Shown here: positions 1-64,000 of the stretch, piece by piece
Numbering within the stretch: position 1 is the first letter of the stretch
How the letters are laid out: every line of letters starts with the position of its first letter
Source of the DNA: an uncultured Bacillota bacterium
GTDB taxonomy: Bacteria > Bacillota_I > Bacilli_A > RFN20 > CAG-288
Length of the DNA stretch: 64,000 nucleotides
Direction of reading: 5' to 3'
NCBI GenBank assembly: GCA_949299015.1
Contig: CASFYT010000007.1
Location: 12,636-76,635 of the forward strand
Notes under the pieces: model-generated
What the model saw: only the letters and a program-made list of their open reading frames with translations
Databases searched by the model: none
Told to the model about the DNA's origin: nothing
Translations under genes and position numbers: made by a program

Positions 1-5
1 AGAGA

Positions 6-1205
6 CTAGAGGGACGCGACGATGCTGTCGCTGAGCTCTTCCAGCTTCTTCAGGCCGGCCTCGTCGAGGCTGGACTTGATGGTGCAGTCCGTTCCGACGT
101 AGCGGAAGGGTCCTTCCTTGATCTTTTCGTGAAGGAGACGGTTGGCGCTGGGAGCCCAGGTGCCGTTTTCGACGAAGCTGACGCAGCGATTCTTCAGCCC
201 CATGCGCAGGAAGTCGTCGACGAAGATCTCGATGGAGGGATAGATCGTCATGTTGTAGGTCGGTGTGAAGAGGACGATGTGGGAGAGACGGAACGCTTCG
301 CTGACGAGGATGGAAGGGGTCGTCTTGCTGCTGTCATAGACTCGGACGTCCCGGACGCCCTTCTGGGAGAGAAGGCTTGCCAGGCATTCGGCGGCATTCT
401 CCGTGTTTCCGTAGAGGGATCCGTAGACGATCATGACTCCCTTCGTCTCCGGTTCATAGGTCGACCAATGCTGATACTTGTCGAGAAGATAGGGAATGTC
501 CTTCCTCCAGATGGGGCCGTGGAGAGGGCAGAGGAAATCGAGCGTCAGCCCGGAGAGCTTCTTGAGGGCCGCCTGGACCTGGGCGCCGTACTTGCCGACG
601 ATGTTGGTGTAGTAGCGGCGGGCATCGTCGAGCCAATCCCGGTCGAAGTCGACCTCGTCGGCGAAGAGGTTCCCGTCCAGGGAGCCGAAGGTGCCGAAGG
701 CATCGGCCGAGAAGAGGATTTTGTCGGTCGGATCGTAGGAAACCATCACTTCCGGCCAGTGGACCATCGGCGCGAAGACGAAGTGCAGCTCATGGCGTCC
801 GAGCTTGAGGACGTCTCCGTCGTGGACGACGACCTTTCTTCCCTCGAGGTCGAGCTCCGGATAGAATTGCTGGAGATAGAGGAAGGTCTTCTCGTTTCCG
901 ACGACTTGGCATTCCGGATAGCGGACGACGATCTCTTCGATGTTGGCGCAATGGTCGGGCTCCATGTGGTGGATGACGAGGTAGTCGAGCTTGCGGCCGC
1001 CGAGGACGTGGCGGACGTTCTCGATGTATTGCCTTGTGATCGAGCTGTCGACCGTATCCAGAAGGCACGTCTTCTCGTCCAGGAGGACGTAGGAGTTATA
1101 GGAGACGCCGCGGGGAATGGGGAAGAGGTTCTCGAACTTCTCGAGCCTCCGGTCGCTTCCTCCGACGTAAAAAAGGTCAGCGGTAATCTTTCTTGTGCAG
1201 TGCAT
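6..1205 (-). CDS. FprA-type flavodiiron protein (metallo-beta-lactamase-like diiron domain + flavodoxin domain)
   Basis: 399-aa ORF. Diiron-site motif HHMEPDH in the N-terminal MBL-like domain and a C-terminal flavodoxin-like segment (VMIVYGSLYGNTE). GGAGG RBS upstream of the ATG at 1205. Confidence 0.85.
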   Translation of the reverse strand: MHCTRKITADLFYVGGSDRRLEKFENLFPIPRGVSYNSYVLLDEKTCLLDTVDSSITRQYIENVRHVLGGRKLDYLVIHHMEPDHCANIEEIVVRYPECQVVGNEKTFLYLQQFYPELDLEGRKVVVHDGDVLKLGRHELHFVFAPMVHWPEVMVSYDPTDKILFSADAFGTFGSLDGNLFADEVDFDRDWLDDARRYYTNIVGKYGAQVQAALKKLSGLTLDFLCPLHGPIWRKDIPYLLDKYQHWSTYEPETKGVMIVYGSLYGNTENAAECLASLLSQKGVRDVRVYDSSKTTPSILVSEAFRLSHIVLFTPTYNMTIYPSIEIFVDDFLRMGLKNRCVSFVENGTWAPSANRLLHEKIKEGPFRYVGTDCTIKSSLDEAGLKKLEELSDSIVASL

Positions 1206-1266
1206 GGAAACCTCCGTTTTTCAGACAGAACCATTATAGACAACGCCGTGGGGAAAGAGGAAGAAA

Positions 1267-1956
1267 TCACTCGATTTCAAGGAATTCCAAGATCCTTTCC
1301 GGAATCCTTCGGAAATCGGGAAGGACCAGGTCGACCAGGCTTTCGACAGGGGGCTTGTCCCTGCGACGGGGATCGTCGATCTCGACGACCATCCCTGCCT
1401 TCGCCGCCTTGGCGCTCAGGATGCCGGAGAGCGCATCCTCGAAGACGAGGCAGTCCTCGCCCTTGACTTTCAGGGCCTGGATGGCCCGCTCATAGATCAT
1501 GGGGTCGGGCTTTCCCTTCGTCAGCGTCCCGTCGTCGTAGATGATGCGGTCCTCGGTAAACCATCGATCGAGATGGAAGGTCTTCCGGTACCAGTCCACG
1601 TTGGGCTTCATCGAGGCGGTGCAGATGGCGACGGGAACGTGCTCCTTCCGAAGCCGGTCGAGGAAAGCCTCGAGTCCCGGGACGAGGTGGAGATTCTCCC
1701 GGTCTTCTTCGCAGAGACGCTGGTAGCTTTCCTCCTTTTCCTTCGCCAGGGCGAGGACTTCGCTTGGCGAGAAGCTCCTTCCGGTCAGGAAGCGGAGAAT
1801 GCTGTCGTTGGAATGCCCGTGGACGTGATCGACGAAGTCTTCGTCGCCGAGGAGGACGCCGAACTTGTCCTTGGCGAACCTCTTCCAGGAGAGGATGTGC
1901 TTGTCCTCGTCGAAGAACATCGTTCCGTTGAAGTCGAAGATGACGGCTTTCTGCAT
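1267..1956 (-). CDS. HAD-superfamily hydrolase module (beta-phosphoglucomutase-like), possibly also translated independently
   Basis: Internal ATG at 1956 preceded by AGGAGG (plus-strand cctcct, 1965-1970) with 8-nt spacing. HAD motif I reads IFDFNGT, so the second Asp is Asn. A distal ...KGKPDP... segment is typical of HAD motif III regions. Confidence 0.6.
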   Translation of the reverse strand: MQKAVIFDFNGTMFFDEDKHILSWKRFAKDKFGVLLGDEDFVDHVHGHSNDSILRFLTGRSFSPSEVLALAKEKEESYQRLCEEDRENLHLVPGLEAFLDRLRKEHVPVAICTASMKPNVDWYRKTFHLDRWFTEDRIIYDDGTLTKGKPDPMIYERAIQALKVKGEDCLVFEDALSGILSAKAAKAGMVVEIDDPRRRDKPPVESLVDLVLPDFRRIPERILEFLEIE

Positions 1957-2901
1957 CTTTCTTTCCTCCTTTCTCATGGGATCGGGGAAGCAGTTCTCGT
2001 AGGTCTTCCGCAGATCCTCGTAGGTGACGTGGGTATAGATGCTGGTCGTGTTGATGGATTCGTGACCCATCAGTTCCTGCAGGACGCGAAGGTCCAGCCC
2101 GTTGTTGAGCAGTTCCGTGGCGAAGGTATGCCGCAGCATGTGGGGATGGATCCTGAGGGTGAAGGAGGCCTTCCTGGCGGCGTTTTCGACGAGGGCCTCG
2201 ATGCCTCTTTCGGTGAGTCGGCTTCCGCGTCGCGAGAGGAAGAGGGCCTCTTCCGTCGAGCCCTTCCGCTGAAGCTGGGGGCGGAGGTGGAGGAGGTAGT
2301 CCTCCAGCGCCCTTCCCGCCTTCGGGGTGAAGGGGACCTCCCGTTCCTTGTCTCCCTTGCCGCGGACGCGGACGTAGCGTTCCTTCAGGTGGAGGTCCGA
2401 CCTCTGGAGCGTGCGGACCTCCGCGACGCGGAGGCCGCTTGCGAAGAGGAGCTCGAGCAACGCCAGGTCGCGGAGAGCGAGGAAGTCCTTCCTCGCGGCG
2501 GTCCCCTTCAGAAGGGCGCGGATCTCTTCATGGCTGAGGAAGGATGGAAGGCGAAGGCCCCGCCGGGGCGTGGCGATGGTCTCGAACGGATTGTCCTCCA
2601 GGCCCTTGTAGCGATAGAGGTAGCGGTAGAAGTGCCGAAGGCTCGCGACGTGCCTCTTGATGGTCGCCTTGCTCTTCTCTTCGACGGTCAGGGACAGGAG
2701 GTAGGTGCGGATGTCTTCCTTCCGAACGTCCTTCTTGTCCTTCTTCTCGGCCTGGAGATAGAGCAGGAAGGCGGCGATGTCGTAGGCGTAGGAAAGGGCG
2801 GTCCTCTCGGAGTATCGTCGAACCAGGAGGAGGTATTTCCGGAAGTCCTCCAGGTCTTCGTCGTGAACCTGCTTCAGGATGCTGTCCTTCTTTTCGTCCA
2901 T
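1267..2901 (-). CDS. XerC/XerD-like tyrosine recombinase reading in frame, without a stop, into a HAD-family hydrolase module
   Basis: Uninterrupted 544-aa ORF. The first ~300 aa carry Xer hallmarks (MLRHTFATELL, GHESINTTSIYTHV with the catalytic Tyr). I translated the junction by hand and found no stop codon before the HAD part. Confidence 0.8.
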   Translation of the reverse strand: MDEKKDSILKQVHDEDLEDFRKYLLLVRRYSERTALSYAYDIAAFLLYLQAEKKDKKDVRKEDIRTYLLSLTVEEKSKATIKRHVASLRHFYRYLYRYKGLEDNPFETIATPRRGLRLPSFLSHEEIRALLKGTAARKDFLALRDLALLELLFASGLRVAEVRTLQRSDLHLKERYVRVRGKGDKEREVPFTPKAGRALEDYLLHLRPQLQRKGSTEEALFLSRRGSRLTERGIEALVENAARKASFTLRIHPHMLRHTFATELLNNGLDLRVLQELMGHESINTTSIYTHVTYEDLRKTYENCFPDPMRKEERKMQKAVIFDFNGTMFFDEDKHILSWKRFAKDKFGVLLGDEDFVDHVHGHSNDSILRFLTGRSFSPSEVLALAKEKEESYQRLCEEDRENLHLVPGLEAFLDRLRKEHVPVAICTASMKPNVDWYRKTFHLDRWFTEDRIIYDDGTLTKGKPDPMIYERAIQALKVKGEDCLVFEDALSGILSAKAAKAGMVVEIDDPRRRDKPPVESLVDLVLPDFRRIPERILEFLEIE

Positions 2902-2961
2902 GTCGACATTGTACCTTTCTCCTCGCGAAAGGAAAAGGCCAGGACCTTGCCTGGCCAGACA

Positions 2962-5088
2962 TCACTTCTCCTTCTTGGCCTTCTTCTCGTCTTTCGGGAT
3001 GTAGCGGCACTTGGGGTAGTTGGAGCAGGCGATGAAGGTCTTGCCCCAGCGGCTCTTCTTTTCGATCAGGTGGCCGGTGTGGCAGCGCGGACAGAGGGGG
3101 GCGTCTTCGGGGATGACGACCTCCTTTTTCTCCGTCACGATGGGCGTTCCGTCGAGCGTCTCCATGTAGGTGCAGCGAGGGAAGTCGGAGCAGCCGACGA
3201 ACTCGCCCTTCTTTCCCGAACGCTTGACCAAGGGCTTTCCGCAGCGCGGGCAGACCTTTCCTTCGACGACTTCCGGCTTGGGCTTTTCGATGTAGTCGCA
3301 ATCGGGATAGCGGGAACAGCCGACGAACTCGCCGTATTTGCCCTTTCGGAGGACGAGGGGGGCGCCGCACTTGGGGCATGCCCTTCCGACTTCCTTCGGA
3401 GGGATCTTCTCCATTTTTTCCTCGGCGTTGGCATAGAGTTCCTTGAACTCGTTCCAGAAGGAGGAGAGGAGCTTCTGTTCGTCGATCTTTCCCTCGGCGA
3501 TTTCGTCGAGGTCCGTCTCCATCTGGGCGGTGTAGGAGACGTCCATGTACTTCGGGAAGTAGGCGGTCAGCTTTTCGACGGTCAGGTCTCCTTGCTCGGT
3601 GGGAAGGAGGGATCCCTTCTGGTTTTCGATATAGTCGTGGTCGAGGAGGTTGGTGATCGTCGGAGCGTAGGTCGAGGGTCGGCCGATGCCGTTCTCCTGC
3701 ATCATCTTGACGAGCTTTCCTTCGTTGTAGCGCGCCGGGGCCTTGGTGAAGTGCTGGAGCTTCTCGATGGATTCCTTCTTCATCGTCTCGCCCTGAATCA
3801 GGGAAGGAAGCTGGACCTTGCTCTCCTTTTCCTCGTATTTTCCGTAGATCTTGGTATAGCCGTCGAAGACGTTGATGGAGCCGGAGGTCGTGAAGACGTA
3901 GTCGTTCCCCGTGAAGGAGATGGTGGTGATGGAGTCCTTCCTTCCAGCCATCAAGGAAGCCAAGGCTCTCTCATAGATTAGCGAGTAGAGCTGGAACTCA
4001 TCCTTGTTGAGGGAATCCTTGACGCGGCTCGGCGTCAGTCGGACATCGGTCGGACGGATGGCTTCGTGGGCGTCCTGGACGTTCTTGCTGGATTTCTGCA
4101 TGTGGGCGCGTCCAAGGTATTCCTTGCCGAAGCTCTCTTCGATGAAGTGGCTGGCCATGCCCTTGAATTCGTCCGAAAGACGGGTGGAATCGGTTCTCAT
4201 GTAGGTGATGAGACCCGTCGGGACGCCGTCGATCTCGACGCCTTCGTAGAGCCTCTGGGCAATCGTGGCGGTCTTCTTGGTCGAGAAGTGGAATTGGGAG
4301 AAGGCCTCTTGCTGCAGTGTCGAGGTGATGAAGGGAGGCTTGGGCTCCCTGGTCTTGATTTCGTTCTTGATGGAGGAGACGACGAATTCGGCGGGAAGCT
4401 CCCTTTCGATCGTCTCAGCCTGTTCCTTGGTGCCGATCTTGACCGGCTTTCCCTGATACGAGGAGAGCTCGGCCTTGACCGTGCTCCTGTCGTTGGAGAA
4501 GAGGGCGGTCATCGTCCAGTATTCGACAGGGACGAAGGCCTGGATTTCCTTTTCGCGGTCGACGACAAAGCGAAGGACGACGGACTGGACGCGACCGGCC
4601 GAGCGGGACTTGATCTTTTTCTGCAGGATGTTGGAAAGACGGAAACCCATGATGCGGTCGATGATGCGCCGCGTCTCCTGGGATTTGACCAGGCGGAGGT
4701 CGATGGTGCGCGGATTCTCCAGGGCCCGGTCGAGGGCGGTCTTGGTGACTTCGTGGAACTCCAGCCTCTTGGTCGTCTCCAGGTCCAGCTTGAGGATGCG
4801 GGCGAGGTGGTAGGCGATGGCCTCTCCTTCGCGGTCGGGGTCGGTCGCAAGGTAGACTTCGTCGGCCTTGGAAACCGCATTCTTGAGCTCGCGCACGACG
4901 CCTTCCTTATCCTTGGAGATCACGTAGCGCGGGGCGAAGTCGTTCTCGACATCGACGCCGAGGCCCATCTTTCCGTTGGCCGCCAGATCGCAGATATGGC
5001 CCTTGGAGGCCAGGACTTTGTAGCCTTTTCCCAAGAATTTTCCAATCGTGACGCTTTTGTGCGGCGATTCGACAATGATCAATTTCAT
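2962..5088 (-). CDS. topA: DNA topoisomerase I
   Basis: Toprim N-terminus MKLIIVESPHK. Long type IA core. Several C-terminal Cys4 zinc-ribbon repeats (CPKCG..C..C, CPRCG.., CPRCH..). AGGAG RBS before the ATG at 5088; the ORF-track start at 5109 is probably too far upstream. Confidence 0.95.
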   Translation of the reverse strand: MKLIIVESPHKSVTIGKFLGKGYKVLASKGHICDLAANGKMGLGVDVENDFAPRYVISKDKEGVVRELKNAVSKADEVYLATDPDREGEAIAYHLARILKLDLETTKRLEFHEVTKTALDRALENPRTIDLRLVKSQETRRIIDRIMGFRLSNILQKKIKSRSAGRVQSVVLRFVVDREKEIQAFVPVEYWTMTALFSNDRSTVKAELSSYQGKPVKIGTKEQAETIERELPAEFVVSSIKNEIKTREPKPPFITSTLQQEAFSQFHFSTKKTATIAQRLYEGVEIDGVPTGLITYMRTDSTRLSDEFKGMASHFIEESFGKEYLGRAHMQKSSKNVQDAHEAIRPTDVRLTPSRVKDSLNKDEFQLYSLIYERALASLMAGRKDSITTISFTGNDYVFTTSGSINVFDGYTKIYGKYEEKESKVQLPSLIQGETMKKESIEKLQHFTKAPARYNEGKLVKMMQENGIGRPSTYAPTITNLLDHDYIENQKGSLLPTEQGDLTVEKLTAYFPKYMDVSYTAQMETDLDEIAEGKIDEQKLLSSFWNEFKELYANAEEKMEKIPPKEVGRACPKCGAPLVLRKGKYGEFVGCSRYPDCDYIEKPKPEVVEGKVCPRCGKPLVKRSGKKGEFVGCSDFPRCTYMETLDGTPIVTEKKEVVIPEDAPLCPRCHTGHLIEKKSRWGKTFIACSNYPKCRYIPKDEKKAKKEK

Positions 5089-5168
5089 TGGCACACTCCT
5101 AAAAAACATTCCTCATTATTGAAATGGTGCCAACCTTTGTCAAGCGAGCCTCCCGTCCTTAGCTAACG

Positions 5169-5963
5169 CTAAGAAAAATCTTTCAGCGCATCGGCGATGT
5201 CCTTTCCGTCGAGGACCGGCCGGGCTCCGTCGCGGATCAAGGCGTTGGTCAGGTCGTCGCCGCTGACGTTGCAGGGGAGGGCGAGGATGTCCTTTCCCAT
5301 CTCCAAGGCCTGGCGGGCCGTGGAGGACGTTCCGGAACGGTTTTTCCCGCCGCCGACAAAGAGCAGGTCGCCGCAGGCTGCCAGGAGACGGTTGCGGAAG
5401 GTGAAGTGGCTTGCCAAGGGCTGGGCGGTCAAGGGATATTCGGAGAGGACAAGGCCCTTTCCGCTCTTGCAGTATTCGTAGATGTCGCGGCTCCGTTCCG
5501 GATAGGGATTGTCGATTCCGGAGCCGAGGATGCCGACGACGGGCAGTCCCTGTTCCATGGCGGTCCGCATCGCGAGGGAATCGATTCCCTCGGCCATTCC
5601 CGAGACCACGACCAGGCGGTTTTTCAGCCTCTCGAAGCATTCTTTCAAGAGCGCGGGGATGGCCCCCTTCTGATAGTCGTTGGGATGTCGGGTTCCCACG
5701 ACCGTCATCCTCGGTCCCTTCTTCAGTAAGTCGACGTTGCCATAATAGTATAAAAGGAAGGGAGGCTGATGGATGATCTTGAAGTAGTCGGGATAGTCTT
5801 CGTCGGTCAGGCAGAGAAAAGGGGCCTTTTCCTTTTCGATTTCCTGCCGGAAGGCCTCGTCGCTGAAGTGGATCTTCTTGGCGACGATGTCGTAGATCTG
5901 CTTCCACTCCCCATCGCAATGGATGGAAAGGGCCAGGATGATGTCTCGGGCTTGAAAGTGCAT
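5169..5963 (-). CDS. dprA: DNA processing protein DprA (Smf)
   Basis: Rossmann-like DprA core (VVSGMAEGIDS...AH, GGTSSTA-like segment). GGAGG RBS 8 nt before the ATG at 5963; the ORF-track start at 5978 is a GTG. Confidence 0.9.
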   Translation of the reverse strand: MHFQARDIILALSIHCDGEWKQIYDIVAKKIHFSDEAFRQEIEKEKAPFLCLTDEDYPDYFKIIHQPPFLLYYYGNVDLLKKGPRMTVVGTRHPNDYQKGAIPALLKECFERLKNRLVVVSGMAEGIDSLAMRTAMEQGLPVVGILGSGIDNPYPERSRDIYEYCKSGKGLVLSEYPLTAQPLASHFTFRNRLLAACGDLLFVGGGKNRSGTSSTARQALEMGKDILALPCNVSGDDLTNALIRDGARPVLDGKDIADALKDFS

Positions 5964-6007
5964 GTTTTCTTCCTCCACCTATCATTGCCGGCGAAGGAAG
6001 GAAATGT

Positions 6008-6664
6008 TTACCGATCGTCGAAGAGCGAAAGCTGCTTGATGCCCAGGGAGGCTTCCCGGACGGGTGAAAACGAAAGGCGATGAATGCCGGGAAGAGGACC
6101 GTATTTCTCGAGCGCTTCAAGGTGTCTTTTCGTTCCATATCCTTTGTTATGCTTGAAATCGTAATTCGGATATTTCTCGTCAAGATCAATCATATAATCG
6201 TCTCTTGTCACCTTTGCAAGAATGGAAGCTGCAGCAACGGAAAGAGAGGTTGCATCGCCCTTGGCGATGGCGAGGGTCTCGATGTCGGTGCGGAGCTTCA
6301 TGTAATCGGTAATCAGAAAGTCGACTCGATTCTTGTCCAGAATTCGATTGAGGCAGATTTCCATGCCAAGCCGGTCGGCTTCGAGAATGTTGATCCTGTC
6401 AATCGTCTCGACGCCGACGAGTTCGACGTGATAGGCGATGGCCTGTCTCTTGATCTCCTCCGCCAACGCTCTCCGCTGATGGTCGGTGAGTTTCTTGCTG
6501 TCGTTGATCAGGGGATTGTCATAGTCGGGAGGAAGGAGGACGCCGGCACAGGAAACCGGCCCGGCCAGAGGGCCTCTCCCGGCCTCGTCGAATCCTGCGA
6601 TGTAGAGGACGTTCCTCCTCTTCCGGATCTCTTCGTCGAAGAGACGGAGCGACTTAGCGGTCAA
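6008..6664 (-). CDS. rnhB: Ribonuclease HII
   Basis: IAGFDEAGRGPLAGPV catalytic motif. ~218 aa. TTG start overlaps the rbgA stop by 11 nt. Confidence 0.9.
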   Translation of the reverse strand: MTAKSLRLFDEEIRKRRNVLYIAGFDEAGRGPLAGPVSCAGVLLPPDYDNPLINDSKKLTDHQRRALAEEIKRQAIAYHVELVGVETIDRINILEADRLGMEICLNRILDKNRVDFLITDYMKLRTDIETLAIAKGDATSLSVAAASILAKVTRDDYMIDLDEKYPNYDFKHNKGYGTKRHLEALEKYGPLPGIHRLSFSPVREASLGIKQLSLFDDR

Positions 6665-7502
6665 GGGAAATCCTCCCGAGCGTTCCGTTCCTCAGCTCAT
6701 TGAGGACGAGCTTTCGCGCCCGCTCGGAATCCGGCTCGCCCTTCGGGAGGAGCAGGTTCCGTTGCCGAGCGATGGCCTTGAACCCTTCCTCGGCGTTTTC
6801 CCGCCTTTCGTGACGGTAGCGCTCAAAGAGGAGATGGGGATAGTATTTCTCCAGCAGTTCGAGCATGTAGTCGGTCAAGGCGATGAGCGGAAGGATATCC
6901 ATGCGGACGGAGCCGAGGATGGCGAGCTTGGCGATGGCCTCCTTGTCCTCGTAGTTTGGCTCAAGGATTCCGGGCGTATCGTGGATGTAGAGGCGGTCTT
7001 GGACTTGGAGCAGGGGTTCGTCCCTGGTCTTTCCCGGTCGATTCTCCACGGGAGCCTTCTTCCTTCCGGAGAGCGAATTGATGAGCGTGGACTTGCCGAC
7101 GTTGGGGATGCCGATGACCATGAATCGTTTCGAAGGAGGAGGAAAACCGAGCTTGGCATAGCGCTCTTCCTTCTTTGTCTTGACGCGTGAGAGATGGGTG
7201 AGAAGTTCCTTGACGTTCCTTTTCTCTCGAAGGTCGGTCAGGAAAGGCTCGATGCCCTGCTCTCGGAGCTTGGCGGTCTGAGCCTTCAGGACATCCGGAT
7301 CGGCGAGGTCGGCCTTGGAGAAGACGAAGACCCGGGCCTTTCCTTCCGTCAGTTGATGGAGGTAGTTGGGAAAGGAGGAGAAAGGGGCTCGGGCATCGCC
7401 GATTTCAATGACGCCATCGCAAAGAGCAAGTTTTTCTTGCATATGACGGATGGCTTTCTTCATATGTCCAGGAAACCAGTTGATTTCTTTTAGCTCGTTC
7501 AT
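6654..7502 (-). CDS. rbgA: Ribosome biogenesis GTPase A (YlqF/RbgA)
   Basis: N-terminus INWFPGHMKKA is typical of YlqF. Circularly permuted GTPase motifs are present (SKADL then GIPNVGKST). The likely start is the ATG at 7502, not the ORF-track 7604. Confidence 0.9.
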   Translation of the reverse strand: MNELKEINWFPGHMKKAIRHMQEKLALCDGVIEIGDARAPFSSFPNYLHQLTEGKARVFVFSKADLADPDVLKAQTAKLREQGIEPFLTDLREKRNVKELLTHLSRVKTKKEERYAKLGFPPPSKRFMVIGIPNVGKSTLINSLSGRKKAPVENRPGKTRDEPLLQVQDRLYIHDTPGILEPNYEDKEAIAKLAILGSVRMDILPLIALTDYMLELLEKYYPHLLFERYRHERRENAEEGFKAIARQRNLLLPKGEPDSERARKLVLNELRNGTLGRISLDR

Positions 7503-7513
7503 ATCAAACTTTA

Positions 7514-8032
7514 CTAAATAAACAAATACATTCCGCAGATCTTCTCCACGAAGGAAGGGACTTCCTCCGTCGGAATGTCGAAGACGATGGACATCTCGTC
7601 GCACAAGAGGGAAGTCAGGTTTTTCAAAAGCCTCGTATCGAAATCGGAGAAGGGCTTGTTCAGCTTCCTCCGCTCCTCTCGATAGGCGAGAAGGGTCCGG
7701 ATGACGCGAAGGATGTCCAGTCGGTTGCCCGAGCTGATGATGTTCTGGAACTGAGTCTTTCGCTCATGGGGGCCGATGGTGGAGAGAGGGGTGAGACTGG
7801 GAACCTGGGAGAGCAGGGCCATCGCCTCTTCCTTGGTCAGCAGCGGACGCAGGAGCGATTCGGCCTTGTCGACGGGAATGTAGCACTGGTAGCCGGGAGT
7901 GAAGTCATAGGCAAAGCAGGGAGTGAGGACAAAATAAGGTGAGAGGCCTGATCCGAAATCCTTGTCCTCCTGCGCGACGATTTTGAAGATGCGCCCTCTT
8001 TTGTCGATTGCCTGACTGCCAATGCCAAACAT
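7514..8032 (-). CDS. CarD/CdnL/TRCF-family RNA polymerase-binding regulator
   Basis: The 172-aa product starts MFGIGSQAIDKRGRIFKIV.., a CarD_CdnL_TRCF-like N-terminal Tudor-like segment, followed by a helical C-terminal half. Strong AAGGGAGG RBS before the ATG at 8032. Confidence 0.7.
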   Translation of the reverse strand: MFGIGSQAIDKRGRIFKIVAQEDKDFGSGLSPYFVLTPCFAYDFTPGYQCYIPVDKAESLLRPLLTKEEAMALLSQVPSLTPLSTIGPHERKTQFQNIISSGNRLDILRVIRTLLAYREERRKLNKPFSDFDTRLLKNLTSLLCDEMSIVFDIPTEEVPSFVEKICGMYLFI

Positions 8033-8272
8033 GGAACCTCCCTTCAACGGTCGAATTCTTTCGGACGATGCCGAAACAAACTCAATCGGACGACAACCTA
8101 TTTTAGCATTTTTTCTCCCTTTCTTTCTATCGGGAAAATGGGCGAAACCAGCGGTTTCGTCCAAAAGGCGACTTCTCCTTTCCTCTATGGAAAAGCCGAA
8201 GGGTTTTGCTTACAATAGCCATTGGGTTGATTGCCCGAAATCTTTTCAGGTTTTTCTCAAAGGGAGGGACCC

Positions 8273-11185
8273 ATGAAAGAAGAAGACATTAAGAAAATCA
8301 TCCATTCGTATCCGAGGAATGTCTACGGACAGCTTCAGACGTCGGCGCAGGGCCTTTCGGAAGAAGAGGTCCAGAGGCGGACGGAGCAGTTCGGAAAGAA
8401 CGAAATCACCAAGGAAAAGAAGACGCCGCTGTGGAAGACGTTTGTCTCCAATTTCATTTCGCCGATGGCCATCCTGCTGTGGATTGCCGGCGTCCTCGCC
8501 TTGGTGACGTCGTTCATCGGAACGAAGCCGGACGTGACGCTCCAGGATCCCCAGATGCTCTACCTTGCCGTCGCCATCTGGCTCGTCAACGTCATCAACG
8601 GAATCTTTTCCTTCCTCCAGCAGTTCAAGGCGGGAAAGATGACCGACGCGCTGGCCAAGATGCTCCCCCAGTATGCACGGGTCATTCGGGACGGGGAGGA
8701 GAAGAGAATCTCCGCGACGGAACTCGTCCCGGGCGACATCATGATCCTTGCGGAAGGCGACCGCATTTCCGCGGACGCGCGCATCCTGATGTGCGACGAC
8801 CTTTCCTGCACGCAATCGGCCTTGGACGGCGAAGCGACTCCGGCGCGCAAGACCCATGAGCCGCTCAAGGAGGACCCCGACTCCCTGGTCGGCGCCAAGA
8901 ACCTCGTCTTTGCGGGAACGAGCGTCTCGACCGGTTCGGCACGCTGTGTCGTCATCGCGACGGGGATGGAGACCGAATTCGGCAAGATCGCTTCCTTGAC
9001 GCAGAACATTCAGACGAAGAAATCCCCCCTGCAGAAGGAAATCGAGCGGGTGACGAAGGTCATCTCCGTCATCGCCTGCTCCGTCGGCCTTCTGGTCTTC
9101 CTCCTCGGCGTGATCGTCAACGGCGTCCAGGAGCAGAGCTTCCAGCAGCCGACGCTGTATCTGGAACAATTCGTCTTTGCCCTCGGCATGATCGTCGCCT
9201 TCATCCCCGAAGGCCTTTCGCCTACGGTCACGCTCTCCCTGGCCAAGGCGGTCCAGAGAATCGCCAAGGACGGCGCCCTGATCAAGTCCCTGACCTCGGT
9301 CGAGACGCTCGGATCGGCGACGGTCATCTGCTCCGACAAGACGGGGACCCTGACGAAGAACGAGATGACGGTCAAGTCCCTCTACCTGGCGACGAACGTC
9401 CTTACGGTCACGGGAAACGGCTATTCCCCGGAGGGGCATATCGTCGATGAGACCGGCAAGGAGCACACGGGGCAGAACGATTCGGCCCTGAAGATGCTTT
9501 TGACGATCGGAGGACTTTGCTCCGATGCGCGTCTGATTCCACCCAGCCCGGACGGAGAGAACCGACACTATACGGTCCTTGGCGATCCGACCGAGGCCTG
9601 CCTCAGCGTGGCGGCGGAAAAAGGCCTTGTCAGTCCCGGAAACCAGCTGAACCTCATGCCGCGCATCCGGGAGCTGAACTTCGATTCCGTCCGGAAGCGG
9701 ATGTCGACGATCCACCAGCTGGATCGGACCATCGACGGCGCCCAGCGGATCAGCTTCACCAAGGGCGCGCCCAAGGAGGTCCTGGAGCGCTGTTCCTTCA
9801 TCCTCGACGGCGGCAAGGTCCGCCCGATCACCGAGGAGGACCGGAGGAAGGCGATGGACCAGAACGACCGCTATGCCCGTGACGGCCTCCGCGTCTTGGC
9901 CATGGCCTATCGACTCCTGAAGAAGGATGCCGACATCCCGGTCGCTCTCTCGGCCTATACCCCGGAGATCATCGAAAAGGAGATGGTCTTCGTCGGCCTG
10001 GAGGCGATGCAGGATCCGCCGCGGGAAGGCATCAAGGAAGCCATCGCCCAATGCCATCGCGCCGGCATCAAGGTCATCATGGTCACGGGAGACTATGGCC
10101 TGACGGCCTTGGCGATTGCCAAGAAGATCGGCATCGTCCATTCGGACAAGGAGATTGCGGTCATCACGGGAGCGGACCTGGCCAAGATGAGTGACGACGA
10201 GCTCAAGGAAAAGCTCAAGGGAGAGGTCCTCTTTGCCCGCATGGCTCCGGAACAGAAGTATCGCGTCGTGACCTGCCTCCAGGAATTGGGCGAGATCGTG
10301 GCGGTCACGGGAGACGGCGTCAACGATGCCCCGGCCCTGAAGAAGGCCGACATCGGCGTGGCGATGGGCATCACGGGCACGGACGTGGCCAAGGATGCGG
10401 CCGACATGATCCTGACCGACGACAACTTCGCCTCCATCGTCAAGGCGATCATGGAGGGAAGGACGGTCTACAGCAACATCAAGAAGTTCATCACCTACAT
10501 CTTCAATTCCAACGTGCCCGAAGCGATTCCGTTCCTGCTTCCGACCCTGACCGGGAACCTCGTCCCTCAACCTTTGACCATCATGGAAGTCCTCTTCGTC
10601 GACCTGGGAACGGACCTTGTTCCGGCCCTGGGCCTGGGAGCCGAGCTTCCCAACGACAGCGTCATGGACGAGAAGCCCCGTTCCAAGGATTCCCATCTGA
10701 TCGACAAGGCCCTCCTGGGCCGTGCCGGCTTCTATGGCCTTCTGACATCGGCCCTGGCGTTGGCGGCCTACTTCCTCTTCATCCTCTTCAACCAGACCCC
10801 GGGAACGCCCTTCCAATTCTTCAGCAGCGAGAACGATCCTTCGCTCTGGATGTCCTCGACGGCCGTCGTCATCGTCTCGATCGTCTTCTGCCAGATCGGC
10901 ATGGGGTTCAACTGCAGGACGGAGAGGGAGTCGGTCTTCAAGCTGGGACTCTTCTCCAACAAGCTTTTGGGCATCGGCCAGATCCTGGAGGTCGTCCTGG
11001 TCCTTGCCATCGTCTTCGTCCCGTGGATCAACACGGAAATCTTCCAGGCCTACAACATCACGACGTGGCAGATCTGGTTGATCCTGATCAGCTTCCCCTT
11101 CCTCGTCTTCTTCCTTGAGGAGGGGAGAAAGGCTCTCTTGCGTCGGAAGGAAGAAAAGCGAACAGGAAAGGAGAAGGCACTATGA
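8273..11185 (+). CDS. P-type cation-transporting ATPase, type II, with Na,K/H,K-ATPase-like (IIC-like) transmembrane signatures
   Basis: CSDKTGTLT phosphorylation motif, TGDGVNDAPALKKADIGVAMG hinge, PEGL in M4, SNVPEAIPFLL and VDLGTDLVPALGLGAE in M5/M6. AAGGGAGGG RBS before the ATG at 8273. Confidence 0.9.
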   Translation: MKEEDIKKIIHSYPRNVYGQLQTSAQGLSEEEVQRRTEQFGKNEITKEKKTPLWKTFVSNFISPMAILLWIAGVLALVTSFIGTKPDVTLQDPQMLYLAVAIWLVNVINGIFSFLQQFKAGKMTDALAKMLPQYARVIRDGEEKRISATELVPGDIMILAEGDRISADARILMCDDLSCTQSALDGEATPARKTHEPLKEDPDSLVGAKNLVFAGTSVSTGSARCVVIATGMETEFGKIASLTQNIQTKKSPLQKEIERVTKVISVIACSVGLLVFLLGVIVNGVQEQSFQQPTLYLEQFVFALGMIVAFIPEGLSPTVTLSLAKAVQRIAKDGALIKSLTSVETLGSATVICSDKTGTLTKNEMTVKSLYLATNVLTVTGNGYSPEGHIVDETGKEHTGQNDSALKMLLTIGGLCSDARLIPPSPDGENRHYTVLGDPTEACLSVAAEKGLVSPGNQLNLMPRIRELNFDSVRKRMSTIHQLDRTIDGAQRISFTKGAPKEVLERCSFILDGGKVRPITEEDRRKAMDQNDRYARDGLRVLAMAYRLLKKDADIPVALSAYTPEIIEKEMVFVGLEAMQDPPREGIKEAIAQCHRAGIKVIMVTGDYGLTALAIAKKIGIVHSDKEIAVITGADLAKMSDDELKEKLKGEVLFARMAPEQKYRVVTCLQELGEIVAVTGDGVNDAPALKKADIGVAMGITGTDVAKDAADMILTDDNFASIVKAIMEGRTVYSNIKKFITYIFNSNVPEAIPFLLPTLTGNLVPQPLTIMEVLFVDLGTDLVPALGLGAELPNDSVMDEKPRSKDSHLIDKALLGRAGFYGLLTSALALAAYFLFILFNQTPGTPFQFFSSENDPSLWMSSTAVVIVSIVFCQIGMGFNCRTERESVFKLGLFSNKLLGIGQILEVVLVLAIVFVPWINTEIFQAYNITTWQIWLILISFPFLVFFLEEGRKALLRRKEEKRTGKEKAL

Positions 11186-11832
11186 AAGCAATCGTCATCG
11201 GATGCGGAAGGCTTGGCTCGGCCATCGCCCTCGAACTCTTCCGAAAGGGAAACGAAGTGACGGTCGTCGACCGCGACCCCGACAGCTTCGCCCTCTTGGG
11301 AAACGAGTTCAACGGCAATACCATCGTCGGCATCGGCTTCGACAAGAACGTCCTTGAGGAAGCGGGCATCCAGTTCCAGGATGCCGTCATCTGCACGACG
11401 GACTCGGACGAGGTCAACGTCCTCTGCGGAAAGATCAGCAAGGACATCTTCATGGTCCCTCAGGTCATCGCCCGCCTCTATGATCCGCGCAAGGCCAAGA
11501 TCTTCGAGAGCCTGGGCATCAAGACCATCTCGACGACCGGCTACGGCGTCGACCGGGCCATCGAGCTGCTCAGCTACGACAAGATGGATTCCATCGCCCT
11601 TTTGGGGGCGAAGGGCGACACGGAACTGGTCCGCATCCATGCGACGACCAACGTCGAGGGCGCGACCGTCCAGGAGCTGACCTCGCCGGGAGAGTTCTCC
11701 CTTCTGGCCATCGTCCGGAACAAGGATTCCTTCCTGCCGAAGGCGGAGGACGTGGTCAAGACGGACGACATCCTCTACTTTGCCGTCAACATCCAGAAGA
11801 AGCACAAGCTGAAAGTGGTTCTTGGAATCTAG
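11182..11832 (+). CDS. TrkA/KtrA-type RCK protein (NAD-binding N domain + TrkA_C)
   Basis: Rossmann motif IGCGRLG at the N-terminus. 216 aa. The start ATG overlaps the ATPase stop (ATGA). Confidence 0.85.
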   Translation: MKAIVIGCGRLGSAIALELFRKGNEVTVVDRDPDSFALLGNEFNGNTIVGIGFDKNVLEEAGIQFQDAVICTTDSDEVNVLCGKISKDIFMVPQVIARLYDPRKAKIFESLGIKTISTTGYGVDRAIELLSYDKMDSIALLGAKGDTELVRIHATTNVEGATVQELTSPGEFSLLAIVRNKDSFLPKAEDVVKTDDILYFAVNIQKKHKLKVVLGI

Positions 11833-11844
11833 GAGGAAAAGGAT

Positions 11845-12519
11845 ATGAAAGTCATCATCATCGGCGGGGGACAGGTCGGAACGTACATGGCCGACCTCCT
11901 GATCAAGAACCACTGCCAGTTCGTCATCATCGAAGAGAACAGGGAACGGGTTCACAAGCTTCGGGAACGCTACGGGGAGGATCATGTCCTTCTCGGCAAC
12001 GGCACTTCTCCGACGATCCTGGAATCCGCCGAATGCGACAAGGCCGACGTCGTCACCTGCGTCACGGGCGCCGACGAGGTCAACCTCGTCGCCTCGACCA
12101 TCGCCAAGTTCGAGTTCCAGGCGCCGCGGGTCATCGCCCGCGTCAACAATCCGGTCAACGCCTGGCTGTTCAACCTCGGCATGGGGGTCGACGCTTCGGT
12201 CAACCAGGCCGACATCATCTCCCACATGGTCGTCGAGGAGATGTCCATGAAGTCCTTGATGACCCTGATGCAGCTCTCGCGGGGCGGCTATTCCATCATC
12301 CAGCTGACGGTCCAGGAGCAGAGCCAGGCCGTCGGCAAGGCCATCAAGGACATCCTCCTTCCGTCCTCATGCCTGATGATCGCCATCTACCGGGGCGAGA
12401 CGATGCTCATCCCGCACGGGAACACGTCGATCTTCCCGGGAGACAAGATCATGCTCTTCTCCGACGTCAAGGCACACGAGAAGCTCGAGGAGCTCTTCGG
12501 GCACGCCAAGGTCCACTGA
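11845..12519 (+). CDS. TrkA/KtrA-type RCK protein, second copy
   Basis: IIGGGQVG Rossmann motif and a C-terminal TrkA_C-like segment (..GDKIMLFSD..). AGGAGGAAAAGG RBS. Confidence 0.85.
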   Translation: MKVIIIGGGQVGTYMADLLIKNHCQFVIIEENRERVHKLRERYGEDHVLLGNGTSPTILESAECDKADVVTCVTGADEVNLVASTIAKFEFQAPRVIARVNNPVNAWLFNLGMGVDASVNQADIISHMVVEEMSMKSLMTLMQLSRGGYSIIQLTVQEQSQAVGKAIKDILLPSSCLMIAIYRGETMLIPHGNTSIFPGDKIMLFSDVKAHEKLEELFGHAKVH

Positions 12520-12538
12520 CCTTGGCGGATCGTCGATT

Positions 12539-12567
12539 GAGGCAGGGGATCCCCTGCCTCATTTTTT
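12539..12567 (+). terminator. Rho-independent terminator after the trkA pair
   Basis: Perfect 22-nt palindrome GAGGCAGGGGATCCCCTGCCTC followed by ATTTTTT. The stop codon of the convergent gene (12559-12561) lies inside the hairpin. Confidence 0.65.
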
Positions 12568-15126
12568 CTTTGTCTTCTTCCCGGTCAGGCAGGGCCAAAG
12601 GCCGAGCAGGGGAATCAGGGAGGCGAGGAACAGGACGAGGAGGTCGTATCCGGTGACGAAGAGGCGCACGGCGGAGACGGCATTGAAGATCGCCAGGGAG
12701 ATTCCCCAGAGGGCGGTCGACAGGGCAAGGGCGCAGAGGGACGGGAGGGCGGCGGAGAGGCCGAGCAGGAGGGTCCTCTGCGGGCGGGTCCGGTAGACGC
12801 GGTCGATCGGAAGCCGGTCGCGGTTCTGGATCCAGGCGAGGGAAATCTGCCAGAGGAGGACTCCGACGACGATTATGGAAAGATAGGGGAACCAGTAAGG
12901 GGACAGGGATAAGATGCGTTGGAGGGAATCATCGTAGTCATACCAGTCATAGCCATCAAACTGAAAGCCGGTATCAATGTCCAAGACACGGAGGAGGCTT
13001 TCCTCATCGGTCGGTGTCAATATTGTGTTGCCCTGGAACGGGAAAAGATCCATTTCCGAATAGTTTTCTTTTCCAATGGTCAGACGGCTCCGCTCATCGA
13101 GGGTGAATCCAACGACGAGGAGTTCCTTGCCCGGAACATAATCGTTATCCTTTTCCACCTTCCACGTTCCGTCTGTCCAGAATGTGGAATGGTTTCGAAA
13201 ATTGGCGATGACGGTTTGAAAGTAGATTTCTGCAAGCTTATCGGAAAAGAAGGGGTTGGAAAGAGAACCATAGTAGGTGATGTAAAGAAATTCATCCTGA
13301 AGATAGTCTTGGAATATCACTCTTTTGTCCTCGTCAGGAATCGTTTCTGGAGTCTCTGCTCCTTGATTTTGATAATATTCGCTTATATTGGGCGCCATTG
13401 CTTTAGGACAATTGGAAAACGCATAGTCGATGGCGTCCTTAGTACTGATGAGATCGATGGCGTTGTCTCGGAGAATCTCGGCAAAAAAATGACGTGGTGT
13501 TGCTCGGATGACGAAATCCTGGTGACTTGGATGATACGATCCCGGAATGACAAATACCTCAGTCTTATCATCGGTCAGATAATCCAGAAAGTAATAATAT
13601 GGGATGAGAATTTCGTTTTTTCCAAGATTGTTCTTTCCTTGATTGAAGAATAGATTGCCATAATAGGAAGAAGAGAAAGGGGTTATGAAAGGGTAACCTT
13701 CGGTATACTCCAAACAAACGCTTTCTTTGGTCTTGTCATTTTTCAGAATAGGGCTGCCAGGCAATGTCGTTGTAAATTGGATGGGCATGCGATTGTCAAG
13801 CATGAACTCATAAAAGGAAGGGGAGATATAGGCGGCATCAAGAATGGGTGACATCGAATTCATGTCAGAGCTGGCATCATACCGAAGTCTGGAAAAGTTG
13901 ATAAAACCGCAGATGTGAGGATAGTATCGCCGTGTACCAGACACGATTTCGATTGGTTTTCCAATGAGAAAATCCATACTTGGATTTGAAAATCTTTCTC
14001 CGGTCAGTGGATTTCGATATCCATTATCGGTTAGTACCATATATTGTTCTTTTGTCATGACGATATCGTGTTGATCATAGGGGAATGTCCCGGCGTCCAG
14101 CTGGCAGATGGAACGCAAACCGGGCAAAAAAAGATTGATCGAGCTACTCCAGGAATCATCAAGTCGAACCCTTGCTACTCCTTGCTGGATTGATGGAGTG
14201 CCAATGATGCCAGGGATGTCGTAGAGGTTTTTTGTTTCTTCGATGGAATTGATATTCAAATCCATTACCGGTTCCTTGTAGTTTCTCGCGAAGTAATCAT
14301 TCTTAATTTTGCTATCATCCCTCGTTTGATACGTTATAGAAAATCCAAGGAAAGATGAGAGAAGAACAAAGAATCCGAAGAATGCTAGAGTTAGGCAGCT
14401 GTGCGGAAGATAGCGCTTTAGATGCCGAAGGGCCGAGGCGGCCTTTCTTTTGGGGAGGAGTGGAAGGCGAAAGCTGTTCTCGAAGCACAGAGGATCGATT
14501 TTGTTCATCACAAGGCATTGTTTGGATGTCATCCTCACTTCGAAGTCAACGTCTCCAAGGGAAATGTCTGCTTCCGTAAAGACAAGAAAAAGGGAAGAAT
14601 TTTTTCTCTTATGCACCTCGCTTCGGAGGATCTCATTTTCGCAAAGTTCGAAGGCGTTTAGAACGATGTTCAAGGGGGTCTGGCGGACGAAGGCACGTGC
14701 AAATTGCGCTAGGATCCTTTGGGAAGGGGAGAGTTTTGCAACGGCGGAATTCCTCATCCCTGCCAAACCAAGTTTCTGCAGAGTCTTTTGAATGATGTCA
14801 CTTGAAGAGCCGAACTCATTTTTTTGTTCTCCAAGAGCCAGAAGGAGGTTTTCCTCCAGCGTCCATTGCCAATTCCAAGAGTCGGAGCAATTGACGATGG
14901 AGATGTTGTGGAACACGAAGTCTTGCTTTTCAGAAGAAGACAGGTCAGAGAGATCCGTTTCATCGAATCGACAGGAGTAGGAAGAAGTCTTTTTTCGGAG
15001 GCAGATGGCATGAACTAAGGAGTCTCGATCTTCTTTCGAACAATGGATGAGAACCAGCCCTTTGGCAGGAAGGGAAAGAGAATGACAGGGTCGGCCGTCC
15101 GTTCCTAATTTCTCAATATCAATCAT
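12559..15126 (-). CDS. MacB/FtsX-architecture membrane protein with a degenerate N-terminal ABC ATPase-like domain
   Basis: The N-terminal ~210 aa keep an ABC signature-like LSPSQRILAQFARAF, but Walker A is replaced (..IHCSKEDRDS..) and Walker B D-E becomes N-A (IVLNAFE). One TM (LTLAFFGFFVLLSSFLGF) follows, then ~480 aa of extracytoplasmic sequence and 3 C-terminal TMs. GGGGAG RBS 8 nt before the ATG at 15126. Low GC. Confidence 0.65.
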   Translation of the reverse strand: MIDIEKLGTDGRPCHSLSLPAKGLVLIHCSKEDRDSLVHAICLRKKTSSYSCRFDETDLSDLSSSEKQDFVFHNISIVNCSDSWNWQWTLEENLLLALGEQKNEFGSSSDIIQKTLQKLGLAGMRNSAVAKLSPSQRILAQFARAFVRQTPLNIVLNAFELCENEILRSEVHKRKNSSLFLVFTEADISLGDVDFEVRMTSKQCLVMNKIDPLCFENSFRLPLLPKRKAASALRHLKRYLPHSCLTLAFFGFFVLLSSFLGFSITYQTRDDSKIKNDYFARNYKEPVMDLNINSIEETKNLYDIPGIIGTPSIQQGVARVRLDDSWSSSINLFLPGLRSICQLDAGTFPYDQHDIVMTKEQYMVLTDNGYRNPLTGERFSNPSMDFLIGKPIEIVSGTRRYYPHICGFINFSRLRYDASSDMNSMSPILDAAYISPSFYEFMLDNRMPIQFTTTLPGSPILKNDKTKESVCLEYTEGYPFITPFSSSYYGNLFFNQGKNNLGKNEILIPYYYFLDYLTDDKTEVFVIPGSYHPSHQDFVIRATPRHFFAEILRDNAIDLISTKDAIDYAFSNCPKAMAPNISEYYQNQGAETPETIPDEDKRVIFQDYLQDEFLYITYYGSLSNPFFSDKLAEIYFQTVIANFRNHSTFWTDGTWKVEKDNDYVPGKELLVVGFTLDERSRLTIGKENYSEMDLFPFQGNTILTPTDEESLLRVLDIDTGFQFDGYDWYDYDDSLQRILSLSPYWFPYLSIIVVGVLLWQISLAWIQNRDRLPIDRVYRTRPQRTLLLGLSAALPSLCALALSTALWGISLAIFNAVSAVRLFVTGYDLLVLFLASLIPLLGLWPCLTGKKTKKK

Positions 15127-15140
15127 CAATCAATCTCCCC

Positions 15141-17780
15141 TTAGCTCATCCCTTCGAAAAGCAAGGTTATTCCGCCATACATCATCGGATCATTGCAGGA
15201 AAGTTCAAGAAAATAGACCTTGTTGGCTTCTATGCGCATCTCAGTTCCTATGCCGATGCAATCCGAATCATATCGGCTTAAGACATAAGAGGATATGAGG
15301 ACGGACAGTTTTACTTCTGGAACCAAAGATGTCGAGTAATTCAAGCCAACTGTAAACCGGATTTGCTTTGTTGATTGCTGGCGGATTAAGAAACAGACCG
15401 TTTTGTTCCTTAAACTATATATCTCCAATTCATTTTTCTCGTTTCCCTTTCGAATTTCTGGCAAGTAGGTCTCTTTAACGACATCTAGATAGAATTCAGT
15501 GCGAGATGTGGGATTCCCCATTCCAGTCACGATGAAATAGTCTGTGTTGGCACGAAGGTAAACAACAAAGCCGGCAGCAAGATTTCCAAAGCTGTCATCA
15601 TCGCTCATGAGCTCTGTGTAATTGGAATCCAGAAGCATCAAGGTCGTATCGAGTGATTGCGCTACATATTCTGGTCTGGCAAAAATCGTGTAGAGCCCGT
15701 CTTCAGGAGCATAAAAATGATTCGTGGAATAGCATCCTCTGTATTCGATTTTCTGGGACAGTCTTTTCAGTCCTGTAGTGGGGAAAGAGGGTAGACCGGG
15801 ATTCGCATAGTAGATTGACAGCTCCGCTTGCCCAAATTTCTTTTCCTGTAGATTCGATTCACTCCAAAGTGATATATTGTAGGTCTTGTTCGCAGAGAAA
15901 TGAATGCATCTTTTGATGCTGACATACGGAGAGACTGCGTATTTGGTGTTGCTGCTGAATGGTTCAAGGATTTCTATTGAACCGAATTTTTCAGTTTCAC
16001 CGTCTATAGAGAAACAAAAATTCCTAGGCAATTGTGTAAAAACAAGGTTATAATTTCCTGAAAATGGTGGTGAAAACTGAAAAACGAATGGTGATGCTCC
16101 GCCAAAGACCGCATAATTTGGTTCTGATAGTTTCAATTCTTGGGGTGGAAAATTGACTATCTCTCCAAAAAGATAACTCCATTCCCCTTCCATTGATTGA
16201 ATTTCCGTGGCTGTGCCATATCCAGTATCGTTTCGAATTTCGAACTTCAATTCATGGGAAATGAGAGCGACATAGTCATCGCTCAATTCTGAAGATAGTA
16301 TTTGTGCTCCAAACGACATGCTATCGGTGCTGTCCTTGAAAAGCAATACCGAATCTTTGAGCTTAGGAGGCGTAATAGAAGCATACTTCTTTTTATCGGA
16401 TTCCTGAAAGTTGGTCGATGAAGTAATGGTATTATCTGTCCAGGTGTATTTATTGTTTCCGTTACTCACATATTGACTATCCTTATATGTACATAATACT
16501 TCCTCGATGGTATCTGTAATGACGGAGTACAGTGTACCGATAATGAATTGTGATAGTGTTGATAAACTGCTTGTCATTGCTCCTAAAGCAAGATTTCCGA
16601 GGAAAAAAGCTGCTTTAGTCATGATTTCTAGATTTGACGTATCTGGAATTTGGCCGATCAGGGCACAGCAGATGTTTCCCAGTCCGTATCCATAATCGGT
16701 ATCAAAGTCATAATCTGAAGCGCCTGGATTCGGGTGGTGGGCCTGGTTTTGGTTATCGGCAAGATCGACATAGGCCAAACCCATTTCGTATTCGGGATTG
16801 GCAATGCAATATGTGTTGTCAACGTCGGCTCTGACGACGTTGAAGTCATAGTCGTATCGATAGTTCTTGTGGAGGACGTTTTTGACGGTGACGATATCCT
16901 TCGTGGTCTCGTTCGCCTTGATCTGCTCGAGGTCGAAGATGAGGACGCTGCTTATCTTGTTGTTCCCATAGTCGGTATAGGTGTTGATGAAATAGCCCCA
17001 TTCCAGTCCGAACCTTTGATGCATGCCGGTCTGCTGAAAGTATGGTTTCGGAATCAAATTGACGATGCCGTCGTCGGAAGTGGGGAGCAGCTGGGAGCCA
17101 AATGGCAAGGAGGGAGCCTCGATGCCCCTGTCCATGTTTTGAAGATAGTCGTCGAGCAGGGACTGGTTTCCCGTAAAATCACTTTCGTTATCGTCAGCGC
17201 TCATTTTTGCGATTTCGGGTTCTTGGACCGACGATTTATAGTTCGCCTCTACGTTTAAGGAGTACAGCATTCGCGAATAGGTTTCTTCGTCTGGGCTGCG
17301 CGGTGATACATGTTGTTCGATTTGTGCGAGACGAGAGGAGGGAATCGGGAAAAACGTCTGATAGAGCCCGCCTTCCCTTTTCTCTATTGTCTCGATGACG
17401 CAGGAAGAGGAACTGAGGTCCGACATCCCGTAGAAATCGTAGCTGCCGGGGGTCATGATCGCCTTGGCTTCTAGAAGGGACGGCTCGGCGCCGTCAAGAA
17501 CATCGGCGACATAAAAGGAGTTGCTGCCGGTGTCGTATCGGTACAATGTGTATCGACTCAGCGTGTCCATGATGGCGTCGACGTCCTTGCTGACGGCGAC
17601 ATGGAATCCTTCCGGCAGTTCCTCCTCGAAAGAGCGGCTGGTCCTGTCCGTGGACAGGACCGCCTGAGCCCTTTCCATTCGCGTGTCTCCTCCGGCGTCA
17701 CGGATGCCGAAAGGTGTCATGGAAGTGCCACAAAACAGGAAAATCAGGAAAGAGGAGAACAGAAACGTCATCTTTTTCAT
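15141..17780 (-). CDS. Large secreted protein of unknown function (879 aa) with C-terminal beta-sandwich (PPC-like) modules
   Basis: Signal peptide MKKMTFLFSSFLIFLFCGTS from the ATG at 17780. No catalytic motif recognised. The C-terminal segment (..LYTIFARPEY..LMLLDSNYTELMSDDDS..AGFVVYLRANTDYFIVT..) resembles pre-peptidase C-terminal domains. Very low GC, ~33% in one hand-counted sample. Confidence 0.7.
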   Translation of the reverse strand: MKKMTFLFSSFLIFLFCGTSMTPFGIRDAGGDTRMERAQAVLSTDRTSRSFEEELPEGFHVAVSKDVDAIMDTLSRYTLYRYDTGSNSFYVADVLDGAEPSLLEAKAIMTPGSYDFYGMSDLSSSSCVIETIEKREGGLYQTFFPIPSSRLAQIEQHVSPRSPDEETYSRMLYSLNVEANYKSSVQEPEIAKMSADDNESDFTGNQSLLDDYLQNMDRGIEAPSLPFGSQLLPTSDDGIVNLIPKPYFQQTGMHQRFGLEWGYFINTYTDYGNNKISSVLIFDLEQIKANETTKDIVTVKNVLHKNYRYDYDFNVVRADVDNTYCIANPEYEMGLAYVDLADNQNQAHHPNPGASDYDFDTDYGYGLGNICCALIGQIPDTSNLEIMTKAAFFLGNLALGAMTSSLSTLSQFIIGTLYSVITDTIEEVLCTYKDSQYVSNGNNKYTWTDNTITSSTNFQESDKKKYASITPPKLKDSVLLFKDSTDSMSFGAQILSSELSDDYVALISHELKFEIRNDTGYGTATEIQSMEGEWSYLFGEIVNFPPQELKLSEPNYAVFGGASPFVFQFSPPFSGNYNLVFTQLPRNFCFSIDGETEKFGSIEILEPFSSNTKYAVSPYVSIKRCIHFSANKTYNISLWSESNLQEKKFGQAELSIYYANPGLPSFPTTGLKRLSQKIEYRGCYSTNHFYAPEDGLYTIFARPEYVAQSLDTTLMLLDSNYTELMSDDDSFGNLAAGFVVYLRANTDYFIVTGMGNPTSRTEFYLDVVKETYLPEIRKGNEKNELEIYSLRNKTVCFLIRQQSTKQIRFTVGLNYSTSLVPEVKLSVLISSYVLSRYDSDCIGIGTEMRIEANKVYFLELSCNDPMMYGGITLLFEGMS

Positions 17781-17802
17781 ACCATTTGCACCTCTTGCCC
17801 TT

Positions 17803-17831
17803 ATTATATGCCTCCTTGCAATTGGTGACAA
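17803..17831 (-). promoter_or_regulatory. Sigma-70-type promoter for the low-GC operon
   Basis: On the minus strand: TTGTCA (17831-17826), 17-nt spacer, TATAAT (17808-17803), about 20 nt upstream of the ATG at 17780. Confidence 0.55.
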
Positions 17832-17853
17832 GGCGATGGAGGCCCTTGCGCTC

Positions 17854-20800
17854 CTATTGTGCGAGTTCCTGGAGTGTCTGGACCAGGAACAGCAGGTCGG
17901 CAAGGTAGTCTTTCGTCTTGGTCAGGAGAAACTCGAACTGCTTCTGACGGATCTTGACGCGCAGCTTGCCGAAGAGGGGACGGAGCTCTTCCTCGAGCTT
18001 CTTGTACAGCATCGGATGGCAGGAGAAGTCCTCGCTGGCAAGCAGGTCGTAGACTCCAAGGCCCTCCTGGAAGGAGGAGAAGATTCCGCTGTCGAGGACG
18101 ACCTCGATCTGTCTCTTGACGAGGAGGTTGGCCACCTCTTCGGGATAGGGGCCGTAGACATCCCGGAGCTTCCTTCCGAAGCGGGCGATCTCCTCCTTGC
18201 TTTGGCAATCGGAGAGTTCTCGATACATCGTGATCCGCTGTTCTTCGCTTCCGTAGTCGCTGGGGATGTGGGCGTCCAGGGAGAAAGAGAGCTCGAAGCG
18301 GTTGCGGACCTCCTCCCCTTCCTTCCCCCTCTCGGCGACGTCCTTCTCCTTGAGGACCTCGTGGAGCAGGTCCATGTAGGCGTCATAGCCCAGGGAGTCG
18401 ACGAATCCGGCCTGCTCGGACCCGAGGATGTCGCCGGCGCCGCGGATGTTGAGGTCCTGCATGGCGATCTTGTATCCGCTGCCGAGCTCGGCAAAGTCCT
18501 TCAGGGCCTTGAGCCGCTTCTTGGCCTCGTCGGTGATCTTTCCGGAACTTCGGAAGAAGAAGTAGGCATAGGCGAGGCGGTCGCTTCTTCCGACCCTTCC
18601 CTTGATCTGGTAGAGCTGGGCCAAGCCGAAGCGGTCGGCGTTCTCGACGATGATCGTGTTGACGTTGGGAATGTCGAGTCCCGATTCGATGATGGACGTG
18701 CAGACGAGGATGTCGATTTCTGCGGCATAGAAGGAAGACATGATCTGCTCGATCTTTTCGTGGTCCATCCGCGCATGGACGACAGCGATGCGGGAAGTCG
18801 GAAACATTTTCTCAAGCTTTGCCGAAGTCGAAAAGATTGTCTGAATATCGTTATGAAGGAAATAGATTTGTCCCTTTCGCTGCAGTTCCTTCTGGAGGAC
18901 TTCTTCGATCAGGTCCCAGTCCATCTTGGCGACGTAGGTCTTGACGGGCATGCGGTTGACCGGCGGCTGTTCCAACAGCGAGAGGGAGCGGACGTGGAGG
19001 AGGGACATCTGCATCGTGCGGGGGATGGGGGTCGCCGTCAAAGTCAGGCAGTCGACGTTGCGGCTTCGTTCCTTGATCTTCTCCTTGTGGGCGACGCCGA
19101 ATTTCTGCTCCTCGTCGATGATCAGGAGCCCGAGGTCCTTGAACTGGATCGCATCGGAAAGGAGGCGGTGCGTTCCGATGACAAGGTCGACCTCTCCGTT
19201 TTGGACCCGTTGAATGTTCTTCTTCTGCTCCTGCTCCGTGACGAAGCGCGAAAAGACGCAGACGCGGACGCCGAAGCTCTCGAAGCGGGCCTTGGCGACC
19301 TTGTAGTGCTGGTCGGCCAGGATGGTCGTCGGGCAGAGGAAGGCGACCTGCTTGTGGGCGAGGATCGCCTTGAAGGCGGCATAGAAGGCAATCTCGGTCT
19401 TGCCGAAGCCGACGTCGCCCGCGATCAGGCGGTCCATCGGATAGGGCGATTCCATGTCCTTCCGGACGTCGTCGATGGCCTGGAGCTGGGAATCCGTGTA
19501 GGGATAGGGGAAGGAGTCCAGGAAGGACCTTTCCAGTTCCTCCTCGCGCGGAAAGGCGAAGCCGACCTGGCTCTGCCTCTGGGAATAGAGGGAGAGGAGC
19601 TGGTCGGCAAGGAAGGAGATCCGACTTCGGATCCGCGACTTCTTGCGGGACCAGGTCGATCCGCCCAGGCGGTCGAGGGCAGGGGCGTGGCCTTCGCGGG
19701 AGGCATACTTCCGAATCAGTCGGTATTGGCTCAGGGGAAGATAGAAGACGGCCTGTTCCGCATACTGGATCTTCAGGTATTCGAGGCCGTCGAGCGTCGC
19801 GACGCCCAGGTACCTTCCGACGCCGTGGACCTCGTGGACGACGTAGTCTCCGACCTGAAGGTCCTCGTAGCGACGGATGACCTTGCTCTCCTTGTAGCGG
19901 GAGAGGAAGCGGGACTTCTGGTCGCTGACGCCGTAGATTTCCTTGGCGGACAGGTAGGCGTGCTTCTCCTTCGGAATCTCGAAGCCGTGGGTCAGCTTGC
20001 CTTCGATGAGCATGACGTCCTCGTGCTTCGGCTCGACGCCATAGGGGATTTCCCGCTCCTGCAGGTAGTTCTGGAAGTTGGTCAGATTGGGTTCGGGAAG
20101 GACGATGCGGACCTTGTAGCCTTCGCTTCGATACTGGCGCAGGACCTGGTCGCTTTCGGCGTAGCTCAGGGCGCGGTAGGAATTCTCGCGGAGGAGGAAT
20201 TCCCGCTCCATGTCGCCGTCGGCCCTTTGGAAGGACGCCCAGTCCGGGTTCTTCCGAAGGTAGATTCCCTCCCAGGGAAGGGAAAAGCCGGAGGAGACGC
20301 TTCTTCGGAAATATTCCTCTTCCTTCTTCCAGCTGTCCTTGAGCGCAGAGACGACGTCCTTGGGACGGTAGAGATAGCAGAGATAGTCCCCCTTGACGTA
20401 GTCGAGGAGGGTCCCCTCCGCTGGACAGAAGAGGGGAAAGAAGCGCTGGTCGACGCTTTTGAGATATCCCCTTGCAGCCTGGGAAAGCAGGAACCCAAGG
20501 CGCTCGGAGAGGTCATCGTAGGCCTGCCGCTCCACCCTGCCTTCGATTTGGGAAAGCGCCCTTTGAATCAGGACCTCGCCCCTTTCCTTCTCTCCTTCCT
20601 CAAGGAGGAAGAGCGTCGCCGGATGGAGGTCGACTTCTTCGACATGCCTGAAGGACATCTCGTCTCGGACGTCGAAAAGGCGGATGTCGTCGATTTCGTC
20701 TCCGAAGAACTCGATGCGGATCGGCGAGGAAGAACAGGGATCGAAGAGGTCGATGATGCCACCCCTATGAGCAAATTCACCCGCATGTTCGACGCGATTG

Positions 20801-21288
20801 ACAAAGGTATATCCAAGTCTTGAAACCCTTTGCCTAAATTTGGTCAGTGAAATAAAATCCCCTTTATGAAGATGAAGGATGTTCTTTTCGTATCTCTCCT
20901 TCGGAAGGATGTTCATGATGCTGGAAGAGACATGGGAGACGAGGATGGAAGGGCGGTCGGAAAAGAGGGAGGAGACGGCCAGAAGGCGCTCCTCGTCCAT
21001 CTCGGGGGAGACGCCGATGGCGGAGGTACGGAAGATTTCGTCGAAGGGGAAGAAGTAGCATTCGTCCTCCTGGACGTAGTCTCCGAGGAACTGATAGAAG
21101 CTCTCGGCTTCGTAAAGGGTCGGAAAGAGGAAGAACATCTTCCTCTTCCGGTCGTTGAAGGAGAGCGCGGCAAGCATCGCCAAAGCTTCCGGGGAGGAGA
21201 CGAAGACATCCTCTCCGCGGTCCAGCTTCTGTTCGTTTTCGTCGTGGAAGAGGTAGGTGAAGAGGGAAAGCTTGTTGAGGACGGCCAT
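17854..21288 (-). CDS. mfd: Transcription-repair coupling factor
   Basis: ~1144 aa. UvrB-homology N-terminus, CarD-like RID (GDYVVHEVHGVGRY), SF2 helicase motifs (GDVGFGKTE, DEEQKFG), TRG motif region. The ATG at 21288 shares one nt with the pth stop (TGATG). Confidence 0.95.
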   Translation of the reverse strand: MAVLNKLSLFTYLFHDENEQKLDRGEDVFVSSPEALAMLAALSFNDRKRKMFFLFPTLYEAESFYQFLGDYVQEDECYFFPFDEIFRTSAIGVSPEMDEERLLAVSSLFSDRPSILVSHVSSSIMNILPKERYEKNILHLHKGDFISLTKFRQRVSRLGYTFVNRVEHAGEFAHRGGIIDLFDPCSSSPIRIEFFGDEIDDIRLFDVRDEMSFRHVEEVDLHPATLFLLEEGEKERGEVLIQRALSQIEGRVERQAYDDLSERLGFLLSQAARGYLKSVDQRFFPLFCPAEGTLLDYVKGDYLCYLYRPKDVVSALKDSWKKEEEYFRRSVSSGFSLPWEGIYLRKNPDWASFQRADGDMEREFLLRENSYRALSYAESDQVLRQYRSEGYKVRIVLPEPNLTNFQNYLQEREIPYGVEPKHEDVMLIEGKLTHGFEIPKEKHAYLSAKEIYGVSDQKSRFLSRYKESKVIRRYEDLQVGDYVVHEVHGVGRYLGVATLDGLEYLKIQYAEQAVFYLPLSQYRLIRKYASREGHAPALDRLGGSTWSRKKSRIRSRISFLADQLLSLYSQRQSQVGFAFPREEELERSFLDSFPYPYTDSQLQAIDDVRKDMESPYPMDRLIAGDVGFGKTEIAFYAAFKAILAHKQVAFLCPTTILADQHYKVAKARFESFGVRVCVFSRFVTEQEQKKNIQRVQNGEVDLVIGTHRLLSDAIQFKDLGLLIIDEEQKFGVAHKEKIKERSRNVDCLTLTATPIPRTMQMSLLHVRSLSLLEQPPVNRMPVKTYVAKMDWDLIEEVLQKELQRKGQIYFLHNDIQTIFSTSAKLEKMFPTSRIAVVHARMDHEKIEQIMSSFYAAEIDILVCTSIIESGLDIPNVNTIIVENADRFGLAQLYQIKGRVGRSDRLAYAYFFFRSSGKITDEAKKRLKALKDFAELGSGYKIAMQDLNIRGAGDILGSEQAGFVDSLGYDAYMDLLHEVLKEKDVAERGKEGEEVRNRFELSFSLDAHIPSDYGSEEQRITMYRELSDCQSKEEIARFGRKLRDVYGPYPEEVANLLVKRQIEVVLDSGIFSSFQEGLGVYDLLASEDFSCHPMLYKKLEEELRPLFGKLRVKIRQKQFEFLLTKTKDYLADLLFLVQTLQELAQ

Positions 21289-21848
21289 CAGCGGTTGTAG
21301 ACGTTCATCGCCTTCTCGAAGGTGAACTTCAGGCTGTATTCCAGGGCTTCGCAAGCCTTCGAGATCCCATCCTTCCAGGCATCGTAGACCTCTTTGTCCC
21401 GGGGGGCGGAAAGGACGAAGTCGGGCGTGTTCTGCATCTGCGGCCTTCCGATTCCGATGCGGATGCGCTTGAAGTCCTCGCTCTGGAGGGTCTGGATGAT
21501 CGACTTGAGGCCGTTGTGTCCTCCCGCGGACCCCTTGAGCTTGAGTCGGACGTGCCCCGGATCGGTATCCATGTCGTCGACGAGGACGAGGATGTCCTCC
21601 TTGGGAATCTTATAGAAGCGCATCGCCTCGCCGAGGGCGATGCCCGAGAGGTTGACGTAGGTCAGCGGCTTGAGCAGCAGGACGTCCTCTCCGAAGGCCT
21701 TTCCCTTTCCGACGAGGGAGTGGAAGTCCTTGCGGCGGATGTCGATCCGGAAGTCTTCGGCGAAGAGGTCGAGGGCCTGGAAGCCGGAGTTGTGCCTCGT
21801 GTCCCGGTAGATGTCTCCGAAGTTTCCGATGCCAAGGATCAGCTTCAT
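21288..21848 (-). CDS. pth: Peptidyl-tRNA hydrolase
   Basis: MKLILGIGNFGDIYRDTRHNSGF N-terminus and the GGHNGLKS motif. Confidence 0.95.
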   Translation of the reverse strand: MKLILGIGNFGDIYRDTRHNSGFQALDLFAEDFRIDIRRKDFHSLVGKGKAFGEDVLLLKPLTYVNLSGIALGEAMRFYKIPKEDILVLVDDMDTDPGHVRLKLKGSAGGHNGLKSIIQTLQSEDFKRIRIGIGRPQMQNTPDFVLSAPRDKEVYDAWKDGISKACEALEYSLKFTFEKAMNVYNR

Positions 21849-22444
21849 GCTCTTCCTCCGAGGTGGGCGAAGAGCTGCCGAAGGGCCCTTGAGCGATGGG
21901 AGACGCGGTTCTTCTCTTCCGGACTGGCCTCCCCATAGGTCTTCTGCAAGGCGTCGGAGAAGAAGATCGGATCGTAGCCGAAGCCGTTCTGCTTTCCTTC
22001 CGGGAAGGAGGAGACGATCCTTCCCGTGTCTTCCCCTCGGAAGGATTTCTCGATCTTTCTCTCCTCGTCGATGTAGGTCATGACCGTGACGAAGGCGGCA
22101 CGTCGGTCCTCGATTCCCTTCATCCTCTCGAGGATGGCCTTGTTCTTCTTCTCGTATCCTTCTCCTTCCATGAACCGGGCGGAGTGGACGCCGGGAAATC
22201 CGCCGAGGGCGCGGATTTCGAGGCCGGAATCGTCGGAAAGGACGGCGTAGCGGGGAAGACGGCGCGCGATGTCCTCGGCCTTGATGCGGCTGTTTCCTTC
22301 GAAGGTCTCTGCGGTTTCCTCCGCTTCTTCCGAAAGGTGGAGGTCGGAGAGGGAAAGGACTTCATAGCCCAGGGGCGAAAGCATCGTGCGGACCTCCTGG
22401 ACCTTGTGCTCGTTATGCGTTGCGAATACGATTTTCTTGTTCAT
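21845..22444 (-). CDS. rdgB: Non-canonical purine NTP pyrophosphatase (RdgB/HAM1 family)
   Basis: KIVFATHNEHKVQE.. N-terminus and the GFGYDPIF motif. Overlaps the pth start by 4 nt. Confidence 0.9.
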   Translation of the reverse strand: MNKKIVFATHNEHKVQEVRTMLSPLGYEVLSLSDLHLSEEAEETAETFEGNSRIKAEDIARRLPRYAVLSDDSGLEIRALGGFPGVHSARFMEGEGYEKKNKAILERMKGIEDRRAAFVTVMTYIDEERKIEKSFRGEDTGRIVSSFPEGKQNGFGYDPIFFSDALQKTYGEASPEEKNRVSHRSRALRQLFAHLGGRA

Positions 22445-22504
22445 GTCCCTCCTATTCTAAAGCAAGGGAAAAGAAGAGTAGAATACTTGGGAGGAAAATA
22501 TCCC

Positions 22505-23035
22505 ATGGAATTGAAAGAAAAGAAGCTGTCTTCGAAGGAGATCTATCGGGGAAGGATCATCAACCTCTTCGTCGACGACGTCCTGCTTCCCAACGGCAAG
22601 GAGAGCAAGAGGGAGGTCGTCCGCCACTGCAAGGCCAGCGCGGTCCTGGCCGTCAACGACCGAAACGAGGTCCTGCTGGAAAGGCAGTATCGCTATCCCT
22701 ACGACGAGGTCCTGACCGAGATTCCGGCCGGGAAATGCGACGGGGACGAGGATCCGCTCGACACGGCCAAGAGGGAGCTCGAGGAGGAGACCGGATATCG
22801 CGCGGAGGAGATGACGTACCTGGGCAAGATCTATCCGACCTGCGCCTACACGGACGAAGTCATCTATCTCTACCTGGCGAAGGGACTTACGAAGACGCAT
22901 CAGCATCTCGACGAGGGCGAATCCCTGGACTATTCCTTCGTTCCGATGGAGGAGCTGCTTCAGGATCTGCGCGAAGGTCGCATCCCGGACGCCAAGACCC
23001 TCTCCGCCCTCGCGTTCTATCAGAACCGCAAGTAA
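22505..23035 (+). CDS. NUDIX hydrolase, ADP-ribose pyrophosphatase-like
   Basis: Nudix box GKCDGDEDPLDTAKRELEEETGY. The N-terminal segment YRGRIINLFVDDVLLPNGKES is typical of NudF/ADPRase. The start is the ATG at 22505 within the longer ORF-track frame. Confidence 0.85.
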   Translation: MELKEKKLSSKEIYRGRIINLFVDDVLLPNGKESKREVVRHCKASAVLAVNDRNEVLLERQYRYPYDEVLTEIPAGKCDGDEDPLDTAKRELEEETGYRAEEMTYLGKIYPTCAYTDEVIYLYLAKGLTKTHQHLDEGESLDYSFVPMEELLQDLREGRIPDAKTLSALAFYQNRK

Positions 23036-23036
23036 G

Positions 23037-23882
23037 ATGCGCTACTTTGTCGTTTCGGACGTCCATTCCTGCCATGACGATTTCTTTGCTGCCCTGTCCA
23101 TGGCCGGGTACGATCCGCAGGACGAGGAAGAAAGGCTTGTCTTCCTCGGCGACCTCTTCGACCGCGGTCCGCAGCCAATTGAATGCTTTCGGGACATCCG
23201 CCGGATTCCCCGTCGCCATCGCATCCTGATCCGGGGCAACCACGAGGACCTTCTGCTTCGAGCCTTGAAGACGGGGGACTGCACGTCCGCCGACATGCAG
23301 AACGGAACCGTGGATACGCTTCGGGCCTTTGCCCATCGGACGGACCGAATCCGCGATGCCCTCGCCCTGCGCTTTGCCATCGAGGAGAGATATCCTCTGA
23401 TGGAATGGCTCGAGAGCGACGAGTGGCAGGACTACTTCGAGGCGGGCCCGTTCCTCTTCGTCCACGCTTCCTTCCCGGTTCAGGCCGAGTGCGGGGGTGA
23501 GATCATCGAGGAATTCGACTGGCGGCGTCCTTCCTCGGGCGTCCATCCCGACTGGTCGGCCGCCCGTTGGCCCGATCCCCTGGAGTTCTCGAAGTCTTCT
23601 CCCTTTCGGAAGGAACGGGAAAGGGGGACGGTTCTCGTCGCTGGACATCGTCCGAACCAACAGTACTGGAGAAGGAAGTTCTCCTTGAAGGAGAAGGATT
23701 CTCCTTCGGAAGAGGATATCAATCTTTTTATTCAGAACAAGCATCGCGAAGACATCTACTTCGATGACCATTTCATCGGCCTTGATGGAGGGTGTCATTT
23801 TTCTGGACAGATGAACGTTCTCGTGATCGACGACTCAGACTGGAAGCCGATTCCTCTCGCCTACAAAGGGGAGGGAAGATGA
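23037..23882 (+). CDS. Calcineurin-like metallophosphoesterase (PPP/ApaH-PrpE-like)
   Basis: Motifs SDVHSCHDD, GDLFDRGP and GNHE. Starts 1 nt after the NUDIX stop. Confidence 0.8.
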   Translation: MRYFVVSDVHSCHDDFFAALSMAGYDPQDEEERLVFLGDLFDRGPQPIECFRDIRRIPRRHRILIRGNHEDLLLRALKTGDCTSADMQNGTVDTLRAFAHRTDRIRDALALRFAIEERYPLMEWLESDEWQDYFEAGPFLFVHASFPVQAECGGEIIEEFDWRRPSSGVHPDWSAARWPDPLEFSKSSPFRKERERGTVLVAGHRPNQQYWRRKFSLKEKDSPSEEDINLFIQNKHREDIYFDDHFIGLDGGCHFSGQMNVLVIDDSDWKPIPLAYKGEGR

Positions 23883-24715
23883 TCGGCGCCGTGATGGGGG
23901 ATATGATCGGCTCCCCCTATGAGTGGCGCAATACGGATCGGACGGATTTTCCCATCCGGACGGAAGCGGAGAGATTCACCGACGACACGGTGATGACCCT
24001 CGCGGTCACGAACGCCTTTCTTGCCTTCGGTTCGGTCGATTCCATCCTAGGAAATCCTGCTTCCTTCCAGAGGACGTTGGTCGAATCGATGAGGCGGATG
24101 TACCTCCGCTTTCCGGACGCGGGCTATGGAGCCATGTTCACCCGTTTCCTCCTCTCTCCGTCTCCTCGTCCCTACCATTCCTACGGAAACGGATCGGCGA
24201 TGCGCATCTCTCCTGTGGGCTGGGCGGCGCTGTCCTTGGACGAGGTCTGTTCCCTCTCCCACCTGTGCACGGCGATCACGCACGACCATCCGGAGGGAAT
24301 CAAGGGAGCCGAAACCGTCGCCGGTGCGCTCTTCCTCGCTCGAAAGGGGAAGGGAAAGGATGCCATCCGGGCCTTCGTGGAACAGTCCTATCCGATCCTT
24401 TCCCATCCGGAGGAACTCCTCCGGACGACGCGCGGGAAGATGGGGGACTGCGCCTGTCAGACGACCTTCCCTTTGGCCCTGGCATCCTTCCTTCTGTCCC
24501 AAGACGAGATCGAGGCGATCCGCCTGGCTGTCTCCCTCGGCGGTGACAGCGACACGATCGCCTGCATGGCCGGCTGTGTGGCGGAAGCCTATTGGCACAG
24601 GAATGCCTTTTCGGATACGGAACGTTTCTACCTTGAGCGCCTGCCGCGGGACTTTCAAGAGTCGATCCTGGATTTCCACGCGGCGTTTGGGACGGAAAAG
24701 TCCTTCTCCAAATAA
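23879..24715 (+). CDS. ADP-ribosylglycohydrolase family protein
   Basis: The N-terminus MIGAVMGDMIGSPYEW...FTDDTVMTLA and the later GGDSDTIACMAG are hallmarks of the ARH/DraG fold. The ATG at 23879 overlaps the upstream stop (ATGA). Confidence 0.85.
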   Translation: MIGAVMGDMIGSPYEWRNTDRTDFPIRTEAERFTDDTVMTLAVTNAFLAFGSVDSILGNPASFQRTLVESMRRMYLRFPDAGYGAMFTRFLLSPSPRPYHSYGNGSAMRISPVGWAALSLDEVCSLSHLCTAITHDHPEGIKGAETVAGALFLARKGKGKDAIRAFVEQSYPILSHPEELLRTTRGKMGDCACQTTFPLALASFLLSQDEIEAIRLAVSLGGDSDTIACMAGCVAEAYWHRNAFSDTERFYLERLPRDFQESILDFHAAFGTEKSFSK

Positions 24716-24721
24716 AAGAAA

Positions 24722-24747
24722 GGCGCAGGAGGATCCTGCGCCTTTTT
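24722..24747. terminator. Bidirectional rho-independent terminator
   Basis: GGCGCAGGA-GGA-TCCTGCGCC 9-bp stem with an A-rich run upstream and a T-run downstream. It sits between convergent genes. Confidence 0.65.
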
Positions 24748-24748
24748 C

Positions 24749-25597
24749 CTATGGATGGATCTGGTAGCGGCAACGGCGGGGAAGGTCGATGTCGACGGGA
24801 CAGGAGTCCTCCGTCTTGAAGTCGACGTCCTTGGGGTTGTAGATGGATTCGGGAAGGCGGACGAGCGTCCCCTTTGCCGTGGTCCGCTCGAAGGCGCGGT
24901 CGGTTCCGGGGAGGAAGGTGCAGTTTTCGAAGGTCAGCCTTTCGGAACAGACGAAGGGCTGCGTTCCCTCGATGACGCAGTCGACGAAGGTGAGGTCGTG
25001 GGCGTACCAGGCGATGTATTCCCCCTTCAGGTGGCTGTTGCGGACGACGATGTCGTGGCTGTGCCAGAAGGCGTCCTTGGTGTCAAGGTCGCTGTCCGTG
25101 ATCTCGATGTCGCTGCAATGCTGGAAGGAATACTTCCCAATCATCTTCAGGTGCGCAATCTTCCCGTGGTGGCACTCGAGGAAGGGATAGTAGCTGCGGA
25201 ACTGGAAGCGGTCGATGGAAAAGCCATCGACCTGCCAGAAGGACTCGGTTCCGGAAAGGCGGCAGTCCTCGATGCGGATGTCCTGGCATTCGCGGAGGGT
25301 CTTGGGCGAGGCCATGCGGCAATTTTGGAGGAAGGCGTTTCGGACGTACCAGAGCGGAGCGCGGTCGAGGCGGGAGAAGGTGCAGTCCTGGATGAGGAGG
25401 TCCCTGTTCTCCCAGAAGGCATAGCGGGCGTGGAAGGCGCTGTGTCGGGCGATGACCTTCCGGCATTCCTTGACGGGGCTTTCGCCGGGGCCGTCGAAGC
25501 GGCAATGATCGAGGAGGATGTTCTTCTGACGGAAGACTTCGCGCTCGGCGCTTCCTCGGTAGCCCTTCAGGACGTGGCGGACGGGAAAGGGATCCAT
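24749..25597 (-). CDS. DUF3737-like right-handed beta-helix repeat protein
   Basis: Repeating ..C.F....F..S.....C.. units (DCTFSRL, NCRMASP, DCRLSG, NSHLKGEY, DCVIEG, NCTF). The start is uncertain: 25597 avoids overlap with yitT, and 25636 and 25675 are alternatives. Confidence 0.55.
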   Translation of the reverse strand: MDPFPVRHVLKGYRGSAEREVFRQKNILLDHCRFDGPGESPVKECRKVIARHSAFHARYAFWENRDLLIQDCTFSRLDRAPLWYVRNAFLQNCRMASPKTLRECQDIRIEDCRLSGTESFWQVDGFSIDRFQFRSYYPFLECHHGKIAHLKMIGKYSFQHCSDIEITDSDLDTKDAFWHSHDIVVRNSHLKGEYIAWYAHDLTFVDCVIEGTQPFVCSERLTFENCTFLPGTDRAFERTTAKGTLVRLPESIYNPKDVDFKTEDSCPVDIDLPRRCRYQIHP

Positions 25598-25613
25598 CCG
25601 TTCCTTGCCGTTT

Positions 25614-26774
25614 TCAATCGGTCTTTCTTTCTTCATTGGGTTCTCCTTGCTGGAGGAAAGGCATTTTCTTTCCATGGATCAGGACCTGGTCGACTTCCTC
25701 CGGCTTGAGCTTTCCCCTTCGGATGCTGTCCCGGGAGAAGCCATAGCCGAGGATTTCTTGGGCCTTGAGGATGGTCATGAACGCTTCGGGATCGATCTTG
25801 TGGACCGCCCTCTCCAGCATGTTGTAGTCGCGTCGGTCGAAGCAGACTTCGATGACCATGGTGTCCAGGCGGCTGTAGCCTCCCTGGCCCTTGATCAAGG
25901 TCGTTCCCCGTCCGACGTTTTTGTTGATGTATTCGTTGAGTTCGACCCAGCGATGGGAGACGATGAGGGCGACGTAGGACTTGTTCTTGCTGGAGAAGAC
26001 CATGTCCAGGGTGACGGAACAGAGGATGGCGCCTCCGGCACCGATCATCGTTGCCAAGAGGTTGCAGTCGTTGGTGAAGAAGAAGCCGGCCAGCATGATC
26101 AGGACGTCGCACATCAGGGAAGAGGTGCCGATCTTGACGCGGAAATATTTGTGGAGCGTGACGTTGATGATGTCGGTTCCGCCGCTGGAGCCTCCTCCGA
26201 TGAGGGCAAAGCCGATGCCGGCTCCCATGATTCCCCCTCCGAAGAGGGCCGCGACCAAATAGGCGACGGGAAGCAAGGAATCGGCCGGGATGGCGAGGGT
26301 GGAATCGACGATGATGTCCTGGACTTCGCGGATGTCGAAGACGCGCAGCATTTCTCCATTGACTTCGAACTGGACATTCTCAATCAAGAAAGTAAAGAGC
26401 ATGATGAAGAGGGGGTTGAAGAGCGTGAAGACCAGGGTCTTGAGAGAATACTTGATTCCGAGGACAAAGAGGCCGATGACGAAGACGCCCCAGTTGAGGA
26501 TGAGGATGTACGTGTCGGCATCGAGGCCGCCCAAGGTCCTCTCCAGGATGATGGCGATCGAGGCCAGACCACCGGAAATGACGTTCATCGGAACCGTGAA
26601 GAAGCTGGTTCCGATGGCATAGATGAAGGCGCCGAAGATGACGTAGAGGTTGTTCTTCAGCAGGGACTTCCAGGTCTCGCCGGCAAATTCTTCCTTGAAT
26701 TGCTGAACGACATAGGAAGGCAGGGAACGAATCTTGGACTTCAGAGCGGGAAGGAACTTCTTCTCCTTAGCCAT
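25614..26774 (-). CDS. YitT-family membrane protein with C-terminal DUF2179 domain
   Basis: Multi-TM N-terminal part with (GG)-containing repeats typical of YitT. The C-terminal soluble part (..GRGTTLIKGQGGYS..MVIEVCFDRRDY..) matches the DUF2179 pattern. Confidence 0.8.
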   Translation of the reverse strand: MAKEKKFLPALKSKIRSLPSYVVQQFKEEFAGETWKSLLKNNLYVIFGAFIYAIGTSFFTVPMNVISGGLASIAIILERTLGGLDADTYILILNWGVFVIGLFVLGIKYSLKTLVFTLFNPLFIMLFTFLIENVQFEVNGEMLRVFDIREVQDIIVDSTLAIPADSLLPVAYLVAALFGGGIMGAGIGFALIGGGSSGGTDIINVTLHKYFRVKIGTSSLMCDVLIMLAGFFFTNDCNLLATMIGAGGAILCSVTLDMVFSSKNKSYVALIVSHRWVELNEYINKNVGRGTTLIKGQGGYSRLDTMVIEVCFDRRDYNMLERAVHKIDPEAFMTILKAQEILGYGFSRDSIRRGKLKPEEVDQVLIHGKKMPFLQQGEPNEERKTD

Positions 26775-27898
26775 TCTTCTTCGCCTTCTGCTGTTGCATG
26801 AAGTCCCAGCGCAGATAGGCGTCGATGAAGTTCTGGAGGCTTCCGTCCATCACGGCCTGGACGTTGGCTTCGGAATAGTCCGTCCGGAGATCCTTGACGA
26901 GGGTATAGGGACAGAAGACGTAGGAACGGATCTGGCTGGAGAAGGAGATGTCCTTCTTGACGCCGCCGATCTGGTCCATCTTCTCCTGCCTCTTCTTCTC
27001 TTCGAGCTGGAAGAGCTTGGAGCGGAGCATGTTCATCGCCATCTCCTTGTTCTGCATCTGGCTGCGCTCGACCTGGCAGGAGACGACGATGCCCGTCGGC
27101 TTGTGGGTGATGCGGACGGCGGACTCCGTCTTGTTGACGTTCTGTCCTCCCGCTCCCGAGGAATGGTAGGTGTCGATCGAGAGGTCCGCCGGATTGATCT
27201 CGATGTTGATGGAATCGTCGAATTCCGGCATGACGTTGACGGAGGCGAAGGAGGTATGCCTTCCTCCGGATGCATCGAACGGAGAGAAACGGACGAGACG
27301 ATGGACTCCGCTTTCCGAACGGAGGTTTCCATAAGCCATCTTTCCTGAAATAAGCAGAGTTGCTGAAGAGATTCCCGCTTCGTCACCCTCGAGGATGTCC
27401 AAGACCTTGAAGCTGAATCCGGCCATTTCGGCATAGCGTTCATACATTCTCAGAAGCATGCTCGCCCAATCGTGCGCTTCGGTTCCTCCGGCTCCCGGAT
27501 GGAATTCGAGGATGGCGTTGTTGGCGTCATAGGGACCGCTGTAGAACAGGTTCTTCTGGAACCGGGTCATCTCCTTGTCGAGCTGGGCGATGGCGATTTC
27601 GCATTCCTTGTGGAGGTCTGCGTCGTCCTCTTCCTTTAGGAATTCCAGGTATTCCTGAATGTTGCTGAGCTTCCTTCCGAAGTCTTCCGATGCCTGGAGC
27701 TTGTCGTTGACTTCGCTGAGCTTGCGGTTGATCTCCTTTGCGAGTCCTTGGTCCTTCCAAAAGCTTGGGTCGGCTGTCTTGGCACTGAGCTCTTCGCTTT
27801 GTTTCTGAAGCTCTTCGAGGTCAAAGACAGCCTCGCAAGTCGAGAAGACGGCTTTCCAGTCCCTTGCTGAGACCGTTGAGTTCCGAAATTTCTTTCAT
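26767..27898 (-). CDS. prfB: Peptide chain release factor 2, requiring a programmed +1 frameshift at codon 26
   Basis: Frame 0 is MKEISELNGLSKGLESRLLDLRGCL followed by TGA. Shifting +1 at CTT TGA C continues DLEELQKQSEELSAKTADPSFWKD... straight into the 267-aa ORF-track product, which carries the SPF-type region and GGQ ([11 protein letters not shown]). Confidence 0.92.
27034..27206 (-). repeat. 173-nt block, identical to prfA except for one mismatch (prfB copy)
   Basis: In a hand alignment, the reverse complement of 27034-27206 equals 54532-54704 with a single mismatch (GGGCATC vs GGGTATC). Confidence 0.9.
27820..27826 (-). promoter_or_regulatory. prfB: prfB autoregulatory +1 frameshift site CTT TGA C
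   Basis: The canonical heptamer was read directly. An SD-like GAGG lies a few nt upstream (..CGAGGCTGTCTTTGAC..). Confidence 0.88.
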
Positions 27899-28098
27899 TG
27901 CTCGGCTCTCCTTTCTGTCGTTGTCGGCATCCTATATTTTAGCAAAGGATGCCTTTTGGGAGATAAAAAATCATCGGGTTTTCTGGAGAATGCGCGAAGG
28001 GAAGGCTCCTTTTCAGCCTTTGTCCTCTTTCTCATTGACATTGTGTCGATGCTGAAACGATAATTTTCCTGAAGGCTATTTTTGAAAGGAGTTCGATC

Positions 28099-29103
28099 AT
28101 GGAAAGAAGGAATGTCATGCCTGGGCAAGGGGGAGACCGCTACATCCCCTATGAGGAAAGGACCGGGGAGGAATCGGTCGTCTACTTCACCCGGGACCTC
28201 TCGGCGCAGGGCCTGGAGAAGATCTATGCGCGCGTCAGCAGGGATCTGATCGGCAAGGTTGCCATCAAGCTTCATACGGGAGAGCCCCATGGTCCGAACA
28301 TCATCCCTCGTCCCTGGGCCGAGAACCTGATTCGAAAGGAACTGCCCGAGGGGACGATCGTCGAGACCAACACCTATTACGAAGGAGGGCGATATACGAC
28401 CGCCCTCCATCGCGAGACCCTCAGGACCAACGGATGGACCTTCTGCCCGGTCGACATCGTCGACGACGAGGGGACGACGACCTTCCCGGTCCACAACGGG
28501 AAGTGGTTTGAGGTCATGTCGGTCGGGAAAGGACTCCTGAAGTATGACTCCCTGCTCGTCCTGACGCATTTCAAGGGACATGCTCAGGGGGGATTCGGCG
28601 GTTCGGCCAAGAACATCGGCATCGGATGCGCGGACGGACGTCTGGGCAAGGCCTGGATCCACACCACGGTCGGCTCGGCCGACATGTGGGACATCGCCAA
28701 GGAAGAATTCATGGAGAAGATGATGGAATCGGCCAAGTCGGTCGTGGACCACTTCACGCCGCACATCAGCTATGTCAATGTCATGCGGAACATGTCGGTC
28801 TCCTGCGACTGCGAGGGAACGGCGGCCCAGCCCGTGGTGACGCCCAATGTCGGAATCCTGGCCTCCCTGGACATCCTGGCCGTCGATCAGGCCTGCGTGG
28901 ACCTCGTCTTCGCCATGAAGGAAGAGGACAACCACGATCTTGTCGAGCGGATGCTGTCGCGCCACGGCCTGCGTCAGCTGACCTACATGAAGGAGCTCGG
29001 CATGGGGAACGATCGCTATCATCTCATCGACATCGACAATGGGGACGTCGAGATCACCCGCGCGGACGCCGTCCGGCACGTCGTCCCGTTTGGCGCCGAA
29101 TAG
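28099..29103 (+). CDS. DUF362 domain-containing protein
   Basis: 334 aa with ..VAIKLHTGE.., ..LTHFKGH..GGFGG..KN.GIG pattern typical of DUF362. AAAGGAG RBS 7 nt upstream. Confidence 0.7.
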   Translation: MERRNVMPGQGGDRYIPYEERTGEESVVYFTRDLSAQGLEKIYARVSRDLIGKVAIKLHTGEPHGPNIIPRPWAENLIRKELPEGTIVETNTYYEGGRYTTALHRETLRTNGWTFCPVDIVDDEGTTTFPVHNGKWFEVMSVGKGLLKYDSLLVLTHFKGHAQGGFGGSAKNIGIGCADGRLGKAWIHTTVGSADMWDIAKEEFMEKMMESAKSVVDHFTPHISYVNVMRNMSVSCDCEGTAAQPVVTPNVGILASLDILAVDQACVDLVFAMKEEDNHDLVERMLSRHGLRQLTYMKELGMGNDRYHLIDIDNGDVEITRADAVRHVVPFGAE

Positions 29104-29141
29104 GGGAGGGCGCTTCCTTTCCTGCGGCATAGGAGGAAGCG

Positions 29142-30233
29142 ATGATCGAGAAGGAATTCGGGAACGTCCGTCTTTCCCGGCTCGGCCTGGGAAACATGCG
29201 CCTGCCGACGAAGAACGGAAGGATCGACGAGGAAAGGGCGGCGGCGATCGTCGACGAGGCCCTTGCTTCGGGCATCAACTATTTCGATACGGCCTATGTC
29301 TATCATTCCGGTGAATCCGAGCCTTTTCTGGGGAGAACCCTGAAAAGGCATCCGCGTTCCAGCTATCACCTGGCGACCAAGTTCAACGTCGATGCCAATC
29401 CGGACATCGAGAAGACGTTCGAGGATCAGCTTGCCCGCCTGGACACGGACTACGTCGACTTCTACCTCTTCCACTGCGTGACAAGGGAGACGGCGAGGAA
29501 ATACATGGATCCCGACCGCCACTACCTGGATTATCTTCTCCAGCAGAAGGCCAAGGGGCGGATCCGGCATCTCGGCTTTTCCTCGCACGCGGACCTGGAG
29601 ACCCTGGAGCGTTTCCTCTCCTTCTCGGATCAGTTCGAATTCGTCCAGATTCAGCTCAACTACCTCGACTGGACGATGCAGGATGCCAAGGGACAATACG
29701 AGACGATCGTCGCCCATGGCCTTCCGATCTGGGTGATGGAGCCTGTCCGGGGCGGCCGGCTTGCGGACCTCGGAAAGGACAATCGTCTGCTTCTCCGGCG
29801 TCATCCCGACTGGTCCGTCTCGTCGTGGGCCTTCCGTTGGCTCTTCTCCCTGGACCACGTCCAGATGATTCTCAGCGGAATGTCGAACCTGGAGCAGCTT
29901 CGCGACAACATCAAGACGTTCGAGGACTGCCAACCTCTGACGGAAGACGAGCGGATGCTCCTCTCCAATCTTGCGGCAAAGATGCAGAGGGAGACAGCGG
30001 TTCCTTGCACGGCCTGCCGATACTGCTGCGACACCTGTCCCAAGCGGATCGACATTCCCCGGTTCCTGAGCCTGTTCAACGTCCTGCCCCTGAACGACGA
30101 CGAGGGGATTCGGGAGGAGGTCCGGCGTTCCCATCCTGGGCCGCTCGACTGCATCGCCTGCCAGAGCTGCCAGAAGCACTGTCCGCAGGGAATCGAGATA
30201 CCGAAGATCCTCCGCCAGCTGTCCTCGCGATAA
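29142..30233 (+). CDS. Aldo/keto reductase with C-terminal 4Fe-4S cluster-binding segment
   Basis: AKR N-terminus (LGLGNMRLP.., INYFDTAYVYHSGESE) and a C-terminal Cys cluster (CTACRYCCDTCP ... CIACQSCQKHCP). Confidence 0.8.
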   Translation: MIEKEFGNVRLSRLGLGNMRLPTKNGRIDEERAAAIVDEALASGINYFDTAYVYHSGESEPFLGRTLKRHPRSSYHLATKFNVDANPDIEKTFEDQLARLDTDYVDFYLFHCVTRETARKYMDPDRHYLDYLLQQKAKGRIRHLGFSSHADLETLERFLSFSDQFEFVQIQLNYLDWTMQDAKGQYETIVAHGLPIWVMEPVRGGRLADLGKDNRLLLRRHPDWSVSSWAFRWLFSLDHVQMILSGMSNLEQLRDNIKTFEDCQPLTEDERMLLSNLAAKMQRETAVPCTACRYCCDTCPKRIDIPRFLSLFNVLPLNDDEGIREEVRRSHPGPLDCIACQSCQKHCPQGIEIPKILRQLSSR

Positions 30234-30237
30234 GAAA

Positions 30238-30265
30238 AATGCCTTCCCGATGAGGAAGGCATTTC
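30238..30265. terminator. Bidirectional terminator between the AKR gene and secA
   Basis: AAATGCCTTCC-CGATGA-GGAAGGCATTT stem-loop flanked by A- and T-rich runs. Confidence 0.6.
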
Positions 30266-30270
30266 TTGTC

Positions 30271-32754
30271 TCAGTTGATCTTGGCAGTCGGATTGCTGCG
30301 GTCGATGCCGTCGTCGTCCGGCGTGATGTTGGCGTGTTCCGCCGGATTGTAATGGACGGGCTCCACCTTCTTGGGCTGTCCCGCGGCAGGGGTGGGGGCC
30401 TGCTGTCCCGTGGGGTTCTTGCGGAAGGTGACGTGGAGCAGGGTGCGGACGACGTCGACGGAGATGTTCTCGTTCATCTTCTCGAACATGTCGAAGCCTT
30501 CGTTGGTATAGGCCTGAAGCGGATCGGTCTGGGCATAGGAGCGAAGCCAGATGGCGTCGCGAAGCTTGGACATCTGGTCGATGTGCTTGGTCCAGCGCCG
30601 ATCGATGCAGTCCAGGGTGACGGTCTTTTCGGCGAAGTTCCGCATGTCCTCCGTCCAATCCTGGCTGTGCAGCGAATATTTCTTCTGGAGCCAGGCGGAG
30701 AGGAGGTCGAGGCAGTCGGCATAGCTAATCTGGTCGAAGGCCTTGAGGGGAATCGATTCCTCGGGGATGGAGAGGAGCTTGCTGGCATTCGCGACGAGCT
30801 TCTTTCCGTCGATGATCCTCTCCTGATCCTTGAGGAAGTAGGAGACATCGCAGGCCGCCTTGCTGACGAGGTCGAAGTAGGACGGGATCGTCTCGCTGAC
30901 GGACTTGGAATAGAGGATCTGGTCTCTGCGCGCATACATGATCTTCCTTTGGCGCGAGAGGACGTCATCGTAGTTGAGCAGCTGCTTTCGGGTGTCGAAG
31001 TTGTGGCCTTCGACGCGTTTCTGGGCCTGCGTGATTGCCTTGGACATCATCGGCGATTGGAAGGAATCGTCGCCGAGCTTCTCGTAGAGGGACTTGTAGG
31101 AGGCCGGAGCGAAGCGGACGAAGATCTCGTCTTCCATCGAGACGTAGAACTTGGAATATCCCGGATCTCCCTGGCGTCCGGAACGGCCCTTGAGCTGGTT
31201 GTCGATGCGACGGGACTCGTTTCTCTCCGTCGCCAGGACGGCCAGGCCGCCCAGCTCCTTGACGCCCTCGCCCAGCTTGATGTCCGTTCCGCGGCCAGCC
31301 ATGTTGGTCGCGATCGTCACCGCACCCTTCTGTCCGGCCTGGGCGATGATCAGCGCTTCGCGGGCGTGGTTCTTCGCGTTGAGGACCTCGTGAGGAATCT
31401 GGACTTCGTTCAGGAGCTTGTCGACGATCTCGGACTTCTCGACGGAAGGCGTGCCGATCAGGATCGGCTGTCCCTTCCCATGCCTCTCCTGGACTTCCTT
31501 GATCAAGGCCGCATACTTGGCCTTGGCGTTTCCGAAGATGGAATCGGCGTCGTCCTTTCGGATGACCGGCCGGTTGGTGGGGATGGTGACGACGCGCATG
31601 TTGTAGACCTTGCGGAACTCCTCCTCCTCGGTCTTCGCCGTACCGGTCATGCCGGAGAGCTTGTCGTAGAGGCGGAAGAAGTTCTGATAGGTGATGGTCG
31701 CCAAGGTGACCGTTTCCGGCTTGATGCTGACGTGTTCCTTGGCCTGGAGAGCCTGCTGGAGGCCGTCGGAGTACTCGCGGCCCTTCATGACACGTCCCGT
31801 GAAGGCGTCGATCAGGAGGATCTCGTCGTCCTGGACCATGTACTCGATGTCCCGCTTCATGATGTAGTTCGCCTTTAGGGCCTGCTGGATGCGGTGGGCG
31901 AGGTCGGACCACTGGGCATCGTAGAGGTTGTCGATGGAGAAGGCCCTCTGGATGAGCTCGACGCCGTGGTCGGTCAGGGAGCACGCCTTCTTCTCGATGT
32001 CGATCGTGTAGTCGCGGTCCTTGCGCAGGCCCTTGACGGCACGGTCGGCCGTGACATAGGAGGAAGCCGTGATTCCGGAACCGCCGGAGATGATCAGCGG
32101 CGTCCTCGATTCGTCGATCAGGATGGAGTCGGCTTCGTCGATGATGGCGAAGTGAAGCCCGCGGAGGACGCGGTTCTGAACGGTCTTGGCCATGTTGTCG
32201 CGGAGATAGTCGAAGCCGAGCTCGGAGTTGGTGGAGTAGGTGATGTCGCAGTTGAAGGCCTCCTGCTTTTCCTTGGCATTCTTTTCGCGGAGGTTGCACC
32301 CGACCGTCAATCCGAGGAAGCGATAGATGTTTCCCATCCATTCGGCATCACGGCTGGCCAGGTATTCGTTGACCGTGACGACGTGGACGCCCTTTCCTTC
32401 CAGAGCGTTGAGGTAGACGGCCATGGTCGCCGTCAGGGTCTTTCCTTCGCCGGTCTTCATCTCGGCGACGTCGCCCTCGTTGAGGACCGTGGCGCCGAAG
32501 ACCTGGACGGGATAGGGGAATTGATGCAGGACCCTCTTGGCCGCCTCGCGGGCCGTCGCAAAGGCTTCGGGAAGGATGTCGTCGATGGTCTCTCCTTCGA
32601 GCAGCCGCTTCTTCAGCCGCGGCGTCATGGCCTTCAATTCGTCATCCGAAAACTTGCTGTATTCGTCTTCGAACTGGAAGACGCGCTTCGCCTTCTTCTC
32701 GATCTTCTTGAAAGCTCGGGCGTCGATTCGAAACAGTTTGTCTAGGAAGCTCAT
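30271..32754 (-). CDS. secA: Preprotein translocase ATPase SecA
   Basis: 827 aa. Motifs AEMKTGEGKTL (Walker A) and DEADSILIDE (DEAD). No C-terminal zinc-finger tail was obvious. Confidence 0.95.
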   Translation of the reverse strand: MSFLDKLFRIDARAFKKIEKKAKRVFQFEDEYSKFSDDELKAMTPRLKKRLLEGETIDDILPEAFATAREAAKRVLHQFPYPVQVFGATVLNEGDVAEMKTGEGKTLTATMAVYLNALEGKGVHVVTVNEYLASRDAEWMGNIYRFLGLTVGCNLREKNAKEKQEAFNCDITYSTNSELGFDYLRDNMAKTVQNRVLRGLHFAIIDEADSILIDESRTPLIISGGSGITASSYVTADRAVKGLRKDRDYTIDIEKKACSLTDHGVELIQRAFSIDNLYDAQWSDLAHRIQQALKANYIMKRDIEYMVQDDEILLIDAFTGRVMKGREYSDGLQQALQAKEHVSIKPETVTLATITYQNFFRLYDKLSGMTGTAKTEEEEFRKVYNMRVVTIPTNRPVIRKDDADSIFGNAKAKYAALIKEVQERHGKGQPILIGTPSVEKSEIVDKLLNEVQIPHEVLNAKNHAREALIIAQAGQKGAVTIATNMAGRGTDIKLGEGVKELGGLAVLATERNESRRIDNQLKGRSGRQGDPGYSKFYVSMEDEIFVRFAPASYKSLYEKLGDDSFQSPMMSKAITQAQKRVEGHNFDTRKQLLNYDDVLSRQRKIMYARRDQILYSKSVSETIPSYFDLVSKAACDVSYFLKDQERIIDGKKLVANASKLLSIPEESIPLKAFDQISYADCLDLLSAWLQKKYSLHSQDWTEDMRNFAEKTVTLDCIDRRWTKHIDQMSKLRDAIWLRSYAQTDPLQAYTNEGFDMFEKMNENISVDVVRTLLHVTFRKNPTGQQAPTPAAGQPKKVEPVHYNPAEHANITPDDDGIDRSNPTAKIN

Positions 32755-32952
32755 GGCGATCTCCTTTCAGCCGCGCCTTCATGGGCGCAAAAAAACAGAA
32801 CACGTGCACACAGCTTTATAAATATATCTCATCGATAGCGCTTTTCAAAGGAGAAGTTTCGCCCGCCGTCGTCCCTTATTTCCCTTTGGGCGGCAAAAAA
32901 TATAAAATAGTGTCCGGGAGGGGGAGAATCCGCCTCCTGCAAGGTAAACAGC

Positions 32953-33789
32953 ATGAAATACAAAATCATTTGCGACAGCTCGGCCAACCTTCTCGAGAAG
33001 GATTTTCCCGAAGACGAACTTGTCTCCTTCGGCAACGTTCCCCTAACCCTGATCGTCGGCGGCAAGCCGTATCGGGACGATGGGACGGCCAACATCCCGG
33101 AGATGATGGAAAGCATCAAGAGACCGGAAGTCAAGGCGACCTCGTCCTGCCCTTCCCCCCATGACTATCTGACGGAGATGACGGGGGCCGACTACTACAT
33201 CCTCATCACGATCTCGAGCAAGCTTTCGGGTTCGTACAACTCCGCCTGCCTGGCCCGCGACGCCAGCGAACATCCGGAAAACGTCTTCGTCCTCGATTCT
33301 CTTCTCACGGCAGGAGCGATGGAATTGATGGCCCTCGAGGCGAAGAGGCTGGCCCATCAGGGCCTGCCCTTTGCGGAGCTGACGGCTCGCCTTCTGGACT
33401 ACCGGAAGAAGGTCAACCTGCTCTTCGTCCTGGACAAGTTCGACAACCTCATCAAGATGGGGCGAGTCAGCAAGCTGGTGGGATTCCTCGCCGAGAAGCT
33501 TCGCATCAAGCCTCTGTGCTGCGGCGAAGAGGGCGAAATCAAGATCAAGGAAAAGGTCCGCACGATCCAAGGCGTCCTCAAGAGACTCGTCATCAACATC
33601 GGAAACCTCTGCCCTGTGCAGAAGGGAAAGCTCTGCATCATCAGCCACACGATGGCCAAGCCGCACGCCGATGCGCTCAAGGAAGCGATCGAGAAGAATT
33701 ACGAATTCGATGACGTTATTGTGAGAGAGAACAAAGCTTTGTGTTCATTCTATGCGATGGATGGTGGCTTGATTGCCTGTTTTGGATGA
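32953..33789 (+). CDS. DegV-family fatty-acid-binding protein
   Basis: 278 aa. N-terminus KIICDSSANL.. and a TSSCPSP.. segment (Ser-containing lipid-binding loop) are typical of DegV. Confidence 0.85.
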   Translation: MKYKIICDSSANLLEKDFPEDELVSFGNVPLTLIVGGKPYRDDGTANIPEMMESIKRPEVKATSSCPSPHDYLTEMTGADYYILITISSKLSGSYNSACLARDASEHPENVFVLDSLLTAGAMELMALEAKRLAHQGLPFAELTARLLDYRKKVNLLFVLDKFDNLIKMGRVSKLVGFLAEKLRIKPLCCGEEGEIKIKEKVRTIQGVLKRLVINIGNLCPVQKGKLCIISHTMAKPHADALKEAIEKNYEFDDVIVRENKALCSFYAMDGGLIACFG

Positions 33790-33831
33790 TATCAAACTTT
33801 CTTTCATAAACATAACTTGGAGGGAATTCGT

Positions 33832-35460
33832 ATGTCACAGGAACGCCTGAAGAGATATGGAGTCTATCAAATCTATCCCATCTCCTTCTGCGATAGCGAC
33901 GGAGATGGGAAAGGAGACATCAAAGGAATTCTTTCCAAGCTGGACTACCTCGCCTCGATCGGCGTCAAGAATCTATGGATTTCCCCGCTCTATGCTTCCC
34001 CGATGCGGGACATGGGGTACGACATTTCCGATTACTATGCCATCAATCCTCTCTTTGGGACGATGGAGGACTTCGATCGTCTCGTTCAGGAAGCGCGCCG
34101 AAGAGACATCCGAATCATCATGGACCTGGTCGTCAACCACACGTCGAGCGACCACCCCTGGTTTCAGGAGGCCCTTCGTTCGCCGGAATCCAAGTATCGC
34201 GAATACTACATCTTTCGTCACGGCGAAAAGGGCCGCAGGCCGAACAACTGGACGAGTTCCTTCGGCGGCTCGGCCTGGGAACCGGTTCCGGGGGAGGAGG
34301 ACAACTACTACCTTCATCTCTACGGCAAGGAACAGCCGGACCTCAACTGGGACAACGAAGAGGTCTACCAGGAGGTGAAGAAGATCCTCGGCTTCTGGAT
34401 GGAAAAGGGCGTCTACGGCTTTCGCTGCGACGTCATTTCCGAAATCTACAAGTCGAGCTTCGAGAACGGAAGAAAGGGAAAGATTTCGACGCCGGTGGGC
34501 ATGGAGCATTTCGTCGCCCAGCCGGGATGCCACTTGATCCTGAAGCGTCTCCGCAAGGAAGTCATCGAACCGCGGGGCGGGGTCCTGATCGGGGAGCTCT
34601 ATGGCGTGGACCAGCCTCAGGCCGAGGCTTTCCTGGACCGGGAGCTGGATACGCTGTTCGGCTTCGAAATCACGGATACCAAGGGACTGTTCCGCCAGCA
34701 GATGAGACCCTCCGACTTCAAGGACGTCCTGATTCGATGGCAGGAAGGCGTTTCGTGCAACGGAAACTATCTCGAAAACCACGACCAGCATCGTTCCGTC
34801 GGGAAGTACGTCCAAAGGGGAAGGAACGAGGTTTCCGGAGCGAAGATGCTCCTGACCCTCCTTTGTGCCCTCAAGGGCGTTCCTTTCTTCTACCAGGGAG
34901 AGGAACTGGGCCTGGTCGACTACGATCGCCTTTCGCCGGAGGAGAGCCATGACGTCGTCCGATCCTTCCTTGAAAGCCTTCTGCGGCGCTTTGCCCTGCC
35001 AGGCTTCCTTCGCCACCGCCTGGCCCGAAAGTTCGGACGCGACGATGCCCGCGGACCGATGCCCTTCTCAGGCATCGACGGCTACGGATTTACCCTTCCC
35101 GGCCGCAAGCCATGGCAGAAATTCTACGAGATCTCTCCGGAGCGGAACGTGGAGCGGGAGGAAAGGGATCCTTCCTCGGTCCTGCAGTATTTCCGGAAGG
35201 TCCTTTCCCTGCGGCAGAGTGACGACGTCCTGAGCCTCGGGACCATCCGCTTCCTTCCTTCGGACAAGGAAATCCTTTCCTTCCTGCGGGAATATGGCGG
35301 CGAGAGGCGCTATGCCCTCTTCAACCTTTCCAACCGAAGCAGGAAGGCTCCGGTCCTTCCGGGTTCCAGGAGGAGTCTGATCCTGTCGAACATCTATCCT
35401 GCGGAAAAGAACTCCACCCTCCTTCCCTACGAATGCCGTCTCTATCGCATCGACGCGTAG
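33832..35460 (+). CDS. GH13 alpha-glucosidase / oligo-1,6-glucosidase family
   Basis: YQIYPISFCDSDGDGKGDIKG, DLVVNHTSSDHPWF, GFRCDV and ENHDQ conserved regions I-IV. GGAGGG RBS 7 nt before the ATG at 33832; the ORF-track start at 33817 is a TTG. Confidence 0.85.
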   Translation: MSQERLKRYGVYQIYPISFCDSDGDGKGDIKGILSKLDYLASIGVKNLWISPLYASPMRDMGYDISDYYAINPLFGTMEDFDRLVQEARRRDIRIIMDLVVNHTSSDHPWFQEALRSPESKYREYYIFRHGEKGRRPNNWTSSFGGSAWEPVPGEEDNYYLHLYGKEQPDLNWDNEEVYQEVKKILGFWMEKGVYGFRCDVISEIYKSSFENGRKGKISTPVGMEHFVAQPGCHLILKRLRKEVIEPRGGVLIGELYGVDQPQAEAFLDRELDTLFGFEITDTKGLFRQQMRPSDFKDVLIRWQEGVSCNGNYLENHDQHRSVGKYVQRGRNEVSGAKMLLTLLCALKGVPFFYQGEELGLVDYDRLSPEESHDVVRSFLESLLRRFALPGFLRHRLARKFGRDDARGPMPFSGIDGYGFTLPGRKPWQKFYEISPERNVEREERDPSSVLQYFRKVLSLRQSDDVLSLGTIRFLPSDKEILSFLREYGGERRYALFNLSNRSRKAPVLPGSRRSLILSNIYPAEKNSTLLPYECRLYRIDA

Positions 35461-35467
35461 AGAAGGA

Positions 35468-36001
35468 TCAGTTCGTTGAATCGGCCTGCTCCCTTTCCTT
35501 CCTGGCGAGCAGCGGTTCCTTCCGGTCCCTCCAGTTGACGTAGAGGAAGAAGGCGGCGAAGAAGAGCAGGGCATCGATCGGCGAGAGCAGGTAGCCGCAG
35601 GTCGCAATCATGAAATTGGCCTGGAGATTGGCAAAAAGGACGGTCCTGGCGATGTCGAACGCCAGCTTCAGGAAGAGGAGGACGAAGAAGGACAGCGAAA
35701 GGCGGGGAAGGGTCTTCTCTGGGACGAAGAGGCCGGCGAGGGAGAGGAAGAAGAGCAGGGTGGTGTCGAGAAGGACCAGGACGGTCACGGCTCCGCAATC
35801 GTAGGGGACATCACCTCGATTGGAGAGGAACGAGAGCAGCTGATAGCCGTTGATATTTTCGATCCGATCAAGCAATTCAGTCTGGACAAATGGAGCGAGC
35901 TCATAAAGAAAGAAAAAGATGGTAAATAAGATGCCAACGAGAAAAAGGAAGCGTCTTTTTTCGAGTGCTTGATGGAACAAATGAATTGCTTTTTCTTTCA
36001 T
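35468..36001 (-). CDS. Hypothetical integral membrane protein (177 aa, ~5 TM)
   Basis: Hydrophobic segments run throughout the product. It overlaps the upstream gene's stop by 4 nt. No family recognised. Confidence 0.5.
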   Translation of the reverse strand: MKEKAIHLFHQALEKRRFLFLVGILFTIFFFLYELAPFVQTELLDRIENINGYQLLSFLSNRGDVPYDCGAVTVLVLLDTTLLFFLSLAGLFVPEKTLPRLSLSFFVLLFLKLAFDIARTVLFANLQANFMIATCGYLLSPIDALLFFAAFFLYVNWRDRKEPLLARKEREQADSTN

Positions 36002-36618
36002 CGCATGATTCGGACAAGGCGGGCTTCTCTGTCCGTTCCTTTCTCGAGCGTTCCCATCTTCTCGACGAATCCGCTGAGGACGCTGCGCTCGACAGCGTTG
36101 ATTCGGCTTGGAATCGTGGCATCCTCTCCTTCCCCGAGGAAGGCGATTTCCGCCAGGTCGAAGCGGACGTCCTTGTCGGCGAGGTGCCTTTCGTTTCGGA
36201 GGGCTTCGAGGAAGAGGAGCTTTTCGACGAGGCTATGGAAGTGGCGGAAGATCCAGGGTTCGAGGGAGGGTTCGAGGCCTTCTCTCTCCCTCTCCTTCGT
36301 CAGGCGCTCCTCGTACTGGGAGACGGCGAGGGGAGAGAGGGGACGTTTTTCCTTGGCGAGGTCGAGGACGTCGAGGAAGACGATGTTCCTTCCGACGTGG
36401 ATCACGGCATCGAAATCCGGCTCCCGTCCTTCGGCATAGGGGAAGAGACGGTTCGTGTCCTCGCGAACCTCCTGCCGCTCCGCCTCCTCGAGAGGGAGTT
36501 CCTGGAGAAAGGAGAAGATTCCTTCTTCCTCAGGGTAGAAGAGGACTTCCTCGGGATTCTGGAGGCGAAGGGCCTCCTTGAGGCTTCGTCGGACGGCTTC
36601 CTTTTCTTGATCGTTCAT
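35998..36618 (-). CDS. Hypothetical acidic cytoplasmic protein (206 aa)
   Basis: Codon usage matches the flanking genes. Translationally coupled to the downstream membrane protein. No motif recognised. Confidence 0.5.
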   Translation of the reverse strand: MNDQEKEAVRRSLKEALRLQNPEEVLFYPEEEGIFSFLQELPLEEAERQEVREDTNRLFPYAEGREPDFDAVIHVGRNIVFLDVLDLAKEKRPLSPLAVSQYEERLTKEREREGLEPSLEPWIFRHFHSLVEKLLFLEALRNERHLADKDVRFDLAEIAFLGEGEDATIPSRINAVERSVLSGFVEKMGTLEKGTDREARLVRIMR

Positions 36619-36689
36619 TCTTTGATGACCTTCCTTCCTTATTTTACTGAAAATGCGGACGAGGGGAAGAGAGGATTCTTTTCCTTTTC

Positions 36690-36720
36690 TTTACAATCAT
36701 TAACAAGATTGTGATATATC
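36690..36720 (+). promoter_or_regulatory. Putative Pho box (PhoP-type direct repeats) and -10 element upstream of pstS
   Basis: TTTACA (36690-95) and TTAACA (36700-05) are separated by 4 nt, which matches the Bacillus PhoP TT(A/T/C)ACA repeat rule. TGTGATATAT follows. No -35 element, as is typical for activator-dependent promoters. Confidence 0.35.
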
Positions 36721-36781
36721 GGCCGGCAGGGCCTGGATAAAGTAAAGGCGTTTGAAAAATCAAACGAAAGAGGAAACAAAA

Positions 36782-37852
36782 ATGAGAAAAACGGTTTTGT
36801 CTTCTGCCCTCCTTCTCTCGGCCCTGAGCTTGCTGGCCGGCTGCGCCGAAACTTCCAGTTCGACGTCGACGGGAAGCTCGACTTCCACTTCTTCTTCTTC
36901 GGCGGCAGAGACGGTCGATTTGACGGGAGAGACGCTTCGTTTTGTCGGTTCGACTTCGGTCGAGAACATGTCCCGCACCCTGTCGAACGCCTGGAGCCTG
37001 ACTTTCGAGGAAGGCAATCGTCCTGCCGTCGATCACAACCACACGGGCTCGGGCGATGCCTTCACGCGCGTCAGCAACGGAACGGGCGACATCGGACTCG
37101 CCTCGCGTGAGTTCAAAGATTCGGAAAAGGGCGAAGGCTATGCCAACGGCAGGATCTGCCGGGATGGAATTGCCGTCATCGTCAACGCCGAGAACCCGAT
37201 CGAGAACATCACCATCCAGCAGCTCCGCGACATATACGTCAATCCGGCGGCCATCGTCGACGCGGAGACCTCCATCGCCAACTTCGGCGAGGATTACTCG
37301 ACGGAGACGGCCGTCACGGATTGGGGAACGCTCACCAGCGGTGAGTTCTCCGGCAGCATCAATCCCTATACGCGTGACACCACTTCCGGAACGCGCGACG
37401 GCTTCTGCACGAAGATCGGCATCGAAGATGCCAAGTCTTCGGACAACCTCCTGACCAGCGAAGTCGGACAGGTCGCCAGCAACGGAGACATGATCACCAA
37501 CGTGGAGAACGACCGCTACGGCATCGGCTATTGCTCGCTGGAAGGCCTCGAAAGCCATCCGGACGTCAAGGCCATCCGTGTCGAGGGCATCGAAGCGACG
37601 GCGGATACCATCCGTTCCGACGAATACCCGCTTCAGAGAAACTTCAACTATATGTATCCGACGGCCGCCAACGGTCGTTCGGAGATCAAGATGGCCCTGA
37701 TCGATTCCTTCCTTGCCTACATGGGCTCGGCGGAAGGACAGGCCCTGATCACGGGCGAGGGCGGCATCCTCGATGCGGTGACGACGCTTCCCCAGAGCTA
37801 TGAGGACATCGTTGCCGAGGCGGATTGGGCGGTGACGCTCGGACTGCGCTGA
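36782..37852 (+). CDS. pstS: Phosphate ABC transporter substrate-binding lipoprotein
   Basis: Lipoprotein signal MRKTVLSSALLLSALSLLAGC with a Ser/Thr-rich linker. PBP-like body containing ..TSGTRD... Confidence 0.9.
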   Translation: MRKTVLSSALLLSALSLLAGCAETSSSTSTGSSTSTSSSSAAETVDLTGETLRFVGSTSVENMSRTLSNAWSLTFEEGNRPAVDHNHTGSGDAFTRVSNGTGDIGLASREFKDSEKGEGYANGRICRDGIAVIVNAENPIENITIQQLRDIYVNPAAIVDAETSIANFGEDYSTETAVTDWGTLTSGEFSGSINPYTRDTTSGTRDGFCTKIGIEDAKSSDNLLTSEVGQVASNGDMITNVENDRYGIGYCSLEGLESHPDVKAIRVEGIEATADTIRSDEYPLQRNFNYMYPTAANGRSEIKMALIDSFLAYMGSAEGQALITGEGGILDAVTTLPQSYEDIVAEADWAVTLGLR

Positions 37853-37881
37853 TCCGAATTCGGAAGTTGAAAATGAAAGGA

Positions 37882-37910
37882 GGGGAACGACCGAGCGTCG
37901 TTCCCCTTTC
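37882..37910 (+). terminator. Intra-operon hairpin/attenuator after pstS
   Basis: GGGGAACGAC-CGAGC-GTCGTTCCCC 10-bp stem followed by TTTC. Confidence 0.55.
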
Positions 37911-37924
37911 GTGGATTATAAAGA

Positions 37925-39019
37925 ATGGATAGAGAACACGACATCATCGCCGCAGAGCAGAAGATCTTCCCCGATCAGGGAATCCGGGTCAAGGCGGAAA
38001 GGAAAAGGGTGGTGGACGCCATCGTCAAGAACATCTTCCTGGCGATTGCCTTGGTCTGCGCCAGCGTCATCGTCTTCGTCGTCGTCTTTATCTTCGTCAA
38101 GGGACTTTCTTCCTTCCTGACGACGTACGAGGAAGGAGGGACGACGGGGACGCAGAGCTTCTGGGGCTTTCTTGCCAATACGACGTGGAACGGTGGGGCG
38201 TTCAACTTCGGCGGGGGCTATCTCATCGTCAACACGCTCTACCTCACGCTCCTTTCCCTCCTTCTCTCCATCCCCCTTTCCATCCTGACGTCCCTGCTGA
38301 TCACGAGAATCGCTCCGAAGGGGATTTCCTCCGTCCTTCAGGCGGGCGTCGAGCTTCTGGCGGCGGTTCCTTCGGTCATCTACGGCCTCTTTGGCATCGG
38401 ATTCATCAATCCGATGGTCCGTTCGCTGGCGGAATCGATGGGAATCTCGACCATGGGCGGCAATTCCATCCTTTCGGCGGTCATGGTCCTGGCCCTGATG
38501 TCGATTCCGACCATGACGTTGATGTCTGTCACCGCCATCAAGGCCGTCAATCCAAACCTGATCAAGGCTTCTCTCGCATTGGGTGCGAGTCCGACACAGA
38601 CCAACTTCAAGATTGTCCTGAAAGACGCTCAATCCGGAATCTTTGCCGGCATCATCCTTGGAATCGGCAGGGCGCTAGGGGAGGCGACCGCGGTTCAGAT
38701 GGTCATCGGCAATTCGCCGTCAGGAATGCACTTCGGTCTGTTCGAGACTTCCTCGACCCTGACGACGCAGATGCTGATGGGAATCGGCGAGGCGACGCCG
38801 GGAACGTTGGGCTACGACATCCGCTTTTCGGCAGGACTGTTCCTGATCGTCCTGATTCTCGTCATCGACCTGACGCTCAACCACATCAAGAACTGGATGT
38901 ATGCCAGCAAGACGGGACAGAAGATGAAGCCTTCCCTCCTCAAGGTCCTCTTCACGAACTATGTTCCTCGTCTGGCAAGGAGCCTTGCCTCCCGGAAAGG
39001 AGAAGACGCCGATGAATGA
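37925..39019 (+). CDS. pstC: Phosphate ABC transporter permease PstC
   Basis: Multi-TM protein with an EAA-type loop (..[13 protein letters not shown]..). Confidence 0.9.
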   Translation: MDREHDIIAAEQKIFPDQGIRVKAERKRVVDAIVKNIFLAIALVCASVIVFVVVFIFVKGLSSFLTTYEEGGTTGTQSFWGFLANTTWNGGAFNFGGGYLIVNTLYLTLLSLLLSIPLSILTSLLITRIAPKGISSVLQAGVELLAAVPSVIYGLFGIGFINPMVRSLAESMGISTMGGNSILSAVMVLALMSIPTMTLMSVTAIKAVNPNLIKASLALGASPTQTNFKIVLKDAQSGIFAGIILGIGRALGEATAVQMVIGNSPSGMHFGLFETSSTLTTQMLMGIGEATPGTLGYDIRFSAGLFLIVLILVIDLTLNHIKNWMYASKTGQKMKPSLLKVLFTNYVPRLARSLASRKGEDADE

Positions 39020-40706
39020 GTCCATTTCCTTCCAGTCCTACCTGGATCCTTTCCTGGAGCAGGGGATGAAGCCTTCCAAGGCCAGAAGGGCCCTGGGCAA
39101 GGAAGCCCGCCGGCTTTTCCGCGGCGATGCGACCCTCTTTGCGAAGTATGGCGTCGAAGACGAGGCCGGGGCGATGCGCAAGGCGGACAAGATCATCGCC
39201 TGGCTGGGGAAGGATGCCCTGACGTTGGCGGAGACGGATTCGACGGACGTTCCTCTCTCCTCCCTGACGGATACGAAGGAAGGGGATTTCGAATATACGG
39301 CCGAAGAAAAGAAGGAAAGCTTGGACAGGATCTTCCGCGAGAAGCGAAGGAATCGCCAAGTCCGAATCGTCGTCGACGGCATCAAGAACGTCATGACTTA
39401 CCTCTTCTCCTTCCTTTCCATCCTCGTCCTTGTCGGCATCGTCTACTACTGCGTCTCGACGGGAGGTTCGACCTTCTCAGGGGAATTCATCGTCGGCGAC
39501 GACCAGCCGATGCAGGTTTCCGCCAGCATGGACAATGACGATGCGGTTTCCCCGGATTTGTCCTTCGAAGCTCCGGAAGGATTGTCGGAAGAGAGCGCCT
39601 TCTCTTACCGCTGGGGAGTTGTCATTGAAGATTCAGTAGGAACGAATAGTGAACATGCCTTGACGATAACTTATGTCGATCCAGATTCTCCATTTCATGA
39701 ATTGAGGGATGACGACGATGTTCCGATCGACTTCACTTCCAACTTCAACATCTCCTACCTCTCGGCCTATACGGACTTCGACGCGGAAGCCGGGGGCATT
39801 CAGATCGGTGCCATCAATCCGAGGACCGACGATGCGGCTTCGGCGGTGAGCAAGCTCGAGGGCTTCCAGCTGATCTTCGATGCGGGGTTCGAGCTTGGCG
39901 GCGGCGGAATCCGCGGTCCGCTCCTGGCTACGCTTTACCTGGTCTTGTTTGCCCTTCTCTTCTCCCTTCCCCTGGGCATCGGAGCCGCCATCTATCTCTC
40001 GGTCTATGCGAAGAAGAACCGGCTGACCAATGTCATTCGGACGTTGATCGACATGATTTCAGGCATTCCGTCGATCATCTTCGGCTTGGCCGGCGCCATC
40101 ATCTTCATCCCGATCTTCTCGGGAGGTACGGGAATCGGAAACATTCTCTCAGGAGCCGCGACCCTGGCCTGCATGGTCCTTCCGACCATCATAAAGAATA
40201 CGGAGGAAGCGATCTATGTCCTTCCTCCTTCGCTCAAGAGCGCTTCCCTGGCCCTCGGTGCGAGTCAGACGCAGACGGTCTTCAAGGTCATCCTGCCGAA
40301 CTCGATTCCCGGCATTCTGACGGGCGGCCTGCTTGCTATCGGCCGCATCATCGGCGAATCCGCGGCGTTGATCTTCGCGACGGGAACGGCCATCAAGGAC
40401 GTCATCACGCCGACGACGGGAAACGTCTCGACGTTGGCCGTCTACATCTGGCGGTCGGTTTCCGGCGTCGAAAACCCGAACTATCAGGCGGCGACGGCCG
40501 CCGCCATCCTGATTCTGATCGTGGTCCTGATCCTGAACGTCACGGTGAAGCTGATTGCCTCGAAGCTCGACAAGTTCACCCCCAAGCCACCCAAATCCTG
40601 GGTGAGGCGACTCTTCGATCGGATGGTTCGGAATTGGCGAGCCAAGAAGGAAGTTCGCAAGGAGCTTTTGCAGGAAACAAACGGAGGTTCAAACCATGGA
40701 CAATGA
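39012..40706 (+). CDS. pstA: Phosphate ABC transporter permease PstA, expanded (564 aa)
   Basis: The C-terminal ~280 aa are PstA-like (..[21 protein letters not shown]..). They are preceded by a ~130-aa cytoplasmic extension and a ~150-aa acidic extracytoplasmic insert. The ATG at 39012 overlaps the pstC stop. Confidence 0.85.
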
Positions 40707-41502
40707 GATTCAGGAAGGGGCGACCCCCATCTTCGAACAGCAGGAAGGGGAGGAGAAGGTCATCTTCGAGTCCCGCCACCTCAACCTTTTCTATGACGAC
40801 CAGCAGGCGCTCAAGGACATCAACATCAAGATCTACAAGAACAAGGTCACGGCCTTCATCGGCCCTTCCGGATGCGGAAAGTCGACGTTCCTCCGTTGCT
40901 TCGACCGGATGAACGACCTCATCGACGGCTGTCGGGTCGAGGGGGAATTGCTCTATAATGGAGTCGACATCAAGACGATCAATCCGATTCTCCTCCGCTC
41001 GAAGGTCGGAATGGTCTTCCAGCAGCCCAACCCCTTTCCGATGTCGATCCGGGACAACATCACCTATGGTCCCCGCTGCCAGGGAATCCGGGACAAGAAG
41101 TATCTTCATCAGCTCGTCATCGACTCCCTCAAGGAGGGGGCGCTCTACGAGGAGGTCAAGGACCGCCTCAAGTCTTCGGGCATGGCGCTCTCAGGTGGAC
41201 AGCAGCAGCGTCTCTGCATCGCGCGTTGCGTTGCCATGAGGCCGGACGTCATCCTGATGGACGAGCCGACTTCGGCTCTGGATCCGATCGCCACCAAGAA
41301 GATCGAGGACCTGATCCAGAAGCTCAAGGAAAAGTACACGATCATCATCGTAACCCACAACATGCAGCAGGCGACGCGCGTCAGCGACTACACCGCCTTC
41401 TTCATGATGGGAGAGCTGGTCGAATTCAATCGGACGGAAGAATTCTTCTCCCACCCGAAGGAAAAGAGGAGCAACGACTACATCACGGGTCGCTTCAGCT
41501 GA
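40696..41502 (+). CDS. pstB: Phosphate ABC transporter ATP-binding protein
   Basis: GPSGCGKST Walker [14 protein letters not shown] signature and [11 protein letters not shown] Walker B. Confidence 0.95.
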
Positions 41503-41520
41503 TGGCAGGAGGAAAGAAAA

Positions 41521-42174
41521 ATGCAGATTGAAAAGGAAATTCAGAACATCGACAGCCGGGTCTACGAGATGCTTGATTGCGTCATCGAGTCCTGCAAGCT
41601 GGCCTTCCACTACTATCTCGATTCCGAGAGCGGATGCCGGGAGGACTGGATCATCGACGACGACAAGGTCAACCTCTACGAAAGGGAAATCGAGTCGCTC
41701 TGCATGCAGATTCTCCTTCGGGAGAAGGTCTATTCCGGCGACCTCCGGGACATCATCGGAAACTTCCGTCTCTGCGAGGACGTGGAACGCATCGGAGACC
41801 AGGCCTACGACATCAAGCAGACGGTCGACCAAATCAAGAAAAGGGAGGGGGAAGTACAGATTGTCCGCGGCATGGACGAGATCATCTCCGTGGTCCAGAA
41901 GATGGTTCAGGATTCCCTGTACTGCTGCGTCAAGATGAACGTGGCTCAGGCCGAGGAAATCCTCTCCCGCGACGACTATGTCGACAATAAGTATTGGGAA
42001 ATCGTCCGGGAGATCGTCCGCCTCAACAAGGAGGGGAAGATCTCGGCGGAGAGCACCGTCTATCAGACGATGGTCCTGAAGTATCTCGAACGCATCGCCG
42101 ACCATGCGACCAACATTGCGGAGTGGGTCGTCTTCATGGTCAACGGATTCCACAAGGACCAGGTCATCATCTAA
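41521..42174 (+). CDS. phoU: Phosphate signalling complex protein PhoU
   Basis: 217 aa with a two-repeat helical PhoU pattern (..ERIGDQA.. and ..ERIADHATNIAE..). Confidence 0.9.
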   Translation: MQIEKEIQNIDSRVYEMLDCVIESCKLAFHYYLDSESGCREDWIIDDDKVNLYEREIESLCMQILLREKVYSGDLRDIIGNFRLCEDVERIGDQAYDIKQTVDQIKKREGEVQIVRGMDEIISVVQKMVQDSLYCCVKMNVAQAEEILSRDDYVDNKYWEIVREIVRLNKEGKISAESTVYQTMVLKYLERIADHATNIAEWVVFMVNGFHKDQVII

Positions 42175-42192
42175 GACCAAGGAGGAAGGAAC

Positions 42193-42861
42193 GTGGCCAA
42201 CGTCATCTATTCGGTCGAAGACGACAGCAATATCGCCAAGATCATCCAGCTGACTCTGACGAAGCAGGGCTATGAGGTCCTCAGCTTTCAGGACGGACAA
42301 TCCTTTCTGGAAGCGTTCCAGGAGCGAAAGCCGGACCTTGTCCTCCTCGACCTCATGCTTCCGGACTGCAACGGCCTGGATCTTCTTCGCAAGATTCGTG
42401 CCAACAGGAACAACGATTCCGTCTCCATCATGATCGTCTCGGCGAAGAACCAGGTCGTCGACAAGGTCGACGGCCTCGATCTCGGGGCGGACGATTATCT
42501 GGAAAAGCCGTTCGACATCCTGGAGCTGATCTCACGGGTCCATGCCCGCCTGCGCCGCGTCCGCCAGGAAACGGCCATCACGATCGACAAGGTGACCATC
42601 GACTCGGAACGTCGGACCTGCCTGGTGGAAGGACGGGACGTTTCCCTGACCAACGCCGAATTCACGATTCTCTACGAGCTGATGAAGGCTTCCGACAAAG
42701 TCGTCAGCCGCGATCGCCTTCTCACCGTCCTCTGGGGCGACAAGGACGTCTACGAAAGCCGGACGGTCGACGTCCATATCAAATCCCTGCGCAATAAGCT
42801 GGATGGGCAGGGGAAGCATATCGTCTCGGTCTACGGCATCGGGTACAAATACACGAAATGA
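42193..42861 (+). CDS. OmpR-family response regulator (PhoP/PhoB-type)
   Basis: Receiver domain (DLVLLDLMLPD, phospho-Asp context) plus a winged-helix C-terminus (..VDVHIKSLRNKL..GIGYK). GTG start with an AAGGAGG RBS. Confidence 0.85.
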   Translation: MANVIYSVEDDSNIAKIIQLTLTKQGYEVLSFQDGQSFLEAFQERKPDLVLLDLMLPDCNGLDLLRKIRANRNNDSVSIMIVSAKNQVVDKVDGLDLGADDYLEKPFDILELISRVHARLRRVRQETAITIDKVTIDSERRTCLVEGRDVSLTNAEFTILYELMKASDKVVSRDRLLTVLWGDKDVYESRTVDVHIKSLRNKLDGQGKHIVSVYGIGYKYTK

Positions 42862-44558
42862 CACGGAAAAGAACGATTATCGAGACAGTAATTTTCTGTT
42901 TTGTACTGTTAGTTTTGTTCCTAGTTTCTTTCCTTTCTCTTTATTTTACGAGCAGAGACGCTCTCTATAAGGAAATTGAAAACGTTGCCTATGTTGCCGA
43001 GAGGCTCTTCGACGGAAACGATCCCTCGTCCGGCGAAGATGCCGTTCAGGCCTTCCAAGGCGTCGAAGACTATCGCGTCTCCATCCTCCTGCGGGAAGGA
43101 GAGGGCTATGAGATTCTCTATGATTCCAAGGACATGCTGGATTCCAGCGGCGAACCGGAGGAGATCATCTCCGGAAACGTGGGCACGGTCGTCATCCGGA
43201 CGTCGAGCTACGGCTATCCGATGGTCTACTTTGCCGTCAGCGACAGGGAGAACGCCAAATACTTTGTCCGTGCGGCCATTCCGGAGAGCCTGGCGACGCA
43301 GCTGGCTCGCGACTTCCTGCTGTATGGGTCGATCCTTCTCGTCTTGATCATGCTGGCCTACGTTTTCTATCGGTACTGGAACTATTCCCGCGTCGTCAAG
43401 CCCTTGAAGGACCAGGTGGAGCGCCTTCTCTATCTGGCTGGGGATCACGAAAGAAGGATCGATTCCGAAGGGGATCTGAGCCTGATCACGGAAGCCGTCG
43501 ACGACGTCTCCTTTCAGCTGAATCGCCGAATCGGCGAACTGGAGCGGGAAAAGGAGAAGACGAGCGTCATCCTGGACTCGATTCGCCAAGGCTTCCTGGC
43601 GGTTTCCCAGGAAGGAAGGATCATCCTGCTCAACCGAAAGGCGGCCCGCCTCTTTGGATATCGGCAGGAAGAGGCCTTGTCCAAGGACTTCCATATCCTC
43701 TCGGCAGGAGAGGAATTCGCTCAGCTTGTCGAGAAGGGGATTCGGGAGCGCAAGGACCAGGGCCACGTGGACATCACGATCGAGGGGCGCATCTATCAGT
43801 GCGACGTCATGGCGCTCCACGACTGCTGGATCGACGAGACGCACGGCGGTGTTGCCGTCCTCTTCCTGGACGTGACGGAGGAGCGGAACCTGGTCAAGAT
43901 CAAGACGGACTTCTTCGCGAACGCCAGCCATGAACTGAAGACGCCCCTGACGTCGATCCTCGGCTATCAGGAGATGCTCTCGGCCGGGATCCTTTCGACG
44001 GAGGACGAGAGGAAGGATGCGGTCGAGCGATCCATCCACGAGGCGAAGAAGATGAAGGAAATGCTCAACGACATGCTCACCATCTCCCGTATCGAAAACG
44101 GCGACAGAGAGGGCGTGATGGAACGCTTCGACCTCAAGGACGTGATCGAAGGACTCCTTCGGGATGCCGCTCCGCGCCTCAAGGAGAGGCAGATTCGGCT
44201 GGAGACGCGGCTGGAGAACTATCCCCTTTTGGCGCGCCGAGAGGATGTCGAGAAGATCTTCAGCAACTTGATCGACAACGGCATCAAATACAACCGCGAG
44301 GGAGGAAGGCTGGTCGTCGTCCTGGATCCTTCAAGACGGCGCATCACGGTGACCGACACGGGCATCGGCATCAAGGAAGAGAATCTCTCCCGCATTTTCG
44401 AACGATTCTACCGGGTGGACAATTCGAAGACGCTGAAGAACGTCGAAGGAACGGGCCTGGGACTCTCCATCGTCAAACATATCTGCCAGAAATACGGATA
44501 TCGCGTGGACGTGCATTCGACCTACGGACAAGGGACGACCTTTGTCGTACGCACCTGA
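42858..44558 (+). CDS. Sensor histidine kinase (PhoR-type)
   Basis: Two N-terminal TMs, a PAS-like segment, H-box FFANASHELKTPLTS, N box (DNGIKYN) and G boxes (GTGLGLSIVKH). Overlaps the regulator's stop. Confidence 0.85.
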   Translation: MTRKRTIIETVIFCFVLLVLFLVSFLSLYFTSRDALYKEIENVAYVAERLFDGNDPSSGEDAVQAFQGVEDYRVSILLREGEGYEILYDSKDMLDSSGEPEEIISGNVGTVVIRTSSYGYPMVYFAVSDRENAKYFVRAAIPESLATQLARDFLLYGSILLVLIMLAYVFYRYWNYSRVVKPLKDQVERLLYLAGDHERRIDSEGDLSLITEAVDDVSFQLNRRIGELEREKEKTSVILDSIRQGFLAVSQEGRIILLNRKAARLFGYRQEEALSKDFHILSAGEEFAQLVEKGIRERKDQGHVDITIEGRIYQCDVMALHDCWIDETHGGVAVLFLDVTEERNLVKIKTDFFANASHELKTPLTSILGYQEMLSAGILSTEDERKDAVERSIHEAKKMKEMLNDMLTISRIENGDREGVMERFDLKDVIEGLLRDAAPRLKERQIRLETRLENYPLLARREDVEKIFSNLIDNGIKYNREGGRLVVVLDPSRRRITVTDTGIGIKEENLSRIFERFYRVDNSKTLKNVEGTGLGLSIVKHICQKYGYRVDVHSTYGQGTTFVVRT

Positions 44559-44591
44559 TTTCTCCTCTCTTTTCTGCTAGAATACCTCTAT

Positions 44592-45707
44592 ATGAAAAAA
44601 GAAACGAAACCGTGGAACGCCGTGCTGCGCTTCTTGATTGGCGTCGGTGGCGGAGCCCTTTCCGCCCTGCCGGGCTTCCAAAGCGACGACTATGCCGAGA
44701 CCTTTTCGCTGACGAAGCGGAAGGAAAAGGGACTTCTTTCCACCTTCCTCCGCCAATCTTTGTATGCGTTGGGCTTCCTCGTCGGATTTCTCCTCTTCTT
44801 CCTCGTCCCGGTCCAGGAACTCGTGACGGGCTATTCCTTCGCCATCACCTGCCTCGTCCTCGCGCTCTTCCTTTCCTTCGCCGCCTATGACGTCTATCGC
44901 CTGGTGTTGGCGAAGGACAAGAAGAAGCATCTGCTCCCTTCCGCCCTGCTTTTCCTGGTTCTCTTCTCCGTTCCCTTTCTTCTTCACTTCTTTCCCATCG
45001 ACTGGGCGGCGCAGACGCAGACGATGTTCCTCGTGCTCGTCTTCCTTCTTGCCGCGTTCTCTTCCTTCCTTTCGTTCTTTGCCGGAATCTCCCCAGGTTC
45101 CTGCTTTCTTGTCACGGCGGCCTACCTTCCCCTTTCCGAGCGCCTCTTCGGCATTGTCCGATTGAATTTCGAAGGACAGGCGATGTTTTTGGCTGTCCTG
45201 GTCATCGGCTTTTTCCTTGGATGGATTCTTCATCTTCCGCTTCAGAACCGAACGCTGGAAATGGAGAGGCATTCCACCAATCTCGGCTTCTCCTTGGCGA
45301 TGATGGCGACCATCTTTGCCTTTTCCTTCGAACCGACCTTGGAGATGGGAGCGACGACGTCGGTCGCGGCTTCCTTCTTCATCCTGATGGGCTTGATCCT
45401 CGGCGGAATCGGTGTTGGTCTGGCCTTCACGGCCCACGGCTATCGAGCCCTCTCTCCGATTGAGAAGGAGGAGAAGGCCGTCCTGCGGAAGGAAGCGACG
45501 CCCCAGGAGGCTCGTCGCGTTCTAGGCGCCCACTACCGCGCCCTGCTGCTGGAAGGTCTGCTCGTTCCGGCGATGAAGGTCGATCAGACGAAAGTCTTCC
45601 ATCCGATGGAAAGGACGGGGTCCGAAGGAGAGAAGAGCGAAGAAAACGAGGGCGGCATCGACCTTTCGAGGCTCAAGGCCTTGGAGGAGGAGATGAAGGG
45701 ACGATGA
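44592..45707 (+). CDS. Hypothetical polytopic membrane protein with charged C-terminal tail
   Basis: 371 aa, ~8 hydrophobic segments. Stop overlaps the next gene's start (ATGA). No family recognised with confidence. Confidence 0.55.
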   Translation: MKKETKPWNAVLRFLIGVGGGALSALPGFQSDDYAETFSLTKRKEKGLLSTFLRQSLYALGFLVGFLLFFLVPVQELVTGYSFAITCLVLALFLSFAAYDVYRLVLAKDKKKHLLPSALLFLVLFSVPFLLHFFPIDWAAQTQTMFLVLVFLLAAFSSFLSFFAGISPGSCFLVTAAYLPLSERLFGIVRLNFEGQAMFLAVLVIGFFLGWILHLPLQNRTLEMERHSTNLGFSLAMMATIFAFSFEPTLEMGATTSVAASFFILMGLILGGIGVGLAFTAHGYRALSPIEKEEKAVLRKEATPQEARRVLGAHYRALLLEGLLVPAMKVDQTKVFHPMERTGSEGEKSEENEGGIDLSRLKALEEEMKGR

Positions 45708-46423
45708 GACTGGACCGTTTTCTTTCCCTTCACGGATTCTCGAGTCGAAAACAGGCGAAGAAGATCGTTCGCGACGGACGGATTCAAATCGATGGCGTCG
45801 TCTGCATGGACTATACCCGTTCCATTGATGGAACGAACAAGGTCTTTTTCGATGGAAAGGAGATTGAGAATCTTCCCTACGTCACCTTGATGATGAACAA
45901 GCCGGAAGGCTATCAGTCCTCCATGATCGACGAGCGGTATCCTTCGGTCATGAACCTTGTTCCTGATCAATACCGAAAGCGCGTTCGCCTTGTCGGAAGG
46001 CTGGACAGCGATACGACCGGACTCCTTCTACTGACCGACAACGGCATCCTCAACAGTCGCTTGGCCAATCCCAAGCATGGTGTTCCCAAGACCTACGAGG
46101 TCCTAGTCAATCATATTCTGCGTCCGGACCTCGCGGAGCGCTGCAAGGAACCGCTGGACATCGGCCGTGGGGAGATCGCCCACGTCGATGAGCTTGAAGT
46201 CCTTGATGAATCCCATGCCCGAATCACGGTCCACGAGGGCAAATACCACGAAATCAAGAGGATTTTCGGAAAGTTTGGGTACGACGTGCTGGAATTGAAG
46301 CGGATTCGGCTTGGTCCTCTCTCCTTGGGCGACTTGGAGAAGGGACAGTGCCGCCTTCTGACCGAGGAAGAATACGATTCGCTCCTCTCTCTTGTCCGTT
46401 TGGCAAAGAAAGACCTTCTGTGA
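45704..46423 (+). CDS. RsuA/RluB-family pseudouridine synthase
   Basis: S4 domain MRLDRFLS..G.SSRKQAKKIV.DGRI..DG and the catalytic GRLDSDTTGLLLLT motif. Confidence 0.88.
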   Translation: MRLDRFLSLHGFSSRKQAKKIVRDGRIQIDGVVCMDYTRSIDGTNKVFFDGKEIENLPYVTLMMNKPEGYQSSMIDERYPSVMNLVPDQYRKRVRLVGRLDSDTTGLLLLTDNGILNSRLANPKHGVPKTYEVLVNHILRPDLAERCKEPLDIGRGEIAHVDELEVLDESHARITVHEGKYHEIKRIFGKFGYDVLELKRIRLGPLSLGDLEKGQCRLLTEEEYDSLLSLVRLAKKDLL

Positions 46424-46529
46424 GGGGACGGAAGACTCATCATATTTTGATAAATACGCTCAAAAGGTCAGGGAGAGACGGGCACAAAAAAAGACCCAGT
46501 GACACAATTCAACAATTGCGGCTGGGCCT

Positions 46530-47175
46530 TTTCATCCGATGGACGAACAGTCTTCGTTATTTGTCGTGATGGTTGAAGCTCCCTTCTGGCAGAGGTGTTC
46601 TGCCAAATGACGTCTCTACTCGAATTCGGATCGACACGGCTCATCTCATCTCGGAGAAGTCTCGACTCGTCTCGTATCAACAAGGTGCAGGATTCTTCCG
46701 TTTGTCCATCGGATGTCGAATCGTCCTGTTCCTCCTGCCCGAAGTCTCGTCTCGACTTGTCCCTTCTCTTCGACTGGTCGACACATCCCTTCCCGTCTCC
46801 GATCGTCTGTGACAGTCTCTTTTGCCATGGCTTGAATCCCCGAAAGGACTGTCGCTTCCCAATCTCGTTGTCCTGGAATTACGCCTCTGATCTTCGTTTC
46901 GCCTTGCGATTCTCGCTTGCCGTCCGCTTGTCTCTGGAGGAGGAAGGATTCATCGACGAACGTCCCAGCACCATTCGAAGATGTTCGCACTTCGCTCCGC
47001 CAATCTTGGCAGCTTAGCCAACAGGGGGAAGGAAAGAAACGATGGTCAGGAAGGAAGACCAAATGCCGAATTCTCAGGATTCAAGAGGTGGACAAAACAG
47101 CTCGTCTCTGCATCGAAAGGGTAGACGTCTCGACTATATCATGGCCAATGATATCAAATCAGGAAGACTCTCGAC
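46530..47175 (-). ncRNA. Candidate large structured non-coding RNA (family unknown; strand assignment tentative)
   Basis: ~650 nt with no credible ORF in any frame. The minus strand is purine-rich. 12-nt perfect long-range complementarity between 46533-46544 and 46704-46715, extendable to 16. Local hairpins at 46589-46605, 46811-46853 and 47135-47155. The GTCTCGAC motif occurs 3 times in the same orientation, plus one variant copy (CTCTCGAC). The region lies directly downstream of the Crh-like gene with no intervening terminator. Confidence 0.3.
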
Positions 47176-47451
47176 TTAGAAGATGTACTCGTGGCAGAGC
47201 TTATCGAAGCCCTTGACGGCTTCTTCCTCATCCTCTCCTTCGCATTCGACGGTGAGGACGGATCCAGGCGTGATGGGTTCGACAGATACGAGGGCGAAGA
47301 CGTTGAGGATGGACTTGAGGTCGCAGGTCTCACCGCTTTCTCTCTTGAGTCGAACCTGGCATTCGTGATGGTTGGCTTCTTCGACGAGTTCGGCGCAGGA
47401 ACGAGAGGTGAGTCCGCCCATATCGGTGACTTTAATTTCGTAGGTTGTCAT
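47176..47451 (-). CDS. HPr-family protein lacking His15 (Crh-like)
   Basis: MTTYEIKVTDMGGLTSRSCAELV..: the position equivalent to the HPr G-I-H15-A-R-P site reads G-L-T-S-R-S. The Ser46 context KSILNV is conserved. 91 aa from the ATG at 47451. Confidence 0.8.
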   Translation of the reverse strand: MTTYEIKVTDMGGLTSRSCAELVEEANHHECQVRLKRESGETCDLKSILNVFALVSVEPITPGSVLTVECEGEDEEEAVKGFDKLCHEYIF

Positions 47452-47473
47452 GAACTTTATTTTTTCCACCTAT

Positions 47474-47502
47474 ATTATAAGGCGGACTGAAAGCGATTAC
47501 AA
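47474..47502 (-). promoter_or_regulatory. Sigma-70-type promoter for the Crh-like gene
   Basis: On the minus strand: TTGTAA (47502-47497), 17-nt spacer, TATAAT (47479-47474). Confidence 0.5.
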
Positions 47503-47652
47503 CTAAAAGACAAAAAAGATGTTGAAAAGATGTAAAAAACTAGAAAAAAGCAATGATATTAGACGCTTTGTCTAATTGCCTTCCGTTGTCGTGCTTTTTG
47601 CGCAAAAAGACAGGAATAATCGTCGGGAAGAACTGGCTCTCATCGGGAAAGA

Positions 47653-47661
47653 TGGTATAAT
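47653..47661 (+). promoter_or_regulatory. Extended -10 element upstream of galU
   Basis: TGGTATAAT lies ~30 nt upstream of the AGGAGG RBS and ATG at 47692. Confidence 0.4.
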
Positions 47662-47691
47662 CAATTCAGCGATTTGACGTAGGAGGTTCCC

Positions 47692-48576
47692 ATGAAAAAA
47701 GTCACGAAGGCGGTCATTCCTGCTGCCGGTCTCGGAACGCGCTTTCTTCCCGCGACGAAGGCCCTTCCCAAGGAAATGCTTCCCATCATCGATACGCCCA
47801 ACATCCACTACATTGTCAAGGAAGCGGTCGAGGCGGGAATCACGGACATTCTCATCATCGTCTCTCATGCCAAGGAGCCTATCGAAGACTATTTCGACGT
47901 GAACTATGAGCTGGAGACGCGTCTCAAGGAAACAGGAAAGCTGAAGCAAGCGGAAGAAATCCGGGAAATTGCGAATATGGCGAACATCTTCTACGTTCGC
48001 CAAAAGGAACCCAAGGGCCTTGGCGATGCCATCGGCTATGCTCGCTCTTTCGCCTCGGGAGAACCGATCGCCGTCTTGCTCGGCGACGATCTGATCGACG
48101 ACAAGGAAAGGCCTGCCATCGGCGAGTTGATCGAGGCGTACGAACAGACGGGAGGGACGATCCTGGGATGTCGTCGCGTTCCCAAGGAACTGCTGAGGAA
48201 ATATGGCGTGGTCAAACCGACAGCGAAGGCGGAAGGAAAGGTCTTCGAGGTCATGGACATGGTGGAAAAGCCCAAGGATCCTTCCTTGGCCCCTTCCGAT
48301 ATCGCTGTCCTGGGACGTTATGTGCTACCGCCGGAAATCTTCGACGTCATCGCGCGGACACCCAAGGGCGTCGGCGGTGAGGTTCAGCTGACAGATGCTA
48401 TCAAACTTAGCCTTGAAAAGAGAAAGTGCTATGCTTGTCTTTTCACCGGCGAAAGATATGATATCGGAGACAAATTTGGCTATATCAAGGCGACACTTGA
48501 CTTTGCTCTTCGCCGTGACGACCTGCGCGAGAACGTCTTGGACTATCTTCGTCGGATCAACGAAGAAAACCGCTGA
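47692..48576 (+). CDS. galU: UTP--glucose-1-phosphate uridylyltransferase
   Basis: KAVIPAAGLGTRFLPATKA.PKEMLPI N-terminal signature. 294 aa. Confidence 0.92.
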   Translation: MKKVTKAVIPAAGLGTRFLPATKALPKEMLPIIDTPNIHYIVKEAVEAGITDILIIVSHAKEPIEDYFDVNYELETRLKETGKLKQAEEIREIANMANIFYVRQKEPKGLGDAIGYARSFASGEPIAVLLGDDLIDDKERPAIGELIEAYEQTGGTILGCRRVPKELLRKYGVVKPTAKAEGKVFEVMDMVEKPKDPSLAPSDIAVLGRYVLPPEIFDVIARTPKGVGGEVQLTDAIKLSLEKRKCYACLFTGERYDIGDKFGYIKATLDFALRRDDLRENVLDYLRRINEENR

Positions 48577-48597
48577 AACGGAGGACTGCTTCACTCT

Positions 48598-49746
48598 ATG
48601 GAACCGAAGAAAAAGACTTTTATGACGGGCGACCGTCCGACGGGAAAACTCCATATCGGACACTATGTCGGTGCGATCCGTCGTCGAGTCGAACTGCAGA
48701 ATTCGGGGGAATTCGATTCCTGTTACGTCATGATTGCGGACACGCAGGCCTTGACGGATTACTATGACGATCCCGACCGTATCCGGGAAAGCGTCTTGGA
48801 AGTTGCGTTGGATTATCTTTCCTGCGGCGTGGATCCGACGAAGTCGACGATCTTCGTCCAGTCCCGGGTGCCCGAACTCTTTGAGCTGACCTGCTATTAT
48901 TTGGACCTGGTGACGCTTTCTCGCCTGGAGAGGAATCCGACGGTCAAGAACGAGATGAAGCAGAAATCGATGGAGGATTCGATCCCGGTCGGATTCCTCT
49001 GCTATCCAGTCAGTCAGGCGGCCGACATCACCGCTTTCGACGCCGACGTCGTTCCCGCCGGCGAGGATCAGGCTCCGATGGTGGAACAATGCCAGGAAAT
49101 CGTCCACAAGTTCAATTCCCTCTACGGGGAGACTTTGACGATGCCCCACCTCCTCCTTCCGGAAAACGATTCCTGCAAGAGGCTCCCCGGCTTGGATGGA
49201 AAGGCAAAGATGAGCAAGTCCCTCAACAACTGCATCTATCTTTCGGATGATGAGAAGACCGTCGAGAAGAAGGTCATGACGATGTTCACGGACCCGACCC
49301 ATCTGACCATCAACGACAAGGGACACACCAAGGACAACCCGGTCTTCATCTATCTGGACGCCTTCGCGACGGAGGACCATTTCCGTCGGTTCTATTCGCA
49401 ATACCCCAGCCTCGATGCGCTGAAGGCGAAGTACGAACAAGGTGGATTGGGCGACGTAGAGGTCAAGAGATTCCTCGCCCGGGTCCTCAACGACGTCCTC
49501 TCGCCCATTCGGGAGCGAAGGCATGCATACGAGGAAGACATCCCGGGCGTCTACAGGATTCTCGAGGAAGGCTCGAGGAAGGCCCGCGAGAAGGCCCAGG
49601 AAACGGTCGCCCGCGTCCGCCATGCCCTGAAGATCAACTATTTCGAGGACCGCAGGCTTCAGGAGAAGCAGGCCAAGCGATTTCGCAAGCAGCATCAGGA
49701 CGAGGAGAACCTCCGGGCCTACTTGGCGAAGCAGAGGAAAGGGTGA
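48598..49746 (+). CDS. trpS: Tryptophan--tRNA ligase
   Basis: TGDRPTGKLHIGHYVG (HIGH) and KMSKS motifs. 382 aa with a basic ~40-aa C-terminal extension. Confidence 0.88.
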   Translation: MEPKKKTFMTGDRPTGKLHIGHYVGAIRRRVELQNSGEFDSCYVMIADTQALTDYYDDPDRIRESVLEVALDYLSCGVDPTKSTIFVQSRVPELFELTCYYLDLVTLSRLERNPTVKNEMKQKSMEDSIPVGFLCYPVSQAADITAFDADVVPAGEDQAPMVEQCQEIVHKFNSLYGETLTMPHLLLPENDSCKRLPGLDGKAKMSKSLNNCIYLSDDEKTVEKKVMTMFTDPTHLTINDKGHTKDNPVFIYLDAFATEDHFRRFYSQYPSLDALKAKYEQGGLGDVEVKRFLARVLNDVLSPIRERRHAYEEDIPGVYRILEEGSRKAREKAQETVARVRHALKINYFEDRRLQEKQAKRFRKQHQDEENLRAYLAKQRKG

Positions 49747-49787
49747 GGATATTCCTTCCTTTCCTCCTCGGAGAGCGATATAATGTC

Positions 49788-49876
<89 letters not shown>

Positions 49877-49878
49877 GA

Positions 49879-50328
49879 ATGAAAGATACAGAACTGAGGG
49901 AACATCTAGACAGGCTCTATCGGGAGTGCGAGCAAGCCTCCCGACGCGGAGAAGTTCCTGTCGCCGCCATCGTTGCCGACGATCGGGGATTCGTCTTTGC
50001 CTCCAACGAGGTCGAGGAGCGAAGGAATCCTTTCGAACATGCCGAGGTCCTCGCCCTGGAGAGAATGCTCCAGAAGCGCGGAGGGCATTACCTCGGGGAT
50101 GCGACCCTTCTGGTCTCCCTTGAGCCTTGCCTGATGTGCATGGGCGCCATTCTCAAGGCCGGAATTCGCGACCTCTACTATGTTCTCGACGACGAGCGAA
50201 TGGGCGCCTTGTCCCACTACCATGTCTTTGTCGACGACGTCCTTCGGGTTCACCGCGTGAAGGACGACCGCTTTCTTCCTCTGCTTCAGCGTTTCTTCCA
50301 GGAACGTCGAGAGAGAGGGGATTTCTAG
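49879..50328 (+). CDS. tadA: tRNA-specific adenosine deaminase
   Basis: HAEVLALE and LEPCLMCMGA zinc-binding deaminase motifs. 149 aa. Confidence 0.9.
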   Translation: MKDTELREHLDRLYRECEQASRRGEVPVAAIVADDRGFVFASNEVEERRNPFEHAEVLALERMLQKRGGHYLGDATLLVSLEPCLMCMGAILKAGIRDLYYVLDDERMGALSHYHVFVDDVLRVHRVKDDRFLPLLQRFFQERRERGDF

Positions 50329-50352
50329 GAGCGCTTTCGAGGCAGGCGATTG

Positions 50353-50385
50353 AAAAAAACTCGAGATTCGCTTCTCGAGTTTTTT
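50353..50385. terminator. Bidirectional terminator between tadA and nrdG
   Basis: AAAAAAA-CTCGAGA-TTCGCT-TCTCGAG-TTTTTT. Confidence 0.6.
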
Positions 50386-50938
50386 AGAATGTATCGATTG
50401 GATCCTCTTCGTAGAAAGACATGTCCATCATCTTTTCGTCAAGGACGATCTTTCCGTATTCCTGAGATTTTCGGACGTCGATGCAGCGTTGGTTTCGGCT
50501 TCCGCGGTTGTTGATGGAGATGGAGCGGAGAGAGAGGAGGAAGCGTCCGTCGACGAGCGTATCGAGATAGGAGAGGAGGACGAGATAGCGCATGTCCTTT
50601 CTTCCGAGCCGGAGGATTTCCTCGTAGGTGTAGCCCGTGTATCCGATGACATGGAAGCGAAATCGTTCCTTGGCTTCCCGGGCGACGGCGATGGCGGCAT
50701 CGAGGTTGCAGAAGGGGTCTCCTCCCGACAACGTCACTCCGGATGTCGTGTTCCTGTTCTTTTCGAACATGGCGAGGATGTCCTCCAGCGGAACGTCGGT
50801 TCCTCTGTCGAAGGGCCACGTCGTCGGATTCTGGCAGGAGGGGCAGTGGTGGATGCAGCCTTGGAAAAAGACGACGATTCTCACGCCGGGGCCGTCGACG
50901 ATGGATTCCTGGGCAAAGCCCGCAAGGCGAATGTTCAT
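50384..50938 (-). CDS. nrdG: Anaerobic ribonucleotide reductase activating protein (radical SAM)
   Basis: ESIVDGPGVRIVVFFQGCIHHCPSCQN radical-SAM cluster motif and N-terminus, typical of NrdG. Confidence 0.9.
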   Translation of the reverse strand: MNIRLAGFAQESIVDGPGVRIVVFFQGCIHHCPSCQNPTTWPFDRGTDVPLEDILAMFEKNRNTTSGVTLSGGDPFCNLDAAIAVAREAKERFRFHVIGYTGYTYEEILRLGRKDMRYLVLLSYLDTLVDGRFLLSLRSISINNRGSRNQRCIDVRKSQEYGKIVLDEKMMDMSFYEEDPIDTF

Positions 50939-50945
50939 GTTTTGG

Positions 50946-50967
50946 AAAAGCCTGCCTGAGGCAGGCT
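50946..50967 (-). terminator. Intergenic hairpin between nrdD and nrdG (partial terminator/processing element)
   Basis: AGCCTGCC-TCA-GGCAGGCT on the minus strand, followed by a short TTTT. Confidence 0.35.
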
Positions 50968-50973
50968 TGAAGC

Positions 50974-53352
50974 TTACTTTCCCAGCTCGGAGGCGTCGGA
51001 GTAGCGGTTGTGCTTGACGCGATCCCGGACCTCGGCTTTCTTGGCGTTGTTGAAGCGGTCGATGGTTCCGACGAGATAACCCGTGATGCGTCGGATGCGC
51101 TCGAAGCCGACTCCTTCTTCTCCTTCATGCCGACCGCACTTGGGGCAGACGTCGTTGATGATTCCGCTGTACCCGCAGCAGGGGTCACGGTCGAGGGGAT
51201 GGTTGATGGCGCCATAGCCGATGCCCTTCTCCTTCATATGCCGGACGATCTTTTCGAAGGCGTCGGGGTTCTTGGCGACGTCGCCGTCGACTTCGATGTA
51301 GGTGATGTGGCCGCCGCTTGTCAGGGCATGATAGGGAGCCTCGATGTCGATCTTGCGGAACATGGAAATCGGATAGTAGACCGGGACGTGGAAGGAATTG
51401 GTGTAGTAGTCGCGGTCGGTGATGCCCTTGATGCGTCCGTAGCGCTGCTGGTCGATGCGGACGAAGCGGCCCGAGAGGCCTTCGGCGGGGGTGGCGATGA
51501 CGGCGAAGTTGAGGTTGTACTTCTTGCTGGCTTCCTGGGCCTTCTTGTCGAGTTCGCCGATGATCTTGAGTCCGAGGCTCTGAGCGGTCTCGCTCTCTCC
51601 GTGATGCTTGCCGATGAGGGCGACGAGGCATTCGGCCAGGCCGATGAAGCCGAGCGTCAGGGACCCGTTGCGGATCACGCTGTCGATTTCGTCATCCCAG
51701 GAGAGCTTGTCGGAGTCGATCCAGACGCCCTGGCCCATCAGGAAGGGCATGTTCTTGACCTTGCGATGGCGCTGGATTTCCAGTCGATCGAGCAGCTGCT
51801 TGATGACCAGGTCCGCCGTCTCGTCGAGCTTCTGGAAGAAGAAGTCGATGTCGCCATGGGCCTCGATGCCGAGGCGCGGCAGGTTGATGGAGGTGAACGA
51901 GAGGTTTCCGCGTCCACAGGTCACTTCGTTCTGCGGATTCCAGGAGTTGGCCATGACGCGAGTGCGGCAGCCCATGTAGGCCACCTCGGAGTTGTAGTCT
52001 CCGGGCTTGGAGTACGTCTTGTTGAACGGGGCGTCGAGGAAGGAGAAGTTGGGGAACAGGCGCTTTCCGGAGCAGACGATGGCTTCGCGGAAGAGGTCGT
52101 AGTTCGGATCTTCGGGATTGTAGTTGACGCCTTCCTTGACCTTGAAGATCTGGATGGGGAAGATGGGGGTCTCGCCGTCGCCAAGGCCGGCTTCGGTGGC
52201 CTTGAGGAGCATGTGCATGACCAACCTTCCTTCTTCGGAGGTGTCGGTTCCGTAGTTGAGGGAGGAGAAGGGGACCTGGGCTCCGGCACGGGAGTGCATG
52301 GTGTTGAGGTTGTGGATCAAGGCTTCCATCGCCTGGTAGGTCTCGTTCTCGATTTCCTTGGCGGCGAACTCGACGATGGTGTGCCTCGCCCCTTCCCAGT
52401 CGACGTCGGGGAATTCCTTCCTGAGGTCCTCGAAGGTCGCGTCGATGGTCTTTTCGTTCTTGTAGCGAGGCGTCGTCTTCTCCTCGATGCGGTGTTTGAA
52501 GAAGTCCTTGAGGTCCTTTTCGTAACGATCGGAATGAAGCTGATATTCGGCGACGCGGATGCAGTTGTTGCGGAAGGCCTTGTTATAGGACTTGAGGACG
52601 CCCGGAGCCATGGAAAAGTCGAAGTTCGGGATGGACTGACCGCCGTGCATGTCGTTTTGGTCCGCCTGGATGGCGATGCAGGCCAAGGCGGCATAGGTGC
52701 GGATGGAGTTGGGCTCGCGGATGAAGCCGTGGCCCGTGGAAAAGCCTTTCTGGAAGAGGCGCAGGCAGTCGATCTGGCAGCAGGTGAGGGTCAGCGAGTA
52801 GAAGTCGAGGTCGTGGATATGGATGTCGCCATTCTTATGGGCGAAGGCGATCTTCGGGTCGATCATCTTCTCCAGGTAATAGGCCTTGGCGGTCTCGCTT
52901 CCGAACTTGAGCATGGTTCCCATGGCGGTGTTGGCGTCGATGTTGGCGTTCTCGCGCTTGTTGTCGTTCTCGCTCGAGTCCTGTGTGGCGATGCCGTCGA
53001 TGGTGGACATCAGGTCCGTCTTGGCTTCGCGGATGCGGGAACGATTGGCACGGTAGAGGATGTACTCCTTCGCCGTCTTGGCATAGTTGTGTTCGATCAG
53101 GACGTCCTCGACGATGTCCTGGCAATCCTCGACCGTGGCGGGATGCTCGAAGTCGGAAAAGTTCCGGTTGATCGTCAGGACGACTTCGTCCGTCAATCTT
53201 CCCAAAGGCAGGGTTTCATGCGTGACCTTGCTGGCATTGGCAATGGCCTGAAGGATCTTCGTGCTGTCGAAGGGGACGACGCGACCGTCTCGCTTGACGA
53301 TCTTGGTGACGATGTTGGTCGGGCTATAGGGGTTGGTGAGCTTTGCAATCAT
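50974..53352 (-). CDS. nrdD: Anaerobic ribonucleoside-triphosphate reductase
   Basis: 792 aa. N-terminal ATP-cone (VKRDGRVVPFD..KI), C-terminal glycyl-radical motif (RITGYL), and a Zn site CCGYSG..CPKCG. Confidence 0.95.
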   Translation of the reverse strand: MIAKLTNPYSPTNIVTKIVKRDGRVVPFDSTKILQAIANASKVTHETLPLGRLTDEVVLTINRNFSDFEHPATVEDCQDIVEDVLIEHNYAKTAKEYILYRANRSRIREAKTDLMSTIDGIATQDSSENDNKRENANIDANTAMGTMLKFGSETAKAYYLEKMIDPKIAFAHKNGDIHIHDLDFYSLTLTCCQIDCLRLFQKGFSTGHGFIREPNSIRTYAALACIAIQADQNDMHGGQSIPNFDFSMAPGVLKSYNKAFRNNCIRVAEYQLHSDRYEKDLKDFFKHRIEEKTTPRYKNEKTIDATFEDLRKEFPDVDWEGARHTIVEFAAKEIENETYQAMEALIHNLNTMHSRAGAQVPFSSLNYGTDTSEEGRLVMHMLLKATEAGLGDGETPIFPIQIFKVKEGVNYNPEDPNYDLFREAIVCSGKRLFPNFSFLDAPFNKTYSKPGDYNSEVAYMGCRTRVMANSWNPQNEVTCGRGNLSFTSINLPRLGIEAHGDIDFFFQKLDETADLVIKQLLDRLEIQRHRKVKNMPFLMGQGVWIDSDKLSWDDEIDSVIRNGSLTLGFIGLAECLVALIGKHHGESETAQSLGLKIIGELDKKAQEASKKYNLNFAVIATPAEGLSGRFVRIDQQRYGRIKGITDRDYYTNSFHVPVYYPISMFRKIDIEAPYHALTSGGHITYIEVDGDVAKNPDAFEKIVRHMKEKGIGYGAINHPLDRDPCCGYSGIINDVCPKCGRHEGEEGVGFERIRRITGYLVGTIDRFNNAKKAEVRDRVKHNRYSDASELGK

Positions 53353-53459
53353 TTCTTTGTCCTCCTGTGGATGGGGTGAAGAAAAACATGCCTTTATGGA
53401 AGGGGAGCGGAAATCTCCCTTTTCTTATGACGGGTTTCCCTTACCAGCGTACGCAAAAG

Positions 53460-53489
53460 ATTATAGTCGATTGATGGCCCCGGTTGTCA
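53460..53489 (-). promoter_or_regulatory. Candidate promoter for nrdDG
   Basis: On the minus strand: TGACAA (53489-53484), 18-nt spacer, TATAAT (53465-53460). Leaves a ~105-nt leader. Confidence 0.4.
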
Positions 53490-53897
53490 GGGTTTTGCTC
53501 GATGTTTTTTTGCGTGGGAAACAACTTTGAATGAACATCTGATAGACAAGTTGTTGAAAGTTCCGAGTCTTTCCCGAAAAGCGAAAAAAGAGAGCAAAAC
53601 AATGAAAGAATTTTCATACGATGAGATTTTACAAAGGGCTGTTTTTCCGTTCTGTCGGGCACGAATCCCATCCCGTCCTGTTTTTCTTCCTGCTCGTGGC
53701 AAAACTCCGGTGAAGCATGCGAAAAAGAGGGGAAAACGGCGTTTCTTGACAAAGAAAATCGATTGCTCGTCACCTCCTGTGCTATCATCTCCCCTGTGAA
53801 CAGCGTCGATCGTGATTTCCTTGGCCTTTCCAGGCCCTTTCTCTAGCGGCCGCCTCCGGACGATGAAAGACGTGTTTTGAGAGGGAGGAAAGCGACA

Positions 53898-54989
53898 ATG
53901 GACTACATGATGGAAAGATTGAAGGCGATGAAGAAGCGCCTGGAGGACATCGACAAGATCCTCGCGCAGGGGGAAGGGGATTACAAGACCCTGGCGGCCC
54001 TGTCGAAGGAACGGGCCGGCTTGGCGACCCCTGTGGAGATGTACGATCGAATCCAGGCGATGGAGAAGTCGATTCGGGACGATCGGGAAATGCTCAAGGA
54101 CAGCGATGCCGATATCCGCGAGATGGCCAAGGCCGACCTTCAGGAACTGGAAGCGAAACTGGAACAGACCAAGAAGGACCTTCAGCTCGAGCTCCTTCCC
54201 AAGGACGAGAACGACGAGAGGAACGTCTTGATGGAGATTCGCGGTGCCGCTGGAGGCGACGAGGCCAACATCTTCGCGGGCGACCTTTTCCGGATGTACG
54301 AGCACTATGCAGACAAGAAGAACTGGAAGATCAAGGTCCTCGACAGCCAGCCGACCGCTCTGGGCGGCTATTCCCTCGTCTCCTTTCTTGTCGAAGGAAA
54401 AGGAGTCTATTCGCGCCTGAAGTTCGAATCGGGCGCCCATCGCGTCCAGCGCGTCCCCGTGACGGAGGCCAACGGCCGCATTCAGACTTCGACCGCGACG
54501 GTCCTGGTCATGCCGGAGATCGAGAAGGTCGACATCGAGATCAATCCGGCGGACCTCTCGATCGACACCTACCATTCCTCGGGAGCGGGAGGACAGAACG
54601 TCAACAAGACGGAGTCCGCCGTCCGCATCACCCACAAGCCGACGGGTATCGTCGTCTCCTGCCAGGTCGAGCGCAGCCAGATGCAGAACAAGGAGATGGC
54701 GATGGAAATGCTCAAGGCGAAGCTGCAGAGCAAGTATGAGTCGGAACAGGAAGAAAAGGTCGGGACGGAGAGACGCCTCAAGGTCGGAACGGGGGAGCGA
54801 AACGAACGCATTCGGACCTACAACTATCCGCAGAACCGCGTGACGGATCACCGAATCGGATATACGATGCTCAACCTTCCGCGCTTCATGGACGGCGACC
54901 TGGACGATCTTCTGGATGCTCTGAGGGAGGCGGATCAGACGGACAAGCTGCAGGAGGAGACGCGTCGCCTCCAACAGCAGGAATCGTGA
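53898..54989 (+). CDS. prfA: Peptide chain release factor 1
   Basis: The PxT-type region ([15 protein letters not shown]) and GGQ motif are present. GAGGGAGG RBS before the ATG at 53898; the ORF-track start at 53877 is a TTG. Confidence 0.95.
54532..54704 (+). repeat. 173-nt block, identical to prfB except for one mismatch (prfA copy)
   Basis: See the partner at 27034-27206 in inverted orientation. The block encodes [57 protein letters not shown] in both genes. Confidence 0.9.
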
Positions 54990-55780
54990 AACCTCGCGAG
55001 GTCCTCCGCCTCTATCGAAAGGAAGCGATTCCCCTGGCGGACGTCCGCGTGGTCTTTCCCGTGCTCGGATGCGACTTCGACCGGGCGGAGATCGAGGAAA
55101 GGGAATTGGACGAGAAACGAGTCCAGGAGGTTCTCGACCGCCTGAAACGGGGATATCCCGCCGCCTATCTTGCGGGGGAGCTGAGGATTCTTGGCGTCGA
55201 TCTCCTCTTGACCGAGGACGTTCTGATCCCTCGGACGGAGACGGAAGACTTCCTGCGTGCCGAGATTCTTCCGCATAGGGAATGGAACGGAAAGAGGATC
55301 CTCGATTTGTGCACTGGGTCGGGGTTCATCGCCCTGGCGCTCCAGAAGAATTTTTCCGATTCCATCGTCTATGGAACAGATGTTTCCGATAAAGCCATCC
55401 GGATTGCTTGTCAAAACAATGCTCGAAATCATCTTAATGTGACGTTCATGAAATCAGACTATCTTGATGGAGTTGATCAAGTTTTTGATTTGATTGTCTG
55501 CAATCCTCCCTACATTCCCGAGGGCAAAGAGACGCAGGCGCCGTATGAACCGAAGCTCGCCCTGTTCTCCGGCGTGGACGGGATGGATTCCTATCGTCGG
55601 ATCTTTCCTCGTCTTCCCTCCTGCCTTGCCCAAGGAGGAGAGGCGGATTTTGAACTGGAAGCGACAAAGGGAAGGGATGTCTTCGCCCTTGCACAGGACT
55701 TCTTTCCGTCCTGGGAGAAGGAGCTTCTTCCGGACTTCGAAGGAAAGGTCCGTTATCTGCGGCTGCGACGACGGGATTGA
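54986..55780 (+). CDS. prmC: Release factor glutamine N5-methyltransferase
   Basis: NPPY motif (VCNPPYIP) and SAM-binding DLCTGSG. The GTG start overlaps the prfA stop. Confidence 0.9.
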
Positions 55781-55813
55781 CGGGAGACGCCTTCTTCGCA
55801 AGCGCGGCGAACC

Positions 55814-56692
55814 TCAATCGTCCATCTCCGCCCCCATCCACGTCCTTCCTTCGACGACCAGGGTCAGGAGGAAGGAGAGGAACAAGGCGATGAGGGAAAA
55901 GAGGGAGAGCAGGAAGACGGCGGGGAACTCCTTCCCGAAGAAGAGGAGCGCGATGGCGAAAAGGAAGGAATTGTAGTAGAAGACGTATTTGTAGGCGCGA
56001 GGAAATTGCCAGGACAGCAGGATCAGAATCAGGGGAAGGGCGACGGAAAGGGCGCTTGTCTTCTGCAGGAGCTCGGCCGACTCTCCTTGTCCCTGAAGGG
56101 AGAGCAGAAAGGAACCGAAGGAAAGGAGAAGATGGATCGACCCGGAGATCAGGCGCGTCCATCGAGAAAACTGCAGGGTGTTCTTCTGACGTCGAAGGAG
56201 CTTGTCGACGATTTCCTTGTTGTTGTCCCTGGCGCTGACGAACTCGAGAAAGCTGTCATGATTGGTGCCTTCGAGAAGCTTCTTTCGGGAACTCCGCCGT
56301 CTCGTCAGGAGGATCAGACAGAAACTGCTGAAGCTGAAGCAGATCAGGCAATAGACCATCTCGCTGATGGAGACGCCGACGATCTGAACGCCAAAGAGCG
56401 GAAAAGATCGTATTTCGTCATAGTAACTCGCCATCAGCAGGAGGATCTCCAGGAAAAAGAAGGGGGTCACCTTCTCGGGATGGTCCAAGGCCAAGGCGCC
56501 GGTCCCGAGCAGCGTTCCCAGGAGAAGGAGGCACGGCAGGACGGTCGGGAGGTTGTTGTTATCGTCATAGACATGGTACAGGGCGAGGGAGGGGAGGATG
56601 AGGAAGAGGACCATGGCCAGGAAGACGAGGATCCGGTTGAGGTTGTCGATTCTGAGGAGGACGGAGAAGAGGCGGCTCTTCTTTTTCTTCAT
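55814..56692 (-). CDS. Hypothetical polytopic membrane protein (292 aa)
   Basis: 7-8 hydrophobic segments. No family recognised. Confidence 0.55.
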   Translation of the reverse strand: MKKKKSRLFSVLLRIDNLNRILVFLAMVLFLILPSLALYHVYDDNNNLPTVLPCLLLLGTLLGTGALALDHPEKVTPFFFLEILLLMASYYDEIRSFPLFGVQIVGVSISEMVYCLICFSFSSFCLILLTRRRSSRKKLLEGTNHDSFLEFVSARDNNKEIVDKLLRRQKNTLQFSRWTRLISGSIHLLLSFGSFLLSLQGQGESAELLQKTSALSVALPLILILLSWQFPRAYKYVFYYNSFLFAIALLFFGKEFPAVFLLSLFSLIALFLSFLLTLVVEGRTWMGAEMDD

Positions 56693-56859
56693 GATTCTGA
56701 TTATACGACACGGAGAATCGTCCGATTGGCTTTTCCTCCTGGAAAGCCTGTGCCTTCCTTTCTTTCCTCCTTCCTCTTTCGTTTCCTCGTGTGGAGCTTT
56801 TGGAGACTTTTCTGATCAAATGGAATATAATTTCCTTGTATTTTCGTGAGGTTTACTTT

Positions 56860-58449
56860 ATGGATCACAAGAAGACTTTCTACGTGACGACTCCGATCTA
56901 CTATGCATCGGGAAACATTCACATCGGCCACACGTACTGCAACGTCTGCGCAGACACGATTGCCCGGTACAAGCGGATGATGGGATATGACGTCCGCTTC
57001 ATGACGGGATCGGACGAACATGGAGAGAAGATTCAGAAGAAGGCTCTCGATGCGGGCCTGTCTCCGAAGGAATACGTCGACAGGATCGCCGCCTCCTTCC
57101 AGGAGGTCTGGAAGGCGATGAACATTTCCTATGACTATTACGTTCGGACGACCGACGACAGCCACGTCGCCTGCGTTCAGAAGGTCTTCACGGAGCTCTT
57201 GAAAAAGGGCGATATCTATCTTGGAAAGTACGAAGGCTGGTACTGCACGCCGTGTGAGTCCTTCTTCACCGATTCTCAGGTGGGAGAGGAGCACCTTTGC
57301 CCGGATTGCCATCGACCGGTCCATTGGGAAAGCGAGGACAGCTACTTCCTGAACGTCAAGAAGTTCGTTCCGGACTTGATGGAATTCTACGACAAGCACC
57401 CTTCCTTCTGCCGCAAGGACAAGCTCAACGAGATGATCAACACGTTCATCAAGCCGGGGCTCGACGACCTTTGCATCACGAGGACTTCCTTCGACTGGGG
57501 CGTCCCAATCGCGGAGAATCCCAAGCACATCGTCTACGTCTGGATCGACGCCTTGCTGAATTACGTTTCCGCGCTCGGATACGAAACGGCCGACGAGTCT
57601 CTGATGCGAAAGTATTGGGGAGAAGAGACGGAGATCGTCCAATTGGCGGGAAGAGACATCAATCGCTTCCATACGATCTATTGGCCTATCCTCCTGATGG
57701 CGTTGGGGCTTCGCCAGCCGGATCGCATTCTTGTCCATGGCCTGCTGCTGACGAAGTCGGGAGTGAAGCTTTCGAAGTCGCTCGGCAATGCACCGTCGCC
57801 CTATCCGCTGATTGAACGCTATGGCGTGGATTCCCTGCGCTATTACATGGTTCGCGAGATGCAGTTCGGAGAAGACGGCGCTTTCACCCCGATGCAGTTC
57901 GTCGATCGTCTCAATGCGGATTTGGCGAACAATTACGGAAACCTCGTGAATCGAACCCTTTCGATGGTCAACCGTTATTTCGAAGGAAGAATCCCCTCCT
58001 ATCGAAAAGACGTTTCCGAACGAACGAGGGTCATGATGGAGCGGGCGAAGGAGCTTGTCGACGAATACGTTTCTCGAATGAACGAATTCGACATCACGGG
58101 CGGAACAGGCTCGGCCATGGAACTTCTGGGCCTCGGAAGCAAGTACTTCGATGACATGGCCCCCTGGAACCTTTCCAAGGAGGGAAAGACGGAGCTTCTG
58201 GAGGAAACGCTGTACTCGGCGTGCGAACTGATTCGGATCGGATCGATCCTTCTCTCTCCGGTGATGCCGGAAAAGACGAAGGAAGCCCTCGACCAGGAAA
58301 ACGTTCCGGAAGAGTTGAGGACGTTTGAATCGATTGCTGAGACCGGAAGGCTTGCCGGAATCTCCCTGCGACCTCTCGCGCCGCTGTTCCCCCGTCTGAA
58401 GAAAGAAGAAGAAATCCAATATCTGACGAAGCTGATTGACGGCGAATGA
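56860..58449 (+). CDS. metG: Methionine--tRNA ligase (short form, no C-terminal tRNA-binding domain)
   Basis: YYASGNIHIGH (HIGH), a zinc knuckle CTPCE..CPDCH, and KLSKS (KMSKS-type). The start is the ATG at 56860. Confidence 0.95.
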   Translation: MDHKKTFYVTTPIYYASGNIHIGHTYCNVCADTIARYKRMMGYDVRFMTGSDEHGEKIQKKALDAGLSPKEYVDRIAASFQEVWKAMNISYDYYVRTTDDSHVACVQKVFTELLKKGDIYLGKYEGWYCTPCESFFTDSQVGEEHLCPDCHRPVHWESEDSYFLNVKKFVPDLMEFYDKHPSFCRKDKLNEMINTFIKPGLDDLCITRTSFDWGVPIAENPKHIVYVWIDALLNYVSALGYETADESLMRKYWGEETEIVQLAGRDINRFHTIYWPILLMALGLRQPDRILVHGLLLTKSGVKLSKSLGNAPSPYPLIERYGVDSLRYYMVREMQFGEDGAFTPMQFVDRLNADLANNYGNLVNRTLSMVNRYFEGRIPSYRKDVSERTRVMMERAKELVDEYVSRMNEFDITGGTGSAMELLGLGSKYFDDMAPWNLSKEGKTELLEETLYSACELIRIGSILLSPVMPEKTKEALDQENVPEELRTFESIAETGRLAGISLRPLAPLFPRLKKEEEIQYLTKLIDGE

Positions 58450-58455
58450 TTATAG

Positions 58456-58481
58456 GCCCTGCCTACCGGCAGGGCTTTTTT
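58456..58481 (+). terminator. Rho-independent terminator after metG
   Basis: GCCCTGCC-TACC-GGCAGGGC followed by TTTTTT. Confidence 0.75.
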
Positions 58482-58589
58482 GTCGGTCACCAATCGTGGA
58501 CTCGATGTTTCTTCTTCCTTTTCTTATTTCCAGAAAGGGGTTGAACAAAAAACAAATCAATATAATAACAGCCAAATTGCTTTCTATTG

Positions 58590-58620
58590 CAAAGAAAAGA
58601 AAAGAGGCCTTTTGGCCTCT
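58590..58620 (-). terminator. Rho-independent terminator after the MBL hydrolase gene
   Basis: On the minus strand: AGAGGCC-AAAA-GGCCTCT followed by TTTCTTTTCTTT. Confidence 0.65.
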
Positions 58621-59268
58621 TCAGTCGATTCCTTGAAGGAAAGGATTATGTTCCTTTTCCTTCAGGAGCGTCGTCATGCAGCCGTGTCCTGGATAGACGA
58701 CGAGCGTCGGTTTGAGAGCGAGAATCTTCTTGAGGGATTCGTCGATCCTGTCCGGTTCGGAGGTGACCATGTCATGGCGTCCGATGGAACCTTGGAAGAG
58801 GGTGTCGCCGGTGAAGAGGGCATTGTCGTCCTCGAAGAGATAGCAGACGCTTCCTCGTGTATGGAAGGGAGTATGGATCACCTGAACCTGAAAATTCCGA
58901 AGCGGTAGGATTTCTCCGTCTTGGACGTCGGTGGTCTCGAAGTTGACGCGAAGGCTTTCGCCGACCATGGCCGAACTGTTGGCCTCGGGGTCGCCGAGGA
59001 GGTCTTTGTCCAAGGGATGGAGAAACACCGGCAGTTCCTGGTCACGGAACTTCTTCTTAAGGAACTCGACGGCGCGGATATGGTCGAAATGTCCGTGCGT
59101 CAGAAGAATTCCGGAGACCTTCTCGTAGTGCTTCTGAATGTAGTGGACGAGATTGTCGTCTTCGGTTCCTGGATCGATGACAAGGCAGGATCCACCAATC
59201 TTGCCGATGACGTAGGTGTTGCTGGCAAAGGGACCCTTTCCTTCCTTGTGCAGAAATGCTTTGACCAT
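58621..59268 (-). CDS. MBL-fold metallo-hydrolase (glyoxalase II-like)
   Basis: THGHFDH motif. 215 aa. A later ..HTPFHTRGS.. and a C-terminal PGHG. Confidence 0.85.
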   Translation of the reverse strand: MVKAFLHKEGKGPFASNTYVIGKIGGSCLVIDPGTEDDNLVHYIQKHYEKVSGILLTHGHFDHIRAVEFLKKKFRDQELPVFLHPLDKDLLGDPEANSSAMVGESLRVNFETTDVQDGEILPLRNFQVQVIHTPFHTRGSVCYLFEDDNALFTGDTLFQGSIGRHDMVTSEPDRIDESLKKILALKPTLVVYPGHGCMTTLLKEKEHNPFLQGID

Positions 59269-59380
59269 GTGTCTCTCCTCGGAGATATTCTACCCCAAAA
59301 GGAGAGGCGAGAAAAGGCAAGCGAGTCTTTCTTGTTGTTTCGGTTTCGTTTATAATCGTGTCGTCTTTGAGGTGAACCAT

Positions 59381-59635
59381 ATGAAAAAAGAAGAATACGT
59401 CGTGGATACCGGAAGCGGGTCGATTCAGGCCGGCTTCCTTCTGGTCTTGATTTTCCTAGGATGGTTCGGTATCGACAAGATCTTTTATGCCCGTTCGTTT
59501 CGGCAGTCGTGGAAGTTCTTCTTTGTGAAGTTTGCCTATCTTCTGATCGGCCTGGGAATCTTCTGGAACATCTTCGATATCGTCCAGTATTGCCGCCATC
59601 GCTATCAGTTCGACTTCCGAGATTACTTCAAGTGA
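59381..59635 (+). CDS. Small two-TM membrane protein (TM2-domain-like)
   Basis: 84 aa with two hydrophobic helices (AGFLLVLIFLGWFGIDKIF, LLIGLGIFWNIF). TATAAT at 59351-56 and a GAGGTGA RBS. Confidence 0.55.
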   Translation: MKKEEYVVDTGSGSIQAGFLLVLIFLGWFGIDKIFYARSFRQSWKFFFVKFAYLLIGLGIFWNIFDIVQYCRHRYQFDFRDYFK

Positions 59636-59690
59636 GCGTTCTTCCCGGCTTTTGGGAACGAAAATGCTAGACTATCCATGGAGGTAAGAA

Positions 59691-60065
59691 ATGATGAACG
59701 TACAATTCTATAAGAATACGAAGACCGGAGAGGTGACCTATTCCATCCTTGGTGCGGAACATGTGTTGGCGGCCGACGAAATCGAGCTGAAGGCAAATTC
59801 CACGGACGCGGCGACAGAGAAGCACGTCCCCGTTGTCACGATCGAGGGGCGGAAGGTCCACGTCGAAGTGGGATCGACCCTGCACCCGATGACGGAGGAG
59901 CACCATATCTCGTTCATCTGCCTGGTCAGCGACCAGAAGGTGGAACTGAAGAAGCTTGAAGCCACGTCGGCTCCCGTTGCCGACTTCCTTCTGGCCGAAG
60001 GGGAAGAGGTTCGGGAAGTCTACGAATACTGCAATCTCCACGGCCTTTGGGTCAAGAAAGACTGA
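59691..60065 (+). CDS. Superoxide reductase, class III-like (N-terminal domain without the FeCys4 site)
   Basis: SOR centre II ligand motifs are present: EKHVPV, HPMTEEHHI and CNLHGLW. The N-terminal ~35 aa contain no cysteines. Confidence 0.85.
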   Translation: MMNVQFYKNTKTGEVTYSILGAEHVLAADEIELKANSTDAATEKHVPVVTIEGRKVHVEVGSTLHPMTEEHHISFICLVSDQKVELKKLEATSAPVADFLLAEGEEVREVYEYCNLHGLWVKKD

Positions 60066-60071
60066 AGGGAG

Positions 60072-60100
60072 GGGCAGGCCGGGTGCCTGCCCTTTTACTT
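60072..60100 (+). terminator. Rho-independent terminator after the SOR gene
   Basis: GGGCAGG-CCGGGTG-CCTGCCC followed by TTTTACTT. Overlaps the stop of the convergent 958-aa gene. Confidence 0.6.
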
Positions 60101-62971
60101 CTTCGGAAAGGAAGGGACGGCCTGGCTGTCGAGAAGTTCTTGGACCATGTCGATGTCGACGACGTTGCGATGGTCCGCAAAGAAGAAATGCTCGCGCAAG
60201 TCGATCGAGGCTTCTTCGGCAAGGTCGGGAGGAAGGAGAAGGTCGAAGAAGCAGACGCTTTTTTCTCCCGTTCGCTCGTCGCGGACGAAATAAGGGAAAG
60301 TCTCCTCCTGAGTGAGCAAGGACAACCCTTTTTTGGCGAGGATACGGCGGAAGACGGATTCGACCTCTTTGTCCATCCGCCGATCGAAGAACGAAAGGTA
60401 GAGGGAAGGACGGTCGATGGTTGTCTGTTCGTATCCGGACGTTCTCGTGTCGACCTCATCCATCTGTTCCAAGAAGACCACCTTCTTGGCGGAGCTGATG
60501 GCAAGAAGGAGAGCCATGTCGCTCATCTCGACGCTGTTCGAAAGGATGAGGACGTCGCACATGCTCTCGGAGAGCATCTTGAGGTCGTCCGCCGTTCCCT
60601 GCAGAATGGGCCGGAGCGAAGGGAGGGTGAAATCGATGTCTGCCTTCTCGATGTTTTTTTTCTGTTGGGAGAGAACCTTGATGCGCTGATAGGTGTCTTG
60701 GAAGCGCGGAGAGGAACATCGATGTCGAACGCATTCTTTCAGCTCAGATGAAAGAATGCAGATATTGATATCATGGATATGATGAATCTCGTGATTGTAG
60801 GAAGAACGTTTTTCTTCCCATTCTCTTTCCATTTTCTTGAAATGTCTTTTCTCTTCAAGATAGATGCTTTCGAGGACAGAGAGTAGGAAGTCGGTTCCGA
60901 GGTTCTCCAGCGTTTTTCCAGAGAGAATGCGTTTTCGTATCGCCAGCTGAAGCGTCAGGGAGATATTCTTGCTTTCCATGAGGAAGAGCGCGTATTGAGA
61001 GAAAAGAAGATAAGATCCCGTCCCTTTCCTCTGGAAAAAGAGAACCATGTCGCTGATGGACATATGAAGGAAGTCCTTGCGGTCTTCGAGAAAATATCCA
61101 ATGTAACGATTGATCTTCCTTTTCAGTTCCTGATAAACCTTGTCATAGCGGTGATACTCTTCGAGTCGTTCTTGGGCGAAACGCCGATCGCGCAATCCTC
61201 TTTTGACAAGGGCGTTCTCCATCGTAAAGCTTTTCTTTCGGCTCTGGAACGACCGGAACTTCTGTATATAGGAACGATTGCTCAGGATTTCGACGACCCC
61301 GTTCATGGTTCGGACGCTGTCTCCGTAGACGGCAGCCCCTTCCTCGACGATTCTCTGATATTCCTTTTCTCTCTCGAGCGACGTCTCCAGCAGTTGGACG
61401 ACGACTTCGATGTCGTTTCTCTTTGTTCTCGAAGAGAGAAGAGAGCGGAGTTCTTTCCTCCCTTGATGGCGAATGAACAGCGAAGGAGAACGGAGTTCCT
61501 CAAGGAGCTGTTCTTTTTCTTCTTGGCTGAGAGGATGTCGGAAGAGGGAGTCGAGAAGGAGGCGCGTCGAGGATCGTTCCTGATAGACGGTCTTGAGACG
61601 AAGCAAATTGGATTCGTCGATGTCGATGTTGAAGTATTTCTTTGGAAATCCTGTGTACTGCGCAAGAAGGTTCACGCATTCGCCGTAGTCCTCGAATTGG
61701 GCAAAGCTCTCAATCTTCCGGCCTTCCATATCGAGAAGGGAAGATTCGCTCAAGGTCTTTTGAAAGGAGACGAGATCCTCCTGTATCTCGTGGACGAGCT
61801 TTTGAATCTCCATGTAGTTCTCTTCGGACCCCGAGCAGGAGAGCCCCTGATAGAGAAAATCATTGAGGGAGATCTTCTTGATCTCACTGAGACGGTCGAT
61901 GGTGTCAAGGAACTTCAGGTCCTTATGGAAATCTTCCAGTTCATAGTCGCCGACGCTCAGCAAGGTGACCTCGCCATTGTTCGCAAGGAGCTCGCGAATC
62001 CGGGATTCGGAGAGCAGGGAAAGAAACGTGGTCGACTTCTGGAAGTTTTGCTTTCGGAGTCGGTAGAGACGACGATACTCTTCACGCGCTGTGACGAGGC
62101 GTTGCGCCTCTTCCGGAACGGAAGGCCCCCAATCGGAATTTTTCTGGTAAACGGTGGGGACTTGGCGCGGAGACTGCCAATCGTGAAGGTTGTACGTCCC
62201 TCCCTTCAGGTGGTATTTCTTGAGAAACGGATCTAGTTCCGGGTTTTCGTTCTCCGAAAGGAAAAGAACGCTTTCGTTGCGATGGAGCAGGGAAGGCAAG
62301 AGCGAATGGAGGAAGGGAAGGATATCGTCTGAATGACGATAGAGGACCTTAATGGCCGTGAGGTTTTCAAGCTTGTCTTGGATGTCTTTGTATCGATGCG
62401 AAAGAAAGGCCTTAGGAAGGGAAGAGGGATTCTCGGAAGGACGGCTATTGGAAAACAGACCGTAATATCGTTTCGGCCGCTGTGCCGGGGTGAAGAGAGA
62501 ACCGAGGATCGAATGGGATTTGATTGCGTGGATGGCATCCATGGGATGCCAATTCAAAAGGGACTTTAATTGAAAACTCCTTTTCTTATCCTGAAATTGT
62601 AGCCTTGATTCTAATATGAATGAAAGCGATGAAAGATCAGCAATCCAATCCATAGAATCAGAAACGTCAATTCCATTGCTTTTGAGGACTTCAATCGCGA
62701 TGGGGTTGATGAAATCGAGTTCGCCTTTGCGAAGGAATCCCTGGTCGGAGCATTCATAGGAATGAAGAGTCAAGGGATAATAGATATTGTCCCTGGCATC
62801 GAACAAGGCAAAAACGCTCAGATACGGCCCCTGGCGGTCCGAGAGCTCGATTTCTTTGCCCTGGAGAAAGAGTGAGGCTTTCTCTGGTGGAAGAGGAAGA
62901 CCGCCCGATTGGCTTGAAAGCAGCTTTTTCTCCTCATACCGAAGGTCAAGAAGATCTAGTGCATTGTTCAT
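60095..62971 (-). CDS. Large cytoplasmic protein resembling an inactivated DUF4011/Upf1-like SF1 helicase
   Basis: 958 aa. The segment VLYRHSDDILPFLHSLLPSLLHRNESVLFLSENENPELDPF aligns by eye to helicase motif I regions (GPPGTGKS...GK.VLFVSEK.AAL) but has no P-loop. CDVLILSNSVEMSDMALLLAISSAKKVVFLEQMDE aligns to motifs II-III (FD.VI.DEASQ......A....K.VV.GD.KQ) with the acidic and Gln residues lost. GC is lower in its 5' two thirds. Confidence 0.6.
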   Translation of the reverse strand: MNNALDLLDLRYEEKKLLSSQSGGLPLPPEKASLFLQGKEIELSDRQGPYLSVFALFDARDNIYYPLTLHSYECSDQGFLRKGELDFINPIAIEVLKSNGIDVSDSMDWIADLSSLSFILESRLQFQDKKRSFQLKSLLNWHPMDAIHAIKSHSILGSLFTPAQRPKRYYGLFSNSRPSENPSSLPKAFLSHRYKDIQDKLENLTAIKVLYRHSDDILPFLHSLLPSLLHRNESVLFLSENENPELDPFLKKYHLKGGTYNLHDWQSPRQVPTVYQKNSDWGPSVPEEAQRLVTAREEYRRLYRLRKQNFQKSTTFLSLLSESRIRELLANNGEVTLLSVGDYELEDFHKDLKFLDTIDRLSEIKKISLNDFLYQGLSCSGSEENYMEIQKLVHEIQEDLVSFQKTLSESSLLDMEGRKIESFAQFEDYGECVNLLAQYTGFPKKYFNIDIDESNLLRLKTVYQERSSTRLLLDSLFRHPLSQEEKEQLLEELRSPSLFIRHQGRKELRSLLSSRTKRNDIEVVVQLLETSLEREKEYQRIVEEGAAVYGDSVRTMNGVVEILSNRSYIQKFRSFQSRKKSFTMENALVKRGLRDRRFAQERLEEYHRYDKVYQELKRKINRYIGYFLEDRKDFLHMSISDMVLFFQRKGTGSYLLFSQYALFLMESKNISLTLQLAIRKRILSGKTLENLGTDFLLSVLESIYLEEKRHFKKMEREWEEKRSSYNHEIHHIHDINICILSSELKECVRHRCSSPRFQDTYQRIKVLSQQKKNIEKADIDFTLPSLRPILQGTADDLKMLSESMCDVLILSNSVEMSDMALLLAISSAKKVVFLEQMDEVDTRTSGYEQTTIDRPSLYLSFFDRRMDKEVESVFRRILAKKGLSLLTQEETFPYFVRDERTGEKSVCFFDLLLPPDLAEEASIDLREHFFFADHRNVVDIDMVQELLDSQAVPSFPKK

Positions 62972-63011
62972 AGAAACATTATTGCCTTTCGGCCCAAAAG
63001 AGGCAAGAAGA

Positions 63012-63042
63012 AGAAAAAAACCTCCCGGAGCAGTCCGGGAGG
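63012..63042 (-). terminator. Rho-independent terminator after the GntR-family gene
   Basis: On the minus strand: CCTCCCGGA-CTGC-TCCGGGAGG followed by TTTTTTT. Confidence 0.7.
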
Positions 63043-63061
63043 CGAAGAACTGTGTCTCGAT

Positions 63062-63706
63062 TTAGTTTTCCTGGTTGAGGACGCCGTAGGTAAGGAACGA
63101 GAGGACGCGATCGAAGGTCAGGTTGTCCTTACCGACGAAGATGAGCCGGTCGCCCGAATGGAGAGCGAAATCCGGACCAACCGACTGACGGCAGATGTTG
63201 TCGGCGCCGATGACGGCGACGATCGTCGCCTCCGTGTAGTTCCAGAAATAGACTTCGCCGATGGTCTTGCCATTGATCCAAGATCCCTGAGGAACTTCCG
63301 CTTCCGAGAACTTGACGGCTTCCGTGGTCTGATAGGTGAAGGAATCCTTCATGTCGTCGATTGCCGTGATGATCTGGGCCTGAAGCTCCTTTTGCTGCTT
63401 CAGAAGCTGTTCAAGGGTCGCGTACTTATCCTTGATCTGGGTTTCGGCCTTCCACTTATTGGCGAATTCCTGCGCGTGAAGGACGGAATCGACGAAGACG
63501 CCGACACCTCTCTTGGAAGAGACGACCTTGTCCTTTTCCAAGATGTTGAGAGCCTTACGAACGGTTTCGGGCGAAACGCCATAGGCGGCGCCGAGAATCG
63601 AACGGCCCTTCAGGAGCGTTCCTTCCGGATATTCGCCAGTCAAAATCTTTCCGCAGACGTCTTGAGCGATTTTGATGTAACGGGGAGTCGATCTTTCTTT
63701 TGCCAT
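63062..63706 (-). CDS. GntR-family transcriptional regulator with C-terminal TrkA_C (RCK_C) domain
   Basis: The N-terminal wHTH (..LKGRSILGAAYGVSPETVRKALNILEKDKVVSSKRGVGVFV) is followed by a coiled linker and a C-terminal RCK_C-like segment (..GKTIGEV......ATIVAV......P..D..L..GDRLIFVG). Confidence 0.8.
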   Translation of the reverse strand: MAKERSTPRYIKIAQDVCGKILTGEYPEGTLLKGRSILGAAYGVSPETVRKALNILEKDKVVSSKRGVGVFVDSVLHAQEFANKWKAETQIKDKYATLEQLLKQQKELQAQIITAIDDMKDSFTYQTTEAVKFSEAEVPQGSWINGKTIGEVYFWNYTEATIVAVIGADNICRQSVGPDFALHSGDRLIFVGKDNLTFDRVLSFLTYGVLNQEN

Positions 63707-64000
63707 AAGTCATTTTCCTCCGATTGAAATGCGAATATATTATAGGAAAACAAAAACAAAAAAACAACTATTGATGGAAAAAACAAGGGTTAGCGATTCT
63801 AGAAAAAAAGTAAGTTGCTTATTGAAATCATCCCTTGCTGTCGAGGTTGTTTCTTTTTGTTTATTGGTCTTCTTTGCCTTTTTGACAGGATGAGAAGAGG
63901 AGTTTCAAAGTGAAGATCGCACGGACTTCCTCGGAGGGAAAAAGACGGGAAAAATGGAGTTTTCAACCAGAACGCCTGAGGAAATCGACAATATTATCAA

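Follow-up and report, generated by a model that had tools for sequence, protein, structure and literature searches.

Between mfd and trkA, in a 64,000-nt stretch of DNA from an uncultured Bacillota bacterium (the window), we examined two co-oriented minus-strand genes, which we call sec and perm. perm is a very diverged fused ABC protein of the MacB/FtsX type (type VII). It has lost all five ATPase motifs: Walker A, Q-loop, signature, Walker B, and H-switch. sec is a member of an undescribed protein family, with a novel N-terminal region of about 540 amino acids followed by C-terminal beta-sandwiches that resemble pre-peptidase C-terminal (PPC) domains. A preliminary description of this locus had read it as an ABC protein with MacB/FtsX architecture and a dead nucleotide-binding domain (NBD), whose gene shares a transcript with that of a large secreted partner, and our analysis supports that reading. 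We give about even chances to the proposal that perm is an ATP-hydrolysis-independent membrane scaffold for sec, within a conserved two-gene surface module of probably wall-less RFN20-type Bacilli.

The features of sec and perm given below are all on the minus strand. sec (15141-17780) encodes 879 amino acids, and gene callers predict the identical product. Between the mfd stop codon (17854) and the sec start codon (ATG at 17780) is a sigma-70-like sequence, TTGTCA-17 nt-TATAAT (17803..17831), as originally described. It matches the consensus at 11 of 12 positions and is the top-scoring promoter site in 12300-18200; promoter-like sites overall are not in excess in this region (8 observed versus 6.6 expected from shuffles). 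Given its match to the consensus, this is the predicted promoter of the sec-perm unit. A ribosome-binding site read from the sequence, AAGAGGTG (17789..17796), lies 8 nt ahead of the sec ATG. The sec stop codon (TAA, 15143-15141) is abutted by GGGGAG (15135..15140), which is the ribosome-binding site that had been noticed just past the first stop. It is 8 nt from an ATG at 15126 and 5 nt from a TTG at 15129. The 11-nt gap that had been reported between the two genes holds if perm starts at the TTG. The ATG, with its 8-nt spacing, is the more plausible start and is the one chosen by public gene callers, which gives an 855-amino-acid product (12559-15126). At the other end, the trkA intrinsic terminator (12538..12571, plus strand) has a 10-bp stem with 7 GC pairs, and a T-run follows its hairpin (12538-12561). 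The perm stop codon (12561-12559) is the first triplet of that hairpin, inside the stem, so the block does end within the trkA terminator palindrome.

We then examined the architecture of perm. Hydropathy places its transmembrane (TM) segments at amino acids 245-263, 749-767, 786-818, and 830-848, which fits the four-TM topology of type VII proteins, where TM1 and TM2 are separated by a large extracytoplasmic domain. A pseudo-NBD (amino acids ~14-205, in the 856-amino-acid numbering from the TTG at 15129; 14515..15090) comes first. TM1 (amino acids 245-263; 14341..14397; hydropathy 2.17) aligns with TM1 of two relatives (P0007 and the partner protein at locus L020). Next are an extracytoplasmic domain of about 485 residues (amino acids 264-748; 12886..14340) and a C-terminal bundle of three TM segments (amino acids 749-848; 12586..12885), which is FtsX-type by its position and by the homology of its relatives. 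This is the MacB topology that had been proposed. The first subdomain of the extracytoplasmic domain aligns with that of the canonical relative P0007, with the pattern LLxGxxP...EIxLT...GKxI...IxG.

The homology of perm to ABC proteins is visible mainly through its relatives. The window's perm has no match in Pfam, neither to ABC_tran (PF00005) nor to FtsX (PF02687), and P0002 does not match PF00005. By itself, perm has sub-threshold NCBIfam matches to ABC families (LolD, FtsE, and CcmA, E = 0.003-0.1) and a PHROGs match to "ABC transporter" (4.7e-4). Its C-terminal 135 amino acids reach a local hhalign E value of only 0.015-0.034, which is not significant alone. PF00005 is passed by the relatives P0127, P0140, and P0151 and by the partners at L006 and L007 (32-43 bits; cutoff 25). 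FtsX is found in the same place in the L006 partner (25.6 bits; cutoff 25.5) and in P0140 (E = 5e-4), and the L020 partner has it in precomputed Pfam results. Both domains are present in P0007 and P0008, the canonical proteins most closely related to perm. When the alignment of perm with its one close homologue (A2) was compared by hhalign to an alignment of ~950-amino-acid relatives that bear Pfam ABC_tran and FtsX (A3), the probability was 99.1 (E = 4.9e-19, 566 columns). Alignment A1 matched P0007 with a probability of 99.8 (E = 1.2e-27), and A2 matched the L020 partner, whose NBD is intact, with a probability of 97.3 (E = 2.1e-11) across 714 columns, which span the NBD through TM2.

Comparisons to known structures agree. 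The perm family profile matches NBDs in the PDB with E values of 1e-25 to 1e-16, including YtrE (1.8e-25), MacB (1.2e-20), LolD (1.7e-20), FtsE (3.6e-16), and BceA. In an AlphaFold2 model, amino acids ~15-210 of perm have pLDDT values of 60-83, and Foldseek aligns about 195 amino acids of the modelled N-terminus to BceA, YbbA, LolD, FtsE, and YtrE (TM-scores of 0.62-0.68, rmsd 3.3-3.8 Å). The top match of the perm model is full-length MacB. Canonical members were included in the alignment that fed this model, and the models of sec and perm have low confidence overall (pLDDT of 37 and 48.5). The N-terminus of perm is thus predicted to have the ABC NBD fold and to be homologous to ABC NBDs, with the profile homology being transitive. 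The NBD homology of the preliminary description held up in both the profile and the structural comparisons.

Which catalytic residues are left? In the alignment with P0007, P0008, and MacB, HCSKEDRDS (amino acids 29-37; 15019..15045) takes the place of GKSGSGKST in Walker A, with neither the P-loop glycines nor the Lys-Ser/Thr retained. No intact P-loop had been overlooked in the earlier by-eye alignment. The signature LSGGQ aligns with LSPSQ (amino acids 133-137; 14719..14733). In the Walker B remnant, NIVLNAFE (amino acids 154-161; 14647..14670), the aspartate is replaced by Asn158 and the catalytic glutamate by Ala159. These substitutions confirm the dead NBD that had been described. To them we can add the Q-loop glutamine, whose position is a cysteine, and the histidine of the H-switch, whose position is a glutamate. 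With the five motifs lost, perm should be unable to bind and hydrolyse ATP canonically, and their loss also speaks against ATP-driven mechanotransmission by this protein. The dead P-loop leaves room for non-canonical nucleotide binding, so perm might bind nucleotides in some other way. Other parts of the pseudo-NBD are conserved: an "ENV"-type segment after the Q-loop and an ARA helix after the signature, with N94, A144, and R145 invariant.

If every catalytic motif is gone, then the module might be a decaying relic, an ABC operon that once functioned and whose genes are drifting to pseudogenes. Its low GC content at third codon positions (GC3) and its fast divergence would reflect lost function. 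We compared it to a sister species (L001). Its dN exceeds that of the flanking genes by a factor of 4-13, the GC3 of the module is far under the genome norm (as expected without selection or biased gene conversion), and sec is missing in the sister species. But the perm reading frames are uninterrupted in both species (855 and 862 amino acids, at 43% identity), and the dN of perm (0.48) corresponds to a dN/dS of about 0.27, which is below 1. Conservation also follows the domains: the two proteins are 64% identical in the TM bundle, 47% in the pseudo-NBD, and 38% in the extracytoplasmic domain. The module has also kept a good promoter match and its ribosome-binding sites, and full-length partners with dead NBDs adjoin sec in 10 locus types, from genomes with 27-56% GC. 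These results show that perm is under net purifying selection and that the pseudo-NBD is constrained, and we consider decay to be improbable.

The pairing of sec and perm is not confined to the window. In uncultured RFN20/"Mollicutes"-like gut Bacilli, we found sec followed by a partner in 11 distinct locus types, with spacings of -4 to +257 nt, so the pair recurs elsewhere. The partner is catalytically dead in 10 of these 11 types and fully intact in the other (L020), which has all five ABC motifs, as do the outgroups. Across the family as a whole, most members have a dead NBD and at least one has kept it intact, so the loss is not peculiar to the window's perm. In the tree of sec, the lineage with the intact NBD is nested among lineages with dead partners, so the NBD possibly died more than once. 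The pairing is not strict: perm has no adjacent sec in L001, and two divergent sec relatives (L017 and L018/19) have unrelated polytopic membrane proteins downstream. This indicates that perm can persist alone and that sec can be paired with other proteins. The copy number of the module and its neighbours also vary between genomes.

Could perm still belong to an ATP-driven machine, either as a heterodimer with a competent paralogue or by recruiting a separate ABC ATPase? In L007, L016, and L015, convergent canonical NBD-FtsX paralogues (938/939 amino acids plus 649 amino acids), with intact Walker A, LSGGQ, and DEP motifs, adjoin the module. The constraint on the pseudo-NBD would also be expected if it has such a role. 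However, NBDs dimerize head to tail, and each composite site needs a Walker A and a signature. As perm lacks both, neither composite site of such a dimer would be complete. Also, there is no competent paralogue near the module in the 64-kb window, where the only ABC ATPase nearby (40696-41502) is that of a BPD_transp_1 importer, and in L003, which has tandem copies of the partner, both copies are dead. On the other side, many ABC transporters have degenerate sites, and heterodimeric exporters with one degenerate site provide a model for this arrangement (PMC11466899). Overall, we view an ATP-driven machine as unlikely.

Turning to the secreted partner, sec had been described as an orphan. This is not correct: an exhaustive profile search found 380 relatives, with 40 cluster representatives below 1e-30. 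sec itself has no match in Pfam, PADLOC, PHROGs, or the PDB sequences. The hydrophobic N-terminus that had been described is present: amino acids 1-22 (MKKMTFLFSSFLIFLFCGTSMT; 17715..17780; Kyte-Doolittle hydropathy of 1.65 across amino acids 4-22) form a putative signal or anchor, and most of 31 family members have an N-terminal hydrophobic segment. The most conserved part of sec is a core at amino acids 236-310 (16851..17075), with the pattern DDxIVNLIPK...GxEWGYF..TYxDY..NKISSVL.YD. In alignments A4 and A7, I239, G258, G262, and T267 are invariant, and D236, E260, and D283 are nearly so. The core segment recurs by itself in other unannotated proteins, and it had no match among known families. 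The hydrophobic stretch noticed in the middle of the protein corresponds to a Gly/Ala/Ser-rich helix pair (amino acids 384-432; 16485..16631; two helices in the low-confidence model). In about half of the family members this pair exceeds a hydropathy of 1.5, whereas in the window's sec it stays below TM grade.

The C-terminal beta-sandwich region of sec (amino acids ~545-879; 15144..16148) includes a PPC-like module (amino acids ~690-775; 15456-15713), whose homology is transitive only. Profile positions 699-780 match proteins in which PPC (PF04151) is present as 4-7 bona fide repeats, but the window's sec has no direct Pfam match to PF04151, and among 31 relatives just one does (E = 0.035). 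Foldseek hits to the weak model of sec include the C-terminal domain of CPE, the collagen-binding domains of ColG, and domain D3 of HA70. As had been reported, there is no hydrolase motif: the Pfam and NCBIfam results for sec and 31 relatives include no domain of the FtsEX-partner kind (a coiled coil plus a peptidoglycan hydrolase or LytM domain). The predicted domain types favour a role in binding or adhesion.

Is the module a foreign island? The sharp drop in GC between trkA and mfd is clear: sec and perm together are 0.463 GC, versus 0.563 for the remainder of the window, and 1-kb windows at 13-17 kb are at 0.42-0.46. The deviation lies at third codon positions. GC3 is 0.54 for perm and 0.52 for sec, versus 0.76-0.90 in six flanking genes, while GC2 is similar to that of the flanking genes. 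The other membrane-protein genes in the window have GC3 of 0.74-0.83, so envelope genes here are not low in GC as a rule. All relatives of the module are in lower-GC genomes. On the other hand, around the module in the window we found no gene for an integrase, a transposase, or a tRNA, and the flanks have no repeats that look meaningful (the preliminary description had also seen no integrase, transposase, or repeats). Of the usual signs of a genomic island, then, we see compositional deviation but no mobility genes, tRNA target, or direct repeats, and absence from close relatives applies to sec only. In L001, perm is at the same mfd-trkA site and has an identical GC3 (0.54), and the flanking proteins are 81-95% identical. 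Because the flanking genes have a dS of 0.5-0.8, the insertion predates the split of the two species, and any acquisition was not recent. The horizontal acquisition that had been proposed remains plausible, given the GC3 anomaly and the lower-GC relatives, but a recent transfer does not. Alternatively, the low GC3 may arise from relaxed selection on a fast-evolving gene.

The age of the insertion also bears on whether the module is a recently transferred island whose cargo is a toxin, a bacteriocin, or a defence system. In that case, perm would export sec (or some other product) or confer immunity to it. The GC3 discontinuity is bounded exactly by sec and perm; the best NCBIfam match of perm is the ABC ATPase of a lactococcin-972-type bacteriocin system, at an E value of only 0.003; the copy number and neighbours of the module vary; and in L002, it is beside a CRISPR-Cas9 locus. 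We nevertheless think that such an island is very improbable. PADLOC found nothing for sec or perm, and PHROGs gave just the weak generic match for perm and nothing for sec. There are no signs of mobility, the L001 insertion is old, and a dead ATPase could not power export.

The host's NrdD clusters at 90% identity or above with Candidatus Enterosoma, a genus in the RFN20 family CAG-288 (PMC8035907). This family is predicted to be peptidoglycan-deficient and sortase-free (PMC10868615). On the basis of this NrdD assignment and of the literature's prediction for the family, the host is probably wall-less.

Returning to the scaffold proposal, sec would be a Sec-exported protein of about 880 amino acids with tandem PPC-like, binding-type modules at its C-terminus, and perm would be translated from the sec transcript. 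The ancestral pair may have worked like FtsEX and its partner or like YbbAP-TesA, with an ATP-driven conformational change acting on an extracytoplasmic partner docked on the external domain. The motor would then have been lost in most lineages, including that of the window. perm might now be a dimeric platform in the membrane, no longer moving, on which sec is docked, retained, or positioned; sec would be displayed on a cell without peptidoglycan or sortases, and the pseudo-NBD would be kept as a structural or dimerization module. The fast divergence, the variation in copy number, and the presence or absence of sec in the two sister species fit a surface function that is exposed to the host or to phages. 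Somewhat tentatively, we also propose a clade of MacB/FtsX pseudo-ATPases in which both halves of each ATP site are destroyed while the fold is kept and the coupling to a secreted partner persists. If this is true, then the module would represent a mechanotransmission ABC machine in pseudoenzyme form, whose task is to anchor or present surface proteins of an undescribed class, and it would provide surface display in wall-less gut bacteria without a sortase or a cell wall. An ATPase domain that is kept without its motifs suggests that a former molecular machine became a passive scaffold.

How does the module compare to known systems? MacB (from E. coli and A. actinomycetemcomitans; PDB 5lil and 5nik) has the same domain order as perm, from the N-terminal NBD and TM1 through a large extracytoplasmic domain to three TMs, and its NBD is from the same subfamily. 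In contrast to MacB, perm lacks the motifs for binding and hydrolysing ATP, and its extracytoplasmic domain is about twice as long, with only the first subdomain aligning. The module also lacks a MacA-like adaptor or TolC, its host is monoderm and probably wall-less, and it has a conserved gene for a secreted partner of about 880 amino acids.

FtsEX-EnvC/PcsB/CwlO and YbbAP-TesA are precedents for type VII ABC proteins that have a partner outside the cytoplasm (PMC12646458). As in FtsEX with PcsB, CwlO, EnvC, or RipC, an FtsX-type protein is genetically coupled to an extracytoplasmic partner, and FtsEX does not transport a substrate. But FtsE is a separate and active ATPase, while the NBD of perm is fused and dead. 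The partners of FtsEX, which act on peptidoglycan, combine coiled coils with CHAP, NlpC/P60, or LytM domains; sec has none of these domains. The host family's predicted lack of peptidoglycan (PMC10868615) makes an FtsEX-PcsB-like role in the cell wall unlikely, so the analogy to FtsEX-PcsB/CwlO that had been drawn holds for the layout only. In E. coli, the genes for YbbAP and TesA are likewise adjacent, and TesA docks on the external domain (PMC12646458). The NBD of YbbA is among the best structural matches of perm (9ge7_B, TM-score 0.68). However, the ATPase YbbA is active and is a protein of its own, and TesA, a small SGNH hydrolase, has a defined catalytic site, whereas sec has 879 amino acids and no recognisable catalytic domain. 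Finally, heterodimeric ABC exporters (such as TM287/288, TAP, and CFTR) and the fused NBDs of RbsA and NupO have, like perm, lost the Walker A lysine, the catalytic glutamate, and the signature while retaining the NBD fold (PMC11466899). In those proteins, one composite site is degenerate and the other is catalytic. In contrast, perm has a single type of NBD, in which Walker A and the signature are both missing, so a homodimer of perm would have no canonical site.

The two genes lie on the minus strand. They are flanked by trkA (11845-12519) on the plus strand and by mfd (17854-21354), which, like them, is on the minus strand. The upstream gene, sec, encodes a secreted protein of 879 amino acids from its ATG (15141-17780). 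The downstream gene, perm, encodes a membrane protein of 855 amino acids from its ATG (12559-15126), or 856 if the TTG at 15129 is used. Public gene callers give identical products of 879 and 855 amino acids. A candidate promoter (TTGTCA, a 17-nt spacer, and TATAAT; 17831..17803, minus strand) separates the stop codon of mfd from the start codon of sec; it has 11 of 12 consensus matches and is the top promoter-like site of the region. (The total count of promoter-like sites in the region is not above that of shuffled sequence, so the argument for this promoter is positional, not statistical.) The sequence 5' of the sec ATG, on the minus strand, reads AAGAGGTG. GGGGAG directly follows the sec stop codon, and the ATG of perm comes 8 nt further on. 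At the other end, the trkA terminator hairpin (12538-12561) is followed by a T-run, and the stop codon of perm is the hairpin's first triplet. The promoter, junction, and terminator are as the preliminary description had them.

Direct searches with perm were nearly blank. Pfam gave no match, and NCBIfam gave only sub-threshold matches to ABC ATPases (LolD, FtsE, CcmA, and a bacteriocin ABC protein; E = 0.003-0.1), all in register at amino acids 33-156. PHROGs gave one match, to "ABC transporter" (4.7e-4), and a profile of perm with its single close homologue found nothing significant among PDB sequences (LptB, E = 0.66). We therefore reached the homology of perm through intermediate relatives, which are proteins of about 950 amino acids encoded beside sec homologues in other genomes. 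These match ABC_tran in Pfam (E = 1e-7 to 6e-11), with a C-terminal FtsX match that is marginal to passing. With hhalign, perm and its close homologue aligned to these relatives over 566 columns (probability 99.1, E = 4.9e-19), and to the partner at locus L020, whose nucleotide-binding domain (NBD) is intact, over 714 columns spanning NBD to TM2 (probability 97.3, E = 2.1e-11). The family profile matched the NBDs of YtrE, MacB, LolD, BceA, and FtsE at 1e-25 to 1e-16. It also matched P0007, a canonical NBD-FtsX fusion, across the NBD, TM1, and the first extracytoplasmic subdomain (E = 1.2e-27). An AF2 model of perm (mean pLDDT 48.5, and 60-83 in the NBD) superposes on type VII NBDs with a TM score of about 0.65 and an rmsd of 3.3-3.8 Å, and its top match is full-length MacB. 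Hydropathy places TM1 at 245-263, followed by about 485 extracytoplasmic residues and three TM segments within 749-848. Local hhalign of this C-terminal TM bundle to canonical FtsX domains is marginal (E = 0.015-0.034). Overall, the transitive alignments, NBD profile matches, model superposition, and hydropathy bear out the proposed architecture, and we have high confidence that perm is a MacB/FtsX-type fused ABC protein.

The NBD of perm has lost all five aligned motifs. Where canonical members have GKSGSGKST at Walker A, perm has HCSKEDRDS. The Q-loop has a cysteine instead of glutamine, the signature position reads LSPSQ, and the H-switch has a glutamate instead of histidine. Walker B reads IVLNA, with asparagine in place of the aspartate and alanine in place of the catalytic glutamate. 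Walker A, LSGGQ, and DEP are missing from 10 of the 11 distinct partner types encoded next to sec homologues. All three are kept in the L020 partner and in the outgroups P0007, P0008 (also a canonical fusion), and MacB. The earlier claim of a dead NBD is confirmed for perm itself, with the correction that in its family the dead NBD is the majority state and an intact member persists. Perm might still heterodimerize with a live paralogue. Without Walker A and the signature, however, it could not form a canonical composite ATP site, whether paired with itself or with a competent subunit, and we consider this arrangement unlikely. In neighbor-joining trees, which are crude and lack support values, the intact partner groups with the outgroups, and its sec protein falls inside a clade with dead partners. 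These trees hint at repeated inactivation of the NBD.

The pairing noted in the preliminary description does recur. In 11 distinct locus types (the window, L002, L003, L005, L006, L007, L015, L020, L021, L022, and L023), on contigs of 27% to 56% GC, a member of the perm family follows sec at -4 to +257 nt. The exceptions are divergent sec relatives at L017 and L018/19, which are followed by unrelated polytopic membrane proteins, and L001, from a sister species, which has perm without sec.

The loci vary in content. UBA784-type genomes have several copies of the module. At L003 (5016-14075), sec is accompanied by two tandem partners with dead NBDs (961 and 949 amino acids), and a rumen-type contig (ERZ808286 NODE-15; L009 and L012) carries a pair of complete modules separated by about 20 kb. 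At L007 (9986-19191), L016, and L015 (11618-14437), the gene of a 971-amino-acid partner with a dead NBD is preceded by one for 320 amino acids, whose match to sec is confined to the N-terminal domain. Directly downstream are canonical NBD-FtsX genes in convergent orientation, with their motifs intact (938/939 and 649 amino acids). At L002 (12585-18878; GCA_002436825.1), the module immediately precedes a type II-A CRISPR-Cas system (Cas9, Cas1, Cas2, and Csn2). Potassium-uptake genes (trkA/trkH) adjoin the module in the window (11182-12519) and also at the distant loci L003 (14137-17122) and L005 (10691-13242).

The sister species informs both the age of the module and the selection on it. The order ATPase-trkA-[perm]-mfd-pth is common to the window and L001, so the module was in place before the two species separated. 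Proteins encoded by the flanking genes are 81-95% identical (dS 0.47-0.84, dN/dS 0.05-0.16). Perm is 43% identical, with dN of 0.48, saturated dS, dN/dS of about 0.27, and equal GC3 (0.54). By region, identity is 47% in the pseudo-NBD, 38% in the extracytoplasmic domain, and 64% in the TM bundle. Invariant positions include the Asn of an "ENV" segment after the Q-loop and an Ala-Arg in the helix that follows the signature. Judging from these sequences, the pseudo-NBD is not freely decaying, and the perm family is conserved under purifying selection. Sec is absent at L001, where we sought a remnant and found none. Given the conservation of perm, we think it quite improbable that the module is a decaying relic. 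As a separate observation, the dS of perm (about 1.8; window 12559-15126 and L001 9327-11915) is 2-3 times the 0.47-0.84 of the flanking genes. Either its synonymous sites are much less constrained, or the alleles predate the species split (allelic replacement).

The drop in GC is real: 0.463 for the pair versus 0.563 in the remaining window. The difference is at synonymous positions. GC3 is 0.54 in perm and 0.52 in sec versus 0.76-0.90 in six neighbors, and GC2 is alike. Low GC is not typical of envelope genes within the window, as its other membrane-protein genes have GC3 of 0.74-0.83. (A 958-amino-acid ORF at 60095-62971, minus strand, with no Pfam match, has GC3 of 0.61, the second lowest among the window's long genes.) As reported earlier, no integrase was found around the module; nor was any tRNA or RNA family, and the flanking repeats were at chance level. 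The low GC3 may derive from lower-GC relatives with incomplete amelioration. An equilibrium specific to these genes, at which selection is weaker, may account for it equally well. Of the proposed horizontal acquisition, what can be said is that any such event was not recent, as perm is present in the sister species. Elsewhere in the window, the only Rfam family at the gathering threshold is the bacterial small SRP RNA (49789-49873, plus strand; RF00169, 56.9 bits). An ORF-poor stretch (~46440-47170, about 730 nt), where GC dips locally, lies between putative pseudouridine-synthase-like (a label from reading the translation only) and HPr-like genes. It matches nothing in Rfam at a cutoff as loose as E <= 0.1, and its folding energy is not unusual (z = -1.08).

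Sec had been described as an orphan, which it is not. Both proteins appeared near-orphan in a word-indexed homologue search, but for sec this reflects the limited sensitivity of that search: an exhaustive profile search found 380 relatives, with 40 cluster representatives below 1e-30, mostly of 850-960 amino acids. (A 31-sequence alignment had no stretch conserved enough for scanning, and a scan with a 4-sequence alignment returned mostly a single species group.) Sec begins with a hydrophobic signal. It had no match in Pfam, NCBIfam (above noise), PHROGs, or PDB sequences, and its profile had 0 matches to PDB sequences. The N-terminal ~540 amino acids have no known relative and include a highly conserved core (236-310). 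At 384-432 is a Gly/Ala/Ser-rich hydrophobic helix pair, which is below TM-grade hydrophobicity in the window's protein. Beta-sandwich modules make up the C-terminal third, and profile positions 699-780 match proteins with 4-7 bona fide PPC repeats. NCBIfam links four sec relatives to "beta-glucuronidase AbsR1," but only over the last ~90 model positions and at 12-51 bits versus a cutoff of 650 bits; what they have in common is an accessory beta-sandwich, and we rejected the enzyme reading. An AF2 model of sec from 4 sequences was unusable (pLDDT 36.9). Foldseek searches with this weak model matched only generic beta-sandwich modules, among them the C-terminal domain of CPE, the collagen-binding domains of ColG, and D3 of HA70. 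PADLOC found nothing significant for sec or perm, and we consider it very unlikely that the module is a toxin or defense island.

NrdD from the window falls in a cluster at at least 90% identity with Ca. Enterosoma merdigallinarum. Ca. Enterosoma corresponds to GTDB RFN20, family CAG-288, with about 54% GC and a genome of about 1.4 Mbp (PMC8035907). A peptidoglycan deficiency and an absence of sortases are predicted for this family (PMC10868615). The remaining carriers go under the names "Bacillales bacterium UBA784/UBA4682" or "Mollicutes bacterium."

In type VII ABC proteins, ATP-driven conformational change acts on extracytoplasmic partners, as in FtsEX-EnvC/PcsB/CwlO and YbbAP-TesA (PMC12646458). 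By analogy, the intact pair at L020 plausibly works by ATP-driven action on its partner. For perm, we have middling confidence in another mechanism: it would be a membrane platform for sec, independent of ATP hydrolysis, in a cell without a wall or sortase, with the pseudo-NBD retained for structural reasons. The core of the preliminary interpretation, a MacB/FtsX-type protein with a dead NBD and a secreted partner, stands. Its analogy to FtsEX-PcsB/CwlO fares less well, as a cell-wall role is unlikely in a family predicted to be peptidoglycan-deficient.

The module is a possible means for peptidoglycan-free, sortase-free RFN20 gut Bacilli to retain large surface proteins, and sec adds an entirely unannotated family of ~880-amino-acid proteins, with 40 or more diverged cluster representatives. 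The practical importance is moderate because the carriers are uncultured commensals and the function is only predicted. Our searches of the PMC open-access and bioRxiv literature turned up no description of a type VII ABC protein whose NBDs are fully dead. Type VII systems (MacB, LolCDE, FtsEX, BceAB, YbbAP) are defined by ATP-powered mechanotransmission. The perm family has kept the motor domain and the link to one partner gene while losing every catalytic motif. With an intact relative that has the same partner as a natural control, the dead and intact members together make a clean system in which to study the role of an ABC NBD that has stopped burning ATP.

Follow-up and report, generated by a model that had tools for sequence, protein, structure and literature searches.

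The release factors RF1 and RF2 are stop-codon-reading proteins whose genes, prfA and prfB, diverged anciently. Both genes are present, on opposite strands, in the 64,000-nt stretch of DNA from an uncultured Bacillota bacterium analyzed here (the window), and over 173 nt they differ at only one base. How could two such old paralogs have come to share one segment almost letter for letter, and has this happened once or many times? The preliminary description of this DNA attributed the identity to a recent gene conversion over the GGQ domain. We compared the two genes with each other and with those of related genomes, and we consider it very probable from these comparisons that the tract results from non-reciprocal gene conversion between the paralogs, recurring across the family.

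The release factor genes and their shared tract

The assignments of both genes to their functions are supported by NCBIfam models, that for prfA being an RF1 equivalog. The top PDB match for the prfA product is the RF1 structure 1zbt (E = 6e-106). The relevant features of the window are as follows.

26767 to 27898, minus strand: prfB (RF2) coding sequence, from ATG 27898 to the stop at 26767, with a programmed +1 frameshift at CTT TGA C (27826-27820) and an SPF motif; TIGR00020, 424 bits (cut-off 370)
27034 to 27206, minus strand: copy of the conversion tract in prfB, encoding IEINPADL...GGQ...NKEMAM, the core of domain 3; RF2-type CTC TCG (Leu-Ser), as in the prfB of relatives
27091, minus strand: the only mismatch, GGC in prfB against GGT in prfA (54647), synonymous Gly
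53898 to 54989, plus strand: prfA (RF1) coding sequence with a PVT motif, starting at ATG 53898 in a frame open from TTG 53877; NF001859, 482 bits (cut-off 400)
54532 to 54704, plus strand: copy of the conversion tract in prfA, the probable recipient in the latest event; RF2-type CTC TCG (Leu-Ser)
54986 to 55780, plus strand: prmC/hemK-family glutamine methyltransferase gene, overlapping the prfA stop; TIGR00536 (HemK family), 147.9 bits (cut-off 115.5)

The score of the last of these with the PrmC equivalog model, 187.2, is slightly below the cut-off of 199.1. The target of PrmC is the glutamine of the GGQ motif, a residue encoded within the tract. The frameshift site of prfB is of the canonical type and lies 24 codons past the ATG (27898-27820, minus strand), with a GAGG Shine-Dalgarno-like element a few bases 5' of it (cgaggctgtctttgac).

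When recomputed, the match between the reverse complement of 27034-27206 and 54532-54704 came to 172 of 173 bases, the count given in the preliminary description, with no extra mismatches. The sole difference, a minus-strand C at 27091 and a T at 54647, leaves stretches of 115 and 57 nt without a mismatch on its two sides. The 57 residues encoded are all identical in the two products, as had been claimed, and codon alignment of this 57-codon block gave a residue identity of 100% and a third-position identity of 98-100%. A repeat search of the window returned somewhat longer arms (27014-27209 and 54529-54724; 196 nt, 95% complementary, 27,319 nt apart) and no other long inverted repeat. A search of the genome bin (1.14 Mb, 19 contigs) found the tract in only two copies, those in prfB and prfA. 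Counted from ATG 53898, the tract corresponds to RF1 residues 212-268, which align with about residues 227-283 of Streptococcus mutans RF1 (1zbt), around the GGQ. It lies within the domain 3 (GGQ) region as delimited by Ishikawa, Kamikawa & Inagaki (Sci Rep 5:12406, 2015; PMC4530459). The codon-specificity motifs, PVT in prfA and SPF in prfB, are both outside it.

Immediately beyond the block the genes diverge, as the preliminary description had noted, and the sequences that it quoted for the 3' edge are correct. The rest of the two genes has a nucleotide identity of 44.6%, with 0.35 at third positions. The claim that the identity extends to synonymous sites also held: the same codon is used for 53 of 54 identical residues in the block, the lone difference being the Gly codon, in comparison with 31 of 79 outside it (binomial P about 1e-20). 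The longest exact run, 115 nt, compares with a maximum of 24 nt over 10,000 permutations of the mismatch positions.

Comparison with related genomes

Our comparison used the prfA and prfB genes of about 35 genomes that belong to the genus and family of the bacterium studied here; genomes are designated by number, and its own is G000. The comparison with close relatives proposed in the preliminary description showed that in at least nine species of the family, prfA and prfB have species-specific synonymous variants in common within the block. In G000, G004, G012, G014, G021, G046, G048, G055, and G063, the reciprocal nearest neighbors in the tract are the two paralogs of the same genome. Orthologous tracts are less alike, with about 86% identity between G000 and G004 and about 73% between G000 and G012. 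The ends of the identical stretch vary by species. The longest exact runs shared by prfA and prfB in the relatives are listed below.

G004: 135 nt
G055: 101 nt
G021: at least 93 nt (contig stops in the tract)
G015: at least 87 nt (contig stops in the tract)
G048 (another genus): 86 nt
G012: 74 nt
G014: 65 nt
G063: 59 nt

In other families of the order, represented by five genomes, the paralogs have 63-74% nucleotide identity in the block, with exact runs of 8-14 nt.

G064 was left out of the quantitative tables, both of its copies being damaged in the tract. On its contig C7, prfB has a frame-breaking 40-nt deletion at about 40.7 kb (L143), and prfA a frame-breaking 17-nt tandem duplication (GTCCGCATCACCCACAA) at about 67.7 kb (L144). 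Misassembly by IDBA at the repeat is the most likely cause of these lesions, as opposed to two broken essential genes. Several contigs stop exactly inside the prfA or prfB tract (C3, C24, C25, and C26 of G015, and the ends of G021:C9 and G010:C14). Both these contig ends and the garbling in G064 are as would be expected at a true repeat that exceeds the k-mer of the assembler.

Phylogenetic trees of the tract and of its flanks conflict. In the maximum likelihood tree of the tract, all RF1 and RF2 sequences of the genus form one clade (support 98/100), in which prfA and prfB of G000 are sisters (support 100/92). In the flank tree RF1 and RF2 form separate groups on long branches, the split having a support of 100. 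For the tract, the AU test rejected monophyly of RF1, with p = 2e-6 overall and 8e-31 within the genus. The conflict between the trees, together with the variants shared within species, shows repeated conversion after speciation, and with it concerted evolution of the block.

The reading as gene conversion is thus supported by the codon test, the species-specific variants, the contrast between tract and flank trees, and the AU test. The preliminary description had proposed a single recent exchange. Of this, the recent conversion between prfA and prfB is borne out, and the restriction to one event is not, given that conversion appears to be recurrent and bidirectional across the family. A single ancestral event is ruled out by the species-specific shared variants and the varying boundaries.

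The direction of transfer can be judged from a small number of informative codons in the 5' part of the tract. In G004, G021, and G015, prfA has Leu-Glu there (TTG or CTT followed by GAA or GAG) and prfB has Leu-Ser. Both genes of G000 have the RF2-type CTC TCG (Leu-Ser), and the latest event in this genome was therefore most likely a transfer from prfB to prfA. In the syntenic close relative G064 both genes have the RF1-type TTG GAG (Leu-Glu), which suggests the opposite direction, from prfA to prfB. The same segment appears to have been homogenized repeatedly, in either direction and with varying end points, and domain 3 of RF1 and RF2 therefore seems to evolve in concert within this family of uncultured small-genome Bacillota.

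In the prfA and prfB genes of the order as a whole (L028-L032, L133-L142), lineage-specific residues beside the catalytic motif co-vary in both paralogs. The co-varying states across families include GGQH-I-NKTDS in some and another motif form elsewhere, and YHSS versus YRAS. This hints at older conversions, or at co-adaptation, far beyond the genus.

Alternative explanations and proposed mechanism

All of the genomes compared are metagenome-assembled bins, that of G000 consisting of 19 contigs and being 85% complete, and the assembly damage in G064 falls exactly in the block. Both points would fit an assembly or polishing artefact, in which two similar but distinct regions were collapsed and one sequence was written into both genes. 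Multi-k assemblers do merge near-identical paths, and the mismatch count could be slightly understated for this reason, with a true identity of 95%, for example, shown as 99%. Such an artefact could only sharpen an identity that was already high, however, and could not create one from the 63-74% baseline of the other families. Both reading frames in G000 are intact, the tract junctions are in frame, and a mismatch interrupts the block. The pattern recurs, each time with its own synonymous variants, in about ten bins that were assembled independently in different studies and with different assemblers (k141, idba, and NODE_ contig names). We regard an artefact as very improbable. Hardly more credible, and if anything less so, is the idea that, after one ancient conversion or none, the nucleotides have been held identical by extreme purifying selection and codon bias. 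In both factors conservation is highest in the GGQ domain, and even the "unconverted" members of the genus have nucleotide identities of 78-85% and third-position identities of 0.5-0.68 in the block. Constraint of this kind is difficult to reconcile with orthologous tracts that differ at many synonymous sites while the paralogs of each species are near-identical, with tract boundaries that vary by species, or with the unconverted genomes, in which the codons for the same residues in the same block agree in only 42-62% of cases. Pure constraint and codon bias are ruled out as the cause by the codon test and the synonymous divergence between species, and chance by the codon test and the permutations.

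The copies are inverted and, as the preliminary description noted, may permit inversion of the 27.3-kb segment between them. It could be supposed that the pair is kept as a functional inversion switch, in which a crossover flips the segment and gives chimeric RF1/RF2 genes; rare recombinant prfA/prfB chimeras do occur in the whitefly endosymbiont Portiera, in 6.4% of read pairs (PMC3673631). A chimera would, however, break up the codon-reading unit of domains 2 and 4, and among about 60 complete genes from about 35 related genomes we found no gene joining the N-terminal part of one factor to the C-terminal part of the other, and no fixed inversion mediated by the tract. Converted pairs are also found in direct orientation at distances of 69-175 kb (G048 and G012), as well as in inverted orientation at 27-35 kb (G000, G004, and G055). 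A switch as the reason for the repeat thus has next to no plausibility in our judgment, and recurrent gene conversion remains the preferred reading.

There is no clear link among the relatives between conversion and the distance or orientation of the genes. In other families of the order prfB and prfA are direct, with 7-12 kb between them. Many members of the genus of G000 have an inverted arrangement with a spacing of 15-35 kb, and in G012, G048, and G075 the arrangement is direct with a spacing of 69-175 kb. The varied orientation and spacing indicate that the neighborhood has been rearranged several times.

Under gene conversion, homologous recombination or gap repair would copy about 173 nt of the sequence coding for domain 3 (GGQ) into the other paralog. 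The transfer is non-reciprocal and bounded, being confined to domain 3, and the parts used in codon recognition, namely domain 2 (PxT/SPF), domain 4, and domain 1, are unaltered in both genes. The short identical seeds for pairing presumably come from the ancestrally conserved GGQ region. Each conversion would lengthen the identical stretch and so might ease the next RecA-dependent event, a feedback through MEPS. Exact runs of 20-40 nt remain in the "unconverted" members of the genus, compared with 8-14 nt in the outgroup families. Conversions limited to domain 3 would probably be neutral and persist, because the task of this domain, peptidyl-tRNA hydrolysis and service as the PrmC substrate, is common to both factors. 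Selection would be expected to remove crossovers, which yield RF1/RF2 chimeras, or tracts that extend into the specificity domains, and the absence of chimeras among complete genes is consistent with such a loss of crossovers.

A profile search of the genome gave matches above the cut-offs for RecA, MutS (MutS_I), and MutL (MutL_C), which rules out loss of mismatch repair as the cause. With MutS and MutL present, homeologous recombination is not obviously de-repressed. The MutL_C match (G000:C12:31502-31927) is in a stop-free frame of 1,490 amino acids, much longer than a normal MutL. This frame may be a fusion with, or a read-through into, a neighboring gene, or a mere open frame in GC-rich DNA.

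A more far-reaching proposal is that selection favors frequent bidirectional conversion, keeping domain 3 as one shared module, for example through co-adaptation to one PrmC and one peptidyl-transferase center, and that the inverted copies may in addition give low-frequency inversion isomers with chimeric release factors. We regard this as rather doubtful, though less so than the alternatives discussed above.

Comparison with known systems

Conversion between prfA and prfB has already been published for other bacteria (PMC4530459, PMC3673631), and the present case reveals no new mechanism. Ishikawa and coworkers described RF1-RF2 conversion over nearly all of domain 3, from RF2 to RF1 in the Bacteroidia and from RF1 to RF2 in the Chloroflexi, and they concluded that this domain can be exchanged between the two factors and predicted that many instances have been overlooked. 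The present case involves the same gene pair and the same region around the GGQ, again in both directions. The earlier cases were ancient, single events, at the base of the Bacteroidia and in the Chloroflexi, inferred from protein phylogeny. In G000, by contrast, 172 of 173 nucleotides are still the same, and there appear to have been many separate events in one Bacillota family. The cases in this family support what was predicted in 2015, that conversions of this kind are common and have gone unnoticed, and they provide a lineage in which conversion can be observed repeatedly, in at least nine species, in both directions, and with varying end points.

A second parallel is that of Sloan & Moran (GBE 5:783, 2013; PMC3673631), who described for Portiera a pair of identical prfA/prfB repeats, 172 bp long, that cover the GGQ region. 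They observed continuing conversion, marked by identical substitutions in both paralogs, and rare recombinant chimeras. The tract lengths are nearly equal, the region is the same, the identity is perfect or nearly so, and the specificity motifs are outside the tract in both organisms. Portiera is an obligate endosymbiont from the Gammaproteobacteria whose genome is unusually unstable, and more than 150 kb separates its repeats, which are in direct orientation. G000, on the other hand, belongs to an uncultured Bacillota lineage of free-living or gut type in which recA, mutS, and mutL are intact, and its two copies are inverted with 27 kb between them. For Portiera, recombinant isomers have been demonstrated.

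Two practical consequences follow for work with these genes. The domain 3 sequence of prfA and prfB should not be used naively in phylogenies or in paralog rooting. The repeats left by fresh conversions also interrupt or scramble these essential genes in short-read assemblies, as in G015, G021, G010, and G064; because assemblies are fragmented in this way, the frequency of fresh conversions in collections of metagenome-assembled genomes is underestimated.

The behavior of the tract resembles the concerted evolution of other bacterial paralogs, such as tufA/tufB and the rRNA operons (surveyed in PMC6053082), in which paralogs within a genome are closer to each other than to their orthologs as a result of RecA-dependent non-reciprocal exchange. 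Those systems consist of near-identical whole duplicates with the same function, whereas prfA and prfB are functionally distinct genes that split anciently, and in them a single domain is affected. With the two published examples, the family of G000 would provide a third, independent, and unusually fresh example of two release factors whose catalytic domain can be exchanged in nature.

Follow-up and report, generated by a model that had tools for sequence, protein, structure and literature searches.

The minus strand of the analysed 64,000-nt stretch of DNA (hereafter, the window) carries, directly 3' of a gene for an HPr-like protein, a region at positions 46485-47175 that is non-coding and in which conserved ends enclose a purine-rich body built of short pentamer runs with a 5-nt periodicity. 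There is no conserved reading frame in it. We tentatively read this region as a non-coding tail on the transcript of the HPr-like gene, or as a small RNA (sRNA) derived from that transcript, that could serve as a multi-site platform for an oligomeric RNA-binding protein. From sequence we infer its function, its transcription, its binding by a protein and the regulation that would result. The element appears to be previously undescribed, and a literature search found no description of such an element.

The HPr-like gene (47176-47451, minus strand) encodes 91 amino acids from its ATG and matches Pfam PF00381 with E = 6.6e-15. In an alignment to solved HPr and Crh chains, the phospho-acceptor His15 is replaced by Thr, while Ser46 is retained. 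A consensus scan placed a candidate promoter, TTGTAA-17-TATAAT, 5' of the gene (47474-47502, minus strand, 10/12 matches), and this is the likely start of a transcript that would run through the HPr-like gene into the element. As the initial annotation had described, a gap separates the HPr-like stop codon (47176-47178) from the rsuA stop (46423), and neither a scan nor direct reading found a terminator between the HPr-like gene and the region. The arrangement is also syntenic elsewhere: the same order was found in at least 12 distinct relatives, with the element directly 3' of the HPr-like gene, which is its upstream neighbour in every carrier. The carriers are RF39 / "Candidatus Enterosoma"-type Bacilli of 32-55% GC, and the element is specific to this group. 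Its length across relatives varies between about 160 and about 890 nt; the short forms retain the ends only. In one relative (L100), the HPr-like gene is followed by a gap of just 33 nt and the element is absent; hence, it is dispensable. In relatives, the interval from rsuA to the element also contains one to three small genes, none of which is present in the window.

Open reading frames of 138-140 amino acids occur in the region on both strands (46646-47062, minus; 46595-47017, plus). Long shadow ORFs are abundant throughout this genome. A Pfam search of the 138-140-aa frames returned no match, an independent gene caller placed no gene in the gap, and a six-frame comparison with 10 relatives favoured no frame: all six score equally against the relative L002, and other species match at the ends only. 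Thus, when the region was tested as a protein-coding gene or pseudogene, neither frame-specific conservation nor a protein-family match was found, and the periodicity is 5 nt, not 3. The view that this is a non-coding region was therefore borne out, and its conservation across species, in position and partly in sequence, was established. That the region is a decayed gene or the remnant of a mobile element is scarcely credible. The small genes missing from the window and the presence of the 138-140-aa frames would suit such an origin; however, in relatives the small genes coexist with the element, they left no trace in the window detectable by tblastn at E <= 10, and no match was found in plasmid or phage collections. 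Taken with the Pfam and six-frame results, these searches led us to reject a pseudogene or an IS remnant. An ARAGORN scan found no tRNA or tmRNA.

The plus strand is rich in pyrimidines, as noted earlier (55% over 46530-47175 and 62% over 46600-46950), and the purine-rich minus strand, proposed to be the one that is read, is the same strand as that of the HPr-like gene. Several lines of evidence point to this strand: the pentamer runs are found on the minus strand only, the G-U wobbles in hairpins and the folding energy of the terminator favour the minus sense, and the U-run of the terminator is invariant.

At the 5' end, a spacer of 20 nt in the window (47156-47175, minus) and of 20-100 nt in relatives, holding a copy of GTCGAGAG, separates the HPr-like stop codon from a hairpin or near-palindrome, AUAUCAU-UGGCC-AUGAUAU (47136-47154, minus), which overlaps the extended -10-like sequence TGATATAGT. 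The left arm of the hairpin reported at 47135-47155 had been given as GATATCAT; it is actually TATATCAT, and the stem has 7 bp. Over 17 sequences, 95% of cells in the stem are paired. Because the stem is nearly invariant, it shows no covariation, and its only changes are two U-G wobbles that are legal solely in the minus sense. Ten of the 13 metagenome matches to the motif lie about 90 nt 3' of an HPr-like gene; the remaining three (L083, L084 and L093) were rejected as chance matches, being inside coding sequence with no HPr-like gene. The hairpin is followed by a GUCGAGAC box and then a conserved ACCCUUUC box (47115-47134, minus). ACCCTTTC is kept in most long and short forms, and CCTTTC occurs 14 times against 0.6 expected. 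A unique pairing partner of the CCCUUUC box was sought in GAAGGGAG and in the 5' flank of the terminator, and several GAAGGG sites were found to pair equally well.

The same 5' sequence might act in DNA, the 19-nt near-palindrome being the operator of a dimeric protein, possibly overlapping a promoter, and the repeats a DNA-binding array. The palindrome, ATATCA(T)TGGCCATGATAT, is near-invariant including its loop and has no compensatory changes, one relative (L095) carries the reverse complement (ATCATGGCCAATGAT), as a symmetric DNA site predicts, and the overlap with the extended -10-like TGATATAGT was read directly. We nonetheless hold this to be very unlikely: the sole stem changes (L098 and L103) are A-to-G, which gives U-G in a minus-sense RNA and A-C otherwise, the repeats are confined to one strand and are enclosed by a gene and the terminator of that gene, and 5 of the 17 copies have A where a promoter would need the last T of the -10.

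The body of the element (46610-47114, minus) is rich in repeats and consists of short in-phase G-[A/G]-[G/U]-A-[C/A/U] runs, densest at 46630-46800, with pentamers such as GAGAC, GAGAU, GAUAC, GGGAC and GGGAA (for example, GAGACGGGAAGGGAT at 46785-46799). The three copies of GTCTCGAC recorded by the initial annotation at 46659, 46749 and 47127 are present, as is the variant CTCTCGAC at 47168, and the three copies turned out to be members of this motif family. The 5-nt periodicity itself had been missed. In 46530-47130, the lag-5/10 signal has z = 3.7, a value reached by none of 500 dinucleotide shuffles, and when the 64 kb were scanned in 300-nt segments, the three strongest came from this region. 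In each of the 11 long copies, lag-5 identity is 0.30-0.39 against a baseline of 0.22-0.25. Motif starts are spaced by 5 nt 96 times, by 10 nt 45 times, by 15 nt 15 times and by 20 nt 14 times, and the in-phase triple of G..A. was observed 56 times versus 3.9 +/- 1.8 in shuffles. At position 2 of the unit, A accounts for 54% and G for 38%; at position 3, the shares are 65% for G and 28% for U. Units containing GGGA (GGGAC, GGGAA and GGGAU) make up about a quarter. The longest tandem runs comprise 11 units in L085, 9 in L004 and L104, and 8 in L006; the window copy has runs of 2-3 units only, and in a strict 11-unit phase count it is unexceptional. Tandem Repeats Finder reported no repeats, since they are too degenerate. 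Between the conserved ends, the body is unalignable across clades, and even close relatives differ in their arrays, as in the GGGAT x4 expansion of L104 versus L004.

Lineage-specific tandem expansions of this kind, the degenerate copy in the window, the poorly alignable body, the extreme variation in length and the loss of the element from L100 are all features that one would expect of a passive long 3' UTR, in which the 5' hairpin and the terminator are active and the pentamers are a neutral product of slippage or a decaying microsatellite. We regard this explanation as unlikely. The G-R-K-A-N class, its strand and its phase recur in genomes of 32-55% GC, in arrays that are not positionally homologous, and neutral decay would not preserve them. 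Moreover, in 865 kb of the relatives' loci, runs of at least 4 units all lie inside the element, with no comparable arrays elsewhere, and the GC content of the body is about 0.53, which is gene-like, compared with 0.36 in the true intergenic spacer (47450-47690).

The initial annotation had proposed a candidate large structured RNA of the OLE, ROOL, GOLLD or HEARO size class. If it were such an ornate RNA, ribozyme-like or RNP-like, the whole of some 650 nt would fold into one conserved architecture. The size is suitable, there is no ORF, the sense strand is purine-rich, OLE variants occur in RF39 (PMC11332333), and several of the helices listed earlier are real. The GACAGTC/GACTGTC hairpin is present (46811/46847) and, as GACAGUC...GACUGUC, encloses GCCAUGGC in the centre of the element (46811-46853, minus); equivalents read in the alignment (columns 328-372) occupy the same place in L002 (GGCAGUC/GACUGCC) and L004 (GCAGC/GCUGC). 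The 12-nt perfect inverted match between 46533 and 46704 was also recovered and extends to 16 nt at 94%; its rarity by chance holds, a non-overlapping 12-mer inverted repeat having arisen in 58 of 3000 dinucleotide shuffles. It corresponds to a 12-bp long-range helix with the 5' arm CAUCCGAUGGAC (46704-46715, minus) and the 3' arm at 46533-46544, and helices at the same place but of different sequences are found in the window and L002, in L004 and in L010. This helix, the central hairpin, the hairpin preceding GAAGGGAG and the terminator are all kept through sequence change. Some long-range helices are conserved within clades, indicating that part of the RNA is structured, but they differ between clades.

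The rest of the evidence makes an ornate architecture quite improbable. A search of the window region against Rfam 15, covering OLE, ROOL, GOLLD, HEARO and raiA, gave nothing at gathering thresholds and only microRNA, snoRNA and small leader models at E <= 10; for five homologous loci at E <= 1, the only match was a sub-threshold one of ctRNA_p42d to the terminator hairpin. Folding of the whole molecule gave z = -1.2, and neither strand beats shuffled sequence. RNAalifold runs on 3 and 4 close relatives showed no net covariation support, with unfavourable terms of +4.9 and +1.9; MAFFT misaligned the helix arms of L010. The constant size and multi-helix architecture of large bacterial RNAs were not found, length varying more than five-fold with only the ends left in the short forms. 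Overall, the earlier proposal is upheld in part: the non-coding nature, the conservation, the minus strand and several kept helices support it, and the size class, the Rfam searches, the fold energy and the covariation terms do not. The sequences in the region were also unfit for a dif site, oriC, a G-quadruplex, a CcpA cre site or a Fur-type box, and these candidates were dropped.

The 3' end opens with the hairpin UGGCAGA-ACACC-UCUGCCA, followed directly by the GAAGGGAG box (46579-46605, minus); the inverted pair GGCAGA/TCTGCC reported previously was found at 46588/46599. By eye and unscored, clade variants of the stem retain pairing (TGGCAA/TTGCCA, TGACC/GGTCA, TTGTGC/GCGCAA and GTAAC/GTTAC), and in every case the hairpin adjoins GAAGGGAG or a close variant. 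The element closes with an intrinsic terminator (46485-46531, minus) composed of an A-rich flank, the stem GGCCCAG/CUGGGUC, the inner stem CAAUU-GUUG-AAUUG and a U-run. A terminator-like hairpin at about 46490-46530 had been called weak, whereas in the minus sense it is strong, at -21.7 kcal/mol versus -14.4 kcal/mol in the plus sense. No other part of the element is as well conserved as the terminator: its core, AUUGUUGAAU, is invariant, 95.3% of cells are paired, and 7 of 16 pairs show compensatory changes, which none of 500 shuffles match. The U-run is invariant and the A-run required for termination in the plus sense is not. The stem-loop, the U-run and the compensatory changes identify it as a Rho-independent terminator read in the minus sense.

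Eight nucleotides after GAAGGGAG starts a possible micro-ORF, AUC ACG ... GGA UGA (ITTNNEDCSSIG*; 46532-46570, minus), the last codons of which coincide with the 3' arm of the long-range helix (46533-46544), and the stop codon of which precedes the G-C-rich core of the terminator stem by about 6 nt. It is in frame in L002, L004, L104 and L010, with indels in multiples of three and several differences of synonymous type. This in-frame conservation is suggestive at most, and the frame is found in one or two clades only and has no canonical start codon.

The position of this micro-ORF, kept in five genomes, raises the option of a cis-regulatory leader or attenuator, in which the element, the micro-ORF and the terminator would gate read-through to a downstream gene and the window would hold an orphan leader that has lost it. 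Among about 17 distinct genomes, 7 do have a gene of 170-190 amino acids on the same strand 3' of the terminator, and in L085 and L103 the interval from the terminator to the ribosome-binding site is scarcely long enough for a promoter. However, most carriers, including the window, have no same-strand gene downstream, the next gene being convergent, and a TATAAT-like box that precedes the ATG by 6-7 nt (L004, L008 and L104) suggests that the gene has a promoter of its own and a leaderless transcript. With the limited distribution and missing start codon of the micro-ORF added, we give attenuation a low probability.

From these observations, a hypothesis regarding the multivalent platform, which we favour over the other readings though at less than even odds, may be outlined. 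The transcript would be either the 3' tail of the HPr-like mRNA or an sRNA, the conserved 5' hairpin being the site where such an sRNA is begun or processed. The 5' hairpin, the CCCUUUC box, the 3' hairpin with its GAAGGGAG box and the terminator form a fixed frame, inside which sits the fast-evolving, purine-rich G-R-K-A-N body in its 5-nt phase; each pentamer might contact a single subunit of an RNA-binding protein that forms oligomers or filaments, and the outcome could be titration of that protein or control of the fate of the transcript. The logic would resemble that by which TRAP recognises (G/U)AG-N2-3 repeats and CsrA recognises the GGA repeats in CsrB. Weighing against such a platform, tandem slippage alone can yield functionless periodic repeats, and the unit is degenerate, with GAUAC and GGGAC falling outside the (G/U)AG of TRAP; the short runs of the window copy, the absence of the element from L100 and the long-range helices conserved within clades also count against it. 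A bolder form of the proposal we regard as doubtful: a new class of regulatory RNA whose variable-length G-R-K-A-N array would wrap around or thread a ring or filament protein, a second, independent instance of the TRAP principle tied to the HPr-like protein. Since that protein has lost His15 and kept Ser46, the element could then couple RNA-protein titration to carbon-status signalling in gut Bacilli with reduced genomes.

If the platform reading is correct, the phased pentamer code would indicate an unrecognised RNA-binding regulator, and the element would offer a natural case of multivalent protein-binding RNAs that grow and shrink by tandem duplication. To the best of our knowledge, such a code is otherwise known from the TRAP system only. 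Even on a plainer reading, the repeats evolve rapidly inside a 3' UTR frame whose hairpin and sequence-specific terminator are conserved, and as much as about 900 nt of this element is retained beside a signalling-type HPr-like gene in genome-reduced gut Bacilli. RF39-type Bacilli are, as far as we are aware, abundant, uncultured gut bacteria with reduced genomes, for which hardly any regulatory RNAs are known.

Among known systems, OLE shares the host lineage, its variant 2 occurring in the RF39 clade, and is likewise non-coding and several hundred nucleotides long (PMC11332333). Its fold is long, conserved and ornate, whereas the element has no such fold, no Rfam OLE match at E <= 10 and no oapA-type neighbour. 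RsaC of Staphylococcus aureus is described as a long sRNA released from the mntABC 3' UTR, whose repeat region varies in length and whose 3' part is conserved and structured independently (PMC6765141); on that description, the two are alike in atypical length, origin at an operon 3' end, a variable repeat region and a conserved 3' part. They differ in that there is no sequence relation, the repeat units of RsaC are longer and lie at its 5' end, and RsaC acts by base pairing. The sponge RNAs CsrB and RsmZ are, similarly to the element, non-coding, terminator-ended and rich in short purine motifs whose copy number varies with species. In CsrB, however, the motifs are irregularly spaced and located in hairpin loops, while those of the element are in tandem with a 5-nt phase, and most of its units lack GGA, the GGGA-type being a minority.

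TRAP targets offer a further comparison. The RNA crystallised with TRAP is reportedly (GAGAU)10GAG, and the GAGAUGAGAUGAGA runs of the element are the same string as this (GAGAU)n RNA. The TRAP-bound RNAs of Bacillus (trp leader, trpG and trpP) and the element have in common purine units, 5-nt spacing, a single strand and a position before an intrinsic terminator. In relatives, runs extend to 9-11 units; the number of (G/U)AG repeats that TRAP binds is 11 (PMC3064811 and PMC4027176). Unlike TRAP sites, the unit here is G-R-K-A-N, GAUAC and GGGAC are as common as GAGAN, and, because of the composition of positions 2 and 3, many units are not (G/U)AG. The arrays are spread over 150-800 nt of a 3' region, while the TRAP target is one 53-nt block in a 5' leader; instead of an antiterminator overlap in the 5' leader of trp-related genes, the element follows an HPr-like gene. 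A tblastn search for MtrB (PF02081), with an approximate B. subtilis query, found nothing credible in the window and 865 kb of loci. The sole link to tryptophan genes is a trpS-type gene 1.4 kb away.

The gap of about 750 nt between rsuA (45704-46423, plus strand) and the gene of a 91-aa HPr-like protein (47176-47451, minus strand; promoter-like site at 47474-47502) was described in the initial annotation as gene-free, and this proved real: ORFs of 138-140 aa occur in it on both strands, yet none has a Pfam match, and an independent gene call on the L001 contig, 99.98% identical to the window, leaves the gap empty. Long antisense "shadow" ORFs are so abundant in this genome (111 ORFs of at least 150 aa were listed in the 64 kb, many overlapping one another on either strand) that ORF length alone is no evidence of coding.

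Scanning species-representative genomes with RsuA yielded ten relatives (loci L002-L011; RsuA identity 59-89%, GC content 33-53%), "Candidatus Enterosoma merdigallinarum" among them. Most of them share one arrangement: rsuA comes first, then one or two small genes on the plus strand that lack Pfam domains, a terminator, several hundred nucleotides with no conserved ORF, the minus-strand HPr-like gene, and galU. In relatives (L002-L011 and L094-L105) the element is flanked by three small genes that are lineage-specific and lack Pfam domains. They encode a zinc-ribbon protein (CxxC...CxxC; about 170 aa), one of about 125 aa bearing the pattern FWKR...YED...KFFL and, 3' of the terminator, a protein of 170-190 aa. 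None lies within the 64 kb of the window, where 46424-46485 separates rsuA from the element, and no trace of them was seen there. In a six-frame comparison the closest species was equally similar in all frames and the others matched at the ends only; that the gap is a decayed gene appears extremely improbable. By blastn, too, conservation beyond the closest species is limited to the two ends of the region. Using the 5' hairpin of the element as a pattern, a scan of metagenomes returned 13 loci. In ten of them the motif lies about 90 nt 3' of an HPr-like gene, and in three it falls by chance within coding sequence. Contigs with further HPr-like homologues added short forms and one more long form.

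Read in the minus sense, the element (46485-47175) has a conserved frame. A spacer of 20-100 nt after the HPr-like stop codon is followed by a nearly invariant 5' hairpin, (U)AUAUCAU-UGGCC-AUGAUAU(A), with GUCGAGAC-like sequence behind it, then by the box ACCCUUUC, a body of 100-700 nt that is unalignable between clades, in long forms a hairpin whose stem varies by clade and which GAAGGGAG always adjoins, and finally the terminator (46485-46531), whose core AUUGUUGAAU and U-run are invariant. Previously called weak, this terminator is strong in the minus sense (-21.7 kcal/mol, vs -14.4 in the plus sense), and compensatory changes are seen at 7 of its 16 pairs, with observed values reached by none of 500 shuffles. 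In the 5' hairpin 95% of cells pair over 17 sequences with zero compensatory changes, the only stem variants being two U-G wobbles that are legal in the minus sense alone. The wobbles, the terminator energy and the invariant U-run together identify minus as the sense strand. No terminator separates the HPr-like stop codon from the element in any genome compared, so transcription of the HPr-like gene is expected to continue across it.

An operator acting at the DNA level, accompanied by an array, would account for the invariance of the 5' palindrome and for its inversion in L095: in the contigs L095/L097 (3343-3361) the hairpin appears as its reverse complement, with ATCATGGCCAATGAT in place of ATCATTGGCCATGAT, which is odd for an RNA loop whose sequence is conserved but is what a symmetric DNA site would show. 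The U-G wobbles in the stem, however, speak against such an operator, which we regard as very unlikely. The element might also be an orphaned leader or attenuator of the downstream 170-190-aa gene, which was found in 7 of about 17 genomes, but in three of them that gene apparently has a -10 box of its own. A TATAAT-like box lies 6-7 nt before its ATG in L004 (about 7131-7175), L008 (about 7162-7190) and L104 (about 1415-1437); this spacing and the missing Shine-Dalgarno sequence suggest a leaderless mRNA in all three, and we find an attenuator role quite unlikely.

The initial annotation had proposed a large structured RNA at 46530-47175. All the motifs it listed were found, within a base or two at most; the hairpin at 47135-47155 is present as well, with TATATCAT as its correct left arm instead of the one given, and the 12-nt inverted repeat, held improbable by chance, indeed arises in only about 2% of dinucleotide shuffles. 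Some helices are kept through sequence change: compensatory changes preserve the GACAGUC hairpin in L002 and L004, and a 12-bp long-range helix closing a 3' domain (about 230 nt) recurs at the same position, with other sequence, in L004 and L010; other clades have different long-range helices. Against this, the whole-molecule MFE is no better than that of shuffles (z = -1.2 minus sense, -1.0 plus sense), the RNAalifold covariation terms for close relatives are positive, i.e. unfavourable, and the length varies from about 160 nt (L103, L006) to about 890 nt (L088); in L100 only 33 nt separate the HPr-like gene from the next. Part of the RNA is thus structured, but no ornate architecture is conserved, and a large structured RNA is distinctly improbable.

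A possible exception to the non-coding status is a candidate micro-ORF of 9-13 codons (12 in the window, 46570-46532, minus strand), which would encode ITTNNEDCSSIG before its stop codon. It starts at AUC/AUU 8 nt 3' of GAAGGGAG, ends some 6 nt short of the G-C-rich core of the terminator stem, and is in frame in L002, L004, L104 and L010, with indels in multiples of three and synonymous-type differences (TCG/AGT among them); a canonical start codon is missing, and the ORF and the long-range helix overlap. A 15-nt long-range match, 87% complementary, was also noted between this region (46549-46563) and the spacer bordering the hairpin on its 5' side (47155-47169); its five bases beside the hairpin pair both in the window (AUUUG/CAAAU) and in L002 (CGUUG/CAACG), and it was not seen in L004.

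Searched against Rfam 15, the whole window gave one gathering-threshold match, a bacterial small SRP RNA (49789-49873, plus strand; 56.9 bits). The element matched no family, the large RNAs named in the initial annotation included: with the threshold relaxed to E ≤ 10, 46350-47300 gave noise only, and five homologous loci a sub-threshold match of the terminator hairpin only. No tRNA or tmRNA was found, nor any similarity to plasmid and phage records. RF39 organisms are reported to carry OLE RNA variants (PMC11332333); the OLE model gives no match here. We found no description of such an element in the literature, and would class it among repeat-bearing RNAs of the protein-binding or 3'-UTR type, with neither an Rfam family nor a published description. 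Membership in CsrB, TRAP targets or any large-RNA family is not established for it, and functional statements about it are all inferential.

The body of the element is a phased pentamer array. GATACG, GAGACG and GGGACG occur 38, 32 and 28 times (expected 2.0, 2.6 and 2.9), and lag-5 identity is 0.30-0.39 in all 11 long copies against a baseline of 0.22-0.25, with echoes at 10 and 15. Motif starts are 5 nt apart in 96 cases, 10 in 45, 15 in 15 and 20 in 14, and in-phase triples number 56 vs 3.9 ± 1.8 in shuffles; the opposite strand has no pentamer runs. Anchored on G1 and A4 only, the unit reads G-[A 54%, G 38%]-[G 65%, U 28%]-A-[C 40%, A 32%, U 25%]. The longest tandem runs have 11 units (L085), 9 (L004 and L104) and 8 (L006), and all runs of at least 4 units in the 865 kb of fetched loci fall within the element. 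The window copy is weaker, with runs of 2-3 units only, and unremarkable by the strict 11-unit count; its lag-5/10 signal (z = 3.7, reached by 0 of 500 shuffles) makes it the top region of the 64 kb. The GTCTCGAC copies reported earlier belong to this motif family too: they are its GUCGAGAC members read on the plus strand.

Such a body could belong to a neutral, slippage-prone 3' UTR with function in its ends only, which we think unlikely. The strand-specific 5-nt register, the persistence of the motif class over a wide GC range while arrays turn over, the confinement of arrays to the element and the poor fit of a single fold point instead to a possible binding platform, with the pentamers as putative sites for an oligomeric RNA-binding protein. 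We tentatively suggest that the element may be a non-coding tail, or an sRNA derived from it, presenting many phased sites to that protein. CsrA on CsrB follows the same many-site principle. TRAP, an oligomeric protein that is reported to bind 11 (G/U)AG repeats, offers a similar precedent; no TRAP-like sequence was seen in the limited DNA of the window and fetched loci.

The HPr-like protein is very acidic and has Thr at the phospho-accepting His15 position of HPr (GGLTSRS vs GLHTRPA); it retains the Ser46 motif (LKSI), and its GGLTSRSSAELVEEANHH stretch is nearly invariant among homologues. On the other side of the element, a 371-aa predicted membrane protein of no Pfam family (44592-45707, plus strand) overlaps the rsuA start (ATGA) and has 31-57% identity in the closest relatives.
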